This document shows, in pieces, positions 1 to 64,000 of a stretch of DNA of 64,000 bases. The notes beneath the pieces are model-generated. The model was not told where the DNA came from. It did no database searches and saw nothing but the letters and a program-made list of their open reading frames with translations. Made by a program: the position numbers and the translations under genes. Each line of letters begins with the position of its first letter. Position 1 is the first letter of the stretch. Origin of the DNA: Schizochytrium sp. TIO01 (taxonomy: Eukaryota; Protista; Bigyra: Labyrinthulomycetes); assembly GCA_004764695.1 (NCBI GenBank), contig SMSO01000025.1, positions 2,418,001 to 2,482,000 on the forward strand. Direction: 5' to 3'.

Positions 1-53
1 GCGAGAAGAGAGCGAGTGACGTGGAGCTAGGTAGCTAGCAGCCTTAGAGGAAG

Positions 54-482
54 ATGTCCGACGACGTGAAGGCGGAGGGTGCTGCCCCGATGGATACGAG
101 CGAAGGCGATGAGAACAACAACAACGCTTCATCGACTTCGTCTACGGCAGCGGAGGCCGAGGGCGCCAAGGCTGGAGAGTCTGAGACGGCCAAGGAGGGC
201 GCAGAAGGCGCGGAAGGCGCAGAGGCAGCCAAGGCTCTGGCAGACGCGCTGTCCGGCAAGCCGTCTGCAGAAGAGGGCGTTAAGGCCGAGGCGAGCGCCA
301 AAGGAGGTGAAGGAAAGGGCAACAAGAACAACCTGCCGATCAGAACGTATCTGGACCAGACGGTAGTGCCCATCCTACTCAGCGCCCTCTCGCAGCTTGT
401 CAAGGAGAGGCCTGACGGAGATCCCGTTGAGTGGCTCGCGCACTGGCTGCTGCGCAACAACCCAGCCAAAAAGACCAATTAA
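54..482 (+). CDS. DPY30: Dpy-30 motif (D/D dimerisation-docking) protein with acidic Ala/Glu-rich N-terminal extension
   Basis: C-terminal [44 protein letters not shown] matches the Dpy-30 motif (xYLDxTVVPxLLxGLxxLxKERPxDPIExLAxxL); ATG in good context; GC-rich coding composition. Confidence 0.85.
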
Positions 483-1438
483 TCCCTAGTTGAATGCAAG
501 AAAGAAATGAAAGCAGTAAAGGAGATGAAAGAAGAAGAAAAAGAAGAAGAAAAAGATTTAGGTAGAATTCTAGACGGAAAGCAAATCCGGAGACAGTGGA
601 TCCACCTATGCAATTATATGCTCGTGGAAATGCTGCAAGTGGGCCTTGTGATTCCTGGTTCGGACCGATGTGTATGCGGACTCATCGATCCTGGGGTTGA
701 TGGACTGTATGCTGGATCAAGGTAACCGAACTGTGAACACCAAAAGTCCAGCTTGTAGAATCTTCTTAGGAAATGCTTCTCTCGCGTATATCTATCTATA
801 TTTTGACGAGGGATCGCTCATTGTGTCTTCCTTGATTAGATGGCAATGTTCGGGTTATATGAGATGGATAAGAACTGCGGATGTAGCGAGGTGGCAGGAA
901 TGGAACTTTGAACAAGCCGGCAGGGAGTTTATCATTTTAGTGTTACCAAAGTGATAGGCGTCAGGGTAGTACGAAAGTCAACTGCTAAGGAGAGATTTTA
1001 AGCCGCCTACCCATCTCCTCTCTCATATCTATAGGACTATTCATCTGCGTCGAAGTCGCATGCATCTAGACGTACATACTTACAAACATAAATATACATG
1101 CATATACAAGCATGCTTACAAACTTACTTACGTACTTTTATTCTTACGTACTTACAAACTTACACATTCACTTACATTCTAACTACTCATGTTTCCCTTT
1201 AAATGGCCGATCTAATTGCTTGTTTATTCCCACTTGGTAGCTTGTGAGGGTTTTGCATTATTGCGAGCGAACTTAAAACTCAACAAAACCCACAGAATGT
1301 AATTAATTGAGGTACTTTTTGACATAAATATCATTCCATAGTAAAACGCATCACCTTGTTTTTATGTGTTTGGGACCTCGAATGAACACCTTGGGAAGTA
1401 CGGAAGATCGAAACTTCATTCACATTATTTATATATAT

Positions 1439-2278
1439 TCATTCAGGAAGAGCTTGGTGATGTTCATTGTGTTCAAGCGGTCTCGAAGAGGGGTAAAAAG
1501 AAAGACCCTTAGAGGGCTGACTAAGATAGTTGTCAAAGCTTTGAAAAAGACGTGCTTGCGCCCGAACCGTGGCCCAGCTACAGCCTCGATGTGGAGGTCG
1601 CTTAAACTGTTTCATTAAAGGTGCACGATAAACTCCGTAAGGAGCTGCAAAAGTTTTGGGGGTGTAATGCTGTGAAAAGGCATTAAATCCTTGCCATGGT
1701 CGAAACTCTGCTTGATAAGTCTGGTGACTCTCTAAGCTTCGAAGATCTTGCTCACGACGCTGCATAGTTGCTCTTTGTGTTACCTGCTCTTTTCGAGCTT
1801 GCGCTTGTTTTTTTATTCTTTCTTTGGCAGCTTTAGCACTTTTCTTTCGGTCTTGTACCTGCGCGAGGAAGACGTCGTGCCGTTGAGAATTTAAAACAGC
1901 CGATCTGTCTTGCCTCGTGGAGTCAAATTCAAGTAGAACAGTTTTGGCAGAAGGTTCCTTTGGATCTTGTGACTTATCCGAGCTCAAACTGATAAGATTT
2001 ACTTTCTTTCCAGGTATGTTCATAATTTTAGAGGTATTATCAAGTGAACTTATATCTTGCTTCACTTCATAATCTGCATTGCTCCTATCTACTGAGATAA
2101 TGTTACTGTGCAATTGACCCAACCTGTCGCTCTTCAAACCTCCATGGGCAAAATATGTGCTCGAATCTAATTTAGTTCCAAGAAATGATATCGCACGCTG
2201 CTTTCTTGATACTATCGATACTGTAAGTGCCTGCTCATTTGCCGCGTTTGTAGCACTCAACTTTAGTTGTGACTCCAT
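1439..2278 (-). CDS. Hypothetical protein, 279 aa, central coiled coil
   Basis: 840-nt ATG-initiated ORF in AT-rich DNA; K/R/Q/E-rich helical segment (DRKKSAKAAKERIKKQAQARKEQ); no recognised domain. Confidence 0.6.
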   Translation of the reverse strand: MESQLKLSATNAANEQALTVSIVSRKQRAISFLGTKLDSSTYFAHGGLKSDRLGQLHSNIISVDRSNADYEVKQDISSLDNTSKIMNIPGKKVNLISLSSDKSQDPKEPSAKTVLLEFDSTRQDRSAVLNSQRHDVFLAQVQDRKKSAKAAKERIKKQAQARKEQVTQRATMQRREQDLRSLESHQTYQAEFRPWQGFNAFSQHYTPKTFAAPYGVYRAPLMKQFKRPPHRGCSWATVRAQARLFQSFDNYLSQPSKGLSFYPSSRPLEHNEHHQALPE

Positions 2279-3673
2279 GTTATCATGGTGGTCTATCTCC
2301 TCTCAAAGGCCTTGTGATGTTGGTGATCTCTTTTAGTTGCTAGAGTACCGCTTAATCTTAAAGATCCTGTTCAGCAGATTAATTGCAGCAAGAGAATGGA
2401 TGCATCGACCGCCTGGCGGAATATATGACTAGGCGAGGCTTCAATGTTTGAGATTAAATGTTCGCAAATTTTAAACTGCACACCACTTCTCTTAGAACCC
2501 TATACCTCTACTTTAAGTGCGGTTTTGTTTAAGAGTCTGTGATCCCATGGAAGAGCGCGCATCTTATTTCATTTAACGTATTTCAAGGTTGAGCTTTAGA
2601 AATGAATTTCTTGCACGAGACTCTCAGATTAAGGGCACTTGGCATAAAGAGCCGTTATGACCCTTTAAAGAGAGTGTTTTTCTGTTTATTTCTAATTCAG
2701 TTTTTTAATTAAAATTAAAATCAATTCATCTTACTGGCTTTCCATGGAAAGGAAAAAAATATACAAATGGTCATGTTGAGATCAGCAACATTGTAATATG
2801 TCGAAACTATAAAACGGGTTGAGAGCACGACTACCCTGTATACCAAGGTTTGCAAATGATCCGTGCATATGGTGTGAATTGCAAGAAGTAAATGGACAGC
2901 CTGGAACCTCCAGCATCCAAGAAAATCTGTCAAATAGATTTGGCAAATGGTCAGGGGTTTCCAATAAATAAAAAATATTTTCTCATATGTGATGAAGACA
3001 CATGCTGGTTTTGCAAGTAGTCCAAAGTTTAGGTTTATACATACTTTAGTACACACGCAAGCACAATAGAAACTCAATTATTAAAATATTAATATTAATA
3101 TTTTTATTTATTTATTTATTACTTTTAAAGATATTTAAAATATAACAAAAATCGTTTGTTTTGTTCATTCCTTTTTGTTTTATTTTATTATGGATCATTG
3201 CTATCACTGAATACTCGCCATCTGGGACCATGGCACTTACCTTAGTCAAAACTCCGCAAAAACTGATTAGGAAAGGACTAGGTAGGTACCATGAACATAT
3301 TAAAGTTCTTGACTTCATCATCTGACTCAATTATTTTAATTCAACGAAAAAACAATACAAGTGATAAAAGCAATCCTACAACACATACCAAGATATAATA
3401 GCACTAATTGATATTTAAAAAAGGTAATATATGCTGTCTTTGGAATCCTAGTGTCCAACAAAGGGTGTGTATGTGTACTCCAAACTAGAGTCAAGCGGGG
3501 ATAAGCAGAAACTTCGATTTTGATGATTTGCAGAACAGCATTCCATAACAAAAGAAGCAAACGTTTTATCAAGGTTTCTTGACGTGTTTAGAGGGTATTC
3601 GACGGCAAAAGACGCTACAAGCTTGCCGGGCCGTGCGTGTGTAGGCGAAACTCCGGCAGGCTTGTTTAGGAAC

Positions 3674-6600
3674 ATGAACAGACTCCATGAATACTCCAGG
3701 AGGTCAACTGAATCAAATCTTATTTCCAGCAGACTGCGTCAACAAAACTTTGGTCTGTCTCAAACAAATGTGAACCGTCGCGTTAGCGAAAGCGATGTTT
3801 TACAGCTATCACCGATTTTGGCTGCGCATAGAACCAATATTCTACCCGATGACCTACAAGAACCTCGACAAGATGCGCATATTTCATTCGACAATAGCTT
3901 TCAGGAGAAAGTGATTGAGAGAACAGAAGAGGAAGAAAAACAACACACGGCCGCAACTCATATTCAAGTTGAGTATCGAAGATCAAAAAGTCGTCGCAAA
4001 AGTATTGAATGGAAGAAGGGCTTGAAAAATGCTCGTGAGATTCTAGAAGAAAACCTCATGACAGCTGATGGAAGCGTAGCTCAAGAAGCATCTGAAACAG
4101 CTTTCCAACTTCGCACCCACACTCCGCGATTTCTACAATATCTTCTAAGGTCGTTTGGTCCACATATTGCGTTGCCTATGTCTCACACAATCGTTCGAGG
4201 TGCAGTTGCATTTGTTGATATGAAAGGATTCACTAACCTTGCAGAGCACATTTCAAAGTCGCGGAATCGTGGAGCTGAATCTTTAATATTCATTGATGAA
4301 TCTATGCGTGTGGACAACTCATCAGAAATTACAAATGAAATCCTTACCAGGTACTGGAACTTAGTAGTTATGTATGTGAACAAGTTCCACGGGGACGTCA
4401 TTAAGTTTCTTGGAGACGCTGTACAAATTGTTTTTCCAATTCAGCCACTATTTTCTAATATTTCTGACTCTTCAGAGGCCGAACAACGTTGCCAGGACCG
4501 AGCATTAATGTTTGCAATAGAATTGATGAGAGCTTTGGAGTATTTTGAGGTTGATTCACAACACGCCACTACAGGACAGTTGAGCATGAAGATTGGCCTT
4601 TCATTTGGAGATATGACCTTTCGTACCGTTGGCGGTGCACTTTCCCGATGCGAATTTGTTCTCTCTGGAACGACGCCAGCTCGAGCAGCAGTTCTTAGTG
4701 GGAAAGCATCAAAAAATGAAACTGTTGTAAGTAGTGAATTCACTTCTATCAATGAATTTAAACCACCGAATTCCGTGATGGTGTCATATGTTCGTCTGAG
4801 AATTGGAGAGGGAGAGGAAAACATCGAAGCTTTATCAAAAAGGCTCATGAGTACCGATGACTATTTTAAGCTCAGCCTAAATCTTGATCCATATGCTGGT
4901 GAGCTCGAAGAGTTTGAAGATGATACAGAACCTATTGATACTGCGCAGTTATACAAGCTTGCATCGCATGGTATTTTTCGACGTCCTGGTAGCAGAACTC
5001 GAATAAGATCATCAGCATATAGCTCAGATGGTCTGGGAGGGCAAGATAGCATTTTTTCTTTGCAAGGTGTATCTATCTCTAGCTCTCGCCAAAATGCTAG
5101 CTCAAATTCTTTTGGATCTACTTCTGGCAGTGGTCATATCCGAAATTTGGCTTCTAATGCAGTTCTGATATCAATGCTCGCACGTTTTGTACCTGTCGTG
5201 GCCTTATCACAAATTGTAGTTGGATGTCATAGCAATCAATTGAGTCACCAATTCTGTAGCATTTTGTTTGTCCATGTAAAAAGCTACGATCCAGACGCGC
5301 CAGAAGATGAGCAAACCCGCCTCATGCAAAATGTGACCTTAGCTGTGCAAAATGCAACATATGAAGAGCAGGGGGATTTACGACAAGTAGCTGTAGATGA
5401 TAAAGGGTTTGTACTTATTTCTATATTCGGACTTTCTGCGGAGAGTTCTGAGAGTCATGGATTAGCAGCAGCTTGGAGGATAATGAGCTATTTTGAAGAA
5501 GAAAAAATTAAAGCTGGTCTCGGACTTACATCAGGTTTTTGTCACTTTGGGCCAACTGGCGCAAAGTCAAGATCTGAATATGCTGCAGTTGGAAGTAAGG
5601 TTAACCTAGCAGCACGATTCATGGCGAAAGCCTCAAGTTCAATTCCAATCACAGATACTACACCCTTTTCTGCCCTTCTTCTGGACCAAACAACATTAGC
5701 AGGACTCCCAGAAACATGCAGGACAAGTTTCATTGCTTCCTCTATTCGTGTCAAAGGTTTTTCAGACCCTGTCGATGTGTATTTAACTATGAAAAAACTC
5801 GAAAATCTGGAAAAGGTCATGTCGCCAACAAACCTAACTTATCGAGCATTTCACTTTTGCAAGGAATTGCAGCTTGTCAAAGTTAAAATGATTTCGGAGC
5901 AGTCCAAAAGATTAGTTAGACGTTCCCCAGGTAGCAATTTTGTGGCCGATATCTTTCGCATGACAATTGGCCTGGAACGTCCAGAATCAGTTCGGGATGT
6001 ACTAAAATACATTACTGTTATGGGATTTGTACATTCTAGAATTAATGTGAACATTCTCGAGTCCGTAATTAAAAGTGCTGCGGTACGAGCTGATGTTGAA
6101 TACGCCCTCAGTGTGATCCACGAAAGATTGCAAATTCTACGCACTGTTCCGGAACTGAACGTGAATATTTACGAGATTCGGGATGTAGAGCATCAGATTA
6201 AGCCCCTATATCAAACTCTGATGAGGTCTTTCAGACATCATATACACAGGGAGTTAGCAGAACGTTATAGAGATGAACTCATGCGAGGACATCTCAAAGA
6301 AATTCCCCGAGAGGTTATATATTCCACAATAGGCACCCATTTTGCTTTGGCAGGTATCGAGAATCACCTTGAAGCTGCAGAGTTTTTGAATAAGTCTCTT
6401 GCCATGGTCGCACATCGTGACTACGCTCAAGCGGAACTACTTGTGCAACGCAGTCAAAAGCTTATTCAGTCCTGGAGATTTAAGCAACAATGTAAAGCAG
6501 AGAAAGCCGCGGCACAGTCTTTCTTCTTTTTAGCCGGTGTGAAATCAAGACAAAATCAAATGGAAGAGACTTTTCGCAGCTATATCAAATGTCTGGCGTC

Positions 6601-7189
6601 ATATGATACCTTAGCGCCATTATTAAGCCCAAGGTGTATAAGTTCTGATTTATGTGAGCGCACAAGTGCGTTGTCCATTAAGGACTGCTCATGTTGCAAA
6701 TTCCAGGAAAACACTTGCGCTTTTTTGTTTATTCATTTCACCGATGATGAAAATGCAATGTCTTTTCATTTTCGATGCCTCTACATCTCCTCTGGCAATG
6801 GAAAGCAGGTTGATGTTGTTCCATGGGATTGCGTAACTTTAGATCAGAGTGTTGAAAACCCGACTCGGACAACCAACTGTATACTTCGCGAAATTCCGTG
6901 GCATGAGGCCCAAAAGAGGTATCAGCTTAATTGCATCGATTCGAAAGCCAAAATGTTTTATCAAATTCTTATTTTCAACTCGAGCACCTCGAAGCATATA
7001 TTTTCAAGTTTCGTAAATATTGGCCGCATCACATCTCAAGGAAGTCAGAAGTCTGGTTCGGGGAAGCAGTTTAGGGATCCTTCTTTGATCGAGCAATTAA
7101 CAGAGTCTTCTGAAGAAGCCAAGAGTGAAGAACAGAAAAATGAAGTAACGACTGACATACCTAAATCTCGTGCATGTAGCATACAGTAG
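3674..7189 (+). CDS. sAC/ADCY10-like class III nucleotide cyclase, paralogue 1 (IQ - C1 - C2 - helical/TPR-like - Cys-rich - CaaX)
   Basis: C1 motifs VAFVDMKGFT and KFLGDAV; C2 motifs RQVAVDDKG and EYAAVGSKVNLAAR, then VKGF; IQ motif AATHIQVEYRRSKSR; ends CSIQ. First in-frame ATG at 3674 (ORF track starts at GTG 3584). Confidence 0.9.
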   Translation: MNRLHEYSRRSTESNLISSRLRQQNFGLSQTNVNRRVSESDVLQLSPILAAHRTNILPDDLQEPRQDAHISFDNSFQEKVIERTEEEEKQHTAATHIQVEYRRSKSRRKSIEWKKGLKNAREILEENLMTADGSVAQEASETAFQLRTHTPRFLQYLLRSFGPHIALPMSHTIVRGAVAFVDMKGFTNLAEHISKSRNRGAESLIFIDESMRVDNSSEITNEILTRYWNLVVMYVNKFHGDVIKFLGDAVQIVFPIQPLFSNISDSSEAEQRCQDRALMFAIELMRALEYFEVDSQHATTGQLSMKIGLSFGDMTFRTVGGALSRCEFVLSGTTPARAAVLSGKASKNETVVSSEFTSINEFKPPNSVMVSYVRLRIGEGEENIEALSKRLMSTDDYFKLSLNLDPYAGELEEFEDDTEPIDTAQLYKLASHGIFRRPGSRTRIRSSAYSSDGLGGQDSIFSLQGVSISSSRQNASSNSFGSTSGSGHIRNLASNAVLISMLARFVPVVALSQIVVGCHSNQLSHQFCSILFVHVKSYDPDAPEDEQTRLMQNVTLAVQNATYEEQGDLRQVAVDDKGFVLISIFGLSAESSESHGLAAAWRIMSYFEEEKIKAGLGLTSGFCHFGPTGAKSRSEYAAVGSKVNLAARFMAKASSSIPITDTTPFSALLLDQTTLAGLPETCRTSFIASSIRVKGFSDPVDVYLTMKKLENLEKVMSPTNLTYRAFHFCKELQLVKVKMISEQSKRLVRRSPGSNFVADIFRMTIGLERPESVRDVLKYITVMGFVHSRINVNILESVIKSAAVRADVEYALSVIHERLQILRTVPELNVNIYEIRDVEHQIKPLYQTLMRSFRHHIHRELAERYRDELMRGHLKEIPREVIYSTIGTHFALAGIENHLEAAEFLNKSLAMVAHRDYAQAELLVQRSQKLIQSWRFKQQCKAEKAAAQSFFFLAGVKSRQNQMEETFRSYIKCLASYDTLAPLLSPRCISSDLCERTSALSIKDCSCCKFQENTCAFLFIHFTDDENAMSFHFRCLYISSGNGKQVDVVPWDCVTLDQSVENPTRTTNCILREIPWHEAQKRYQLNCIDSKAKMFYQILIFNSSTSKHIFSSFVNIGRITSQGSQKSGSGKQFRDPSLIEQLTESSEEAKSEEQKNEVTTDIPKSRACSIQ

Positions 7190-7377
7190 GTAGTATTTTA
7201 GAGCATAGAATCATCTTACAATTATTAAGAGACTTTACTAATAATAAATAAAAATTACAAATTACAAATTTACAAAAGAAATATAATATGTAAGAAGAGA
7301 GCTTTAATTCAAGGCCTCGTGACTGGGTGTATTCATGCACGCAAATACCGCCGCTCAGCCGTCAGTTATTATTACTA

Positions 7378-7510
7378 TTGTTGATTTATTGATTTATTGA
7401 TTTATTGATTTATTGATTTATTGTTTATTGATTTATTGATTTATTGTTTATTGATTTATTGATTTATTGTTTATTGATTTATTGATTTATTGTTTATTGA
7501 TTCATTATTT
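7378..7510. repeat. Tandem minisatellite (TTTATTGA)n with TTTATTG variants
   Basis: About 130 bp of 8-/7-bp tandem units between cyclase paralogues 1 and 2. Confidence 0.9.
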
Positions 7511-8000
7511 GGAAAAAGAAAGAAAGTATAAGTACAAAGAGCAACTTGCTTCAGAGAATACTGGAGAAGCATATGAACATCTCTATGGTTGAAAATAAAA
7601 CTTCCATTGGTATCAGAACAAGATTAGTTTTACATTTTTTTTTAATGAAAATAAAAAAGAAAAGAGAATCGTCAGATGTGTGACTACAATGGTACCTCTT
7701 CCTCTATTACAATAAAGTATACATAAGACCATGACAGATTATTTTGAAAGTGAATGGCTTTGCGACACCTTCGAAGAACAGAAGTCATGCTGCACTGCTC
7801 ATTACTGGTTGAAATATGCACTTTACCATTGATAGCTGTTAATATCTTTAAAATATTAATTTATATATATATTTAATTTTTAATTTTTTAATTTCTTAAT
7901 TTTTAAGTGTTCTAATTTAATTCTCTTTGGCTGGACTTTTGTTATCAGGTGAAAATGAAAACAGAATTTTTTTCAGTACCGTGTAAGTTTAGATTCATAA

Positions 8001-8035
8001 TTTGGACGAGTTTGGACGAGTTTGGACGAGTTTGG
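8001..8035. repeat. (TTTGGACGAG)x3.5 tandem repeat
   Basis: Three perfect 10-bp units plus a partial fourth. Confidence 0.9.
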
Positions 8036-8835
8036 TAAATATTTCGCCAATTAAATTACGATTCGGTCATTGAGTCACCGAGATTGAGTAAGCTCGGTTT
8101 TAAAGTTGGACAAATATAATCTGAACTACGGCGCTGTCGTATCAGGTTTCAGAACCTTTCACTAATACCTCTGTGGTGCTCTGTGAAGAGTGGAATTTGC
8201 TGTACTAGTTGATTATTTGAGATCAAAAAAAGGGGGATAGAAAACTTTTCTCTTTGCACATAGGCAGGTGGTACACAGGAACCTAGTGTTCTAAATCTCT
8301 ACAAGGAGGAAGTACACACTATGGCATCAATCCGTTGAATGAGCTTTTCCAAAATATTACTCCCTAAAAGTGCAAGTGAGAAGCAAGGCATTTGATATTT
8401 TCCAAAGGAATATTCAACTGATGAGAGACATACAAATAATATCAAGATAGAGGAGAACACATTCTTTCGAGTGTGTGGTGCTTTTGTTAATAGTGGTTCA
8501 GGAAGATGAACATGCTTGTTCCAGCAATAATTAGGTACACATTTTTATATATGGCATACAATTAGTGAAGTACGTACACATACCAAAAAGATGATCGCAT
8601 AACTTTAAACTAGGCGTAACGCATGAGGTGGGTTGTGTCCTGGTTTAGCAGGTTGGCAAGGGTTGACACAAGGCGACAGCGGCACCATTGATGCAACTGT
8701 GAGTGCAATCTTAAAAACAAATTCTTGAAAGCTGCGTTGGGCATAGTCATTCATCTTGCGTTTCTTCTTCAGCTAGCTGTCGTTTATAGAATTGTGAATA
8801 CGGCATCAAGGCTAGCGTAGGTCGCTGTCGCCAAG

Positions 8836-11800
8836 ATGTCAGAAGTCTTGCCAAGCGAAGCAAACAAATCAAGAGTCAGTAGTGAAGGTTCCACGCTGAA
8901 TTTATGGCTTGGCGAAGCTACAACTAATTCTATCAAAGAGAGATCTTCAGATAACACCAATGGGCACACAGGATTTATCAGTTTTAAAGTACGGCAGGGT
9001 TCATCTTTTCAGAGCCAACAACACCAGAACGCTGATATCGTGAAAATTGAGCGGCTGAGATCAGCGAAAATTATTCAAAGATGGTACCGCAAGGTTGAGA
9101 TGGATTATTCTCGTTGGCAATATAAATCGAAAATGCAACGTACGAAAGAAGGCCTTGCCTCCAAAATGGAGCAGATTGATGATGGCCATATACAGCAGGC
9201 TGTCGAAATTGAAGGAAAATTGCGTGCGCTTACTCCACAATACTTACACTGGCTTATTCGCTCAAGAGGCGTTCACTTTATTGCTCCGGAAAGGCATATG
9301 GAAATCGAAGGAGTTGTGGCATTCGTAGATATGAAAGGTTTTACCAACCTAGCTCAATATTTGGCAAGAAAGAACGCTGCAAGGAGAAACTCGTCAGCCT
9401 TTCTTGACGAAAACATGAATTTCAATCTTTCATCGGAACTTACAAATGAGGTACTCACGCGGTACTGGGAACTTGTCATTATGTATGCTCAGAAATTTCA
9501 GGGTGATGTTCTCAAATTCCTGGGAGATGCAGTGCAAATCATCTTTCCCTTAGAGCCTTTATTTTCGCATGAGGTAGATGTAGAAACTGCACGACGAAAA
9601 TGTCAGAATCGGGGCCTCATGTTTACGTTGGAGCTATTGCGAGCCTTGGAGTTTTTCGAGATTGAGTCATTCGATCTTGGCACAAACAGAATGAGCCTCA
9701 AAATCGGTCTAGCGTATGGGTTGATGGATATCCGTATCTTAGGGGGGGTCTCCTCAAGATGCGAACTTGTACTTTCAGGTCCAACCTCGGAGGTAGCTGC
9801 AACATTAAGTGGTAAGGCTGGACACGACGAGGCTGTTGTACATAAGAGCATCTTATTTGTAATTGAAAATCACAAAAGAGTTGATAAAAACAAGGATTAT
9901 GTTCGCTTGCGTGGCGGAAAGAAGAACTCAATGGGGGAATTATATCGCCTGCTAACTGAAACAGAGGACTATTTTGAGGCTAGTTTATTTCAAAATCCAT
10001 TCGAAGCTAGCTTGGGTGAGACAGGTAACTCTGCAGCAAACCTCTTTGAAAATGTTCGCGCACTGAATCGTTTTCAGACACTTGTTGCAAATCGAGCGAA
10101 AGAAAGACGCAAATCATATAGTTCAGTTGGTTCCTTGAACTCATACTCGCGGCTTTCTTCAACCAGAATGATACGAGATCTTGAGGATTCAATTACAGCC
10201 CCAAGAGGAAGCACTACAAATGAAAGTCTATTGAGTGGAGACTTACCATTTAGCACTCTCGGTCGATTTGTACCACAATGCGCACTCTCTCAAATTGAAG
10301 TGGGTTGTGCAACATCTACATTGGGACAAGGCTTCTGCTCTGTTCTTTTTGTTGAAGTGTGTAACTATGATCCAAACATGGCCCCTGAGGACCAGACTAG
10401 ATTTATGCAAATAGTCACGACGCTTGCTCAAACTGCGATTTACGAGGAACTTGGAGATCTTCGGCAAGTTGCAGTCGACGACAAGGGTCTGGTTGTCATT
10501 GGTATGTTTGGGATTGGTTCGCCTAATGCAGAAGAGGCTGCCTTTGCGGCGGCTAAACAGATTTTACAAAAATACAAAGCGAATGGTATAGCCGCTGGCT
10601 TAGGGCTTGCTTCTGGTGCTTGCCACTTCGGACCAACAGGCGCAGCAGGTCGCAATGAATATGCTGTTGTTGGTAGCACTGTAAATCTTGCTGCTAGATT
10701 AATGGCCCGAGTTTCTCAAGCAACAATACACGATAGTCATAATTCTTATTTATTAATCGACCAAAACACCTTCCTTGGCCTCTCACGCCATTGCCAAGAT
10801 GACTTTATAACATCAGAAATTAAAGTGAAAGGCTTCGATGCTCCTATTCAGGTGTTTCTTCCACTTAGCAGGAATAACACGCTTAAAGATTTGGAGGAAG
10901 CTCAAGTGCTTAAAGCACTAAGCTTTGAATCTGCGCCCCGCAAAGTAAAAGTTTCACAAGTTACAGACCGTTCAAAAATGAGTTTTCGTGAAAGGCAGCG
11001 ACGCCTTGGCTTTGTTGCTGATATTCAGCGGCTGACACTTGGTCTAGAGAGACCTGAGTCTGTTCAAGAGGTTCTCAAACATATCACCGTCATGGGAGTG
11101 GTAAATCCGCGAGTCGACTCTGCAGTCCTCTATTCAATCATACCAAGCGTGACAGTTTGTGCGGATCTTTCTTACTCACTAGAAATAATTGAAAGTGAGT
11201 TTCAAATAATTCGAGACGTAGGAAATCAAGTATACATGATCAACAATATTGAGCAGCACATCAAACCGCTATATGAAACGCTAATGCAGTCCTTTCGCAA
11301 AAGGCTGCATGAGGAGCTTGCTCAACTGTACGAGGAGCAACTCCTGCATGGGAACATTAAAGATATTGCAAACGACAGTCTGCACGTAATCATTGGTTCT
11401 CATTACGCGCTTGCTGGAGTTGACCATCACTTAAAAGCTGCAGATTTTCTTAATCAGGGTCTTGCTAAAGTTGCAAGACAAGATCTAGCCTACGCTTCCG
11501 TTTTAGCCCGTCGAAGTCGAAGGCTAGTAACTGCATGGCAACGTAAACAGCATGGTCGAGCAGAAAAGGCTGCAGCTACATCCATGTACTTTATCGGTAG
11601 TTGCGAGCTTAAAATGGGAAGTTTTGAGAAAGGTTTTGGCGCGTATGTCGCAAGTCTTCGATGCTACAGTGGTCTAGAAGGTATATTATGCCCGCCTTGT
11701 CAGTCACAAGATAATTGCTTTTTGCATAATGATTCATATGAATTGTGCTCATGCCTCAAGCTACGTCCTAACTTACACGCGTACCTGATAACTCATCACA

Positions 11801-12222
11801 CCGAAGAAGCTCATAGCTTGTCGCTTTACACTTTTGGAATGGAAATTAAAACCGTGGATGGTTTAACGTGCGAGCTGACTCCTGTGGAATGTGCGATAAA
11901 GGGTAATGTGAATCATAGCCAAGGCTCTACAACGTGCATGTTAGAAAGCCTTTCCAGTGAAGAGATGGACTCAAGGTATCAGCTTGCGGACAGAAAGAAG
12001 AATATTAGTACTTATTATAGCCTTTATATACCCGAAGCTCAAACTGCCAAATTAATTTTACATACTTTTGCCCAGTTGGCAAAAGTTACTGCAAAGGCAG
12101 AGATGAAAGCTCAAGGCCAATTGCGATCGGTTTCACGAACAAATACACAAGATATATTGGGCAATTCGGACCCAAGCAACAAAAATACGCCACCTCAATC
12201 TAAACTGTGTAGCATTCAATGA
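8836..12222 (+). CDS. sAC/ADCY10-like class III nucleotide cyclase, paralogue 2 (same architecture as paralogue 1)
   Basis: VAFVDMKGFT, KFLGDAV, RQVAVDDKG, EYAVVGSTVNLAAR, VKGF; IQ motif SAKIIQRWYRK; ends CSIQ; collinear with paralogue 1. Confidence 0.9.
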   Translation: MSEVLPSEANKSRVSSEGSTLNLWLGEATTNSIKERSSDNTNGHTGFISFKVRQGSSFQSQQHQNADIVKIERLRSAKIIQRWYRKVEMDYSRWQYKSKMQRTKEGLASKMEQIDDGHIQQAVEIEGKLRALTPQYLHWLIRSRGVHFIAPERHMEIEGVVAFVDMKGFTNLAQYLARKNAARRNSSAFLDENMNFNLSSELTNEVLTRYWELVIMYAQKFQGDVLKFLGDAVQIIFPLEPLFSHEVDVETARRKCQNRGLMFTLELLRALEFFEIESFDLGTNRMSLKIGLAYGLMDIRILGGVSSRCELVLSGPTSEVAATLSGKAGHDEAVVHKSILFVIENHKRVDKNKDYVRLRGGKKNSMGELYRLLTETEDYFEASLFQNPFEASLGETGNSAANLFENVRALNRFQTLVANRAKERRKSYSSVGSLNSYSRLSSTRMIRDLEDSITAPRGSTTNESLLSGDLPFSTLGRFVPQCALSQIEVGCATSTLGQGFCSVLFVEVCNYDPNMAPEDQTRFMQIVTTLAQTAIYEELGDLRQVAVDDKGLVVIGMFGIGSPNAEEAAFAAAKQILQKYKANGIAAGLGLASGACHFGPTGAAGRNEYAVVGSTVNLAARLMARVSQATIHDSHNSYLLIDQNTFLGLSRHCQDDFITSEIKVKGFDAPIQVFLPLSRNNTLKDLEEAQVLKALSFESAPRKVKVSQVTDRSKMSFRERQRRLGFVADIQRLTLGLERPESVQEVLKHITVMGVVNPRVDSAVLYSIIPSVTVCADLSYSLEIIESEFQIIRDVGNQVYMINNIEQHIKPLYETLMQSFRKRLHEELAQLYEEQLLHGNIKDIANDSLHVIIGSHYALAGVDHHLKAADFLNQGLAKVARQDLAYASVLARRSRRLVTAWQRKQHGRAEKAAATSMYFIGSCELKMGSFEKGFGAYVASLRCYSGLEGILCPPCQSQDNCFLHNDSYELCSCLKLRPNLHAYLITHHTEEAHSLSLYTFGMEIKTVDGLTCELTPVECAIKGNVNHSQGSTTCMLESLSSEEMDSRYQLADRKKNISTYYSLYIPEAQTAKLILHTFAQLAKVTAKAEMKAQGQLRSVSRTNTQDILGNSDPSNKNTPPQSKLCSIQ

Positions 12223-13996
12223 TATACAATCATCACATGTTGGAGAAAGTCAAATGCATATAATTAGATACTCTGAATTATTTAGATAGAGTGTATAAAG
12301 TGACTTTAAAGACTATATGAAACCGAAGATCCCTTAGCCCATTTAATGTATAGGACCCTGTACTCATAACGCACTTGTGATAAAGATTGTCTTCTTAAAC
12401 GTAATTCGATGATGAAATTATCTAACCTGTTTTTTCTTTTTCCTTTTTCTTTTTCACTTTCTCTAAAAAATGCATTCGAAATACGAATCCTGCCATGGTA
12501 TGTTTAAACTTGAGAAATAGTCAAAGAATGTGCTCGATCTTATGAATGGATTAGCGATAGCAATTAATATTTGAAAAAGTATATAGTCTGCTTAAAGTCT
12601 TTCTCAAACATAGGTCCAAGGATTTATTCGTTAAAATTCGTCAAAATGAGCTAAGTCCTTGTTTAAGTTTACTGCCACATCATACAAGATACAAAAAGTA
12701 TGCACATGATCTACATCCATTGCACATGTATATTTAACACTTGCATGGTCACTTGAACATGGAGTTGAGATTGAACCTTAACTTCAAAGTTTCTGGTCAG
12801 AAGTAATATTTGTACACTATGATACATATGTTATATTTTTAAAAAAATATTTTTAAAAAAGAAAAGAAAAAAAAAAGAAAAGAAAAAAGACAAGATAGAT
12901 GTCTATCAACCAGGGAGACTCAGTGTTCGTGTCTTTGCGCATAACCTAGAGGTGGATAAACGTGGTAACTATAGTCCTAGAAGGGAACAATAGATACTGC
13001 TTTTACTCGGGCCCTAGTGAATTGCGAATCATCCTTTTCTAAGGTTTACCGCACTACTATTCACCAATACGCTGCACACCAAAACCTTCCACTGCATTGA
13101 TTTATTATATATTAGTATATACTTTCTATAAAGAATGAACACATTTCCACAAAATACCACAACGGTAAACTTAAAAATAAATGAAATCTGCAACGGATCT
13201 CATCACTGTGTACCTCAGCCTCAAGTTATTTTAAAAGCTAATCTTGTGTGTTTAATCGGTGTTGGAAGAGATCAGCTTCAATTAAAGAGCTCTATTCATG
13301 GTTTTACTTCATGCTTAAAGAAAGTCGTGTTATATGTAGTGTTCGTTCAAATCATTTCTTCCTGTGCCCCATATTAAAGGTAAAGTTTATTAAGTTCCGT
13401 TATCCTTTGTGATATCTACATATACCGAAAGAGAGCCAGTAATTAATTTTTGTTTAGATCTTCCTGCTTCTGCATTGCGGCTTACCAAAGTTTCACAATT
13501 CACTTTCAACTTCGTTTGAATATGGGAACAAGAAACAAGTCTTACACCAACTGCTGAAGAGCAAATCTACAGTACATTTTTTATTGCCAACCTCAACTTT
13601 TTCAGAGACTAAATGAATATGTCATATACTTATGTACAAAATACTCAAGGAACACAGTTCATCTCACTTTCTCTCGTGACATCTTAAAGGACTGTAAGAC
13701 AGTTAATAACACACTTTACAGTTCTCATTCTAATAGTACTTCGAGTTGTAATGTTTATTAGAGTGGTTGGCAAATGTGTGATTAAATACCAATAATGCAA
13801 TAAACGGTGCCTGCAAAGCACGCATCTGTGCTTTGTGTGCCAGGAGGAAGTGCCCGCCCGATCTCCATGTCTCAGCGATTCACTCTACAGGGCCTCACGT
13901 CTGGGTTGTGTATGGTTCATTGATTCCTCTGTTTGGTCACACAAAAACTTTAATTGCCAGAACCTGGGAAACTCATACCTCTACCACGTTTGCGAG

Positions 13997-16900
13997 ATGG
14001 AAAGCGAGAGCAACAGCGACTTTTCACACAGCAATAGTGGTGTATGGCTTGGGAAAGCTATAAAGGCCACCACTGAGCAAGGTGCAGGTCGTTCCTCAGT
14101 TCATAATCGCGTGATTTCATTTGAAACTTTGAAATTTAGTCGTCACTCTGATTTATTTGATATTAAGGCTGAGAATGAAGAAGAAAGAAAACTCCACATT
14201 GCAGCTACTCAAATTCAAAGATTCTTCAGAAAATTATCGGTGTCACGAACTCAAGTCCAATTTCGCCAAAGGCTGCGCCAGTGCTTCCTCCAGCTCGAAG
14301 AGACTTCTGAAAACAAAAACTCAGAGGCAGCCCAGCGCCAGGCCCATGAAATCAAGTCAAAAGTACATGCCCTTACGCCTGGGTTAATACACTGGTTTCT
14401 TCGCACGAAAGGTGTCTCAGCAGCAAATCCTGGATCCACACACATCCTCCATGGAGTTGTCGTTTATATATTCGTGAGCGGATTGACTGAGTTTGCTCGT
14501 CAAGTAAATCAAGTGAAGAAGGTTGGCGATGTAAGCGCTGTTTGGAATGGCCAATTACAGCCAATCGAAGATCAAACTGGGACAGAAAGTATGGGTGCCA
14601 TCGAGTGTCAGTCAAATCTTAATAGTGACGTTTTAATGCGTTGCTGGGATATGATAATAGGCAAAATTCACCATTTTCAGGGTGATGTGGTTAAAATTTT
14701 AGACGATGTTGTCCAGGTGACCTTCCCAGTGGATATCCTATTTAGCTCTGTTAAAAAGCACGCCACTGCTAGATCAATGTGCCAAAGTCGTGCTCTCTTG
14801 TTTTCTCTAGACTTGATCGAAAGACTTAGAACATTTGAAATCGACAAGAACGTGCTTGCAAAAGATCATGTGCGATTGAGGATAGGACTTGCTTATGGGG
14901 AGATGAAGTTTCACATAGTTCGGTCTCTTATGCGCTCAGAGCTGCTGGTAAGCGGCGAAGCAGCAGACGAAGCAGCCACATTGTGCGATAAAGCAGTTGA
15001 TACAGAAGTACTTGCTCACAAAAGTATTGGAGACATCAAAGATCGAATTGTTTTGTCATCCAATTTTGTGCGATTGCGGATGGATGGTTCACAGCCTAGT
15101 ACGCACCTTTTGTATGAGCGCTTGATAGTTAGCAAAGACTACATTAGCTTGAGCCAGACCGATGATCCATATCATCATAATGTTGCACCACGGACAAGAG
15201 GGGGAAGAAAAAGGTCTGTTGATGCACTCCCCTCTCATGAAAGCTTTGCAAAGATCGGTATGACAGCTTCGTTTAAAATTGTTGAAACCCGAAGCTATCA
15301 TACAGAATCCGGGATCTCCTTCTCACAATCATCCGACTCAATGATGAATGAATCGCACGAATCATCTATTTTAAGAGTCCCTTCACAAAACTCATTTACT
15401 GCAAATGCGGCCATGACAATTGCAACATTTATTCCAAATAGAGTGTTTTCAAGTATTGTTCTAGGTGCATTTGTAGCCCAGCTCGAACGAGCTTTCTGTA
15501 CAGTTGTGACAATTGTAGTACCTGGTGTTGCTCAGTACGGATCTGACTGTGACACCGATTCTATGCAAGAAATTGTTAGTATTGTAGATGCGATTGTAAA
15601 AAATCAGTTGGGTGATTTGCTACAAATATGGACTGATAGTCGAGGATTTGTAATCGTCGCAATTTTTGGAAATCTGAGTGCTCAAGCAGAACATATGGGC
15701 ACCACAGCCGCAAGGGAAATTGCGTTAGAGTTGCACCATATGGGTTTCGAATCTGCTATTGGAGTGGCGTCTGGGTTCTGTAAAGTTGGCCTAATTGGCG
15801 CACTCACACGATTCACTTACAGCTCCATTGGAGATGTCCCTCGATTATCTGCGCGATTAGCTAGTCGGGCATCATCCACTCAACTTGAGAAGTTTCAGCG
15901 ACCAATTATTTTGGTTGACCAAACAACATTCCTCGGGCTTCCTCCGCATGAGAATCAGAAATTCGTAGTTTTTGAGTTGTATGTGCGTGGCTTTGAAGAC
16001 AACGTACAAACATTTTTACCACTGTATTACAAGGAGACACTGGAAGACTTAGAAAAACACAAAGTTCTTGCAGATCTTGCGATTATTGGCTCACACAAGA
16101 TTGTTAAAGTTACCGATGCGTCTGAAGAGGCTCACAGACGCGCAAAATGGCAACGTCAAGAGGGTGGGTTTGTGGCAGATGTGTCGCGCCTATCTCTTGG
16201 TCTTGAACACTCAGATGCTGTTCAAGCTGTTTTGAAGCTCCTGGCAATCATGGGTACTGTGAGCGCTCGAGTTGACACACAAATCGTACAAGCGATGTTT
16301 GCAGAGTCTACTACTGCTGCTCACCTTGAGTATTCTTTAAATGTACTTCGTTCTAGTTTACAAATTATACGTTTTGTCGGTCAGAATGTTTACATGATTA
16401 ACAATGTTCAAGGCCAAATCAAACCTATATATGCGAGTCTAATGCCTACCTACCGTATGAAATTGCACGGGCTGCTGGCAAATATCTATGCTGAGAAAAT
16501 GAGCATAGGAGAGATAACAGACATCCCCCAACACACTCTTCAAATTATGATAGGAACGCACTACTCTCAAGCAGGAGTGGAATGCCATCAAGAAGCAGCT
16601 ACCTATTTGAACCAAGCAATTACTGCAGTTTCGTATGAAACTCCAGCGCAAGGTGTTGCACTGGCAAAACGAAGTTACAACCTAACTCGTTCGTGGCAAA
16701 ACTTTCAGCATTCACGAGCGGAGACAACATCTGCACAAGCCCAATTCCTTATTGCAAAATTTCAAAGGAAGATGGGCAACCTGCAGTCTAGCTTCAATGC
16801 GTTCGTTGCTTGCCTGCGTTCGTTTACTGCACTTGAACCTCTATTGCATCCACCTTGTACGAATCTTGAGACATGTGAGTACCTCAAAGAGAGTTTGGAA

Positions 16901-17365
16901 TCATGCAGCTGCTATTCTTTACCCAAAAATTTGAGGGTTTACCTATTTATTCATCACGCGCCAGATCCCTTTTCAGAATTTCAATTTCGCTGTTTAGAGA
17001 TCTCTACTGCATCGGATGTGTTTCTTGTCAATCCTGTAGAGTGCATTATAAACGGAAGCTTCGAGAAACGTCCCAGCCCTACAGCAAACTGCAAACTTGT
17101 CGAGCTGTCTAATTCTGAGCTTGAACGCCATTATTCAGTGTTCAATAGAAATCCAAATGTACGAAAATACTATCAAGTGTTAATTATGAACCGCCACACA
17201 AGTAAATATATCCTGAAGAGTTTTTTGCAGCTCGCAGCTATTTCAATCAAAGCAAAAGCAGCTGAATATATTCGAACTTCTTTTGCCCCCGCAACGTCTA
17301 GCTCATCCATTTTCTCGCCAAAAGAACCCGTGAAAATCAAGTCAAACATGTGTCTATTGCAGTAA
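13997..17365 (+). CDS. sAC-like cyclase paralogue 3, catalytically degenerate (probable pseudo-cyclase)
   Basis: Collinear with paralogues 1 and 2, but VVVYIFVSGLT replaces VAFVDMKGFT, KILDD replaces KFLGD, TDSRG replaces DDKG and VPRLSAR replaces VNLAAR; IQ motif AATQIQRFFRK; ends CLLQ. First in-frame ATG at 13997. Confidence 0.85.
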   Translation: MESESNSDFSHSNSGVWLGKAIKATTEQGAGRSSVHNRVISFETLKFSRHSDLFDIKAENEEERKLHIAATQIQRFFRKLSVSRTQVQFRQRLRQCFLQLEETSENKNSEAAQRQAHEIKSKVHALTPGLIHWFLRTKGVSAANPGSTHILHGVVVYIFVSGLTEFARQVNQVKKVGDVSAVWNGQLQPIEDQTGTESMGAIECQSNLNSDVLMRCWDMIIGKIHHFQGDVVKILDDVVQVTFPVDILFSSVKKHATARSMCQSRALLFSLDLIERLRTFEIDKNVLAKDHVRLRIGLAYGEMKFHIVRSLMRSELLVSGEAADEAATLCDKAVDTEVLAHKSIGDIKDRIVLSSNFVRLRMDGSQPSTHLLYERLIVSKDYISLSQTDDPYHHNVAPRTRGGRKRSVDALPSHESFAKIGMTASFKIVETRSYHTESGISFSQSSDSMMNESHESSILRVPSQNSFTANAAMTIATFIPNRVFSSIVLGAFVAQLERAFCTVVTIVVPGVAQYGSDCDTDSMQEIVSIVDAIVKNQLGDLLQIWTDSRGFVIVAIFGNLSAQAEHMGTTAAREIALELHHMGFESAIGVASGFCKVGLIGALTRFTYSSIGDVPRLSARLASRASSTQLEKFQRPIILVDQTTFLGLPPHENQKFVVFELYVRGFEDNVQTFLPLYYKETLEDLEKHKVLADLAIIGSHKIVKVTDASEEAHRRAKWQRQEGGFVADVSRLSLGLEHSDAVQAVLKLLAIMGTVSARVDTQIVQAMFAESTTAAHLEYSLNVLRSSLQIIRFVGQNVYMINNVQGQIKPIYASLMPTYRMKLHGLLANIYAEKMSIGEITDIPQHTLQIMIGTHYSQAGVECHQEAATYLNQAITAVSYETPAQGVALAKRSYNLTRSWQNFQHSRAETTSAQAQFLIAKFQRKMGNLQSSFNAFVACLRSFTALEPLLHPPCTNLETCEYLKESLESCSCYSLPKNLRVYLFIHHAPDPFSEFQFRCLEISTASDVFLVNPVECIINGSFEKRPSPTANCKLVELSNSELERHYSVFNRNPNVRKYYQVLIMNRHTSKYILKSFLQLAAISIKAKAAEYIRTSFAPATSSSSIFSPKEPVKIKSNMCLLQ

Positions 17366-17696
17366 TTCATATTGTGAACAATTTGACTAATTCGATGCTT
17401 TCAAAATGCAAAATGTTGAGATCAATAATAAGATAACACATCCCATAGGGGTTTAGTTGAGCGAGATATCAATTCAAGTGAGTTGCGGGCTGAGAAAGAA
17501 GAACCCCCAAAACGACCGGAAAGTTGTCAACTTTATTTCTAGCCTATTAATAGATACCTCAGCGTAAAATTCAAAAGCTTACTTACTACAATATTTTGTT
17601 CAGAAACACTCCAGGTCTAACAAGCATAGCATAATCGATGGCACCCACCATATCGTCTCTCAAAATATCACCAAGTGATGCAAGGCGGGAGAAGGT

Positions 17697-19193
17697 TTAT
17701 CGCAAACTTGGAGAGCCTAGTGATGATGATGATGACGAGTCATCCCCGCTCGAACCTGCACCTGCCTCGACATCTTCAGTGTCAAGTATTCCCTGGTGCG
17801 TTGGAAAAGAGCTTACTTGCTCATTATTAGAAACGCCGATTGAACCTATAGCAGGTGGAGGCGGTACTAACTGATTGGAACCCACTAAAGCCGGCTTTGA
17901 ACCAGTAACGCTTTTGCGGCAGCCTGCTTTCTTGTTTGAATTTGTAAACTGCGTAGAGCTATTGAGCGTCGTTGTCAGACTAGGTAAGGGTTTGAGCTCT
18001 CGTAGGTGCCTGGGACTGTGGACTACCTTTGCAGGCGATGCAGTTTCTCCGTCAACCCAAGAATGCTTCAGTGCATCAGCTGCTGTGAGTCTCTTGTTAG
18101 GGTCTATATTCAATAAGCCGCTGAGCAGATCCTTGGCCGAAGAACTCAGGTTCTTCTCCCAAGAAGGATACCTCAATTTGTAGTCTGTCCGCCGCCTTTG
18201 CCGTTTATCATCAAATGGAAATACTCCACACAAAAGAACAAAGGTAACTATGCCGAGCGCCCAAACGTCAATCGATCTTGTATATGCTTTACGCCGCATC
18301 ATCTCAGGAGCAATATAGCCCATCGTTCCAAAGAATGTACGTGTACTCAATGGTGAAGCAATATCCGGGGCACGATCTACCGAGTTTGCTGCCGTAGCCA
18401 GAGTTTTAGAAAGACCAAAGTCAATAATCTTGAGACGAATTTCGCTGTAGTGTTTCACCTTCTCTTGCAGGAGTATATTCTCAAGTTTCAAATCTCGATG
18501 AATGACATTGTGAGCGTGCATGTACGCTACTGCGCTTATCAATTGCCGCATAAGAAATGCAACTTTTGCTTCTGTCAATGTACTGTTTGGACGGCTTATA
18601 AGATAGTCAAAGAGCTCCCCTCCTCGAGCAAGCTCTGTGACTACATGGAGGTGAGTGGAAGACTCAAACATATCCTGGAGTTTGATGATATGTGGATGAT
18701 CGAGTCGTCTTAAAATATCTACCTCGCGGCGAAATTGTGGTAAGAGATCGCTGTACAGCATCGTCACTTTACGTTTGTTGATTACTTTCACTGCAAATGC
18801 ACTTTGAGTGCTCTTTTGGACACATGCAAAACATCTCGCTGTGCTCCCTTTCCCAAGCTCTTCCTTGAGATCATAAACATCTGAAAATCTACGATTAGTG
18901 CCTTTTTTATTGTTCTCAGATCCTCCTTCTTCGAGACGACGGTAAGCACTTGCGTGAGAGCGCCAGCCCACATGACTGGAGTCTGGAATGTTATACTTTC
19001 GACCCCATAAGCAAATTCCGCAAATAGTCACAGGGCAGCACGAACCTCCCTCATTCTCATCACTAAACTGACTGCTGCCTCTCGTTCGAAGGGGTCTTCG
19101 ATCATCCACATCAAACTCGGCTTCATTCGCACCATTGCGATGGCCTTCGTGACCTATTCCTCCCAGCCCCTCGGCGCCAAGGTTTACCAGCAT
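17697..19193 (-). CDS. Ser/Thr protein kinase, CAMK group (CaMK1-like)
   Basis: GKGSTARC Gly-loop, AVKVI, ELARGGELFD, HRDLKLEN, DFG, GTMGYIAPE, DVWALG, KRLTAADALKHSWV. First ATG at 19193. Confidence 0.93.
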   Translation of the reverse strand: MLVNLGAEGLGGIGHEGHRNGANEAEFDVDDRRPLRTRGSSQFSDENEGGSCCPVTICGICLWGRKYNIPDSSHVGWRSHASAYRRLEEGGSENNKKGTNRRFSDVYDLKEELGKGSTARCFACVQKSTQSAFAVKVINKRKVTMLYSDLLPQFRREVDILRRLDHPHIIKLQDMFESSTHLHVVTELARGGELFDYLISRPNSTLTEAKVAFLMRQLISAVAYMHAHNVIHRDLKLENILLQEKVKHYSEIRLKIIDFGLSKTLATAANSVDRAPDIASPLSTRTFFGTMGYIAPEMMRRKAYTRSIDVWALGIVTFVLLCGVFPFDDKRQRRRTDYKLRYPSWEKNLSSSAKDLLSGLLNIDPNKRLTAADALKHSWVDGETASPAKVVHSPRHLRELKPLPSLTTTLNSSTQFTNSNKKAGCRKSVTGSKPALVGSNQLVPPPPAIGSIGVSNNEQVSSFPTHQGILDTEDVEAGAGSSGDDSSSSSSLGSPSLR

Positions 19194-20381
19194 CTTGATC
19201 TGGCTGAAACAAGCAACCGACTGCCAGATCAATCTAGTATTGCAGTCTCAGTTTGCAGTCTAGCTCAACTCCTAAAACCTAACAAAAACTAAACCCAAGT
19301 CTTTGGTCTACGTCTTCGTCCTCGCCTTTGTCTTGATCTTTGGCTTCACCGTTGCCCATTCGAATCTCCTGCAGAGGACTTTGTTATCATGGACTGGGAT
19401 TCCTTATTCTATTCACTTCCCTGTACTCGATGACGTTCTGTTGAGGTTCTGATTTCGTTATAAGTAATGTTTATTCCTTCACAGGATACTTATCCCTCTC
19501 TAGAACACGAGCGTCTCGGTAACGGCTCATGCAGAAAGCTCGGCAATAGACACGTCATGAGGAGCCAAAGTGAATTGTTTCCCTTTAGCATGACCTTCAG
19601 CATCAAACAGTGATTTTAATGGGTTGAAATACATGTGGACATGTCTCTCCTTATGTTTTGGTGCTACCAGAAGAAAATAAGTAGTAATTGTAAGAATGAA
19701 TATTATTACTTTTATAAAGCCATCGATGGAAGTTGCGACGATTCGTCAATGAAGGGCCAAGATGCGGTGCTCTCTAGTGCTTAAATACATCTGGACACCT
19801 CCTTAATCAATCAACCAATCAGCTAATCCAAAAGAACACCAAAACAATTGCTCCATGCTCTATTGAGGACCAAGGTCCAGGCGCTTGAGCTATGCACTAC
19901 GGTACTAGGTGGCCAAGTTAGGTGTTCTGCTTCCTTTTTTTGTTCAATATTAAAATCTTACGCTGGTTTTTTTTAATTTGTTCTAGGTGGATGCAAACAT
20001 CTTTTCATCTGCTAGTGTTTTCGCATGAACCCTTCCCGCCATTTTTTTAATTGAACACGCGCGCGTTTCAACTTGCAGGCGTGGAGTAATTCAAAGCTTG
20101 ACGAAAGTTCTGTTTACTAGAACATAAACCATATGGTGATTTGTCTCAACTTGCTATAATGCAATATTTTCTCTCACGCTCCTAAAAGCGTAACCATGTT
20201 TCGTTTTTTTTTAAATCTTTTTAAAACGCAGAAACTACAACTATTGCTGACGGTGGATTATTTCATAAAAAGACTAAAAATACATATAAATTAGATTGTT
20301 AAAGAAAAAAAAAGTCATCATACATTGCTAATCTTGAAACAACAGAACAGCTCCAATTTCCATAACATTAAAAAGAATGAT

Positions 20382-23300
20382 CTATCCATATCTTGGAGCC
20401 TGAGTAGGGTCTGCATACTTGGATACAAAACCAGAAGGGGCTTCCCAGGCTGTTTCACCAGTGTACTGATTATAATAATACGCAGCTTGGTATGTATCAT
20501 CGTAATATTGTAGCCATTCTTCTGTGGCACCTCCTTGGGCACCCTGCTGATTCCAAGAATTCTCATATGCTGTAGCAGGATCCTGCTGTTGGGCTCCTTG
20601 GCCGTAATAATCATATCCCTGCTGATCATAGTTATTGTAGTCGTAAAATTGATGATCATACTGATAATTGTCTGTGTCATAGTCAGTAATTGATCCGACT
20701 GTTTCATAGCCTGCTTGAACACGAGGATCAGTCCAGCTAGCCTCTCCTGTGACTGTATTATAATAGTAGTAGGCTTGCGAGTTTTCATCCCAATACTCCA
20801 CCCACTGTTCAGTTGTTGCTGGTCGTGCAGTTTCTTTTGACTTGGCTAAAGCTCTTCGATCTCTGAAACCACGGTATACGGCTTGAATTTTAGACGCTGC
20901 TAACTCTCGTTCTTGCTGTGCAAGCTGGGTTCTTCTGACTTCAAATTCTCGATCGCGTTGTGCTCGCTTGGCTTCTGTTTGGAGCCGAGCAGCCTTCGCA
21001 CGATATAGACTCTGTACTTTGATTGCGGCAAGATCGCGCTCTTGTTCCTCGCGTAAACGCAGTAGTTCCGCTTCTCGTTCACTTTCCTCCCGAATTCTTG
21101 CTAGCCGTGCTTGGTGTTCTCTGACACGCTCTTGCATTTTTCGCCGGGCTTGACGAGTGCGAAATGCACATTGAATTCGTAAAGCAGCTTCTTCCATAGA
21201 CCTCTGTTGTCTTCGCTCCTCTTCCAATGCCTTCAACCGCATTTTCTCTTTCATTGCACTAGCTCGACGTTTCTCTACCTCCTTTCTCGCAACCCTCGCT
21301 CGTGTCAGAGATTGAATCTTTAATGCAGCATGCTCCTCTTGATCTTGCTGTTCTAAGGCTTTGCGGCGTTTTGATTCCTCCCGTCGCTGGCGCACAAGTT
21401 CTTGGTTTTCCCGTTCCCACTTGATGCGCTTGCAAACTTTTCGATCTCGCCAAGCGCGATACATAGCTTGAATCTTTGCAGCTGCTAACCGTTTTTCATT
21501 ATCAAGTTGTGCATGCCTCAGCGCTGCCTGCTTCTGGCGAAGCTTTCGTGCCTCACGCCTGCTTTTCACTTGACGAAGAAAACTTTGAATATGTACTGCA
21601 GCCTCTTCTTGTCGATGTTCTAGCTCTAACTTTGACCTGACATTTTTGTCTTTCGCTTCCTGCAGAAGTTTAGCACGCTTTTCCCTACGCCGTTTTGTCT
21701 CTTTCTTTGCTTGCGCAGATCTAATGCGGTTTTGAATTTTCAATGCCGCAGCTTCTTCCTCTGCAAGCTTTTGCTGAGCTGCAATATTTTTACGTCTCTG
21801 CAGTGCCACATCTCTGGCTTGTTTAGAGCGCCACGCACTTTGCATACGAATGGCAGCGAGTTGTCGCTCTTGGCGTTCTTGCAGAGCATGCTCTTGCTCC
21901 CGCAGCTGTGCCAATGCTTCTTGCGCCTTTTTAGCATGAATCTTCCTAACGCGATCTCGTGCAAGCTTTGCTCGAAACTGCGACTGTATCCTTGTTGCAG
22001 CAGCTTCTTCTTTTGCACGCTGTATTTGTTGCCGAATAATTTCAGCTGCTCTTTTCTCCTCTTCAAATGCTTTCCGCGCGACTCGGCCTCGCTGCAACGC
22101 CTGGAGCTTTGTCGCAGCATCAGCCTCCTGCTGTTCGACTACGTGTCTTGCTTCAGACTCTCTTCTGAGCCTTTCGTTCCGAAGTCTTCGAAAACTAAGA
22201 GCGCGCTTACGTCCAAGATATCCTCGACCCAATGCTTGAATTCGTGTTGCAGCTTGCTCGCGAGCAAGATTGCGGCGTAAGTCTTGCGCAAATGCTTCTT
22301 TACGAGACTGAAATCTTCTTCGGGCAATTTGGCCTCGTCTAATACGCTGGATGTGGCGTGCAGCTACATTTTCCTCGCGAATTTTATTTACGTGCTTACG
22401 AGCAATGTAGCCACGCGCTATTTGCTGAATCTTAACAGCTGCCCTACTCCGCTGTCGATTATGCAGCCGCACTACACGTGTTCCAACCCAGTCTCGATGT
22501 CCTCGCCATGTTTTTTGCAGCAAGACTGCAGCTTTTGTTTGGCGCATATGTAAAACCTGCCGACGGGAGCGATATCCTCGAAAGCAAGCCTGGATCTTCA
22601 AGCTAGCTTCATCTTCAGCGATCAATTGCATGCGTGTCTCCATGAGCTCAAACCCATGAATTCTGCCTTGGTAGCCGCGAATTTGAGCCTGAATAATAAC
22701 AGCACTCATATATTCTGCAATTGCTTGTTGCCTTACAGCAACGATCTGCCGAGCAACAAACCCACGGAAAACACGTTGAATATTCGTAGCAGCCAAACGT
22801 TTAAGATGGGCTTTGAGGATATCTGCGAAGTGAGCTCGATCTCGCCTTGCTCGCCAAAGCGCTTGAACCTTTGTTGCTGCAGTATTTTCTCGATGAGCAA
22901 GTAACATTGCTGCGGCCAACTTTTTCCCTGCATAACCTCTATAGCAGCGTTGAATATATGTTGCAGCTCGAACATCGCGAAGTGCGACTCTTTTTGCAGC
23001 TGCTCTTTCTCTGCCTTGATGGCCTCTGAAAGTACGCTGAATTTGGAGTGCAGCGTAGCTGCGAATTTTTTCTGAAGCTCGAAGCCGTCCCAAAAATCCT
23101 CTAATAACTCGCTGGATCTGAAGGGTAGCAGCCAATCTCTCCATAGTTCGTTCGTGTTCAATGACGCGAAGCCACGTGTTCAATGCTGCAATACTTTGTT
23201 TACGTTTCCAATTTGCAAAAAGACTTGTTAAGCGTCTACTCCCTTTTAGTTTCATGTACTGCGCTACTTGCGCCTCGTTGCGCTGCTTAGCGACATGCAC

Positions 23301-24431
23301 CTTCCACATCTTCCATGCAGCCATTACATCTTTGTACTCAATCCGTCGCATAATGGCCTGAAGTTTTTGCATTCCCCAACGCTTACAATACAGTTGCGCT
23401 CGCAAACTAGTAACGTTGCAATTCTCTTGAACCCATTGCACATTTGCATTCACCTTTGCTTCAAGTTGTGACATAATTGCTTGAGTATCAGAGAGTTCTT
23501 CGCGCAGTGATTCTACAGAGTCCAGCCCAGAACGCCTTCGCTTCTTGCGCAGACGTTTTTTCCTTAAATTTCGTCCATCCAGTCTACCAGTACTGATTGG
23601 ATTCTGCTTTGTATCTGTTTGTGACGGGTCAATGTCCTGAATTTGTGCATCTAAAGTCCTTTTCATCTCTTCCATCCTTTTCCGAGTTTTCATCAAAGAA
23701 ACAAACTCCTCATAATCAATGCTTCCATCACCATCAGCGTCTGCTGATGTCATAATTTCTTCAAAATCTGTTTCCTCAATGCCTAGAGCACGTAGAACCT
23801 GAGTGACTTCTTCACTTGACAATGATCCACTACCATCTGTATCGAAGCGTTCAAAGGCTTGCAAATACTGGCTTGCTGCTTCCTCTGCAGCTCGATCAGC
23901 TTCATCTAAAGCACGGACCATTTCTTCATCCATATCTAAGGCTACGGAGAGCACACCAACGTCGCTGCTGCGCCGCCTTGTACGATTATGGTGTTCCTGA
24001 TGTTGTTGTTTATGCTGCTGCTGTTGATGTGCTACTTTGCCCTTGCTCTGTACTTGTCTATATCGAGGAATTGGTGATTTTGATGCACGCGAATGATGCC
24101 CTACTGGTGGTTTGCGTGCTTCACTTCTTTGCATGTCAGGTTTCCCCTCTTTTCGACCTCGACGGGAACGTAGGGATAAATTGCGTCCATTCATTGGTTT
24201 TTTGTTTGCATGAGTTATTTTCTCCGCCCATCTTTCAGTTTGGGGAATCTCTGGTCCTTCGTCTATACTTTGGACCTTCTCAGCCCTTTTTTGACTTTGG
24301 CGCTCTTGTTTCTGGAGCTTCGTAAGTGTTTCTCGAACGGTATCAACATCGAGGAGTTTGACCTTGTGACCTCGACTGACGAGAGTTTTTCCATTGAGTT
24401 TACTGGCTGCCGGAAAGTAGACGTCCGACAT
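20382..24431 (-). CDS. EF-hand pair + multi-IQ coiled-coil + tandem WW domain protein
   Basis: EF loops DTDGSGSLSSEE and DADGDGSIDYEE; 21 IQ-like motifs (AAxxIQxxxRGxxxR); two WW domains (WVEYWDENSQAYYYYNTVTGEASWTDP; WLQYYDDTYQAAYYYNQYTGETAWEAP). Confidence 0.9.
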   Translation of the reverse strand: MSDVYFPAASKLNGKTLVSRGHKVKLLDVDTVRETLTKLQKQERQSQKRAEKVQSIDEGPEIPQTERWAEKITHANKKPMNGRNLSLRSRRGRKEGKPDMQRSEARKPPVGHHSRASKSPIPRYRQVQSKGKVAHQQQQHKQQHQEHHNRTRRRSSDVGVLSVALDMDEEMVRALDEADRAAEEAASQYLQAFERFDTDGSGSLSSEEVTQVLRALGIEETDFEEIMTSADADGDGSIDYEEFVSLMKTRKRMEEMKRTLDAQIQDIDPSQTDTKQNPISTGRLDGRNLRKKRLRKKRRRSGLDSVESLREELSDTQAIMSQLEAKVNANVQWVQENCNVTSLRAQLYCKRWGMQKLQAIMRRIEYKDVMAAWKMWKVHVAKQRNEAQVAQYMKLKGSRRLTSLFANWKRKQSIAALNTWLRVIEHERTMERLAATLQIQRVIRGFLGRLRASEKIRSYAALQIQRTFRGHQGRERAAAKRVALRDVRAATYIQRCYRGYAGKKLAAAMLLAHRENTAATKVQALWRARRDRAHFADILKAHLKRLAATNIQRVFRGFVARQIVAVRQQAIAEYMSAVIIQAQIRGYQGRIHGFELMETRMQLIAEDEASLKIQACFRGYRSRRQVLHMRQTKAAVLLQKTWRGHRDWVGTRVVRLHNRQRSRAAVKIQQIARGYIARKHVNKIREENVAARHIQRIRRGQIARRRFQSRKEAFAQDLRRNLAREQAATRIQALGRGYLGRKRALSFRRLRNERLRRESEARHVVEQQEADAATKLQALQRGRVARKAFEEEKRAAEIIRQQIQRAKEEAAATRIQSQFRAKLARDRVRKIHAKKAQEALAQLREQEHALQERQERQLAAIRMQSAWRSKQARDVALQRRKNIAAQQKLAEEEAAALKIQNRIRSAQAKKETKRRREKRAKLLQEAKDKNVRSKLELEHRQEEAAVHIQSFLRQVKSRREARKLRQKQAALRHAQLDNEKRLAAAKIQAMYRAWRDRKVCKRIKWERENQELVRQRREESKRRKALEQQDQEEHAALKIQSLTRARVARKEVEKRRASAMKEKMRLKALEEERRQQRSMEEAALRIQCAFRTRQARRKMQERVREHQARLARIREESEREAELLRLREEQERDLAAIKVQSLYRAKAARLQTEAKRAQRDREFEVRRTQLAQQERELAASKIQAVYRGFRDRRALAKSKETARPATTEQWVEYWDENSQAYYYYNTVTGEASWTDPRVQAGYETVGSITDYDTDNYQYDHQFYDYNNYDQQGYDYYGQGAQQQDPATAYENSWNQQGAQGGATEEWLQYYDDTYQAAYYYNQYTGETAWEAPSGFVSKYADPTQAPRYG

Positions 24432-26932
24432 CGTCAAAATCTAGCAGTAAACAGTGAAAGATGACAACAAGCCGATATGACTTCAAGAACTACTTTCGTC
24501 CTTGGGTATGCTAGCTGAACCGCACTAATCGTGAGGTGCAATTCCCTTTCTTCGTTGCACAAATAGGCTTTGTGAGACTTTATTGCATTGCTCGATAATA
24601 TCCACTGACACAGCACTCAGGATGAACTGGCCTGGCTGCAAAGATCTCTTTGTTGTCTATGTTCTCTTGAAATTAGGTTCACCTCCTTCTGAACCACGTA
24701 TTCAAATACGATATTTTCCACCAAAGAAATCGTCAGTAAGCAGAGCTCTTAGTTGCCTTTCCGTGAAATCTATAGCAAGAAGATTTATTCCCTCTTGATG
24801 CTTTGCTTGCCTTCAGCTGCAATCAGAATATGCGTATAGAGAAAATATGTACTTTTGCGAGTTGTACCTCCTGAAATCAAACACCCGTCTTGAAGGTTAC
24901 TAATAAAGTAGAGGAGCTTGTTTTGACACGAACCGAGGTGCACAAATGCCAGGCTGCTTAGCGAGACACTGCGCGGCGTCCTCTAGAACGGAGGCAGCCG
25001 CAAACAGCTACGTACAACTGCTCTCACCGTTCTTATCGACGATGCCCTTCCCCTTTTCTGCCCAAGTTGAATATTAGTGCGCTATCTCACTTACTGATAA
25101 TTCACCTAATCAGAAACCTAACACAGACTTTTCAATTAGAGCAATACTTCTCCTTTCAAAAGCGATCGATCAAAATCAATGCCAAATCTCGAAGTCATTA
25201 AGGCCAGATATTTGACCAGAACCTTGCCTACAGAGATGTTCAAACACGCGAACTATGGCACCGTTCTCCTTACCAAACCGAAGCCTGAATTGAACGGATA
25301 GGTGTGTATTTAATATCAAGGATATCCTCGGTATAAAATGGGTTGCGCAAAGCTGTGCATCATTAAAGTTGCAGCCCAGAGCCTCTTAAGTTCATTAGCC
25401 ATTCATTTGTACACCGCTGCATTAACTTCGATTGGCATTGACGCATGGTACCTACCTTTGTATCTTCACTGTCCAATCCCAATCTGAATGTTGTCGCTGA
25501 TTTGGCAACTGAGAGACTCACGATTCGAATGGGTTCAGTTATGTTGGAAATGAACAAAGGAGCAATTGACTATTATGGTGCTTGCTGAATAGTAGGTGTT
25601 ACAGTAGTACCTAATAAATAAGGTAGTCTTCAAAGCGAACTTATTTCATAGAACTCATGAGTCGGAGCCACTCAATCTGCTTTTGGTCTTGACAGAGACT
25701 CCTCCCTCTCTCTACGTAGTGCGAACCTCCTACGTGTGGAGTAACTGGGAACGTCATCATGCCTGGAAATGCTGCTGCCTAATAGTACTTTTTGAGGAGA
25801 TTCTTATTATTAAAGTAAAAGAAGAGCCTTAAGATTTAAAATAAAAAATTGTCATTTTATTTTCATTTTCATTTTAATAATTATTTTATTATATAGCAAA
25901 ATAAAACAGAAGTTAATTGTTAAAGATCTTTTTGGCTCCACCTTCAAAGGTAAATTCCTTCCTTATTGCAGGTTTGACTGGCTTCAGGCTGCTTGATGAG
26001 TCCAGATTCGTGTGCCGAGTTCCCTCTATAGCCTGAAGATTGCTTTTGACGCCATGGTTCCTGAATCTTTATGGTTTCTGTTTCCTATTAGTTCGTTTGG
26101 TCAAGCAAGTTGACTTTGATTTCACCGACAAATAAAAATATTTTAACCTGCTACTACAAAACTCCAGAAAACGCCGCCGACTCGTGCCGGAATGCATCGA
26201 CCAGCACATCCTCAAACCCCTCAAGCTCGATTCAGACACGCGTATTTCCCTCTCATTGCCCGGCACGACGACATCTTCTTTACACTTGAAGATTAGATCT
26301 TAGTGTTCTGGCTTCACCTGCTCTTCCCTTCTTGGGTGTCGTTTCCTTCCTCAAGAACCAAAGTATTATCCATCATGGTCGAAACTGTTTCCGTGCCTGC
26401 AGTTCGATGCTCTGGTATTCCAACTCCTTCTCCGTCTTCGGGTCATGAGTCTTAGTGGAAGCTGCGAGGAAACCTGGTGGAGTCGCACATGGATCATTGT
26501 TGCCGAAGTGCTGTCTAGGGGCCACACCATTGTAGGAATGAATCACACTCATTGTGTACTTTGCAAATCATTGTAATGTTCTAATACTGTGATTGAGGTG
26601 TTTACGTATTTCTCGTTTCTTTCTTCGTCTCCAAAAAAGACAGCGCTTAGCAGTACTTGAATCCGATTCCAGACACTCCTTCTTCAGCGCCGGAGCGGCG
26701 AGTCCTGTCAACTCTGCTGCCGGAGTGCTTGCTCGGACGCAAGCGGCGGTCTTCCTGGCTGTAGGACTCGAGATAAGCCTGTTGGAGGAGTGGATTTGGC
26801 TGAGAGATCGCATTCTTGGGAACAAGTGATCTATCTTGTCAGTCCTTATCTTTCGTGTCCGGTCGGTCTTGGCTGAGCTTGGCGGTCGGCCTTGAATTGC
26901 TTTGACCCTGAGCTTCTTCGAGCTTGTAGACA

Positions 26933-29900
26933 ATGGGGATTGAGGAGGCAGACGATTTCCATCCGCCCACAGAGCATGCGGCGAGGTCTCCGTTGTGGAG
27001 AAACCCGACCCTAGCAGACCTCAAGGCAGATCAGCGAGGACTTTCTGACGAAGACGCAGACGAACATGCTGTCGGAGACCGCTGGATGACAGACCTGAAA
27101 GGAGGCGCCGACGCTGCCACTCGGAGCGTCGTTCTGCATGAGCCGGGGTTCTATGTTTTGCGCTTGGCAAGTATGCCAGGAGCTCTGAAATCTGATCATG
27201 AACCTAGTGAAGGCACCACGGGAGATCGCAAATCACTCGAAGAGGTCACACAGAGTTTATCTGCAAAGAAACACAAAAAACATGGCTCGAAGCGGGAAAA
27301 GTTTCGTCAAAAAATGGCCTCTCTCCGAACTATTACTAAAGGGAACTCCCGCAAGGTGGAGATTGATGTACGCGTGCGCGATGTGCATCATCTCTCTGTT
27401 CTAGTTTTAAATTCGTGTATGGAATCTGAACCGACATTGCAACAATACAGCTCACTTCTGCATGAGCAAGATGCTAGAGTCAGAAGCTCTTCTGCAGACC
27501 AAGCATATGATCAAAGGAAACGGTCTGGATCCGGTTCAGGATCCATCGATGCAGGTCCAAAGAAGGCGCCTTGCAACGATCTATCGAAACTTGTGTTGCG
27601 GTATGAGCATGGCCATGTTACAAGTGGCTCATCTTCATTCTACTTAGATCCAAGCAATGTGCCCGCGATTCTTGAGCTATCTATGAAAGCGAACCACTCA
27701 CACATTCTGGTTGGAGAGCTCTTTGTTTCATTCAAGGGGTCTGTGCTTTCATCAGCTGCAGCAAGGCAGCGCCAAAGACAGAGAGCATCCTCTCTTGAAG
27801 GAGCTGCAGCAACCACGCTTTCTTATGCGTCGATGAGGAAGCGCTTTCTTGAGGACAGTGGGGAGGGTAGTGTCGATCAAATTTTAGGCTCGGTGCTCTC
27901 GAGCCCTCAAAGCTCTGACAACGCAGGCGCGACCAGAAGTTTAGCTGCAATGTCCTCAACACCTCCTCGTCAACGTGGTGCCCCTAAGACAATTCTTGAT
28001 GAGCTTTCACAGGAGTCCAATAGGCCACAGTCAGCTCGAGGCCGTGCTTCGTCTCGCTTTAGCCTCGGTAATGAACCTACAGGGGCAGGGTTTGTAAACA
28101 GCAACCTGATCGGCGATGTCAGCGATACTCACTCTGAGGGAGGCACAGAAAACACATCTCGCGATTTGTCTGAGCGTGTGCGCCGCACTCTTGAGCCCTT
28201 GCCAGGTGAGGTTCAGATTGAGAATGTGGCAGCTTCGGAAGACGAAGACTCTACAGTGCAAGATCGTGCAACATCAAATCGCCACCGACGAGCCATGTCA
28301 TTATTTGCTCGTTACTCGGATATGTCTTCATCGCATACAATTAATAACAGCAGTGAGAACGACGAGGAAGATGATGAGGAAGAGAATCCCGATCATGTTC
28401 GTGAAACTAGCAGTGATGGAGGCAAGCCGACAAATAGGCCAATTCACCAACTTGCATACCATCGGACTATTAGCCAAGATGGTGGGGATTCAGATGTCCC
28501 TGAGGATGCCGAAGAATATAACAAAGAGATTGATGAATCGGGAGGTAATAGCTCACCCGGAAGCAAAGAGATTTTAGGAATTCCAAGCTCGGAGAGTACA
28601 ATAATCGCAGATGCAAGCCCAACGGAGCACGTGCATTACGCATCGAAGAGATCAATTCAACAACGCAAGCCTCGCTTCCGTGACAAACTTTTACAGCTTG
28701 AATCTGCTCATCTAAATGCGATGACAACTTCAGAGATGAGTCCAGCCGGTCTTCCGCCAGCTCCTTTTGAGAGGATTTGGGGAGAAATGAAGGATATGGT
28801 AAATAATTGTGATGATATTGGGCAAGCGATCCGTGCTCTGAACAAGCGAGTGAGGGCCGACCTTCCCATGAAACTCAAGCCCTTAGTAACTCAGGGTCGT
28901 TGGTTTTACGAGTTCAATGGCACTGGAGAACCCCTTGGTCGTGCCGTTTTGCTTCGCGGCGTTAATTTGTCTGGAAACGTAAAGCTTCCATACAAACCAA
29001 ATGGAAGCACGCAGCTGCGATTCGATTGGGGAAAACTCAAAGACCCTGCTATTGCAGCCGAACTCTCGTTCGTTGGTCGCCCCTTTCCGTTGGACGAAGC
29101 TCATGAGCACTTTTCACGCCTTCGCCGATGGGGATTCAACTGCTTTCGATTTCTTGTTACCTGGGAGGCCATTGAGCATGCCGGGCCAGGCGACTACGAT
29201 TCAGACTATCTTGATTATGTTGAGCTAATGGTTCGTATTGCTGGGAGCTATGGCTTTTATGTTTTTATTGACCCTCACCAAGATGTATGGAGCCGCATGA
29301 CGGGAGGTTCAGGAGCACCTGCGTGGACCTTGACTGCCGCTGGGTTAGACTTGGCCAAGCTTGAAGCTAGCGAAGCAGCCTTCACTCATAACTGTGCACC
29401 TGATGCAGCCCGGTTCCAACGAATGTCATGGCCTCAAAATTACCAGCGTTTTGCTGCAGCTCACATGTTTACTTTGTTCTGGGGCGGAAATGATTTTGCA
29501 CCAGATTTTGCAGTAGAAAGTGGCATTCCTATTCAAGAATATCTTCAGCGGCACTTCATCGATGCTATGCTCCAAATCGTATATAGAGTAAAGGATATGC
29601 CTCATGTGCTGGGATTTGATAGCTTTAATGAGCCCTCCCCAGGGTTTATTGGGCGACGTTTAGATGACCTTCCTGATGTCATTATTCCGCCAGGTCCTGT
29701 CTTTCGTCCGATCGACGCCATGGTAACTGCTGCAGGCCATAGTTGCAGCGTTGGGCGTGCTAACTCAATTGGACTCATCACTGGGCGGTACAAGGCAAAT
29801 CCTACGCGAACATCCGCCTGGCGGGAGGGTGTGGCTGATGTTTGGCAGCGAAATGGTCTTTATGACATTCAGGAAGTCACAAACGAGCAAGGTCAAAAAG

Positions 29901-30946
29901 TAGAAGTAGCACGTATCTTGCGACCAGAACACTTTTGTTACTTTCCAAGTCAAGACAAGCATATTAGTGCTAGTGTGCAGAAGGCAAAGGTTGAGTTCTT
30001 TCGAGACTATCTTCGTCCATTTATGGTCCTGTACATTAGTCGTATTCGTGCTCTTATGCCACGAGCGATCTTATTTGCAGAAGGCGATGGTTTTGGCGAA
30101 AAGGAATTCATTTGGGACCATGCTGACCCACGCGGCGTTGTGAATGCGTCACACTGGTACGATGGCTACACGCTATTCACAGCTAATTTCAATCCTCGGT
30201 TCTCGGTTGATGTTTCAACAAAAATGCCGGTGTTTGGTGCCCACCGCATTTACAACATGCACATGCGAGATCTTCGAGCTATCTCCGAGTTGCCACGGGC
30301 GTTGGATGGTGCTCCTGTCGAGATGCCAACTCTAATTGGAGAGTTTGGTTTACCATTTAACATGAACAACAAGTTTGGTTTCAAGACTGGAGACTTCAAA
30401 ATGCACGAACGCGCAATGTCAATGTACTATGATGTTATGGATGCTTTACAATTACACTCTACTCAATGGAATTACTGTGGTGATAATTGCAATGACTGGG
30501 GGGATAATTGGAACCTGGAGGATCTTTCGTTATTTTCACGCGACCAACAGAAGGAGTCCGCTCAGAAGGATATTAATTCAGGTGGAAGAGGTATTGAGGG
30601 GTTTTCTCGACCTTTCTCACCTTTTTGTTGTGGCAGACCTATTCTAACTGATTTTCAACGGAAAACCAGAAGCTTCGAGCACTCTTACGAGCCAAATCCA
30701 AGAAACTTTGACTATGGAAATCTAGAACATGCGACTGAAATCTACATTCCAGATATCCAATACATTGCTAAACAGACTTCATCAGTTGTGCAATTTGATA
30801 TAATTGTAGAAGGAGGTAAATTTAAGAAGCGGCAGCTTCCGGGTCGGCATATCCTCTACGTTTGGGCTGACCAGTCTGCTATGGAAGCGACCAATCATGT
30901 GAACTGTGTTACTGTGAGAATATTATTTCCCCTCATGGTTAAGTGA
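26933..30946 (+). CDS. Glycoside hydrolase family 5, EGCrP/sterylglucosidase-like (GH5_12-type), with long N-terminal extension
   Basis: LRGVNLSG, FVGRPFPLDEAHEHFSRLRRWGFN, TWEAIEHAGPG, DPHQDVWSRMTGGSGAP, acid/base FNEP, nucleophile IGEFG, WNY and WNLEDLS, as in fungal EGCrP1/EGCrP2/Egh1. Confidence 0.9.
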   Translation: MGIEEADDFHPPTEHAARSPLWRNPTLADLKADQRGLSDEDADEHAVGDRWMTDLKGGADAATRSVVLHEPGFYVLRLASMPGALKSDHEPSEGTTGDRKSLEEVTQSLSAKKHKKHGSKREKFRQKMASLRTITKGNSRKVEIDVRVRDVHHLSVLVLNSCMESEPTLQQYSSLLHEQDARVRSSSADQAYDQRKRSGSGSGSIDAGPKKAPCNDLSKLVLRYEHGHVTSGSSSFYLDPSNVPAILELSMKANHSHILVGELFVSFKGSVLSSAAARQRQRQRASSLEGAAATTLSYASMRKRFLEDSGEGSVDQILGSVLSSPQSSDNAGATRSLAAMSSTPPRQRGAPKTILDELSQESNRPQSARGRASSRFSLGNEPTGAGFVNSNLIGDVSDTHSEGGTENTSRDLSERVRRTLEPLPGEVQIENVAASEDEDSTVQDRATSNRHRRAMSLFARYSDMSSSHTINNSSENDEEDDEEENPDHVRETSSDGGKPTNRPIHQLAYHRTISQDGGDSDVPEDAEEYNKEIDESGGNSSPGSKEILGIPSSESTIIADASPTEHVHYASKRSIQQRKPRFRDKLLQLESAHLNAMTTSEMSPAGLPPAPFERIWGEMKDMVNNCDDIGQAIRALNKRVRADLPMKLKPLVTQGRWFYEFNGTGEPLGRAVLLRGVNLSGNVKLPYKPNGSTQLRFDWGKLKDPAIAAELSFVGRPFPLDEAHEHFSRLRRWGFNCFRFLVTWEAIEHAGPGDYDSDYLDYVELMVRIAGSYGFYVFIDPHQDVWSRMTGGSGAPAWTLTAAGLDLAKLEASEAAFTHNCAPDAARFQRMSWPQNYQRFAAAHMFTLFWGGNDFAPDFAVESGIPIQEYLQRHFIDAMLQIVYRVKDMPHVLGFDSFNEPSPGFIGRRLDDLPDVIIPPGPVFRPIDAMVTAAGHSCSVGRANSIGLITGRYKANPTRTSAWREGVADVWQRNGLYDIQEVTNEQGQKVEVARILRPEHFCYFPSQDKHISASVQKAKVEFFRDYLRPFMVLYISRIRALMPRAILFAEGDGFGEKEFIWDHADPRGVVNASHWYDGYTLFTANFNPRFSVDVSTKMPVFGAHRIYNMHMRDLRAISELPRALDGAPVEMPTLIGEFGLPFNMNNKFGFKTGDFKMHERAMSMYYDVMDALQLHSTQWNYCGDNCNDWGDNWNLEDLSLFSRDQQKESAQKDINSGGRGIEGFSRPFSPFCCGRPILTDFQRKTRSFEHSYEPNPRNFDYGNLEHATEIYIPDIQYIAKQTSSVVQFDIIVEGGKFKKRQLPGRHILYVWADQSAMEATNHVNCVTVRILFPLMVK

Positions 30947-30955
30947 ATGGATTTT

Positions 30956-31597
30956 TTATTTTGATTGTTTGCTGGCATTGCCAACATTGCCTTTAGCCAT
31001 AGCATCCCATCGACTTGGAGGAGCAAACCATGCTGCACCATAAGGACGAGAGTGAACCCTTGCATTATTACCAGGTCCGGTTTCGTCATCTTCGACAAGC
31101 ACACCACGCCTGCATTGTAGTTGATACATGTAGTCCTCTTGCTCCTCCACCTGTTGTTTGCTCAACAGCTCTCGTGGAATTTCTGTTGCTAGAGAAAGAC
31201 GGTCTGAGGCTTGCCACAGAACTGGTGCATCCAATCTCAGGTGAGCATTGTCCTCATCATGTACATCGAATTCTTCTGAGCTAGCCTGAGACGCACTGTG
31301 AATATTGCGCCGAGAAAGAGATTTCTGAGATAGTCTTGTATCACTTACTCGACTAGAAGCAGATGACTTTTTCTGCACATCATCTTCCTGCTGCTTTGGC
31401 TGGTCTGTACTAAGAGGACTTTCAAAAGAACTGTCGTCTACAAGATAATAGTATATTTCTTCATCCTCGGCCTCGCGGCCTTCATGATCTTCTACATCTT
31501 CTTCTTCTCTTTTGATATCCTCTTCACGTTTAATTTCCACGAGCTTGGCCAAGATAGCATCTAGCTCAGAGAGCTGTGCAATTTGCGATTCTTTCAT
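30956..31597 (-). CDS. Hypothetical acidic protein, 213 aa
   Basis: ATG-initiated 642-nt ORF, D/E/S-rich, with an aromatic C-terminal motif RPYGAAWFAPPSRW; convergent with the GH5 gene. Confidence 0.65.
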   Translation of the reverse strand: MKESQIAQLSELDAILAKLVEIKREEDIKREEEDVEDHEGREAEDEEIYYYLVDDSSFESPLSTDQPKQQEDDVQKKSSASSRVSDTRLSQKSLSRRNIHSASQASSEEFDVHDEDNAHLRLDAPVLWQASDRLSLATEIPRELLSKQQVEEQEDYMYQLQCRRGVLVEDDETGPGNNARVHSRPYGAAWFAPPSRWDAMAKGNVGNASKQSK

Positions 31598-32515
31598 TCG
31601 AGAGTTTCTATTTTGCCTCGTGCAAATAGATGATATCTGGCAAGCTATATCTGATTCAAATTAAATTAAATTAAGTCATATTTCGGAGACCTTGTCGAAA
31701 AGGCTCATCTTGGTAACTAAATTTTACAATGTATCTATCATGGTGCCCCTCAGGCAAAGAAGACTACATAAATATTGTATGTTAGACAGAGTACACACTC
31801 TAGAACCTTCAGCAACGGAACTCATCTTTTTTATTATTATTACGCCAAGAGAATAAATAACACAGCGCTTCCTGGGTGACCAGCTGATAGTGTTCTCTGT
31901 TTCCGAAGATCACCAGGCAGGCATGTTGGTAATTAGTGTTGTGTGCCTCAATACTAATGTGCAACCTTCTATTTATTCCCATGACTTCATCTTTGAGTGG
32001 TATGAGGCGCAATTTGGTATATATACCTCTAAGCATTTATATATTCAAAGGGAGGTAAAATATCTTACTCGCAACAATCAGCTTAGTAGAAAAAATTATG
32101 ATTCAAACGAAATTGGGCCAATCGAAAGATCTCTCTGTGTTGCCAACTCTGGAAATGCTGTTCCTTTGCTTACATCGTCATAGTATGAGTTCTGGTGAAC
32201 TGCTTATCATTATTCTCAACAGTTGGTTATTATATTTTTATTCTTATTGTTTTTAATTAAGAAATCTTCTTTCGACTAAGTTTCTTTCCCGTGTTTTCTT
32301 GTTCGATTCATCATATACTTTGGGAGGTACACAGTGTCAATAACTTGGAATTGACGCGTCGGATCTATCATACATCTTACGGCGGAGGGTCTCTTCAGCG
32401 ACTTCAACTGGCGTTTCGACTCTACTCGTGATTTGGCTCTCGTATTCTCTTCGTTAGCTCCTCTCACTTTCACTTTGCATTGACTGCTTGCGTGATTCTC
32501 AGCTTCGTTGAGGTC

Positions 32516-33418
32516 ATGAACACCATGGAGGGTGAGAAGGCCACCTGGATCATGGCGTCTGCTCGCGTTTGTGGTTCACTACTTTTCGCTGCTCTCGTTG
32601 CGCAGCGAGGTCTCAAGCGCAAGAGTTTGAACGAGAGTGGAGCTGCGGCTGCAGTTGCTGTCGCGTCAACCTCGATGGCCTGCCTGCCTCGAAGTGGCTT
32701 ATGCATGCTTGGATTTTATCTCTCGAGCTCCAAACTTACGAAGATGGGTGCGCAGAAGAAGGCCGAAATGGATGAAGAATATCTTGAAGGTGGTCAGCGA
32801 AATGCTGTCCAAGTTCTTTCCTGCTCGCTGTTGTCTACCCTTTTGGCTATGAGCCATTTCGCAGTCTTTGGATTTTGGGATGGACTCTGGAGTGCCACTC
32901 CACAGGGAAGCTTGCTGCACTCAGCGGTCCTGCTAGGCACAGCTGCGCATTACGCCACGTGCACTGCCGACACGTGGGCAAGTGAAGTTGGAGTCTTGAA
33001 CAAATCCTGGCCTCGTCTTGTTACACAGCCATGGCGTGTGGTTCCACCCGGCACAAATGGAGGCGTGAGTGCTCTCGGCCTTTTGGCTTCTACTCTTGGA
33101 GGCCTCTTCACAGGACTTGTGTTGTACGCTAGCGGACCGCTCTGTGGATATGGCTACGAATCTTATGTTTTCCACAATGATTGGGCCCTTATTCCCCTGA
33201 GCGGTGCCTTTGGTCTTCTTGGTAGCTTGGTAGATAGTCTGCTCGGTGCAACCTTGCAGGTAAGCCGTTACGATGAGGAGAAGAAATGTATCACAAACAA
33301 GCCAACAGGAACTTTGATTTGTGGTCACGATATCCTTGACAATCAACAAGTGAACATTGTCTCTGTGGTAGCTGTGACTGCCCTCGGATGTGCTTTGCCT
33401 TTTTTCGTGAAGATTTAA
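32516..33418 (+). CDS. TMEM19: TMEM19 / DUF92 family membrane protein
   Basis: KSLNESGA, FYLSSSKLTK, EGGQRNAVQV, ADTWASEVG, VPPGTNGGVS, GSLVDSLLGATLQ and ILDNQQVN are the DUF92/TMEM19 signature blocks; multiple TM helices. Confidence 0.92.
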   Translation: MNTMEGEKATWIMASARVCGSLLFAALVAQRGLKRKSLNESGAAAAVAVASTSMACLPRSGLCMLGFYLSSSKLTKMGAQKKAEMDEEYLEGGQRNAVQVLSCSLLSTLLAMSHFAVFGFWDGLWSATPQGSLLHSAVLLGTAAHYATCTADTWASEVGVLNKSWPRLVTQPWRVVPPGTNGGVSALGLLASTLGGLFTGLVLYASGPLCGYGYESYVFHNDWALIPLSGAFGLLGSLVDSLLGATLQVSRYDEEKKCITNKPTGTLICGHDILDNQQVNIVSVVAVTALGCALPFFVKI

Positions 33419-36114
33419 AACTGAACGTTGTGTTTCATGAACGATATACTGGCACCTGGCCCTTGACCATAGTTAATATTTTCAATTAACACTTGGTTTT
33501 GTCAGCTCGGCTGTCTGTGGCTTTGTGAAATCAACGAAGCTCTAGACTGGGACAATTAGCAAACAAGGTATCGACTATCGCAAATATGTGAGCCAAACTA
33601 GAATAATACTTCACCCATGTTTAACTAAGTTGATTTATATAATTTTTTTGTTAACTTTTGCGAATTTGATATTTGACAATCAGTGTTTATGGCAAGCCAA
33701 AGAGTATTCGTTACTATTTCTTGCTTTTCTTTAAATCGGAAAAGTATCTGGTCCCCAGACTTGGTTACTTTTTGCGCATGCTTGGCGCGATCAAACTACA
33801 ATTTAACGATGCAACATCAAAACCTTTTCCAGGTTTAACTATATTTAAGCGTGAACTCTACAACAGTGGTTTTGAATGTTTTGCCAAAGCATCCACCACG
33901 TAAGGAATTCAGGCACAGGAGTTCTAAGATCTTACATTTTGGGTAAACCGAAAGATAGGGAGCACCTCGGTAGTCAAGAGACGCGGCCTCAACGGTTGAG
34001 AAGTGGGGCAATGGATCGTCGGAGCTGGCATCGCCTTTGCATCATGTGATAGAGCAACATCTCGTACAATCTGTCTCGACATGTCACAGATTATTATGTT
34101 CTTCTCAATGCTCAATGTAAGATGCCTAGTTCCAGTATTGCTGTTTCCCACCACAAACTTTCTCCATAACAAACCCAACAGGCCCAGACAACTCAAAGTT
34201 GCGTTCAAAACTTCGACGGAAAATCCTCTTTAGTTCTGGATACTTGCTGTCCATACTAGTTATTTTTATTTTAAATCATTCAAAAAAACGCGCGTTCCCT
34301 CACAAACGGAGGGGTCGAACTATTCGTAGAGTTTGTTTTGCTGCTTCCTAAGGAAACAACGTTTATCTTTAAAAATGGATTGGCCAGGATGAGAATCAAT
34401 TATAATCACTTAGTAAATAGCTAATAAGTTCTACTCGAACTTTTCATGGAAGTGTTTAGAATTAGTAGGTACCCACCACTAAGTGCTGGTTTGTTGGCTT
34501 CTCCCCTAAGCCGATTCCTCGAGTATCTTCGAGGGCACCACTTGTGAACAACTCTTCAAATTGGACTCTCTATATGGCTGCAGTGCACTACCTCCGCATA
34601 TAATGTTAAAATAGTCATTTCTTCTTATACTTCCCTGATCTGGGAACATACGAAGGTGCCTGGCCTCTTGGGTCTCCACATAATAAACATGGCGTCTATC
34701 GAGTACTTTTTGAGTACATAAACCTGACTACATTGACAACACAATTACAGATACTTGTTAATACCCGTAATACATGCTCAAGAAAGCTTGCTGTTTAAAT
34801 TCGTAATTTTATTCATTCATTTATTTATTTATTTAAGATTAACGTAATGATAAATAATAACGAAGGCCAAACCCTTGCCTACATATATTACCTTCTCACT
34901 CGTTTGTCTAATATTTATATCATCATTGCAAATTTAGAAGTGACGCGTGTCTCAAAACTAAGAACCACGAATGCTTAATCAGACAAAAAATACCACACGC
35001 CCAATACAAATAGATTTGGAAAGCATTATTCTTGAATATGTTACCTTGTTATAATAAAAAGAGGAAAAGTAAAAGTTTGTACACTAGTTCAAGTTCAAGT
35101 ACAGTCCCTTCAGCCAATACCTGCTCTCTAGGTGATGAACAAAACTGCTTCCGTGACAATCCAATATTAAAATTTGTACAACAGAAGTGTAAGCATGGCG
35201 TTGTTTGGCTTGTTTCATAGGAGCAAACTGCTTCTTTTTAGTTTGCTTCTCCCTTGTCTGGTATTGAATTATAGAGTCTCATATGATGCAGAACACCAAC
35301 TTTCGCATTTTCGTGGACATAGCAAAATGTTTGCCAAGATCAACGGATGGTAGTGTACCTATCTCTCTTCTTTGTTATGCTACTTTGATATTTTGTTGCC
35401 TTCTTTCTCTCTATAACCAGACATGAAGGTCTCCCAAGTTCTGCCTGGAGTTAGCCTCTCAGCGTTTTTGGTGCGGAGTTGGAAAGTGACGTGAACCGCC
35501 CAACAATTAAAAAAATCCATGTCTGTCACAGGTTCTGAAAGGTACCTGCGATGCTTAACCTTGGCTCACCTTTTTCCTTGCACTGCCCCTAAACTTAAAT
35601 TTTGGAAGGCATCATTGCTTCATCGTACTCTTTTAGTCAAACCTTCTTTCTTTCATAACCAGGATTCCATCCCAGCACAAACGAATGTGCCACCGGACTT
35701 CAGAATGCCTATCCTTACTCGCAAATTCGTGCCGAAAATACAGGCCAATGTAGATCCGTTGAGCTCCGTGAAATTTCAACTCGCACACTCAATACTAGAA
35801 GTACCTAGTACAATTACTATTGAGCATTTATGTGCGATGCCGGCTAACCTAAAGCTTTCGTCAATGGTAATTACTCACTACGGTCCTACGGTCCGCGTAC
35901 GAGAACATTGTGGTAGAGCACTCTTTCCCAGCTGATCAATGGAATGTGTGAAAGAGGTCCAACGTAATCGTTCTGCTTTGAAACAGGGCTATTTGGTCCT
36001 GTCTTGCGGTGTATAAATGAATAACAGGGGTATTGCCTTGTCATCATAGAGCGCTACAGAGCACTTTGTTCGGAGCTCTACGAGATACATTTTCTCTGAC
36101 TTTGGCACGAGAGC

Positions 36115-36663
36115 ATGCCAGAAGCACATTGCCACAACCCTTCTGCAGTGGTCCCATATGATCCTAATCAAGTAAACGCGGAAACTGGAGAACAAGATGA
36201 TTTGGCTGGAGACTTACAAATAACCCAGGAGCAGATTGAGCAGTTCAAAAAAGTTTTTGATCGCTTTGACAAGGATGGCGGAGGGACTATCGATGCAGAA
36301 GAGCTCGGCTCGGCTATGCATTCCTTGGGCCAGAACTTAACAAGACTGGAGCTTCAGGAAATGATTGAAGATGTCGATTTAGATGGCTCTGGAACTATCG
36401 ATTTTCCTGAATTCTTGGACATGATGCGCAAGAAATTACAGGATCGTGATACAGTCGAAGACCTTGTTGACGCTTTGAGACTTTTTGATCCTAGGAAATC
36501 AGGAGCGGTCGGTGTAGTTGTTCTTCGCCACGCACTTCTGAACTTAGGGGAGAAGATGACTGAAGAGGAAGTTGACTTTGTGTTTAGCCGCTTGCCTCGT
36601 AATGCAGATGGTAAATTCGATAGTCAAGTTCTTGCTACAACGTTGCTTTCAACTTATATCTGA
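36115..36663 (+). CDS. Calmodulin-like protein (intact EF1/EF2, degenerate EF3/EF4)
   Basis: [30 protein letters not shown]...LGQN...[23 protein letters not shown] closely follows the calmodulin N-lobe; [11 protein letters not shown] retained in the C-lobe. Confidence 0.9.
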
Positions 36664-37256
36664 AAACAAATAATAAAAAAAATCATGCTGATACAATTTC
36701 GTAGGAGTTTTACAATATTATAAGTGTAGTGCCCTGAGCTGCCTTTGTATTCACAGTTCTCTGAGAAAAAGCCCATTTTCTATTGCATTTATTTTAAATG
36801 AAAGGTTATGTTGTGTTATCTTTCCATAAACGCATCCATGTGTTTCAATGTTTGTGATTCCATTGCTTTTCTAGTACTGAAGGTATTATTTATTTAATAG
36901 CGCCGTGGTTGAAAATATTGGAGCTGTCATCCTCTGATACCGAGCAGTAGAAGGAGGAAAGCTCCTGTGCATCAACTTCAGCTTTTTAAAACATAGTTTT
37001 GATAAGAGGGCCATCAAATAGACAAGCACTCCTACACGAAATAGCCATTGTAGCGCGAAGAGAAATCTGTGACGGATCCAAATTAACAAGAAATAACAAA
37101 GTCAAGAGTAGAAAGTAGATGGAAAAAGGTAACAATAAACAAAGACATGAAGAAGGGTCCCAGGAGCTGATTCACTATTGTAGATAGAATTTGCTTTGTA
37201 AAATGTGGAGCTGGGATCAATCAGTTTGTATATATGTTTGAGGATAAAAAAGAAAT

Positions 37257-38308
37257 TTACCAGGTGCCGTAGGGCTTGCCGTTGCTGCCGCCCTCACGGT
37301 CACGGAAGTTGACCTTGGAGGCGTTGATATCAGAGATACCGACCATGGCGGCACCAATGTTCTTGCTGAGCTCAGCAATCTTCTTGGGGTCCTTGTAGTG
37401 TGTGACGGCATCGACGATAGCCTTGGCGCGCTTCTCCGGGTTGCCGCTGCGGAAGATACCGGAGCCAACGAAGACACCATCGCAGCCAAGCTGCATGAGC
37501 ATGGCAGCATCAGCCGGGGTGGCGACACCACCAGCGGCGAAGTTCACAACAGGGAGACGGCCCTCCTTGGCGCAAGACTTGACAAGGTCGTAAGGGGCCT
37601 GGATGTCCTTGGCAAAAACGAAGAGCTCATCCTCGTCCATGGTCTGGAGCTTCTTGAGCTCACGCTGGACAGAGCGGATGTGGCGAACAGCCTCGACGAT
37701 GTTGCCGGTACCAGCCTCACCCTTGGTGCGGAGCATAGCAGCGCCCTCCTGGACACGGCGAAGAGCCTCGCCGAGGTTACGGCAGCCACACACGAAGGGC
37801 ACCTTGAAGTTGCGCTTGTTGATGTGGTTCTCCTCATCAGCCATGGTAAGAACCTCAGACTCGTCAATGTAGTCAATCTCGATGGCCTCGAGAACCTGGG
37901 CCTCGACGAAGTGACCAATACGGGCCTTGGCCATGACGGGGATGCTGACAGCCTCCTTGATGGCGAGGATCATCTCAGGGTCGCTCATGCGGGCGACGCC
38001 ACCCTCTGCGCGAAGGTCAGCGGGGATGCGCTCGAGAGCCATGCTGTTTGCATAGAAGAAGTGGAAATTTACCAAATAATCATGCAAGTTAGTTCAAATG
38101 TCATGTCTTTTGGTTGAGTCAATGAATCAGATATGCAAGCAAGTAAGCAAGCAAGCGAACGATAGCAGGTGAGTATGACTTACACAGCGACGGCACCAGC
38201 GGCCTCAGCGATCTTGGCCTCCTCGGGGGTGGTGACATCCATGATGACACCACCGCAGAGCATGCGGGCGAGGCCGCGGTTCTCCATGATCTTATCGTCT
38301 TGGGACAT
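37257..38308 (-). CDS. PDX1: Pyridoxal 5'-phosphate synthase subunit PDX1/SNZ; two exons (38308-38184, 38043-37257), 303 aa
   Basis: Exon 1 [41 protein letters not shown] joins through a GTAAGT...CAG intron to [12 protein letters not shown]; catalytic lysines in MAKARIGH and RTKGEAGTG; [13 protein letters not shown]; GVFVGSGIF. Exon lengths 125+787=912 nt, in frame. Confidence 0.96.
38044..38183 (-). other. Spliceosomal intron of PDX1 (140 nt)
   Basis: Minus-strand GTAAGT donor, CTAAC branch-like site, pyrimidine tract and AAACAG acceptor; splicing restores the conserved AVAVMALE motif. Confidence 0.92.
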
Positions 38309-39544
38309 TTTGTCTAAATTGAGTTAAAAGTCTACAGAAATGGACTTGTCTGTTTCATGGAACGCATACGAATAATTTAACGAAGTTAACCAGCAGCATC
38401 AATATCACATAGTTGTGATCCATAGCAAGATGTATCGAGATGCAGAGTCATTGTGAATAACGATTCCGAATGGAATTTGATGATATTAGCAGTAACAAAC
38501 AAAATACAAAAACGGGTTAGTCAATACTGTTGCTTCCAGTCTCCGTCAAGCACAATCACGCTTTTGTACAAGGATGCACACGCACCCCACGCCAAATCCT
38601 CAGCAGCACTTCGCTATCCATGTCCAGGACACAAACAGTAGATAGAAACCCATAAACACTGTATTTTATAGGAAACAAGCAATTGCATTCCTTCATGGCG
38701 TCAACCTTTGTGTGGCTGGTAAGCGAGACCCAGGAAGAGACGCGCAAAGTACAGCACCCAGACAAAGCCAGGGCACGAGGACGATGACATGAAGGTGGTT
38801 CTTTGCAGAGTGGGGGCCTTTGCTCTCGCCACGCAAGGATTTCCTTCTCCAAGCTCGCATGAAGATCAAGACGTACCGAAGCGGTGGTCACCAGGTTTGT
38901 GGCTTTGCTTGACCTGGCGCCGTGCTTTTTCCACCTTTCTTCCCGCCCATATTGGCTACAATAGTTCTAACCGTTCCAAGTACATTGAACGGGGGTCTCC
39001 GCAGGAGTCTGTGCTTATTCTTTTTGTTCTCGCCTGTTCTTCCATACTGTCCAATATGTAAATAAGAGCAGCGATGAGAGTGACGGAGAAATAACTCGCA
39101 ATAAAGCCCCCACTGGGCAACCAGGAGAATGTTGCGAGAATCAATCAGATCAGCGCGATTAACAGAGAGAGGCGCAGTGCAGTTTATTGCCTGCTTAGCC
39201 GCGATAGGCGTTGTGAGAGATGAGCAATACGTTGACTTGTTTGATCACTCATTTCCCCATTTCTTTGCTCTCTTGGCACAAAGCCCTGCGGCCTCGAAGG
39301 GCGATGGCGAGAAAGCTACTCACTCACCAGTACCTAGCTATCGATGGACTCAGCTAGCCATCTATCTATTTATCTATCGATCTGTATGGTACTGCCACAA
39401 ACAAACAAACAAACAAACCAACCACAATCGACTATCATGGTAAAGAAGTTGAAGTGTTCAAGTTGGTTTTCACATTTTTATAAAAATCATCGCGATCATA
39501 AGAGCGTCAAACGCAGAAGTAAAAATAAAAACGAAACGAAATGA

Positions 39545-39685
39545 GGGAATGAGTGAATGAATGAACGAATGAATGAATGAATTAAATAAATGAATGAATT
39601 AAATAAATGAATGAATGAATTAAATAAATGAATGAGTGAATGAATGAATAAAATAAATGAATGAATGAATGAATGAATGAATGAA
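39545..39685. repeat. (GAAT)n/(AAAT)n compound microsatellite
   Basis: About 140 bp of tetranucleotide repeats. Confidence 0.9.
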
Positions 39686-39934
39686 CTTCATATGAAAAGG
39701 TCCCTGCGACCCACCCACTGCCTCGAAAGAAGAAACAAATGCAGAAGGAAGTGAGAAAACTAAGCGACAGTCGCATTAAAAAAAGGCGTCTTAAGAGAAG
39801 TTGAGTGGAATCTCTTCTTGGAGGTTGGCGATTCTTTTCTATCTATTTAATTAAGTTGATGGTCCATTTGGTTCTTAGCGAAGACGAAGAAGAAGAACTC
39901 TACAGCGATCGATCTCCGTCTCCTTCATCTTCTT

Positions 39935-41110
39935 CTATGGTGAAGAAAATCTTGAAACACCTTGCTTGAGTTGGGCCTCGTTTTGTAGCTCTCGGCGAAG
40001 GCTCTTTCCAGAGTTCCCACGCCAAACTTTCCCTGCAGAAGGACAAGAACCACCATGGCCATGCCCAGAAGATCGGCGCTTCGGAGGTTGGTTCATGACC
40101 AATTGAATTAAAACTAATGTGGCCTCGCCATCATGAATTGATCGCACTCGATCGATTTGGTCGCGCTTCATCCACCTTCATGGCGTGCCACGACTGCTGC
40201 TGCTTCTTCTTCTGCTTCTTCGTGGCAGGCCCTTCGTGAGTGTGCGGAATCAACTGTAGCGAACTTTCTCGAGTCGCGTCAGCTCTCAACAGGCAAGCAA
40301 GCAAGCAAGCAAGTGCTCAGTCGTAGCATCTTCTCGCGGGAGTGGAGGAGGTACGTGCTCACGTACAACCTCAAGAACTCCTTCAGCCAACTCCAGACAG
40401 GCACGGCATGGTCCTCAACTTGAGTGAACAAGTTGCTCCACTCTGTCTTCACATACACACGCCACAGCAGCAGGTAAGGTACATCAAATGCGGCAGAATT
40501 TGTGGCATCAAGCCGTCTCGAAGCATGTGCCCGGAACACCGCCGCGTGGACCTTCTCCAGCGACGCCACGAAGATGCATCTCGCGAGCTTAGTTCTCGAC
40601 GTGTGTCATCGACACCGACATTGACATGGACATCGACATGGACATCGATCGCAATCTCCAGTTCTTCATGGATAATTTGCTGACACATATGCAATCGATG
40701 CGCAGCAGAAGTTGGCATTGGCATTGGCATTGGCATTGGCATTGGCATTGGCGTTCTCCGCCATGTTCATGGCGTCCCACAGAACTTGGTGCAGGAATTG
40801 CCTTCAATCTCGTCTCCATCATCGCCGCCATCACCGCCGCCACCAGCGGCAGCGGCAGCAGAGGCAGCAGAGGCAACAGAGGCAGCAGAGCAATGATCAG
40901 CCGACGACTAACCCGCTCGGTTTGAGGAAGCGGAGCAAGCCCACAAGAAGGCGTGGCACAGATTGTTGCCGCGCATTGAGGGATGGGTTTATTTCCTTAC
41001 CGCGCAGCTCCTCCTCGCCAGAATCCACTCGCATTATCTGCTACGCACTCACGCTTTTGGCAGCGGCGAGTGCGATGCGTTGTCTTGGGCGCTGCGCTTC
41101 ACGCAGACGG
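39935..41110 (-). pseudogene. Probable decayed gene (frameshifted, microsatellite-invaded GC-rich island)
   Basis: Protein-like minus-strand segments in alternating frames (LLVGLLRFLKP / QFLHQVLWDAMNMAE / HMCQQIIHEELEIAID / ASLEKVHAAVFRAH...PYLLLWRVYVKTEWSNLF...WSWLKEFLRLYVSTYLL), broken by stops, frameshifts and (TTGGCA)n and (GCAA)n repeats. No family recognised. Confidence 0.4.
40712..40752. repeat. (TTGGCA)n hexanucleotide repeat
   Basis: About 7 tandem units. Confidence 0.9.
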
Positions 41111-41119
41111 CCAGAGGGA

Positions 41120-41163
41120 CAACAAACAAACAAACAAACAAACAAACAAACAAACAGACAAAC
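41120..41163. repeat. (AAAC)n microsatellite
   Basis: Tandem tetranucleotide; similar tracts at ~39397-39420 and ~57747-57769. Confidence 0.9.
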
Positions 41164-44100
41164 TCTTCTTCAGAGCCTGTCCTCCACTGCCTCCATCGAA
41201 GAAGAAGAAAGAAGTTCTTCGAAAAGGGACGCATTTCGATCGAAGTAAGTAAGTGGAAATCGATCGACACTTAAGATTGGCTGTTCTTTTGTTCCTGAGT
41301 TTTGTACATTCTTTCTCCCTCTGTCTTCTGAGTGGAATGGAGAGGAATGGAATGGAATGAAAGCTTTGAGCACTTTGGGAGTTCGTTCAACTTTCACTTC
41401 ACCTCAACTTTTTCATGAAGATGATGATGACTTTCGACTCTTCTAAAAGTTTATTACTCTGTGTAATTTTTTTTTTAATTTAAAAAAAAAAAAAAAAAAA
41501 AAAGATAAATAAAAGAAACTAAAATAAATAATTCTTTCGAATGATGGAATTACCTTCTTCAACCTCTCATGATTTATTTAGTCGCCGCTCGCTGTTCAGA
41601 CTGCCGCGAGTTCTTCGGGTTCTTCGGCTTCATAGCCTTCGGCAGCAGCTCTGTCTGCATGTCTCCGGGCTGTCTCGAGAGAGTGCCGATCGCCTCAACG
41701 AGCTTTCCAGAGCGGCAGAATCTCTATCTGGCCGAGCTGGTCGCGTTCGTGGTTTCCATTCTTTCGTTCGTGGTGCTGCTACATTCTATGCAACACTAGC
41801 AGTTACATAGACGAAATACGTATTAAAAAAGAGTTAAATTGATTTCCTGGGTAAAGTTTCTATTTTACCTACAGCCACAATTTCCATAGCAACCTCGTTT
41901 TCTGGTTGTAGAATGAATCGAGCAAGCAACAATCCATTTATTTATCCATTCTTCATTCCATCTTCTAGAAATGCTACTAGAACTGCTGCTGATTCCGCGA
42001 AGGCTGACCGAGTGCTGCTCATGCTGAAATTAAAGGTGACGATAATGGTGAAAAGACCTTTGGACGCGGGCCTTCTTGGTGCAATCTGTGGTCCTCCTCG
42101 CGCTTGTTCCTCAAAGTAGAAAACATCACTGACCCATCTCAGGAGAATGGAATTTATCACAAAATCTATCATCTTCTACTACACACGCACGCACTCATTC
42201 ACTCACTCGCTCACTCACTCACTCACTCACTCACTTCAGCTGCGAATAGGTGCCTAGCCACTGATAAAGCTTCTGCTGTTCTCGCCATTCGCTCAGACCG
42301 TGGCCGTGCTTATTCGTGTCAGAGAAAGGAAAACAACGAAGCACTGCCCAAAGTCTGGAGCTCGCTTCAAGTTATTCGTGGATGTGCTTTTTGGCTGGAA
42401 CTGATGACAGGAAAGATCATTGATCATTTTGCCCCAAGGCTTGCTTATTCCAAGAATCACATACAATCAGGGAACTAGCGATACAAAGTTGGAATCACCA
42501 TCATCGCCGCACCAAGGTCGAGAAGATGAAATGTAGCACCTTCGGAAGCAAGCCACGATTGCATGCAACCTTCTAGCGAGGATGATGACGATGGTGCTGA
42601 CGATGATGCCGAATAGGATGAATACCTACCTCTTCAACGAAGTTGTCAATGGTAATACTCAAACCGAGCACTGTTCACACGCTTAAATTCATGATTTAAT
42701 GCATGGATTTTGGGGGTTGTTGAAGATAAAGACGCGATTATTGCCTACTATTATCACTACATACCTAACCTCATTTCTAAAAACCACTCCTGGGATTGGG
42801 CTCCGTCCGTTCCCATGAATTAAGATCAGAGATCTGACTTGCTTTATTTCTTATTTCGAGAGAGAGCACAGGTACCTAGGTAGATAATCTTCTTGCATCA
42901 TCGAACTATTTATCAGCAACACGGACCACGAAACTTGCAATTGCAGCGTTGATCTCTATTGCCTCTAGAGACACTGCTAACAACAGCATATTTACACAGA
43001 TGGCAAGTTAACTCAGCCACTATCATGGTACCACAAAGCCCTCGGCATACTATACAAATTGTTTTTTTTACTAGGTTCGCTGCGCTTTTTATGATCCTAG
43101 GCCGTGAATTGCATTCAGGTACTAACCACCACAGAAGTGAACTGCGAAAGAGGGCCCTTGGAATTACAATAATCTTAAGTCGCATTCCGTAACAGCGAGA
43201 ACTCTATGTCAGTGGCTAGTTTAGTTCTGTGTGAACTCTTATGATGGAGAATGTTTTGCTGCCTGAGGCGCGTTTTCTATTTTTCTTCAGCACGATTCCT
43301 TTCCATGCAAACTATATTCCAGATTAAATCAACCGTGACACTTCTCATGAAAACATGCTACCTAGGGATGTAGGTATCATCTACCAGCGCAACACGTACA
43401 ATCTACTCTTCTGCTTAGTGCAACTATTAATTAATGAGAATGCGGTGGTACACAGTGAGATGAAAGCAATGCCAGCCTCGCAAAAGTTCACTTTTTCATA
43501 GCTGGTTGTCTTGTGTTTTCAAGGCAATGAATAGATTCTCAGCAGCAAAGCGCGTGTTTTGGGATAGAAAATAACCTCTGTACCAAAGCGAAACGTGAGA
43601 AAGTAAGTTCTCTGCTGCTGGTTCTATAATCTCAAAACAGGGTCATACGCGAGGCCAAGTAGGGCGAAGGAGTGACCAGAGAGAACCGGGAAGGCGAAAA
43701 AGAAAATACACCGTATACAGGCATCTTGTTCTTGTGCTAACCAAAGGAAGCGCTACAATGTGTGAGAGCACCTTGATCTAGTATGTAGCTAGCAATCATG
43801 GCAGTTTTGCAAAAGAGCTATGTGGTCAGCAGATCGTCCATTACAATTCTTATTCTCTTCTTTTTTTTCTTTTTTAAAAATAATTTTCAAAGTTATTTAG
43901 TTGGTTTTTCCTTTTTTTTTCTTATTTTGCTGAGAATCCCAAGTTTTGATCTCCTACTAACCAGCATTGGTGAGAGTGCACGTTTAGGAAGTAAGGGCTT
44001 CGGAAACAACTCACAATTGCTGTGCAGCAAGGTCTCAACAACAAGTTGAAATCGAGGAGTCATAGCTAGAACAGCAACAAGGCGTCAACCAGGTAGACTT

Positions 44101-45159
44101 GAGGTTGTGGAAGAAAATTGGACTTCTTCCCTTTCAAGAAACCGGCTTAAAAAGCGTATGCTGCATGCTACTTTTCTTTCCATTTATGAATTGTCGAACT
44201 GCGCACAATTAAACCGAGCTGTGAGGTGTCTAGGTAGGTACCACACGAGGAAATGAAGTTTCTAGACCTCGTGAAGCAAACATGAAGGTGGCGGAAAATG
44301 CTTTGTTGACAATGAATGCACAATTAAGTCCGTCAGTTGGTTCATTTTTCGTTTGTTTGCTGCATCTCAAGCGCAAGCAAGCAAACGAAAGCCTACTTTA
44401 CTTTTCTTTTCCCCTTCTAGCTAGACAACATAATACACCCTAATAGGTATGTGCCGTGAAGAGTTAAATTCATTGGATCAATGAGACCACAATGATGTTG
44501 GAGATATTCTACTGCAAAATAGCAGCACCCTGAAATGAAAGCTTTTTAAAATAGAATTCTACCAGTAGATCACAAACACGAGTTCGGCAATCATTACAAA
44601 AGGAGATAATATTTATCGCTGGCTTTGACTCCTGACTTAATAACGGAGAATTGTATCCCAAGTCCAAAAGTCCGCGACCCAGCATTGAGTACATAGTGGT
44701 CACTTTTTACAGCATTCTTGTTGTAACTATAGAGGTTAGTTCTCGAACGTTAATTATAAATTTTGCCAGTTACTATGCCTTAAGTTTATAAAATTGAGTT
44801 TGAAAAGTAAAGAATGATACTTCCTATCAGGACTTTATAGACTTTGGCATAAATCCAAGGAAGGAGATCATAGCTATTTTTATTTTTTTTTTATTTGGCA
44901 AAATCGCGCAGATAGGTGATAGTTCACCATGTATCATACATAACTTATTAAAGTCAATTATAAATACCGAATGCTCTTAAAAGGTGAATGGTCTCTTTGA
45001 AGAATCATGAAACCACCACCAAATACCCGGCCTCCAAAATGTATAAAATAGACGATAGTTAGTCATTTGTATTTAAGGATCATCGAGATACTTATTTAAT
45101 TTTTACTCGATTTGCTTAGGTTATAATTTTGAAATATATCCTCATTGCATAGCAGGGAA

Positions 45160-45840
45160 TTACCATTGTGCATAGCACAGTGCACCGCCACTTGGCATTT
45201 TGAGAAAAGTCTGCTTTCTGGAAAGAATAAATGCCTGTTGATACGAATATGCTCCGACGTGTTGAGTAAAAACTATAAGTTTTGCAGCAAGGCGACATAC
45301 GCCCCGAATTAGGCCGTATGTTACTGGAAAGGCGTGCAGGAAGTGGGTTTTCTGTGTTTGTACAAAATGGTGCACAACATTCGTAAGCTGCCGGATGGCG
45401 TACGTTGTGTTAGGAAGTAACAATACAGTGAAAATTCGTACGATAATACGCAGGTGTATCTGAGAAACCAGTTGTACAGAAATAGCGACACGCCGACAGC
45501 TATAAAATAAGACCCTTCGAAATTGCATTGTGATGATTGGCGAATATGTGTACACCATATGAATCAGTGAGAATGTCAGGTCATAGGATCTACTGGTCAA
45601 AGACAGGATAGCTTTGAGTGTTCCTGATGCTATACGTTTGGCGAAGTAAAATTGCACTGCGAGATACTTTGATGCAAAGTAACGAATGCCATAGAAAATC
45701 TGCTTCCCTGTGTACAAAACAACGCGTGAGCCGTGCTTAACCCCACCTTTGATAACTTTATGTGCTGTTCTCACAGCAGCAAGCACATGGTTCCTAATTT
45801 CTTGTGACAGCTTGGTAAAAGTCCACATAGTTGTCTGCAT
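45160..45840 (-). CDS. Hypothetical basic/amphipathic protein, 226 aa (possibly truncated or pseudogenic)
   Basis: 681-nt ATG ORF; the frame is open again upstream of a single TAA; no recognised domain. Confidence 0.35.
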   Translation of the reverse strand: MQTTMWTFTKLSQEIRNHVLAAVRTAHKVIKGGVKHGSRVVLYTGKQIFYGIRYFASKYLAVQFYFAKRIASGTLKAILSLTSRSYDLTFSLIHMVYTYSPIITMQFRRVLFYSCRRVAISVQLVSQIHLRIIVRIFTVLLLPNTTYAIRQLTNVVHHFVQTQKTHFLHAFPVTYGLIRGVCRLAAKLIVFTQHVGAYSYQQAFILSRKQTFLKMPSGGALCYAQW

Positions 45841-46711
45841 ATAATAAAGGAACTGCGTTGAAATTTAGATGTGGCTCTGAGAAGCCACCACGAGGTTATT
45901 GGGCAGCCTGCTCGCCCAACCAGGGTTCTTTTTAGCTATAGTGCAGGAGGCTTGTGCTTTCCCGCCGGCTGCGCACTATACGCAATGCAAGAAGAACTTG
46001 GGGTGTGCTGCCAGTTCTGTGGGAACGCTTGACAAGACCATCACAAAGTCAAACAAACCAGGTAGCGGCGGCTAGCTTAGAGAGCGACCCGCCAGAACAC
46101 GAGGGCCCTGCTCAAGCTAGCACCCGAAACCAAACTCACTCTTGAAAGAGGATTGCTACCATGGCAGTAACATTGATGATGCGTTTGTGCAAGAACCCTG
46201 GAGAGTGCACGCAGCGAGAAATTACCATGACGCAATACTATGTTTATCACTATGTAAAATTTATAAGATATTAAAAAAGAAAGAAAGAAAAAAACACGAC
46301 GGATGCATTTAAAATAGTAGACCAATCAAAACTCAAAAATATATTGATTCCATTATTTCAAAGTCTTCAGCTTGAACGTCTACAAAAGTAATCTCAGCAA
46401 ATTATACTGCTAAGATGAAGATCCTATCAAGTTTCACCATGTGGAGCACATGCTGCAAGCAGCTTCCATATTACCATTAGTTAAAACATGACATATCCTA
46501 AATTTCTTTCAAAAATGAACTCTATGGGAGTTGCAAGTCTTGCTTTCAAACTATGATAGAAAATGCGACAGTAACGATTATCATAGAATGCCTGCACAAA
46601 AGAATCAAAGAGGAAGAACCAAGAAGGATCATTGAATAAAAAATATCAAGTTGATAAAAAAAAAATATCAAGTTGAGTTTGAAACAAGCTCCTATTTTCA
46701 GAACAATGTAT

Positions 46712-47539
46712 CTAAAGCTTGGACTCTTCAATAAAATAGTCAGGCTTATCTTTTGCTAAGGTGTTGCTTAAAATTTTCAGAGAGAGAGGGTCGTGCACAG
46801 CTGTCTTTGAGTACATTACGTTAATGCACTTAGCAAAGAGATCATCATCGTAAATGGCGCTTAGATGAACGCGTGCAACCTTTGATGCATCGAGTTTTTC
46901 CTTTGCCATACGTTGAAATGTCTTACCGCCACGCATAAAGTCCTTCTCGAAAAAAGTTCCAACTGCAGGAGTATCAACCAAGTTAGGGCAGACACAATTG
47001 ATACGAATGCCTTTTTTAGCTATGTTTTCAGAAGACAATGTAAACCCTACGACAGCCCATTTGGAGCCAGCATATGCTGGTGTATTCATTGTGGGGATTA
47101 TGCCTGCCATGGATGCAGTGTTTACAATGACTCCCTTCTTTCCAACAGCAAGTATCATCTCGGAAGCAATACATGAGCCGATAATCATGGCATTTGTGTT
47201 GATAGCAAGCATCTTTTGGACTTTGCCAAGATCTTCATCATACGCGACAATACCAGCATTGTGCGAAACAATCGTTGCTACCTCTCCAAAAATAATTTTG
47301 GCCTGCTCTAGTGCCCGCCTCACTTGCTCGATCTCACTCATATCAGCTCGCACAAACGCTGCACAGCCTCCATTTTTCGCTCCCTTTTCCACCTCTTTGA
47401 CAGCAGTCTGACCTTTGGTCTCATCGCAGACATCAACCATGACGACTTTGCCACCATCTGCTGCGAGTAATTTGCACAGCTCGAGACCAATACCTTGCGC
47501 AGCTCCCGACACCCAGCATACCTGACCTTGAACCTTCAT
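46712..47539 (-). CDS. Classical short-chain dehydrogenase/reductase (15-PGDH-like) with peroxisomal PTS1
   Basis: SGAAQGIG, acidic residue after beta-2 (VMVDV, suggesting NAD), HNAGI, NTASMAG, catalytic YAGSK, IRINCVCP; C-terminal SKL. ATG at 47539. Confidence 0.93.
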   Translation of the reverse strand: MKVQGQVCWVSGAAQGIGLELCKLLAADGGKVVMVDVCDETKGQTAVKEVEKGAKNGGCAAFVRADMSEIEQVRRALEQAKIIFGEVATIVSHNAGIVAYDEDLGKVQKMLAINTNAMIIGSCIASEMILAVGKKGVIVNTASMAGIIPTMNTPAYAGSKWAVVGFTLSSENIAKKGIRINCVCPNLVDTPAVGTFFEKDFMRGGKTFQRMAKEKLDASKVARVHLSAIYDDDLFAKCINVMYSKTAVHDPLSLKILSNTLAKDKPDYFIEESKL

Positions 47540-50500
47540 CTGCGCTGCCTTTTGCAATCAGTCTCACACACAACGAATGTCGAGCTCCTTCACGTTTCGG
47601 TTTGCTGCATCGGCGGAAACCTTGGTCATAAAGCCCTGTGGTATTTCCACATGCTCCTACTCTATAAGACAAACGTATAAGCGAAGCAGAATTCGTATCT
47701 TGGTCCCGCCACCACCTTTTCCAGTCCGCCACGTTCTGCCTCAGACGACCTTTTCTAATTTTACCCTCTCCAAACTCAAGTCCACAGCGAGGCCTTCTTG
47801 TACGAGGTATCCTCTGGAGGCTTTGCCCATGAGAACGTGCAGCACGTGGCTGTAACTGGGTGTACTCGGAAAGTTGTGATCGTAATGGGACGAACCTGAC
47901 TATCGCTTTGACCGCGGTAAGCATGAAGACACAGCTCACGCGAAAGCTTAGTCTGGAGTGCATCTGCCTACGAAGCGACAGTCGTGCAAGAAGTGCAAGT
48001 GGGTAGGACTGTAGCTTGCTTAGCACCCTAACTGTTGAACATCTTGTCGGTGCTTAAAGTTGAACTTGTGTTATTCTGAAAGGACCTCGATAAATAACGA
48101 GGTTCTTTACCAATATTGGGAATCATTGATAAATGGTCTTACTGAAGGAAAGGGATTGATAGGATAACCTCTCACTAGTGCGAGAGACCGAGAAGCAGCA
48201 AACCTGACCATGGCTCGTCTGAGTGAAAGATGAGAGGCTTCCAGCTTTTTCAACCTGAAGCATAGCCTGTTTTCTCAAATGGTAATCTGTATTTAATATT
48301 TTGTCAGGGTCCATAGTACATAATGTTATGATGGTTATTTGTGAATAACAAGGGAAATCGTGTTCGTGATGATACAATTAGAAGACTTCCTTGGGTGCGC
48401 TGATTCGCCGAACTTGGCTAGATACCTGAACAGCTGTTCGCACTTCACAAAGACATTCAAACCAGTCGAGAATAAACTCTTCTAGCGAATTATAGTAGGA
48501 CCACAATAGAACTTCATGATTTACAAGAGAGGAATTGGGGGACTAGAGATGCTAGATTATGTCTCTCGTGGCTTCAAGCATTGATGTCTATTACATGTTG
48601 CATGATTTTGCTAAGCTCTACCTATCTATAAAGACATTCTCCTAGATAGGAATTGGGTTCAGTTGAGAGCCTCGATATAAGTGAATGAGCAAATGAGATT
48701 ATTGTGTTTTGAACGTCATAGTTGGTTCAATGGCAACTTAGTACAATCAAAGATGAGTGTGTTTAAGTACAACCAAAGCTGCACTAAAATATATGGATAT
48801 TTATTGCCTTAAAGCTGTCAGAAGAACAATTACACTTCTTAAAGATAGATTATTGTTGCGAGAGATTTCTACCGTTACCTCGCATAAATACATTTGGGTA
48901 ATTGCTTTTAAGCTTTACTTATTTTACTGATGTTTGAATAATACCCATGCATCGTATTGTTGTACAGCCCCAATTTGGCCTGATTTTCGGCAGTATTTAT
49001 ATGGATACGACCGCTGAAAGATGAGCCTGGCCAGCTAGAGGTTGATACTAAAGATGGAGGTTCTTAAAAGTTCTTGGAATTTAATTCTAAGGCAGACTAA
49101 TGCTTGTTATAATTATGGAATAAGAAATATTTTAACTGTGCAAGACATAATTGAGGAATTTAGGTCAACTTGTCTCTTCAACCATTAACTTGCATTCCAC
49201 AATACTTGCTTCTAAGGAATATGAATGCATACTTTGGGTTCATGGTTTCTCCATCACACAAGTTTGGTTGTCTCGTTCTATCCCTATGTAAGTCCTAAAT
49301 CATCGAGGTATTTGAATGGAACCCATAGAACTCTTGCCATATATTGTCCAGTAGTTCCGTTGATTGGAGATTTCAGTAATGACCTTGAGTATGGAATGCT
49401 CACGTTAGAAAACGAGGTGCAAGGCTTATCGGTACTTCGTCATGCACGTCAAATAAATAAAACTGAACCTCCAAGTTTTCAACGTATTGCAAAATCAGCA
49501 ACGATGTGAGACGTGTTGCCATCCTGCACCTTCAGAAGACCCAAATTTCTGCCACTATGCCCTGATTCTTCTGGCAACGGCTTTTGCACCAGAGACCTAT
49601 AGCCTGAGGAAGATCGCTGCTTGTGAAACTTTCGACCTGGCTAATGGCGTTCCATAACACTTCGGGCGGAGAGCTATCCAGAACTTTCCATTACTCAAAG
49701 TACAAACGGGTATGTACTTACAAGGGACGTTAATAACGGCATTTACCTACCATTGACCAGTCTTTACTCAATCTATCTCATTCGCTGCCTTCTTGCCCAT
49801 CATTTTTACTAGCTGCTATCTATTTTCCAAGATTTCTTCATCAGTGCACTGCACCTGATGCGGGAAGCCTAAAAAGAGGTTTTCCAGCAGATTTGGAAAG
49901 GAATCTTTCTTGCGCCTGTTGGTGGATCGAGTGGTGCCCAAACCTGATCTTGTAGACGTCCGACTTTGTCCCAGCTACCAAGAATGAATCAATCACAGGC
50001 AGCAGAAGTGTATATTTGCAATCATCGTTTATGATCCAAACTTCTGTCGCAAACATTGTATCAGCGGCCCTCTCCACCCTTCGGCTCCCAGGTCCGTAAC
50101 CAAATTGAGAAAGTCAAAATGTCTGGTAAGCCATCGGCTTGAGCTCGCAGTGTTCGCAGACCTACTGCAATACAATTATCTCAATTAGCTCGGACAAGCC
50201 GCCTGATGTTATGGCCGTCTTAATGCACTGTCGAACGTGGCAGAACCCATATAAATTTATGATCCGCAAAGACGAAAGAGCGGCAGAGTTGGGGTCGCGG
50301 AAGACCGCATATTCCCACAGTAGAAGCGAAACTCGTCACAATATGCAACAGAGCCATTCGTCCAATCCTGTCTGGCTGCAATTGGGTTAAGAGACCATCT
50401 TCGAGTTAATCTTTCCTTCTGATTCATTTCATCTGCAACGGCTTCTTTTCTTTTCATGTGGAAACTGCCCATTGGCTGAGCCCCATCCCAGTCAGTCAAT

Positions 50501-53500
50501 CAGTCGGTCCTCTTGTTCAAAAGGGTTCTACAGAATATGTGCACGAGTGTGAGTCGATATTCGCAGAGCTCGACGCTGTCGAAATACCCACCCTCCAAAC
50601 CAGTCGCCTGAGCCCGAGTCCATGGCAAGGGACGACACCCTTCCGCTCTTCACAAACTTGCTTAGAAAGCTCGAGCTCCAGCGTTAACTCGTTTCATCAG
50701 AAGAGGAGAAATAAACCGGAGACAACAAAGCCTTCGTCTTGGACGAGGATTTAGAACAAGTGTATTCTCGCATGTGCAAAGACCAAGAAGCCAGCTCTGT
50801 TGTCCGGACAATTCCTTTGCGTGCGACGTTAAATTCAAGGTTGATCTTCAGAGGTACGAAATGGTCGTACGCCGCATCGTTTGTACCTTACAGTCAGTAC
50901 TTTATGTCCTACCGTCTTGATAATATAGTAACAAGATCTTTGAATCGCTCAAGGGAGACAATTGCTGTTGCAATGAGCGTCAAATGGTCTCTTAGTATAG
51001 ATGAGGAACGTGTCCCTAGAGTTAGATTGAAGCCAATAAGAATCGCAAAACTTAAGTATAAATCATTGATTAAGATCTAGAGACTATATCGGATTCAACT
51101 GGTGGAGCTCTCCAACCTAGTTACTACAGTATCCATTCATAGGTACTAAATTGGTCAAGGCCGGTGTTGATCTATTCAGAGCGAAATCATGAGATGTCCC
51201 TGGCACTTTGCGTAAACACGCATTTTTCTTTCCCCAGGCCCTTCAAGTTGTGTGACTGCGCACGACTGTTTCCTTTCCTAGGAAATTGCCATCTATCTCT
51301 TTTGCTTCCCCCCCCTTTTTATAATGAAAAATAAAAGAGAAAGAAAAAAGAGCAAACCGGGAAAGGAGCGCGTGCACCCTTTTTGTATTTTTTTTACTCT
51401 GTGCCTTGGTCCTTTCTTTGAAGAAAACCAAAACCAATAAAACATCATGTAGATTTGCTAAGAGAAGACCAAAAATGAGCGCCTCCCGGCATAGTAATCT
51501 CAATCATACACCACTCAAAATTTACATCAGTAGTATAGTAACATACAATCTTCTGCATTTTTTATATTTTTTTGATATAATGTTATCGAAAATCAATCTC
51601 AACATGATGGTGTGATACTTCCCTTATGCAGCGTGGTACTACGTACTCTTTGCATACATACAGCATATATGTTGTGGCGTAAAAGGGTAGAGAAATGTTC
51701 TGACTGCGACAATTTACAGTGGATTTATTCTTGAGGTCTTATGTACTACCAGAGAAGAAACAACAGAACAACTAGCTGATTTTAATAAACTTCGAATCCT
51801 AAAATTTGCATAGTTCTTCTAATTGCAAACGATTTAGGTGGTGACAAGCTGACAATGTCTCAATGTGCAAATGCTTTGATCTTGTAATACTTGCTTTACA
51901 AATAATTCTATTTTGTTCTACAAGATAAATTATCTAAATAAAAATACACAACCTAAAGTTAAAACTATCATGCATGAGTCGGAGTTTGGCAGGTTTGCCC
52001 TGACCTTTAATCTCCGAGTCGCTCTGCACAAACATATATGAAAACCCTCGCATTGTTGTCTTCTAAGTTTCATGACCTTCCTTCATTTTTACATAATAGA
52101 AGCGATAACCCGAAAGAATGCCTAAGCAAGCATACATTTCCGCAGCCACCCATCATAACGGCACTGGTATTTCCACTGGCCATCAACCATTGCAGCAACA
52201 ATTCGCTGGAGTGTAAGTCCTCAATTCCATGCTATGCCAGTAATGAGCACGGCAGCCTAACATCAGTTCAGCGGACAGAGACTAAGAAATAATTCAAAGT
52301 TTTTGCGCAAGTTCCTAATCTCCACTTCAAAAGGGAGGAGGAGACGCCTGCAAAGAGTCCCTTTCTTCTTCCAGCGAGAAATAAGAAAGCACAAGTGGTT
52401 TTCTCGACGGCGTCTGGAGAGGTGTTGTTTTCCCAGTTTCATTTTGCACAAGGCCACGTGTTGTAGTTACTAAGTTTGCCAGACCAATACTCAGTGCTCT
52501 CATCGATTGCCTCTCCCATATCCCTCTGTGCTAAAGCGGACTCTCGCAATTGAACGCCCCCCTTTCTTCTCTAGTTGGTGAGATTTATGATTTAAAAGAA
52601 ACAATGATTAAAATTTTAGAAAGAACGAACTTTAATGAGAAACAAAAGAAGAAATGTTGCATATAAAACAAATACTTTTTCTCTCTCCCCTTCTGTTTTC
52701 AATTTTCCATCTTACAAAAGTTTTTTATTTATTTATTAAATAACAATATTGAAAACAACAGTAACAACAATAATTAGGCATAAATAATCAAAGCAAGCAC
52801 CCAACTACAACTAATGATAGATTACCATACCAGATATGACAACCTCTGAAAATGTAAGCGTGTGCGGCAAACAAGTTCTCTGCTGATATAGATAGATGCT
52901 CGCAGACGTTGCGTGCTCAATCTGCGAATTCATAATGAACTGTATTCATCTGCCGGATTGCACTGGGGTTGGGCCTTTCGCTAAAAGATGGCATGTGCCA
53001 CCTAGTAGCACTAAGGGGGGACGTGAGGGGCCTTCCAAGACGATCCCAACGCAAAATCATTGCAAACCGCTCTCTCGATAACTAGCCTTTGCTCCTTCTT
53101 TGCAGCAGTTTGCATCAGTTTCTAACTAGTTGGCTTTCGAGCTCGTGCAAAGTTTTGAGTCCAAAAAGCGCCTCTTGTGCGTGTGACTGATTGAAAGTGC
53201 TCAATGACTCAGGTACCGATTGGAGGAGATAGGGATCTTAATGAAATGAGATAGAAATAGCAGATGCATTGTAGATTTTAATTCGTCTCTAGATTGTGAG
53301 GATACGAAACAGACGGACGACAATAGACGATAAGCTAAGAGACAGGCTATTCTTTCGTCGATTGCTCCTCAAGTGTGGAAATGAGACAGTGGTTCATACC
53401 TTTTAGCTTGCACTGACGTTTTGCAAGGAGAATATGGCAATGTTGATATTGCTTTAGCCTGAGATCTTCGTTTTAATTCACACAATATTTAATCCTTGAA

Positions 53501-56500
53501 AAATAAGCACTGCCAGCAAAACAAATAAACAAATAAATAAATATAAAATTAAAAAGAAAAACAGGAATTAATAAGTTTAAATAAAAGTAAAGTAAAGTAA
53601 AGTAAAGCGGCAAGAACAACATTCATAATTTGGACCCAACCGTGGCTGTGCTCTCTTCCGGCTGCACATCTAAACCTCATTGCGCCACCACGATTAGTCA
53701 CTAAAGCATTGAAGTACGTTACCTACGAAGGAGTCGCGCATCAGTTGACCTTATCCTTTGTATTTTGTAAAAGTAAAAATACAAAAAACAAACAAAACTA
53801 GCAACTTTATCTACTACGACACACATATACCATCTAGTAGTTATTTTTTTACTTTGTTTCAAAGTGCACACCTTAGGAGAATGAACCAGACTCCATGAAC
53901 TTTGCCACGAACAGAATTAAGGCTATCACCGTCCTATTCACCTGTCAGCGCAGCAGTTAAATAGTAACGATTGCCCCAGCTTCAGCACAAGAGCGAAGGA
54001 AAGGATTGGCTACTAGTAAGGACCCTGGATTTGATAGTCCAACCTTTCGAAGGTAAATTTCTTTTCATTCATGCTTTTTCCCTCAATCCACTGCTTGATC
54101 AGATGCCAAGAAAAACTAGCTAACTTCTCGACAGGGAAAGCCTAATACTTAAGCTGGTGTGTTTATAATGTATCGTATCGTATCATAGTACTCTACCAAA
54201 GTTAAGTTCTTCATCCCATACTAAATGGCTTGTGAATAGCGCTGTTTAATTTTCATTTCTACCGATTGTTTTTATTTGAAAGAAAAATGAATTAGAAAAA
54301 TCGAAGCTTGTACACTTACGATTCCTGGCATGTATTTGATCTCCGTCGGCGTCGGCGCCGCTCACTTTCACGTGTCTCCGACCCGATTTCTCTCTGCAGC
54401 ACGGTGTTCTCAAGCTTCTCGCGTACCAGCTTGAAGTACAAGATGTGATCGCTTTATGGGAAAGCAAACTAAAATTCGCCACAGTGACTTGCAAAGCAGA
54501 AGCTATACAGGAGCTCTTACTTATTCGCCAAGGAAGGGAGCGGCGCATGCGCCCAAACGTCGGGAAGAATCGAAGATCGATCGAATGTCTTCAACGCAAT
54601 TCCCATTCAAACTGTTGAAAGACATTTCTTTCTGCGTCCCTTAAGCATTCAGTCACTGCATTGGCACGGCTTTGTAGATTTTAGGTTATCACAGTTCGTT
54701 GTTCCGAGTCCACAATGGATTAAAAACAACCTTCTCAGCATTTTTTAGAACTCTTTTTTTAATTTTAAAAATAAATGACGAACGAATAATAATAATCCTT
54801 GCCCTTCTTTCAAACCAACTGAGTGACCAATTCAAAGATTGTACAGTTCCAGGACTGGCAGAATCTGAGTAGGTTAAGACCGCCTCTTCATGACGCAAGT
54901 CTTGCGGGTACGATATCTACTTTCACAAGCACTATCTATCACCTCAGATCTCAACTATCGGCATTCGATCTGCAAGTTTCTTCTTTCTTCAAGTTCTTTC
55001 TTTGCCTGGCATCACTATTTCCTAAATAAACAACTTTTTCTTTTCTTTTTATTATTGATCTTTTTTTAAAGTGCAGTCCTACCAGTGCCTAATAGTACCA
55101 CTATGTAGTTGCAAGTGACGGCTCGCGATCCATCTGCGAGACCGGGCGGCTCCCGGGCGACCCCTTGCATTCATCCTAGTGTTTGTATATGGGGGCACAC
55201 ACTAGCACTACGGGCTGCACGTGCGCGGCGCTTTGTTCGGAGCGCGTCGATCCAAACTCGTGCAAGTATTACCTGAGAAGAGGAACGAATAGAATCTATT
55301 GATGGTTCTGAGAAAGGTCCTGTGAGATAGCACATCTCAAGGTCTCCCGAGTTCACTTTGCATTCTTGTTGTAGAAAGTAAGGGGTAGGTACCTGGATAC
55401 CTCGTTTCTTTCTTTGTCAAGACTATCTATTGATCTATTTATCTGTCCTGAAGATCAGGGGAACGAAGAAGTAGAATGAGCCAGCTAAAGAAGGTGGCCT
55501 CACTCAACTCAAGGTTTGGCGCCTTTATGGCCGACTGATGCCGAGATGGCAGCCAGGGCGACGAATGCCTGCAAGAAATAAGCTGCGAGAGGACGAAGTT
55601 AAATGGGGTTGGTACCTCTTTCTCCTTTTTCTTGATCTATAATCAAAGTCTCGAGGTTTGATATGAGTTGCAAAGAAATTGCTATTCTCACAAATGGCAA
55701 ATGAGAGATTGTGCTTTGACTGACTAGTGAAAGTGCACAAATGATGAGGTAGCAGTGGAGCTTTTTCAGTCATGCTGAAATGTAGAGCACGCTATTCGTA
55801 TGCATCTTTTAAGGTGGGTAGAAGATCAAGTCAAAAAGGATCGACCTCCCTCTTCGTTCTTGACTTCATCAATGTCGCTCTCATAGTAATTGATCCATGA
55901 ATCTTTGACTTAAGACGATGGTGCTCAGTCGATTTAAGCCTGTATTCATTCAAAAGGTAAGCTCTTAATGCATTGTAGAGATAGCATGGAAACCACAGGG
56001 ACTATGCTTTGTCTTTTCAGAGGGGTTTCAAGATGGAAAAGGCCAACCATTATTTGCGCGGGCTGTTCTTAAAATTCGCAAAGCCTGTGTCTCGGAGCTG
56101 CCGTCAGAATAGCTTCGTGCCATTCCATAGGAAATGCTAATTTACATTGCAGTGTTTTGTCTTTTTTATCAAAGTTTGAGCATTCTTGATCGATTCATGC
56201 CAAAATTTATATATGAGAATGTGATCAACAATAAGTAAACTTTATTCAAGCGTGAGTTTAAGAAATTACTTCTAATCATCGATCAATTCCTCGTAAGCAC
56301 AGTGCAAGTGTACCTAGTAGCACCCTGAAAAGAAGGCAACTGTGCTGCCAATGACCACCCTTCACATTTGGCTTGACTACTTCTAAATATCGACTAGAAT
56401 ATAAATCAAGAGGTACCCGGGGACCTTTATGAACGTTTCACAGCGTCTTCAATCTTGGAGCTAAGCAACCAATCGTATGACGGAGCTTAAGCAGACTTGA

Positions 56501-57156
56501 TTCGAATATCACTTGCACAAACAAATCTGGGCTTCTTGAAAGATTGCAATTTCGAATGGAGTTATTTTTTTTTTTTTATTTTTTTTTAATCATTAATTAA
56601 CTAATTAATAGTAATTATGAAATCAGGTGTTTGCAAGCCTGGAAGTAACGACGACAAACAACGCTGAGCTGGGCGAGCTTTGTTTTGGGGACAATCGTTG
56701 TGGATGCACTCAGCGATCTTCGAGCTGTGCTGCACAATCAGCAGCCTGTAGGTACGTGGTTTATTCGCCGCACGTTGATCAAAGTCAGCTCGATGAAAAA
56801 GCTGGTCCACCCTTGCTGTAAGATTTTAAGAACCTTGGACTTGTGCTATATGCTGCTTGCGATCTTTTTCTCAACCTTCGTTTTAATCACAGTCTTGACG
56901 TTGGGATTGCTTGATATTGATCCTGACAGCAAAAAAGTGTATTACTGACATTGTAATCCAATGAATAAATAAATCGCGAGTCGTTTGACGATAAAGACAG
57001 TGAAAATTGCTGACGTAGTGGTACCTGGCTATGTGAATATATAAGCTCCGCTTTCATATTTTCGCTCTAAAACTTTTCATCTCGTTTCTTTATCAATAAT
57101 TTACTATAATAATCATAATAAAAGGAATAGAAATGAATATTTAACCTACCTACTAG

Positions 57157-57188
<32 letters not shown>
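57157..57188. repeat. Poly(A) tract
   Basis: About 32 consecutive A; another at ~41482-41502. Confidence 0.85.
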
Positions 57189-57190
<2 letters not shown>

Positions 57191-58964
57191 ACTTTGAAGA
57201 AGAAGCGGAACAAATAATTGTTTTGTTTTTTTAACATGGGAATTAAACCAACAAAAACAATATATTAATTAATAATATATTTATACAGAACTAGAAGAAG
57301 CATCCAAGGGCTGATCAATTCAAAAGAAAGCCTCGAAATAGCAAATCCGGATGGTTCAGATGTAATAGCTTTGCATGGAAATCGAAAGCACTGCTTATTC
57401 GACTAACTGCTGACTAACTAATTTGATAGCATCTAGTATCTTACTTTGAGTACTTACTTACTTACTTACCTAGTTGCCTATAGAAAGATCTCCGTGAACT
57501 TGGGCGGCGCCCGACCTTCAAGTGGAGCGTGTGCTATCTATGTATCATGTGTATATGTTTATCCCAAGAGAGCGAAGGTTATAAGATGTATCCGGCTTAG
57601 AGTCGACGTTTGCCAACTCAGAGGTTATGCGTGAGACAACGACAACGGTAGTGGGTAATAACAGATAGTCTTGAACGCCGGCATTGCTGGCATGCGAGAA
57701 AGCTTTTTAGTACCTACCTGCATGAATGAATTGAGTGAATTGGAGTAACAAACAAACAAACAAACAAACATCATGATACAAACTAAGAACTAATTCATAA
57801 ACCATCTAGGTACTGAGTAAATTATAACAATTATGATGAGTTAGTTTTAGTTTCGAAGAGTTTGGAAAGAGACCTCAGGAATGGAATCACCTTCACTGCA
57901 GAATAATGACAGAGCGAGCAAGACAGCAAGGCAGCAAGCACGCAGCACACTGGCATGGCATACACGGCAGTGGAGGCTGGAAAGGGTGGCGTTGGAGGAT
58001 GAACTATCGTGAAATGGTTTTCAACACGCAGGTTAAGTTGATCAACACGATCCTGCTTAGCTTGCTTGCGATTACACTATTTGATTTATGGAATGATGCA
58101 GCTTGTTCCAACAACATGAAAGAAGGATCCTTGAGCTTGAATGCAAAGGCTTTGTGATGAAGAAGGAGTCCAAACTGAAGAACAGTAATAGCCCATCCTT
58201 CAAAGAAGCAAACTAGGGAAGGCATGCCAAGCCATCAGAAGAAACACACGACCTCTCTTTCGTCGTATTCTCTAACATTGAAAGCATCGGCAAAGCCACG
58301 ACGGATTGTCCTTTTTCACCTCTCTTGTTAGTTTTATTTTTATTCTTTAGATTTTTTTAGAATTATTTTATACTTTTAATTAAAATTTTAAAACACTATA
58401 TGATAGTCAAAACTTGTGTTCCCAATATCATCTGAAGATGTAAACCAGCCTGCAGCAAATCCAAGGGAGAGATGAAACAGGGTGTTCTCACGATAGGGGA
58501 GCTGGAAAGAGTGAAAGAGGAATTCTTAGAGAAGAAATATCATCGGGAAAGGAAACATATATAGAGAGAAGTACTACCTTGCCAACTTATTATTTCATCC
58601 TTGAAGGGAAAAGTTATAAATGATGGAAGTAAATCATTTCAATTTAGAAAGCAAACACTTTTTCAGTAAAAAGAATTTAAGTTTGATAGGAGAAAGTTTT
58701 TAAAAGGGGGGCGGCAGTCAGGCGTAAGCAAAGCGCAAAAGCACGTGCAGCAGAATTCCAAATCCCGTGCGTGGCAATCAAACAAGGATCATCAGATCAT
58801 TAACAGCAGGAGTGCCGAGCGAAGTACGACGAAGGACGCATAGGGCGAAACAGCACCAGCTTGGGAGAGTAGGGACGTGTATCGCTCCGCTGGGGGGGGA
58901 GGCAAAGAGCGGACAACAGACGAAAAGAACTCTAGCCCGCTCTTGACTGGTGCCTGCTAGCACC

Positions 58965-60497
58965 ATGGCAAATGCTACCTTAAACGCAGAGGACATTGCC
59001 TACCTTCAGACCCGCGTAGTGGAGTTGCAAGCCTCTATGGATGAATTATGGCTCATTACCAGCGGTATCGAAATTCTTGGCCTTCAGCTTGGTTTTGCAA
59101 TGCTCGAGACAGGTGTAGCACGTGCGAAGAACACTAAGGCCATTCTGATGAAGAATGTTTGCGATTTCACCTTTGGTCTCTGGATGTGGTACCTGACTGG
59201 ATTTGGCATCTTTCGAGGCGACAACGCATTTGCTTCGGGCTACCCTTATACAGGCTTCTTGTTGCGTGACGATGCCGAATATGCTCTCTTCATTCAGTCC
59301 TTTGGTTTTGCAATTACCGGCACGACAATTATGTCAGGTGCTGTTTTGTCAAGAATGAAGTTTGAATGGTATATGGTGATCTCGCTTCTCTTTGTGGGAT
59401 TTATCTACCCTGTCTCTGCTCACTGGGCATGGGCTGATACTGGTTTTCTCAAGGTTCATTTTGACTTTAAGGATTTCGCAGGCTCTGGTGTTGTGCACAT
59501 GATTGGTGGTATTTATGGTTTGGTCGGTGCATGGGTTTGTGGTCCTCGTGTTGGTCGTTTTGTGCAGCAGGGTTTTGATACCAAAATGGTACCACGCCCT
59601 CTTCCTGGCCATTCAAGCACTCTCCAGGTCATGGGTGTTTTCTTGCTCACAGTGAGTTGGATGTTCTTCAATTCGGGTTCGTCTGGCGGTACCGATCCTA
59701 CTCAAATTCGAAGTGCTAGTCGTGCACTTGCTAATTCATGCCTCTCCCTCGCTACCTCCTGTACCGTATGCGTAGTTGTAATGTACATTAAAGACCGCAC
59801 GCACCACCTCACCGAGGCATCAAATGGCGTTCTTGCAGGTCTTGTGGCAATTACTGGTCCATGTGGTTACGTTGACCCGTGGGGAGCTTGCATTATCGGC
59901 ATTGGATCCGGACTGATTTACATGATGACAAGTCACATCATGCTGCACCGTTTGAAGATTGATGATCCTGTCGATGCATTTGCTGTTCACGGCGCGTGTG
60001 GTGCATTTGGTATTCTTTCGATCGGCTTTCTTGATTACGAGGAGGGACTGTTCACAAGCGGAGAAATTCACCTTGTCTACGGCCAGTTCATTGGCTTCGG
60101 CTGCATGGTTGCCTGGGCTCTTGCTTCGGCTCTTCTATTCTTTGTAGTGCTTAACCGACTCTTTGGTGTTGCTCTCGACGAAGATGATCAGCTTCTCGGT
60201 CTTGATGTCAAGTACCACGAAGGATATGCATACCCTGAATTCTCTGCCCAGGACGTCATGGAATACAACCGTACTCGTGACGCGGCAACCCGCAAGATGC
60301 GAATTGGTCGCAATCATGGATCAGAGTCTTGGGCGGCTAGCGAAGCCTCAATGCACTCGGCTTCTGGCGGCAATGAGCTCAGCTTTCGTTCCGGGAGCTC
60401 AGAAAACATGCGCAAACGCAATGACTCTGAGGAGCACATCGCTCCTCCGCGCAAACCACAGCGCTCTACCAGGGATGATGAAGAAGAATACGTCTAA
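58965..60497 (+). CDS. AMT: Ammonium transporter (Amt/Mep family)
   Basis: GFAMLETG, AKNTKAILMKN, DFAGSGVVHMIGG (first His), WMFFNSGS, NGVLAGLVAIT, IDDPVDAFAVHGACG (second His), GLD..HEGYAYPEF; about 11 TM helices. ATG at 58965. Confidence 0.96.
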   Translation: MANATLNAEDIAYLQTRVVELQASMDELWLITSGIEILGLQLGFAMLETGVARAKNTKAILMKNVCDFTFGLWMWYLTGFGIFRGDNAFASGYPYTGFLLRDDAEYALFIQSFGFAITGTTIMSGAVLSRMKFEWYMVISLLFVGFIYPVSAHWAWADTGFLKVHFDFKDFAGSGVVHMIGGIYGLVGAWVCGPRVGRFVQQGFDTKMVPRPLPGHSSTLQVMGVFLLTVSWMFFNSGSSGGTDPTQIRSASRALANSCLSLATSCTVCVVVMYIKDRTHHLTEASNGVLAGLVAITGPCGYVDPWGACIIGIGSGLIYMMTSHIMLHRLKIDDPVDAFAVHGACGAFGILSIGFLDYEEGLFTSGEIHLVYGQFIGFGCMVAWALASALLFFVVLNRLFGVALDEDDQLLGLDVKYHEGYAYPEFSAQDVMEYNRTRDAATRKMRIGRNHGSESWAASEASMHSASGGNELSFRSGSSENMRKRNDSEEHIAPPRKPQRSTRDDEEEYV

Positions 60498-62067
60498 GCA
60501 AATTGTGCAAAGTCGTGAACTTCCCTTCCCTCAAATTATCAAAAGCTTCCACCCTCTTCATACGATTTCTAATTTTTGGTTTCCAAAGAGCCTAGTATGC
60601 TATAATTTGAGCCAAGGTGAAGATTTCTACACCGCCCTAGTCCTTGTTATGGACCGATATATGCTGTCTCTTTCTCCTCGCTTTGACTTTAGCTGTGACT
60701 TTTCTTTTATTTTGTGACTCTGGGGTTCATCAAGTTCGTCGTTTCCGCCCATGCTATACTCGCTGGTTTTGACCTAGCTTACATAAACCTAGCTCCTGCT
60801 CGTCTGTCTAGTTGTGTCAGCTGTGTCAAACCATTCCGTGTTTGTTTACCTTGCCACGTTTGCGTGTGACCCCAGGGGTTTCCATCAAAGAAGTGCTTAG
60901 CAGACTCTTAGGCAGGGAGGGGGGAATCATGGCGCTTAATAGGCTTCAGAAGACCTTTTTGCCCATACCCTGTTGTAACACTTCTCTCTATGTGTCTCTT
61001 TCTTCTGTTATACCCACCTTTATTTTTTTACTTGTTGTCTACAAATTTGTACAGACGAAAATTTTGTCTTACTACTTCTACTACTTCTTCAACCCCCTTT
61101 CTAAATTTCATAAGTGAATTCAAAAATACTAATTTTTGACGCTAGATAAGCGAGTATTATGCCAACATATTGAGTAGTTCACCTACAACTTCTAAATACC
61201 TCCAGCAGATTGAATTGATTTTCCTGCCAGTCCTTCCTTGCATTGCGCTGCACCTTCTTTGAATGAGATAACTGTGTCTAATTAAGACCTTCCAGGGAGG
61301 GTATTCCAATCTGAATAAGACAACTCAAATGCAAAGGCGCGGGAATAGGACAAGATTTGTAAAGAAGAATAACAATAACATGTTTGAACGTAATAATGGG
61401 TTTACATACTCAATAGCCATAGCCGTACTGCTACAAGTTGTGGGCCGCTAAGCAGAATTCTAATAAGAGCCAAAAGCAATGTGAAGGAAAGAAAGGGTGA
61501 TAAGGCGATAAGACATGTGCATGATTATATATCTGCATGTAGTATGAAAGGCATGGTATCTTCGTGAAATGCTTCCACTAGAAGGATGCGCAAGCAAATA
61601 AGACTATGCAACCTGTCATTGAATGCACGATCACGCTATAAATCAAATATAATCTCGGTGTCTAATGTCCTAATAAAATTTCGTTTTTCACGAATTCAGT
61701 TGAACTCAAATATATCAACAGTGAAGAAGACCTTGGTGCTTTATGTTCATCTTCCACAAGTCCCTCTGGACGTCGCAAGGCGCAAGTCCACAGGAGAAAT
61801 AAGATAAAGCATCTAGACAAGAAGAAATGGAGAGCAGTTTGTATGGCAAGAGGTGGTTGAGGTTAATGACGAGCCAAAGCGAAGAGAAAAGTGGAGTCGG
61901 AGTCCACTGGTGTAGACACGGGACGATGTGTAATTCACTCGTGCTAAAGACCGCATCGAGTTAAACCAAAATATATTTCTCGCAGTCAGAGATGTGTTTC
62001 ATGACTTTATGTAAAAAGCTTCGCTCCTTCGTTCGCACATATCACCTGCCTTCACTCACGCCTACGC

Positions 62068-63072
62068 CTATGCTTCTGCCTCTTCCTCTTCCTCCTTGGC
62101 TCCCTCTGCAAACTTAGTCCAGTAATCAATTGAGTCCAATGCAGTCTCGCACGACTCCGAAACTAAAGGCTCGGGATCATTGAGGTACTCCTTGAGCAGA
62201 GCAATACATTCTGGTGTGCCCACAGCACCAAGCGCCTCCGCAGCCTCGTGCCTGACCATGCCATGCTCGTTCTCATCACGAAGAGCCTCCTCAAGCTCCC
62301 TCACAGCAGGCGCAGCCGCCTCCTCGAGCTGGCCGAGAACATATGCCACCTCATGTCTGAACAGCGCACTGTCATCCTTAAGACCTTTGGCGAGCTCAAC
62401 GACAGCCTCTTCTGTGCCCTTTGCCGCCAGATTCCGCAGTGAGAACATGGCCTGGTACCTTCTGAAAAGCTGTAAGTCCGCATTCATAAGAACAGCGCCA
62501 AGATTAGCAACGCTCTGGTCTTGAACCTCGTCCTTGAGTGCCGCCGGGGCAGGGTCCACAGACTCAAAGAGACTTGCCTCGGCCTGAGCAAGAACATCGC
62601 CGTTTCCTTCCCCATTCTTGCCAGAGGCCTGTTCAGGGTGATCTGCCAACCAGCGGAGCCTGCGCACCGCAATAGCGCAGGTCTCAGAGACCTCGGGGCG
62701 CTCGTCATCACAAAACTTCTCAAGAACAGCCAATGATGAAGGGTCGGCGATGGCGCCAAGCGCCTCGGCGGCTTCGTGGCGTACAACAGGGCAGTCTTCA
62801 GCATCCTCGAGGACACGAGTCAGGGTGGGCACGGAGGATGTGAGCTGCATCTGGCCCAAAACGTAGGCAAGCTCATGACGCAGAAGAGAGCTATCGGCTT
62901 TGTGCTCCAGAGCGCGGCACAGCACCTCGCGAGCAGCATCGGAACCGTCTGTGCGAAGGTGGAACACGGCACGCATGCGATCACCCATGCGGCCAGACTC
63001 ACCGCGCAGACCCTCCAGAGCGGCAGCCCACTCAGAGATCGATGTGGAATCGGACGCAGTGGTAGCAGACAT
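62068..63072 (-). CDS. DOHH: Deoxyhypusine hydroxylase
   Basis: HEAT-like dyad with four iron-binding HE motifs (RHELAY, RHEAAE, RHEVAY, RHEAAE), RMRAVFHLR, FESVDPAP and RYQAMFSLRN. Confidence 0.96.
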   Translation of the reverse strand: MSATTASDSTSISEWAAALEGLRGESGRMGDRMRAVFHLRTDGSDAAREVLCRALEHKADSSLLRHELAYVLGQMQLTSSVPTLTRVLEDAEDCPVVRHEAAEALGAIADPSSLAVLEKFCDDERPEVSETCAIAVRRLRWLADHPEQASGKNGEGNGDVLAQAEASLFESVDPAPAALKDEVQDQSVANLGAVLMNADLQLFRRYQAMFSLRNLAAKGTEEAVVELAKGLKDDSALFRHEVAYVLGQLEEAAAPAVRELEEALRDENEHGMVRHEAAEALGAVGTPECIALLKEYLNDPEPLVSESCETALDSIDYWTKFAEGAKEEEEEAEA

Positions 63073-63441
63073 GGCGGTGATATGGGAGGTAATACCGATA
63101 GTTCGACGTGGGCAGTTCGGGAATTGGCCAAAGAGTGATTGATTAATTGATGAATTCCTCGAGCTCCAATTCCACCCAATTCGACGCCCTTCGCCAAATA
63201 GTACACTCTCTTTAACCTACTTACAGGAAACGCACAAAATAGAACAAACTTGACTTACGCCATACGTTCATTGTTCTGCTACACTATAGACCTTTCCGCT
63301 CCCATACTACACATCTGTTACTGGTGATCCAAAAGTTCCCAATGTTCTGTCCGTACTTCGTCAAGACTGTAAATAGCGTTTGCTACGATAACGTGTTTGT
63401 AGTAGAAGGGATTTATATAGAAAAGTATAGTTTGGGCACAA

Positions 63442-63489
63442 GTAGGTTATAGTCATGCAAGTAGGTTATAGGGATACATGTAGGTTATA
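63442..63489. repeat. Three GTAGGTTATA direct repeats at exact 19-bp period, upstream of DOHH
   Basis: Copies at 63442, 63461 and 63480, separated by dissimilar 9-bp spacers. Confidence 0.75.
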
Positions 63490-64000
63490 AGGGCGAGGGA
63501 TTGATTGGGTGGTGGGAGGATGACTTCTTGAGCAAGAAGCGTGCAGGAGCGTGCAAGTGATCACTAACTGCTGGGAGTGCGAGACGAATTGAAAGCATTG
63601 GTAGATTCGTTGAAGAAAATCTTATCTTAACTTCAGTTGTCGTGATTGTTGCTCTTGCTTGCTCCAATCCTTCAGACGGCTAGGTGTTGTGGTAACCTGA
63701 GTTATATGTATCTAAGTACGGTATAGTAGTAGAGGTTGACTATTATTTTCGCCGTTTGCATTCTTGAGGAATAATAGTTGCAATTTTCGTATGAGCAAAT
63801 TGAATAGATTTCAGCTGATGAGGAAATAGAGGCAGAACCTGAGTAAACATTTGAAGCGAAGCATGATCTTGGTAGCTAATTTCTATAATATGATTCGCAA
63901 TACCTAATCTAAAACGAAGGGAATTAGTGGTAGTGACAGTCGTAAAGCATAAGTGACCTTTAAGCTCCCAACTCTTCTTTTGGAAACTTAGCCCTAGGAT

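Follow-up and report, generated by a model that had tools for sequence, protein, structure and literature searches.

We propose that three neighbouring genes, here termed W1, W2 and W3, which lie in the window (the whole stretch of 64,000 nucleotides of Schizochytrium sp. TIO01 DNA that was analysed), belong to an ADCY10-like cyclase family that combines a lipid tail, an IQ-like helix and a STAND-type arm without its NTPase, with the cyclase sited at the membrane and accompanied by inactive partners; we regard this explanation, taken as a whole, as fairly probable. The family itself is a real and so far undescribed variant of the sAC-like cyclases. Soluble-type cyclases are by definition not attached to membranes, and little is understood of their large C-terminal parts; a conserved family with a lipid tail instead of an NTPase would represent a new route to membrane-sited cyclic-nucleotide synthesis. 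The family also brings a probable docking helix for EF-hand proteins and an unrecognised Cys-rich domain, and in it active enzymes and pseudoenzymes occur as natural pairs. It is found in the thraustochytrids, a group with members that are genetically manipulable and are industrial lipid producers. Its value is limited for now because the functional statements are all inferred from sequence.

Three separate genes of one family

W1, W2 and W3 are separate, intronless genes on the same strand, with coordinates taken from the first ATG of each open reading frame (ORF; Table 1). They can be aligned over their full length, with identities of 39% (W1/W2), 30% (W1/W3) and 33% (W2/W3; range 29–39%), and their parts follow the same order, namely the IQ-like helix, the C1-C2 cyclase domains, the winged-helix/TPR-like arm, the Cys-rich domain and the CaaX box. 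The three co-oriented, diverged paralogues of common architecture that an earlier note on this DNA had described are therefore real, although its term "triplet" is too narrow, as the genome contains six family genes, two of them catalytically intact and four degenerate.

Table 1. Positions within the window of the W1–W3 genes and their parts.
Feature	Coordinates	Strand	Remarks
W1, cyclase gene, catalytic residues intact	3674-7189	+	1171 aa; ORF; PF00211 37.4 bits; Hondaea orthologue is segment a
W2, paralogue, catalytic residues intact	8836-12222	+	1128 aa; ORF; PF00211 33.1 bits; Hondaea segment b
W3, apparent pseudo-cyclase paralogue	13997-17365	+	1122 aa; ORF; catalytic table; degenerate clade with Hondaea segment c
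W1 IQ-like helix (AATHIQVEYRRSKSRRK...)	3950-4012	+	Sub-threshold to IQ profiles
W2 IQ-like helix (SAKIIQRWYRKVEMDYSRW)	9061-9120	+	Docked to own calmodulin
W3 IQ-like helix (AATQIQRFFRKLSVSR)	14201-14257	+	Scores 7.3 bits against the IQ profile made in-genome, the highest in the family
W2 first cyclase domain (C1-like)	9220-9918	+	ADCY10 alignment; both metal-binding Asp and Lys matching ADCY10 K95
C1-like equivalents	W1 4109-4807, W3 14363-15085	+	ADCY10 alignment, residue table
W2 second cyclase domain (C2-like)	10255-10866	+	VNLAAR Asn/Arg; Gln and Ala at purine-selecting positions; ADCY10 alignment E 3e-11
C2-like equivalents	W1 5174-5791, W3 15416-16024	+	ADCY10 alignment, residue table
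W2 winged-helix and TPR-like helical arm	11008-11688	+	AF2 model pLDDT 78.9; VIA; hhalign
Arm equivalents	W1 5936-6625, W3 16166-16846	+	
W2 Cys/His-rich beta domain and long helix	11689-12096	+	Model pLDDT 83.3
Cys/His-rich equivalents	W1 6626-7039, W3 16847-17251	+	
W1 CaaX box CSIQ	7175-7186	+	
W2 CaaX box CSIQ	12208-12219	+	Ends a ~30-residue disordered tail; model residues 425-456 pLDDT < 50
W3 CaaX box CLLQ	17351-17362	+	

The spacers between the genes (~1.65 kb for W1-W2 and ~1.77 kb for W2-W3) are AT-rich with a GC content of ~0.35, and the stop codons, TAG in W1, TGA in W2 and TAA in W3, each directly follow the gene's own CaaX box. An annotated protein of Hondaea fermentalgiana (GBG28239.1, 3067 aa) fuses three family units into one, and by this precedent the W1–W3 ORFs might be exons of a single giant gene. 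We regard this as extremely improbable, since each unit has its own CaaX box and stop followed by an AT-rich spacer of 1.6–1.8 kb, and since it is exactly the C-terminal tails that are absent from units a and b of the Hondaea model, as is expected where predicted introns bypass stop codons.

Among 1.84e9 representative proteins, matches that also covered the C-terminal module were found in only nine, of which this genome contributes five, Hondaea fermentalgiana three and an ENA metagenome contig the last. Beyond these nine family proteins the scores drop from 315 to 200 bits or less, with nearly all of the matches lying within the cyclase domains. Judged by this search, the family is restricted to the thraustochytrids, in keeping with the lineage-specific, sAC-derived family that had been suggested; the architecture is not widespread, and both it and the gene order recur in Hondaea, where the same three genes are found in the same order. 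The phylogenetic tree separates an intact from a degenerate clade (support 100/100) and pairs W1 with Hondaea segment a and W2 with segment b, to which it is 56.5% identical, while W3 groups with segment c in the degenerate clade. The inactive clade predates the split from Hondaea.

One family member, the paralogue on contig C30, is broken over three frames in this assembly, as might be seen if the genes were unexpressed relics and their conserved ends were mere inheritance without function. However, this copy is whole in another assembly (P0006), the other five ORFs (1117–1171 codons) are uninterrupted and still have their CaaX box, IQ core and six Cys residues in spite of identities of ~30%, and the orthologues and their order have been retained in another genus, all of which makes relics very unlikely. 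The sequencing runs that contain W2 may be of RNA, but this assignment is a guess.

Cyclase domains and the choice of substrate

The assignment of tandem class III cyclase domains of the sAC-like type holds, as PF00211 exceeds its cut-off of 21.9 bits in W1 and W2 and a W1–W3 profile searched against the PDB (hmmsearch) has human ADCY10 as its top match, with both halves in C1-C2 order (E 2.5e-15). PF00211 was undetected in W3 by the Pfam search, though W3 aligns with W1 and W2 throughout. Equivalents of ADCY10 D47, K95, D99, D339, N412 and R416 are all present in W1 (D,K,D / Q,D,A,N,R), in W2 and in the distant ENA member P0008, and Hondaea segments a and b keep the catalytic set, with the D47 position being absent from the truncated model of segment a. 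The metal and transition-state residues, which are D, D, N and R in W1 and W2, are F, D, R and R in W3, such that the first metal Asp is replaced by Phe and the transition-state Asn by Arg, and the equivalent of K95 is Lys in all three. Three further paralogues of the genome also lack the metal Asp/transition-state Asn-Arg set according to the residue table, and the catalytic set is lost in W3 and all remaining family members. By these residues W1 and W2 look active and W3 looks catalytically dead, which upholds the first half of the earlier reading of two active copies and one regulatory copy, whereas the regulatory role of W3 is something that we infer and consider plausible.

ADCY10 (PDB 4CLF/4OYA) resembles W1–W3 in having tandem C1-C2 domains in a single chain and no transmembrane (TM) helices, and it shares with W1 and W2 both metal Asp residues, the Lys at K95 and the transition-state Asn/Arg. 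In contrast to ADCY10, W1–W3 have no P-loop NTPase, and the IQ-like helix at their N-terminus, their Cys/His-rich beta domain and their terminal CaaX box are additions that ADCY10 lacks. At least half of the family is catalytically dead. At the position of R176, a bicarbonate residue in ADCY10, the alignment has Ala (by HMM alignment only). The purine-selecting pair K334/T405 is replaced by Gln/Ala in W1, W2 and both of their Hondaea orthologues. With these replacements, the regulation and substrate of ADCY10 are not transferable to W1 and W2.

With Gln/Ala as the purine-selecting pair, the choice between ATP and GTP is undecided for W1 and W2, and the two might be guanylyl or mixed-specificity cyclases with cGMP as the output, as in the case of the Dictyostelium sAC homologue SgcA. 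Canonical guanylyl cyclases carry Glu/Cys or Glu/Gly rather than Gln/Ala. The primary work on the Gln pair and guanylyl side activity is reportedly that of Castro et al. in 2005, and is said to concern Rv0386. Guanylyl side activity with a Gln-containing pair has been assigned to the mycobacterial STAND-type class III cyclase Rv2488c (bioRxiv 10.1101/2024.03.06.583649). Such an activity would suit the pair shared by W1, W2 and both Hondaea orthologues, but the pair in P0008 is Gln/Thr, with the second position as in ADCY10, and we think it rather unlikely, though well worth keeping in mind, that cGMP is the product.

A probable STAND-type arm without its NTPase

The P-loop NTPase is absent, as the earlier note implies, with no Walker A motif ([AG]xxxxGK[ST]) in W1–W3 by motif scan and no Pfam match to AAA_16. 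The nearest relatives of the W1–W3 cyclase domains in the search of 1.84e9 proteins are the STAND-type sAC-like cyclases, which consist of a cyclase, an AAA_16 NTPase, a winged helix and TPRs, with mycobacterial Rv0386 and Dictyostelium SgcA as examples. The present genome contains many long genes of this type, and most of its other sAC-like genes carry a Walker A NTPase. The region past C2 in W1–W3 aligns with the winged-helix/TPR start that follows the NTPase in these proteins, but the NTPase and helical domain of ~300 residues is missing. By hhalign the arm matches the part behind the NTPase in STAND sAC-like cyclases with a probability of 67.9% (E 4.9e-5, 103 columns), and its HMM matches in these proteins lie 100–150 residues past AAA_16, while in the family the winged helix begins ~55 residues past C2.

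For the structure model of the arm, the top match by VIA is MalT (8bob_D, Z 10.2, rmsd 4.1, 149 aligned), followed by the winged helices of Apaf-1, Dark, NLR and ORC, where a Z of ~8–10 is in a range described for this tool as common among helical models, and the best Foldseek match is a STAND-TPR protein (6mfv, E 0.019). These items are each moderate and are mutually consistent, and they are suggestive of an arm left over from a STAND module that has lost its NTPase. There is no convincing TM helix in W1–W3, again as claimed, because the strongest 19-residue hydrophobic window (2.03, residues 498–516 of W1) falls where the second cyclase domain begins, in a conserved part.

The CaaX terminus and probable membrane association

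A CaaX box is found at every family C-terminus that the sequences include (CSIQ, CSIQ, CLLQ, CILQ, CIVQ, CAIQ, CAIM, CLVQ and CALM), and it is kept despite overall identities of 25–57% and an otherwise variable, disordered tail. The boxes have a Cys at −4, an aliphatic a2, an X that selects farnesyltransferase (FTase) and an accessible tail; Q or M as X specifies the farnesyl type. The processing machinery is encoded in the genome, which contains FTase beta (E 5.7e-104), ICMT (112.7 bits) and an Rce1-like protease (59.6 bits), together with the beta subunits of GGTase-I and RabGGTase. Lipid anchoring of the family proteins is therefore probable on sequence grounds, and the terminal CaaX of the earlier note is conserved and of the farnesyl type. 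Its "membrane-anchored" is probably better read as weak or transient peripheral binding. A single farnesyl group is insufficient for stable anchoring at the plasma membrane under the two-signal rule for farnesylated proteins, and with just 1–3 basic residues in the tail, no polybasic stretch and no second or palmitoylatable Cys nearby, such anchoring is not expected here. The Ras/Rho GTPases and lamins likewise have the Cys at −4, the aliphatic a2 and Q or M as X, and in them too the box follows a disordered linker, but in W1–W3 the polybasic stretch and the upstream palmitoylatable Cys are lacking and the cargo is a cyclase of ~125 kDa.

A literature search retrieved no description of a naturally prenylated nucleotide cyclase. 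Within the genome the CaaX box is not unique to this family, as at least two STAND-type sAC-like cyclases have CaaX-like ends (CTIV and CTIQ), and another STAND-type sAC-like cyclase of Hondaea has one as well.

The IQ-like helix and calmodulin

The N-terminal extension of ~130 residues has a single conserved IQ-like helix with the core IQxxxR, usually as AAxxIQxxxR[KE], in which the AA precedes the core in W1 and W3. All eight members with a comparable N-terminus share the I, Q and R, whereas the rest of this terminus is variable, and AAxxIQxxxR at the N-terminus is in none of the STAND-type genes checked in the genome. Judged against the IQ consensus (PF00612, [ILV]QxxxRGxxxR, Pfam cut-off 20.3 bits), every family member has K, R or E in place of the Gly at +7, and the basic residue at +11 is present in some members and absent in W2 and W3. 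Pfam IQ finds nothing in W1–W3 even at E <= 10, and sub-threshold matches occur in two paralogues, the best (12.9 bits) in an upstream paralogue outside the window. Against a profile of ~20 genuine IQ repeats from one gene of the same window, the family motifs score 2–7 bits and unrelated cyclases score alike, while the genuine repeats of that gene are readily detected by Pfam (159.5 bits summed).

Residues 64–118 of W2 docked to the genome's own calmodulin with a score of 0.35, compared with 0.01 for the best of three controls, a result graded as weak support. Of 78 solved complexes 51 reach the docking mark, as do 2 of 108 mismatched pairs; the passes with scores of 0.60 or less comprise only 5 of these solved complexes but every one of the 4 mismatches (of 180) that passed. 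The docking runs share at least 61% of contacts with a partner pLDDT of at least 62, and the pass may reflect likeness alone since many calmodulin-IQ complexes have been solved.

The claim of an IQ motif with calmodulin input thus survives in its conserved core, but not as a recognisable IQ domain, and calmodulin control of W1 and W2 is plausible though weakly supported by this model. In a competing interpretation, the proteins are prenylated but the "IQ" at their N-terminus is a helix with a structural or autoregulatory role, or else the site of another EF-hand light chain, with Ca2+/calmodulin control being absent or indirect. The profile scores, the replaced Gly, the missing second basic residue of W2 and W3 and the weak docking would all fit, as would the presence in the genome of a calmodulin-like protein (36115-36663) and a centrin in addition to calmodulin; these two are the other EF-hand candidates for the helix. 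On the other hand, AAxxIQxxxR is the sole fully conserved island of the N-terminal 130 residues among the eight comparable members, the neighbouring gene, too, has several genuine IQ repeats that lack the Gly, and the docking score exceeds all three controls by 0.34. We judge this competing interpretation a serious possibility, if an unlikely one, and we retain a calmodulin-type docking helix as the preferred reading. The N-terminus of P0008, as modelled, lacks an IQ.

AC1 and AC8 are calmodulin-regulated transmembrane adenylyl cyclases, the latter with an IQ-like motif in C2b, and, as proposed for W1–W3, they combine a class III cyclase with an IQ-like calmodulin site at the membrane. However, they have 12 TM helices and belong to another subclass, whereas the family described here has a candidate farnesyl contact, an N-terminal motif and putative calmodulin binding.

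The Cys/His-rich domain

The Cys-rich domain of the earlier note is well founded, with six Cys and one His invariant across the six paralogues of the genome, and most of the Cys cluster is missing from P0008. Its fold is unmatched, in that the best PDB match by VIA has a Z of 4.0, the best Foldseek E is 0.15 and the ESM Atlas gave 0 matches.

A proposed mechanism

In each protein the two cyclase domains would form a single-chain C1-C2 pseudo-heterodimer, and the ancestral STAND P-loop NTPase would have been lost to leave behind the winged-helix/TPR-like arm. The proteins would be farnesylated, clipped and methylated and so come to occupy a peripheral membrane position, where binding would probably be weak or at endomembranes given that a second membrane signal is absent. 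W1 and W2 would then produce cyclic nucleotide at the membrane, and the IQ-like helix would recruit either calmodulin or an EF-hand protein resembling it. Since the paralogues without activity retain the IQ-like helix, the arm, the Cys-rich domain and the CaaX box, they may serve as non-catalytic partners or as competitors for the same binding sites. A bolder and decidedly tentative version, which we would not expect to hold in full, is that these are the first natural prenylated cyclases, a thraustochytrid invention in which the NTP switch of a STAND-type soluble cyclase was swapped for a farnesyl tail, a helix that docks calmodulin or a calmodulin-like protein and a novel Cys/His beta domain that might bind metal, and in which an old, dedicated clade of dead paralogues tunes two live enzymes at the membrane to give a self-contained Ca2+-to-cyclic-nucleotide module. 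The genome also contains 13 matches to class I phosphodiesterases.

A Six-Gene Family with a Narrow Distribution

The three tandem cyclase-like genes of the window, W1, W2 and W3, represent a lineage-specific derivative of the sAC-type cyclases that is real, lacks the NTPase and ends in a CaaX box, and as far as can be told it is previously undescribed. The earlier note gives their coordinates correctly and rightly describes them as co-oriented and substantially diverged paralogues. All three are uninterrupted ORFs (see the table), and end-to-end alignment gives identities of 39% (W1/W2), 33% (W2/W3) and 30% (W1/W3). They are separated by AT-rich spacers of 1.65 kb (W1-W2) and 1.77 kb (W2-W3), with a GC content of ~0.35 vs ~0.43 in the genes. 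Sequencing runs containing W2 exist, and that these are RNA is a guess. A six-frame search of the whole genome (64.07 Mb in 37 contigs) reveals six family genes, W1-W3 and three others, so the triplet is only part of the family. One of the additional paralogues is split between reading frames, for which an error of assembly, a difference between strains or real decay are possible reasons.

Word-based homologue searches, both with whole W2 and with its C-terminal ~430 residues (700-1128), returned own-genome proteins only, under a length window that excluded a 3067-aa Hondaea fermentalgiana model. A profile of W1-W3 was also run against 1.84 billion representative proteins. Matches that cover the C-terminal module in addition to the cyclase domains number only nine: five from the same genome (known only from Logan assemblies), three from the thraustochytrid H. 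fermentalgiana (GBG28239.1, GBG29986.1 and GBG23974.1) and one from an ENA metagenome contig. Beyond these nine the scores drop from 315 bits to 200 or less, with matches almost entirely to cyclase domains. The architecture is thus not already widespread, which had been named as grounds for refutation, and the proposed lineage specificity of the family stands.

A maximum-likelihood tree separates the family into two clades, both supported at 100/100. In the first, which contains the members with intact catalytic residues, W2 groups with unit b and W1 with unit a of Hondaea GBG28239.1, together with the metagenome protein P0008. In the second, degenerate clade, the sister of Hondaea unit c is the group of four local paralogues (W3 and the three outside the window), and this clade also includes the Hondaea proteins P0007 and P0009. 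By this topology, the two genera diverged after both the W1/W2 duplication and the separation of live from dead members. In the 3067-aa GBG28239.1, annotated as 'Adenylate cyclase type 10', unit a is followed by unit b and then by unit c, and exactly the C-terminal tails and CaaX boxes of units a and b are missing. Judged by its sequence, this model appears to have joined three tandem genes, the orthologues of W1-W2-W3, in error, and if read in this way the W1-W2-W3 order would be conserved in Hondaea, a gene order that rests on the order of the units inside the fused protein model.

Genes of the family, other sAC-like cyclases and neighbouring genes. Positions without a contig are those of the window; C3, C4, C24 (the contig of the window) and C30 are contigs of the Schizochytrium genome (G000).
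Feature	Position	Strand	Description
W1	3674-7189	+	1171 aa from first ATG, uninterrupted ORF
W2	8836-12222	+	1128 aa from first ATG, uninterrupted ORF
W3	13997-17365	+	1122 aa from first ATG, uninterrupted ORF
Family paralogue	C24:2407927-2411136	opposite to W1-W3	~7 kb upstream of the window; six-frame search
Family paralogue	C24:2297345-2300674		~120 kb upstream of the window; six-frame search
Sixth family paralogue	C30:8503156-8506329 (L006-L008)		Three reading frames in this assembly; intact 1116-aa P0006 in Logan assembly
STAND-type sAC-like cyclase P0071	C3:~1873000-1878608		1548 aa; CaaX-like end CTIV
STAND-type sAC-like cyclase	C4:~1617000-1622000		1701 aa; CaaX-like end CTIQ
Cyclase-phosphodiesterase ORF	C30:3210229-3217611	-	One 2647-aa ORF; sAC-like cyclase matches, Walker A and class I phosphodiesterase domain (276.5 bits)
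Ser/Thr kinase	17697-19232	-	511 aa, convergent with W3; nearest solved, Ca2+/calmodulin-dependent kinases IV, II and I (E 4e-58)
IQ-repeat gene	20385-24437	-	1351 aa; EF-hand pair, ~20 tandem IQ repeats, WW domains
GH5 protein	26933-30946	+	1337 aa; GH5 cellulase domain (E 7e-12)
Calmodulin-like protein	36115-36663	+	182 aa; N-lobe EF-hands intact, C-lobe looks degenerate, myosin light chain-like

The Cyclase Core

When the whole proteins are searched with Pfam, the cyclase domain PF00211 passes the threshold in both W1 and W2 and is not detected in W3. Against all PDB sequences, the family profile gives human ADCY10 as its best match (E 2.5e-15), in both halves and in C1-C2 order. W1 and W2 retain the equivalents of the ADCY10 metal-binding aspartates D47 and D99, of the lysine K95, of D339, and of N412 and R416 of the transition state. 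The same active set is found in Hondaea unit b and P0008, and also in unit a apart from the D47 position, which its truncated model lacks. W3 has Phe in place of D47 and Arg in place of N412, and comparable degeneration affects Hondaea unit c, P0007, P0009 and the remaining three local paralogues. By these residues the six genes of the genome comprise two live and four dead members, with W1 and W2 as the live ones and W3 among the dead.

The purine-selecting pair K334/T405 of ADCY10 is Gln/Ala in the intact members and its bicarbonate residue R176 aligns with Ala in the family, so that neither ATP specificity nor bicarbonate control is transferable from ADCY10. The designation sAC-like is consequently justified for descent and fold but not for these two properties. 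The primary source for guanylyl side activity in a mycobacterial STAND-type cyclase is reportedly the work of Castro et al. in 2005. Such activity in a mycobacterial STAND-type cyclase is linked to a Gln-containing pair in a preprint (bioRxiv 10.1101/2024.03.06.583649). Cyclic-nucleotide turnover exists in this organism, as indicated by 13 matches to class I phosphodiesterase in the genome. The top hydrophobic window, W1 498-516, was considered as a TM helix and rejected, since it aligns with the start of ADCY10 C2, and the absence of TM helices noted earlier is borne out.

A Putative STAND Remnant after the Cyclase Domains

W1-W3 have no Walker A motif and no AAA_16 domain by Pfam, which on the whole proteins leaves the C-terminal 450 residues unmatched, save for a chance TetR_C_37 match in W2 (E 0.003, below the cut-off). 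The C-terminal 456 residues of W2 were modelled with AlphaFold2 from eight sequences (mean pLDDT 78.9, pTM 0.72). The model begins with ~55 poorly modelled residues, followed by a helix-strand-helix-helix-hairpin unit and ~150 residues of paired helices; a beta-rich domain comes next, and the chain ends with a helix of 30 residues and a disordered tail. With this model Foldseek found nothing in the PDB at E <= 0.001, the best row being the STAND-TPR protein 6mfv (E 0.019). VIA-align, whose Z values the tool itself does not treat as decisive for helical models, was run against 48,161 chains and placed MalT at the top (8bob_D, Z 10.2, rmsd 4.1, 149 aligned, model 56-268), then the winged helices of ORC/Cdc6, Apaf-1, Dark and plant NLRs, and then TPR proteins.

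The sequence profiles point in the same direction as these structural matches, to a winged helix and TPR. In several STAND-type sAC-like cyclases, the family C-terminal HMM matches a stretch that lies 100-150 residues beyond AAA_16. It detects the winged helix only in other proteins, not in the STAND-type cyclases of this genome. In a profile-profile comparison, family columns 91-203 align with STAND-type sAC-like columns 767-872 (probability 67.9%, E 4.9e-5, 28% identity), which fall ~290 residues after Walker A and contain an 'RxxLHxxxAxxYE' helix. With moderate confidence, we take the family to have lost the NTPase and its helical domain and to have retained the winged helix together with the beginning of the TPR arm.

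The Cys-rich domain has six Cys and one His that are invariant in the six local paralogues. All six Cys are kept in Hondaea units b and c, one is missing in P0007, and most of the cluster is missing in P0008. Modelled alone from six sequences (pLDDT 83.3, pTM 0.77), the domain is a beta sandwich-like unit packed against a long helix, for which VIA gave a best Z of 4.0 (zero chains at Z >= 5), Foldseek vs PDB a best E of 0.15 (none at E <= 0.001) and the ESM Atlas zero matches.

Predicted Prenylation and Membrane Association

The proposed terminal CaaX box is present in W1-W3 and in every complete family C-terminus: the nine proteins whose sequence includes the C-terminus all close with Cys-a-a-X, where a2 is aliphatic and X is Q or M (CSIQ, CSIQ, CLLQ, CILQ, CIVQ, CAIQ, CAIM, CLVQ and CALM). 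As the box follows a tail that is variable and, in the model, disordered, its conservation by chance is implausible. A Q or M at position X selects farnesyltransferase, and the genome encodes clear orthologues of the beta subunits of farnesyltransferase (E 5.7e-104), GGTase-I and RabGGTase, as well as ICMT and an Rce1-like protease. By the two-signal rule, farnesylated proteins need a second signal for a firm plasma-membrane anchor. Because the tails upstream of the CaaX Cys have one to three basic residues and no second Cys, the family would be expected to associate weakly or with endomembranes rather than to be firmly anchored at the plasma membrane. Calmodulin can bind a farnesylated polybasic tail (PMC7216078), which is unlikely for W1-W3 given so few basic residues. 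A literature search for a naturally prenylated soluble-type cyclase returned only engineered CaaX tags.

IQ-Like Motif and Calmodulin

All eight members with a comparable N-terminus have an IQxxxR sequence (usually AAxxIQxxxR[KE]) ~45 residues before the first cyclase domain, and apart from its I, Q and R no column of the first ~130 residues is conserved throughout these members. The motif is non-canonical in that the Gly at +7 is replaced in all and the second basic residue is absent in W2 and W3. Pfam IQ gives zero matches in W1-W3 at E <= 10 and sub-threshold matches in two paralogues outside the window (PF00612, 12.9 vs 20.3 bits; IQ_SCN5A_C, E 0.0044). As an in-genome control, the IQ-repeat gene at 20385-24437 scores 159.5 bits summed with Pfam, and a profile of its ~20 repeats gives the cyclase motif 2-7 bits, scores that some unrelated cyclases also reach, although in five members the match falls at the aligned position. 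The N-terminal IQ motif of the earlier note is thus a conserved IQxxxR core and not a canonical IQ motif. The reading given there, a lineage-specific family rewired for calmodulin input and lipid anchoring, is supported in part, as a lineage-specific, NTPase-less and CaaX-ended sAC derivative.

The genome encodes a canonical calmodulin (E ~1e-82 to solved calmodulins). Docking of W2 64-118 to it scored 0.35, compared with 0.01 for the best of three controls, a result that the tool terms 'weak support', with runs agreeing in at least 61% of contacts and a partner pLDDT of at least 62. Of 78 solved complexes, 51 reach the docking mark, as do 2 of 108 mismatched pairs; with a score of 0.60 or under, it is reached by only five of these 78 and by all four passing mismatches (of 180). 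Since many calmodulin-IQ complexes have been solved, the pass may reflect likeness to them. We regard the chances that the IQ-like helix binds calmodulin or a calmodulin-like protein as roughly even, and the protein at 36115-36663 is a candidate alternative partner. Putative calmodulin control, and a regulatory role of the dead copies, are reasonable proposals. The kinase, IQ-repeat and calmodulin-like genes give the neighbourhood a Ca2+/calmodulin flavour, but in a eukaryote such proximity does not count as evidence of linkage.

Other sAC-Like Cyclases of the Genome

The genome contains ~12 further sAC-like cyclase genes, most with a Walker A motif, of which eleven were examined (four of them incomplete) and the twelfth locus, on C24, was left out. 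CaaX-like ends are present in two STAND-type proteins among them, and Hondaea GBG26506.1 ('adenylate cyclase type 10', outside the family) ends in CAIL, showing that CaaX is not confined to the W1-W3 family. Judged by these C-termini, soluble-type cyclases of thraustochytrids may carry prenyl tails more widely. The cyclase-phosphodiesterase ORF on C30 would be one protein potentially both making and degrading cyclic nucleotide.
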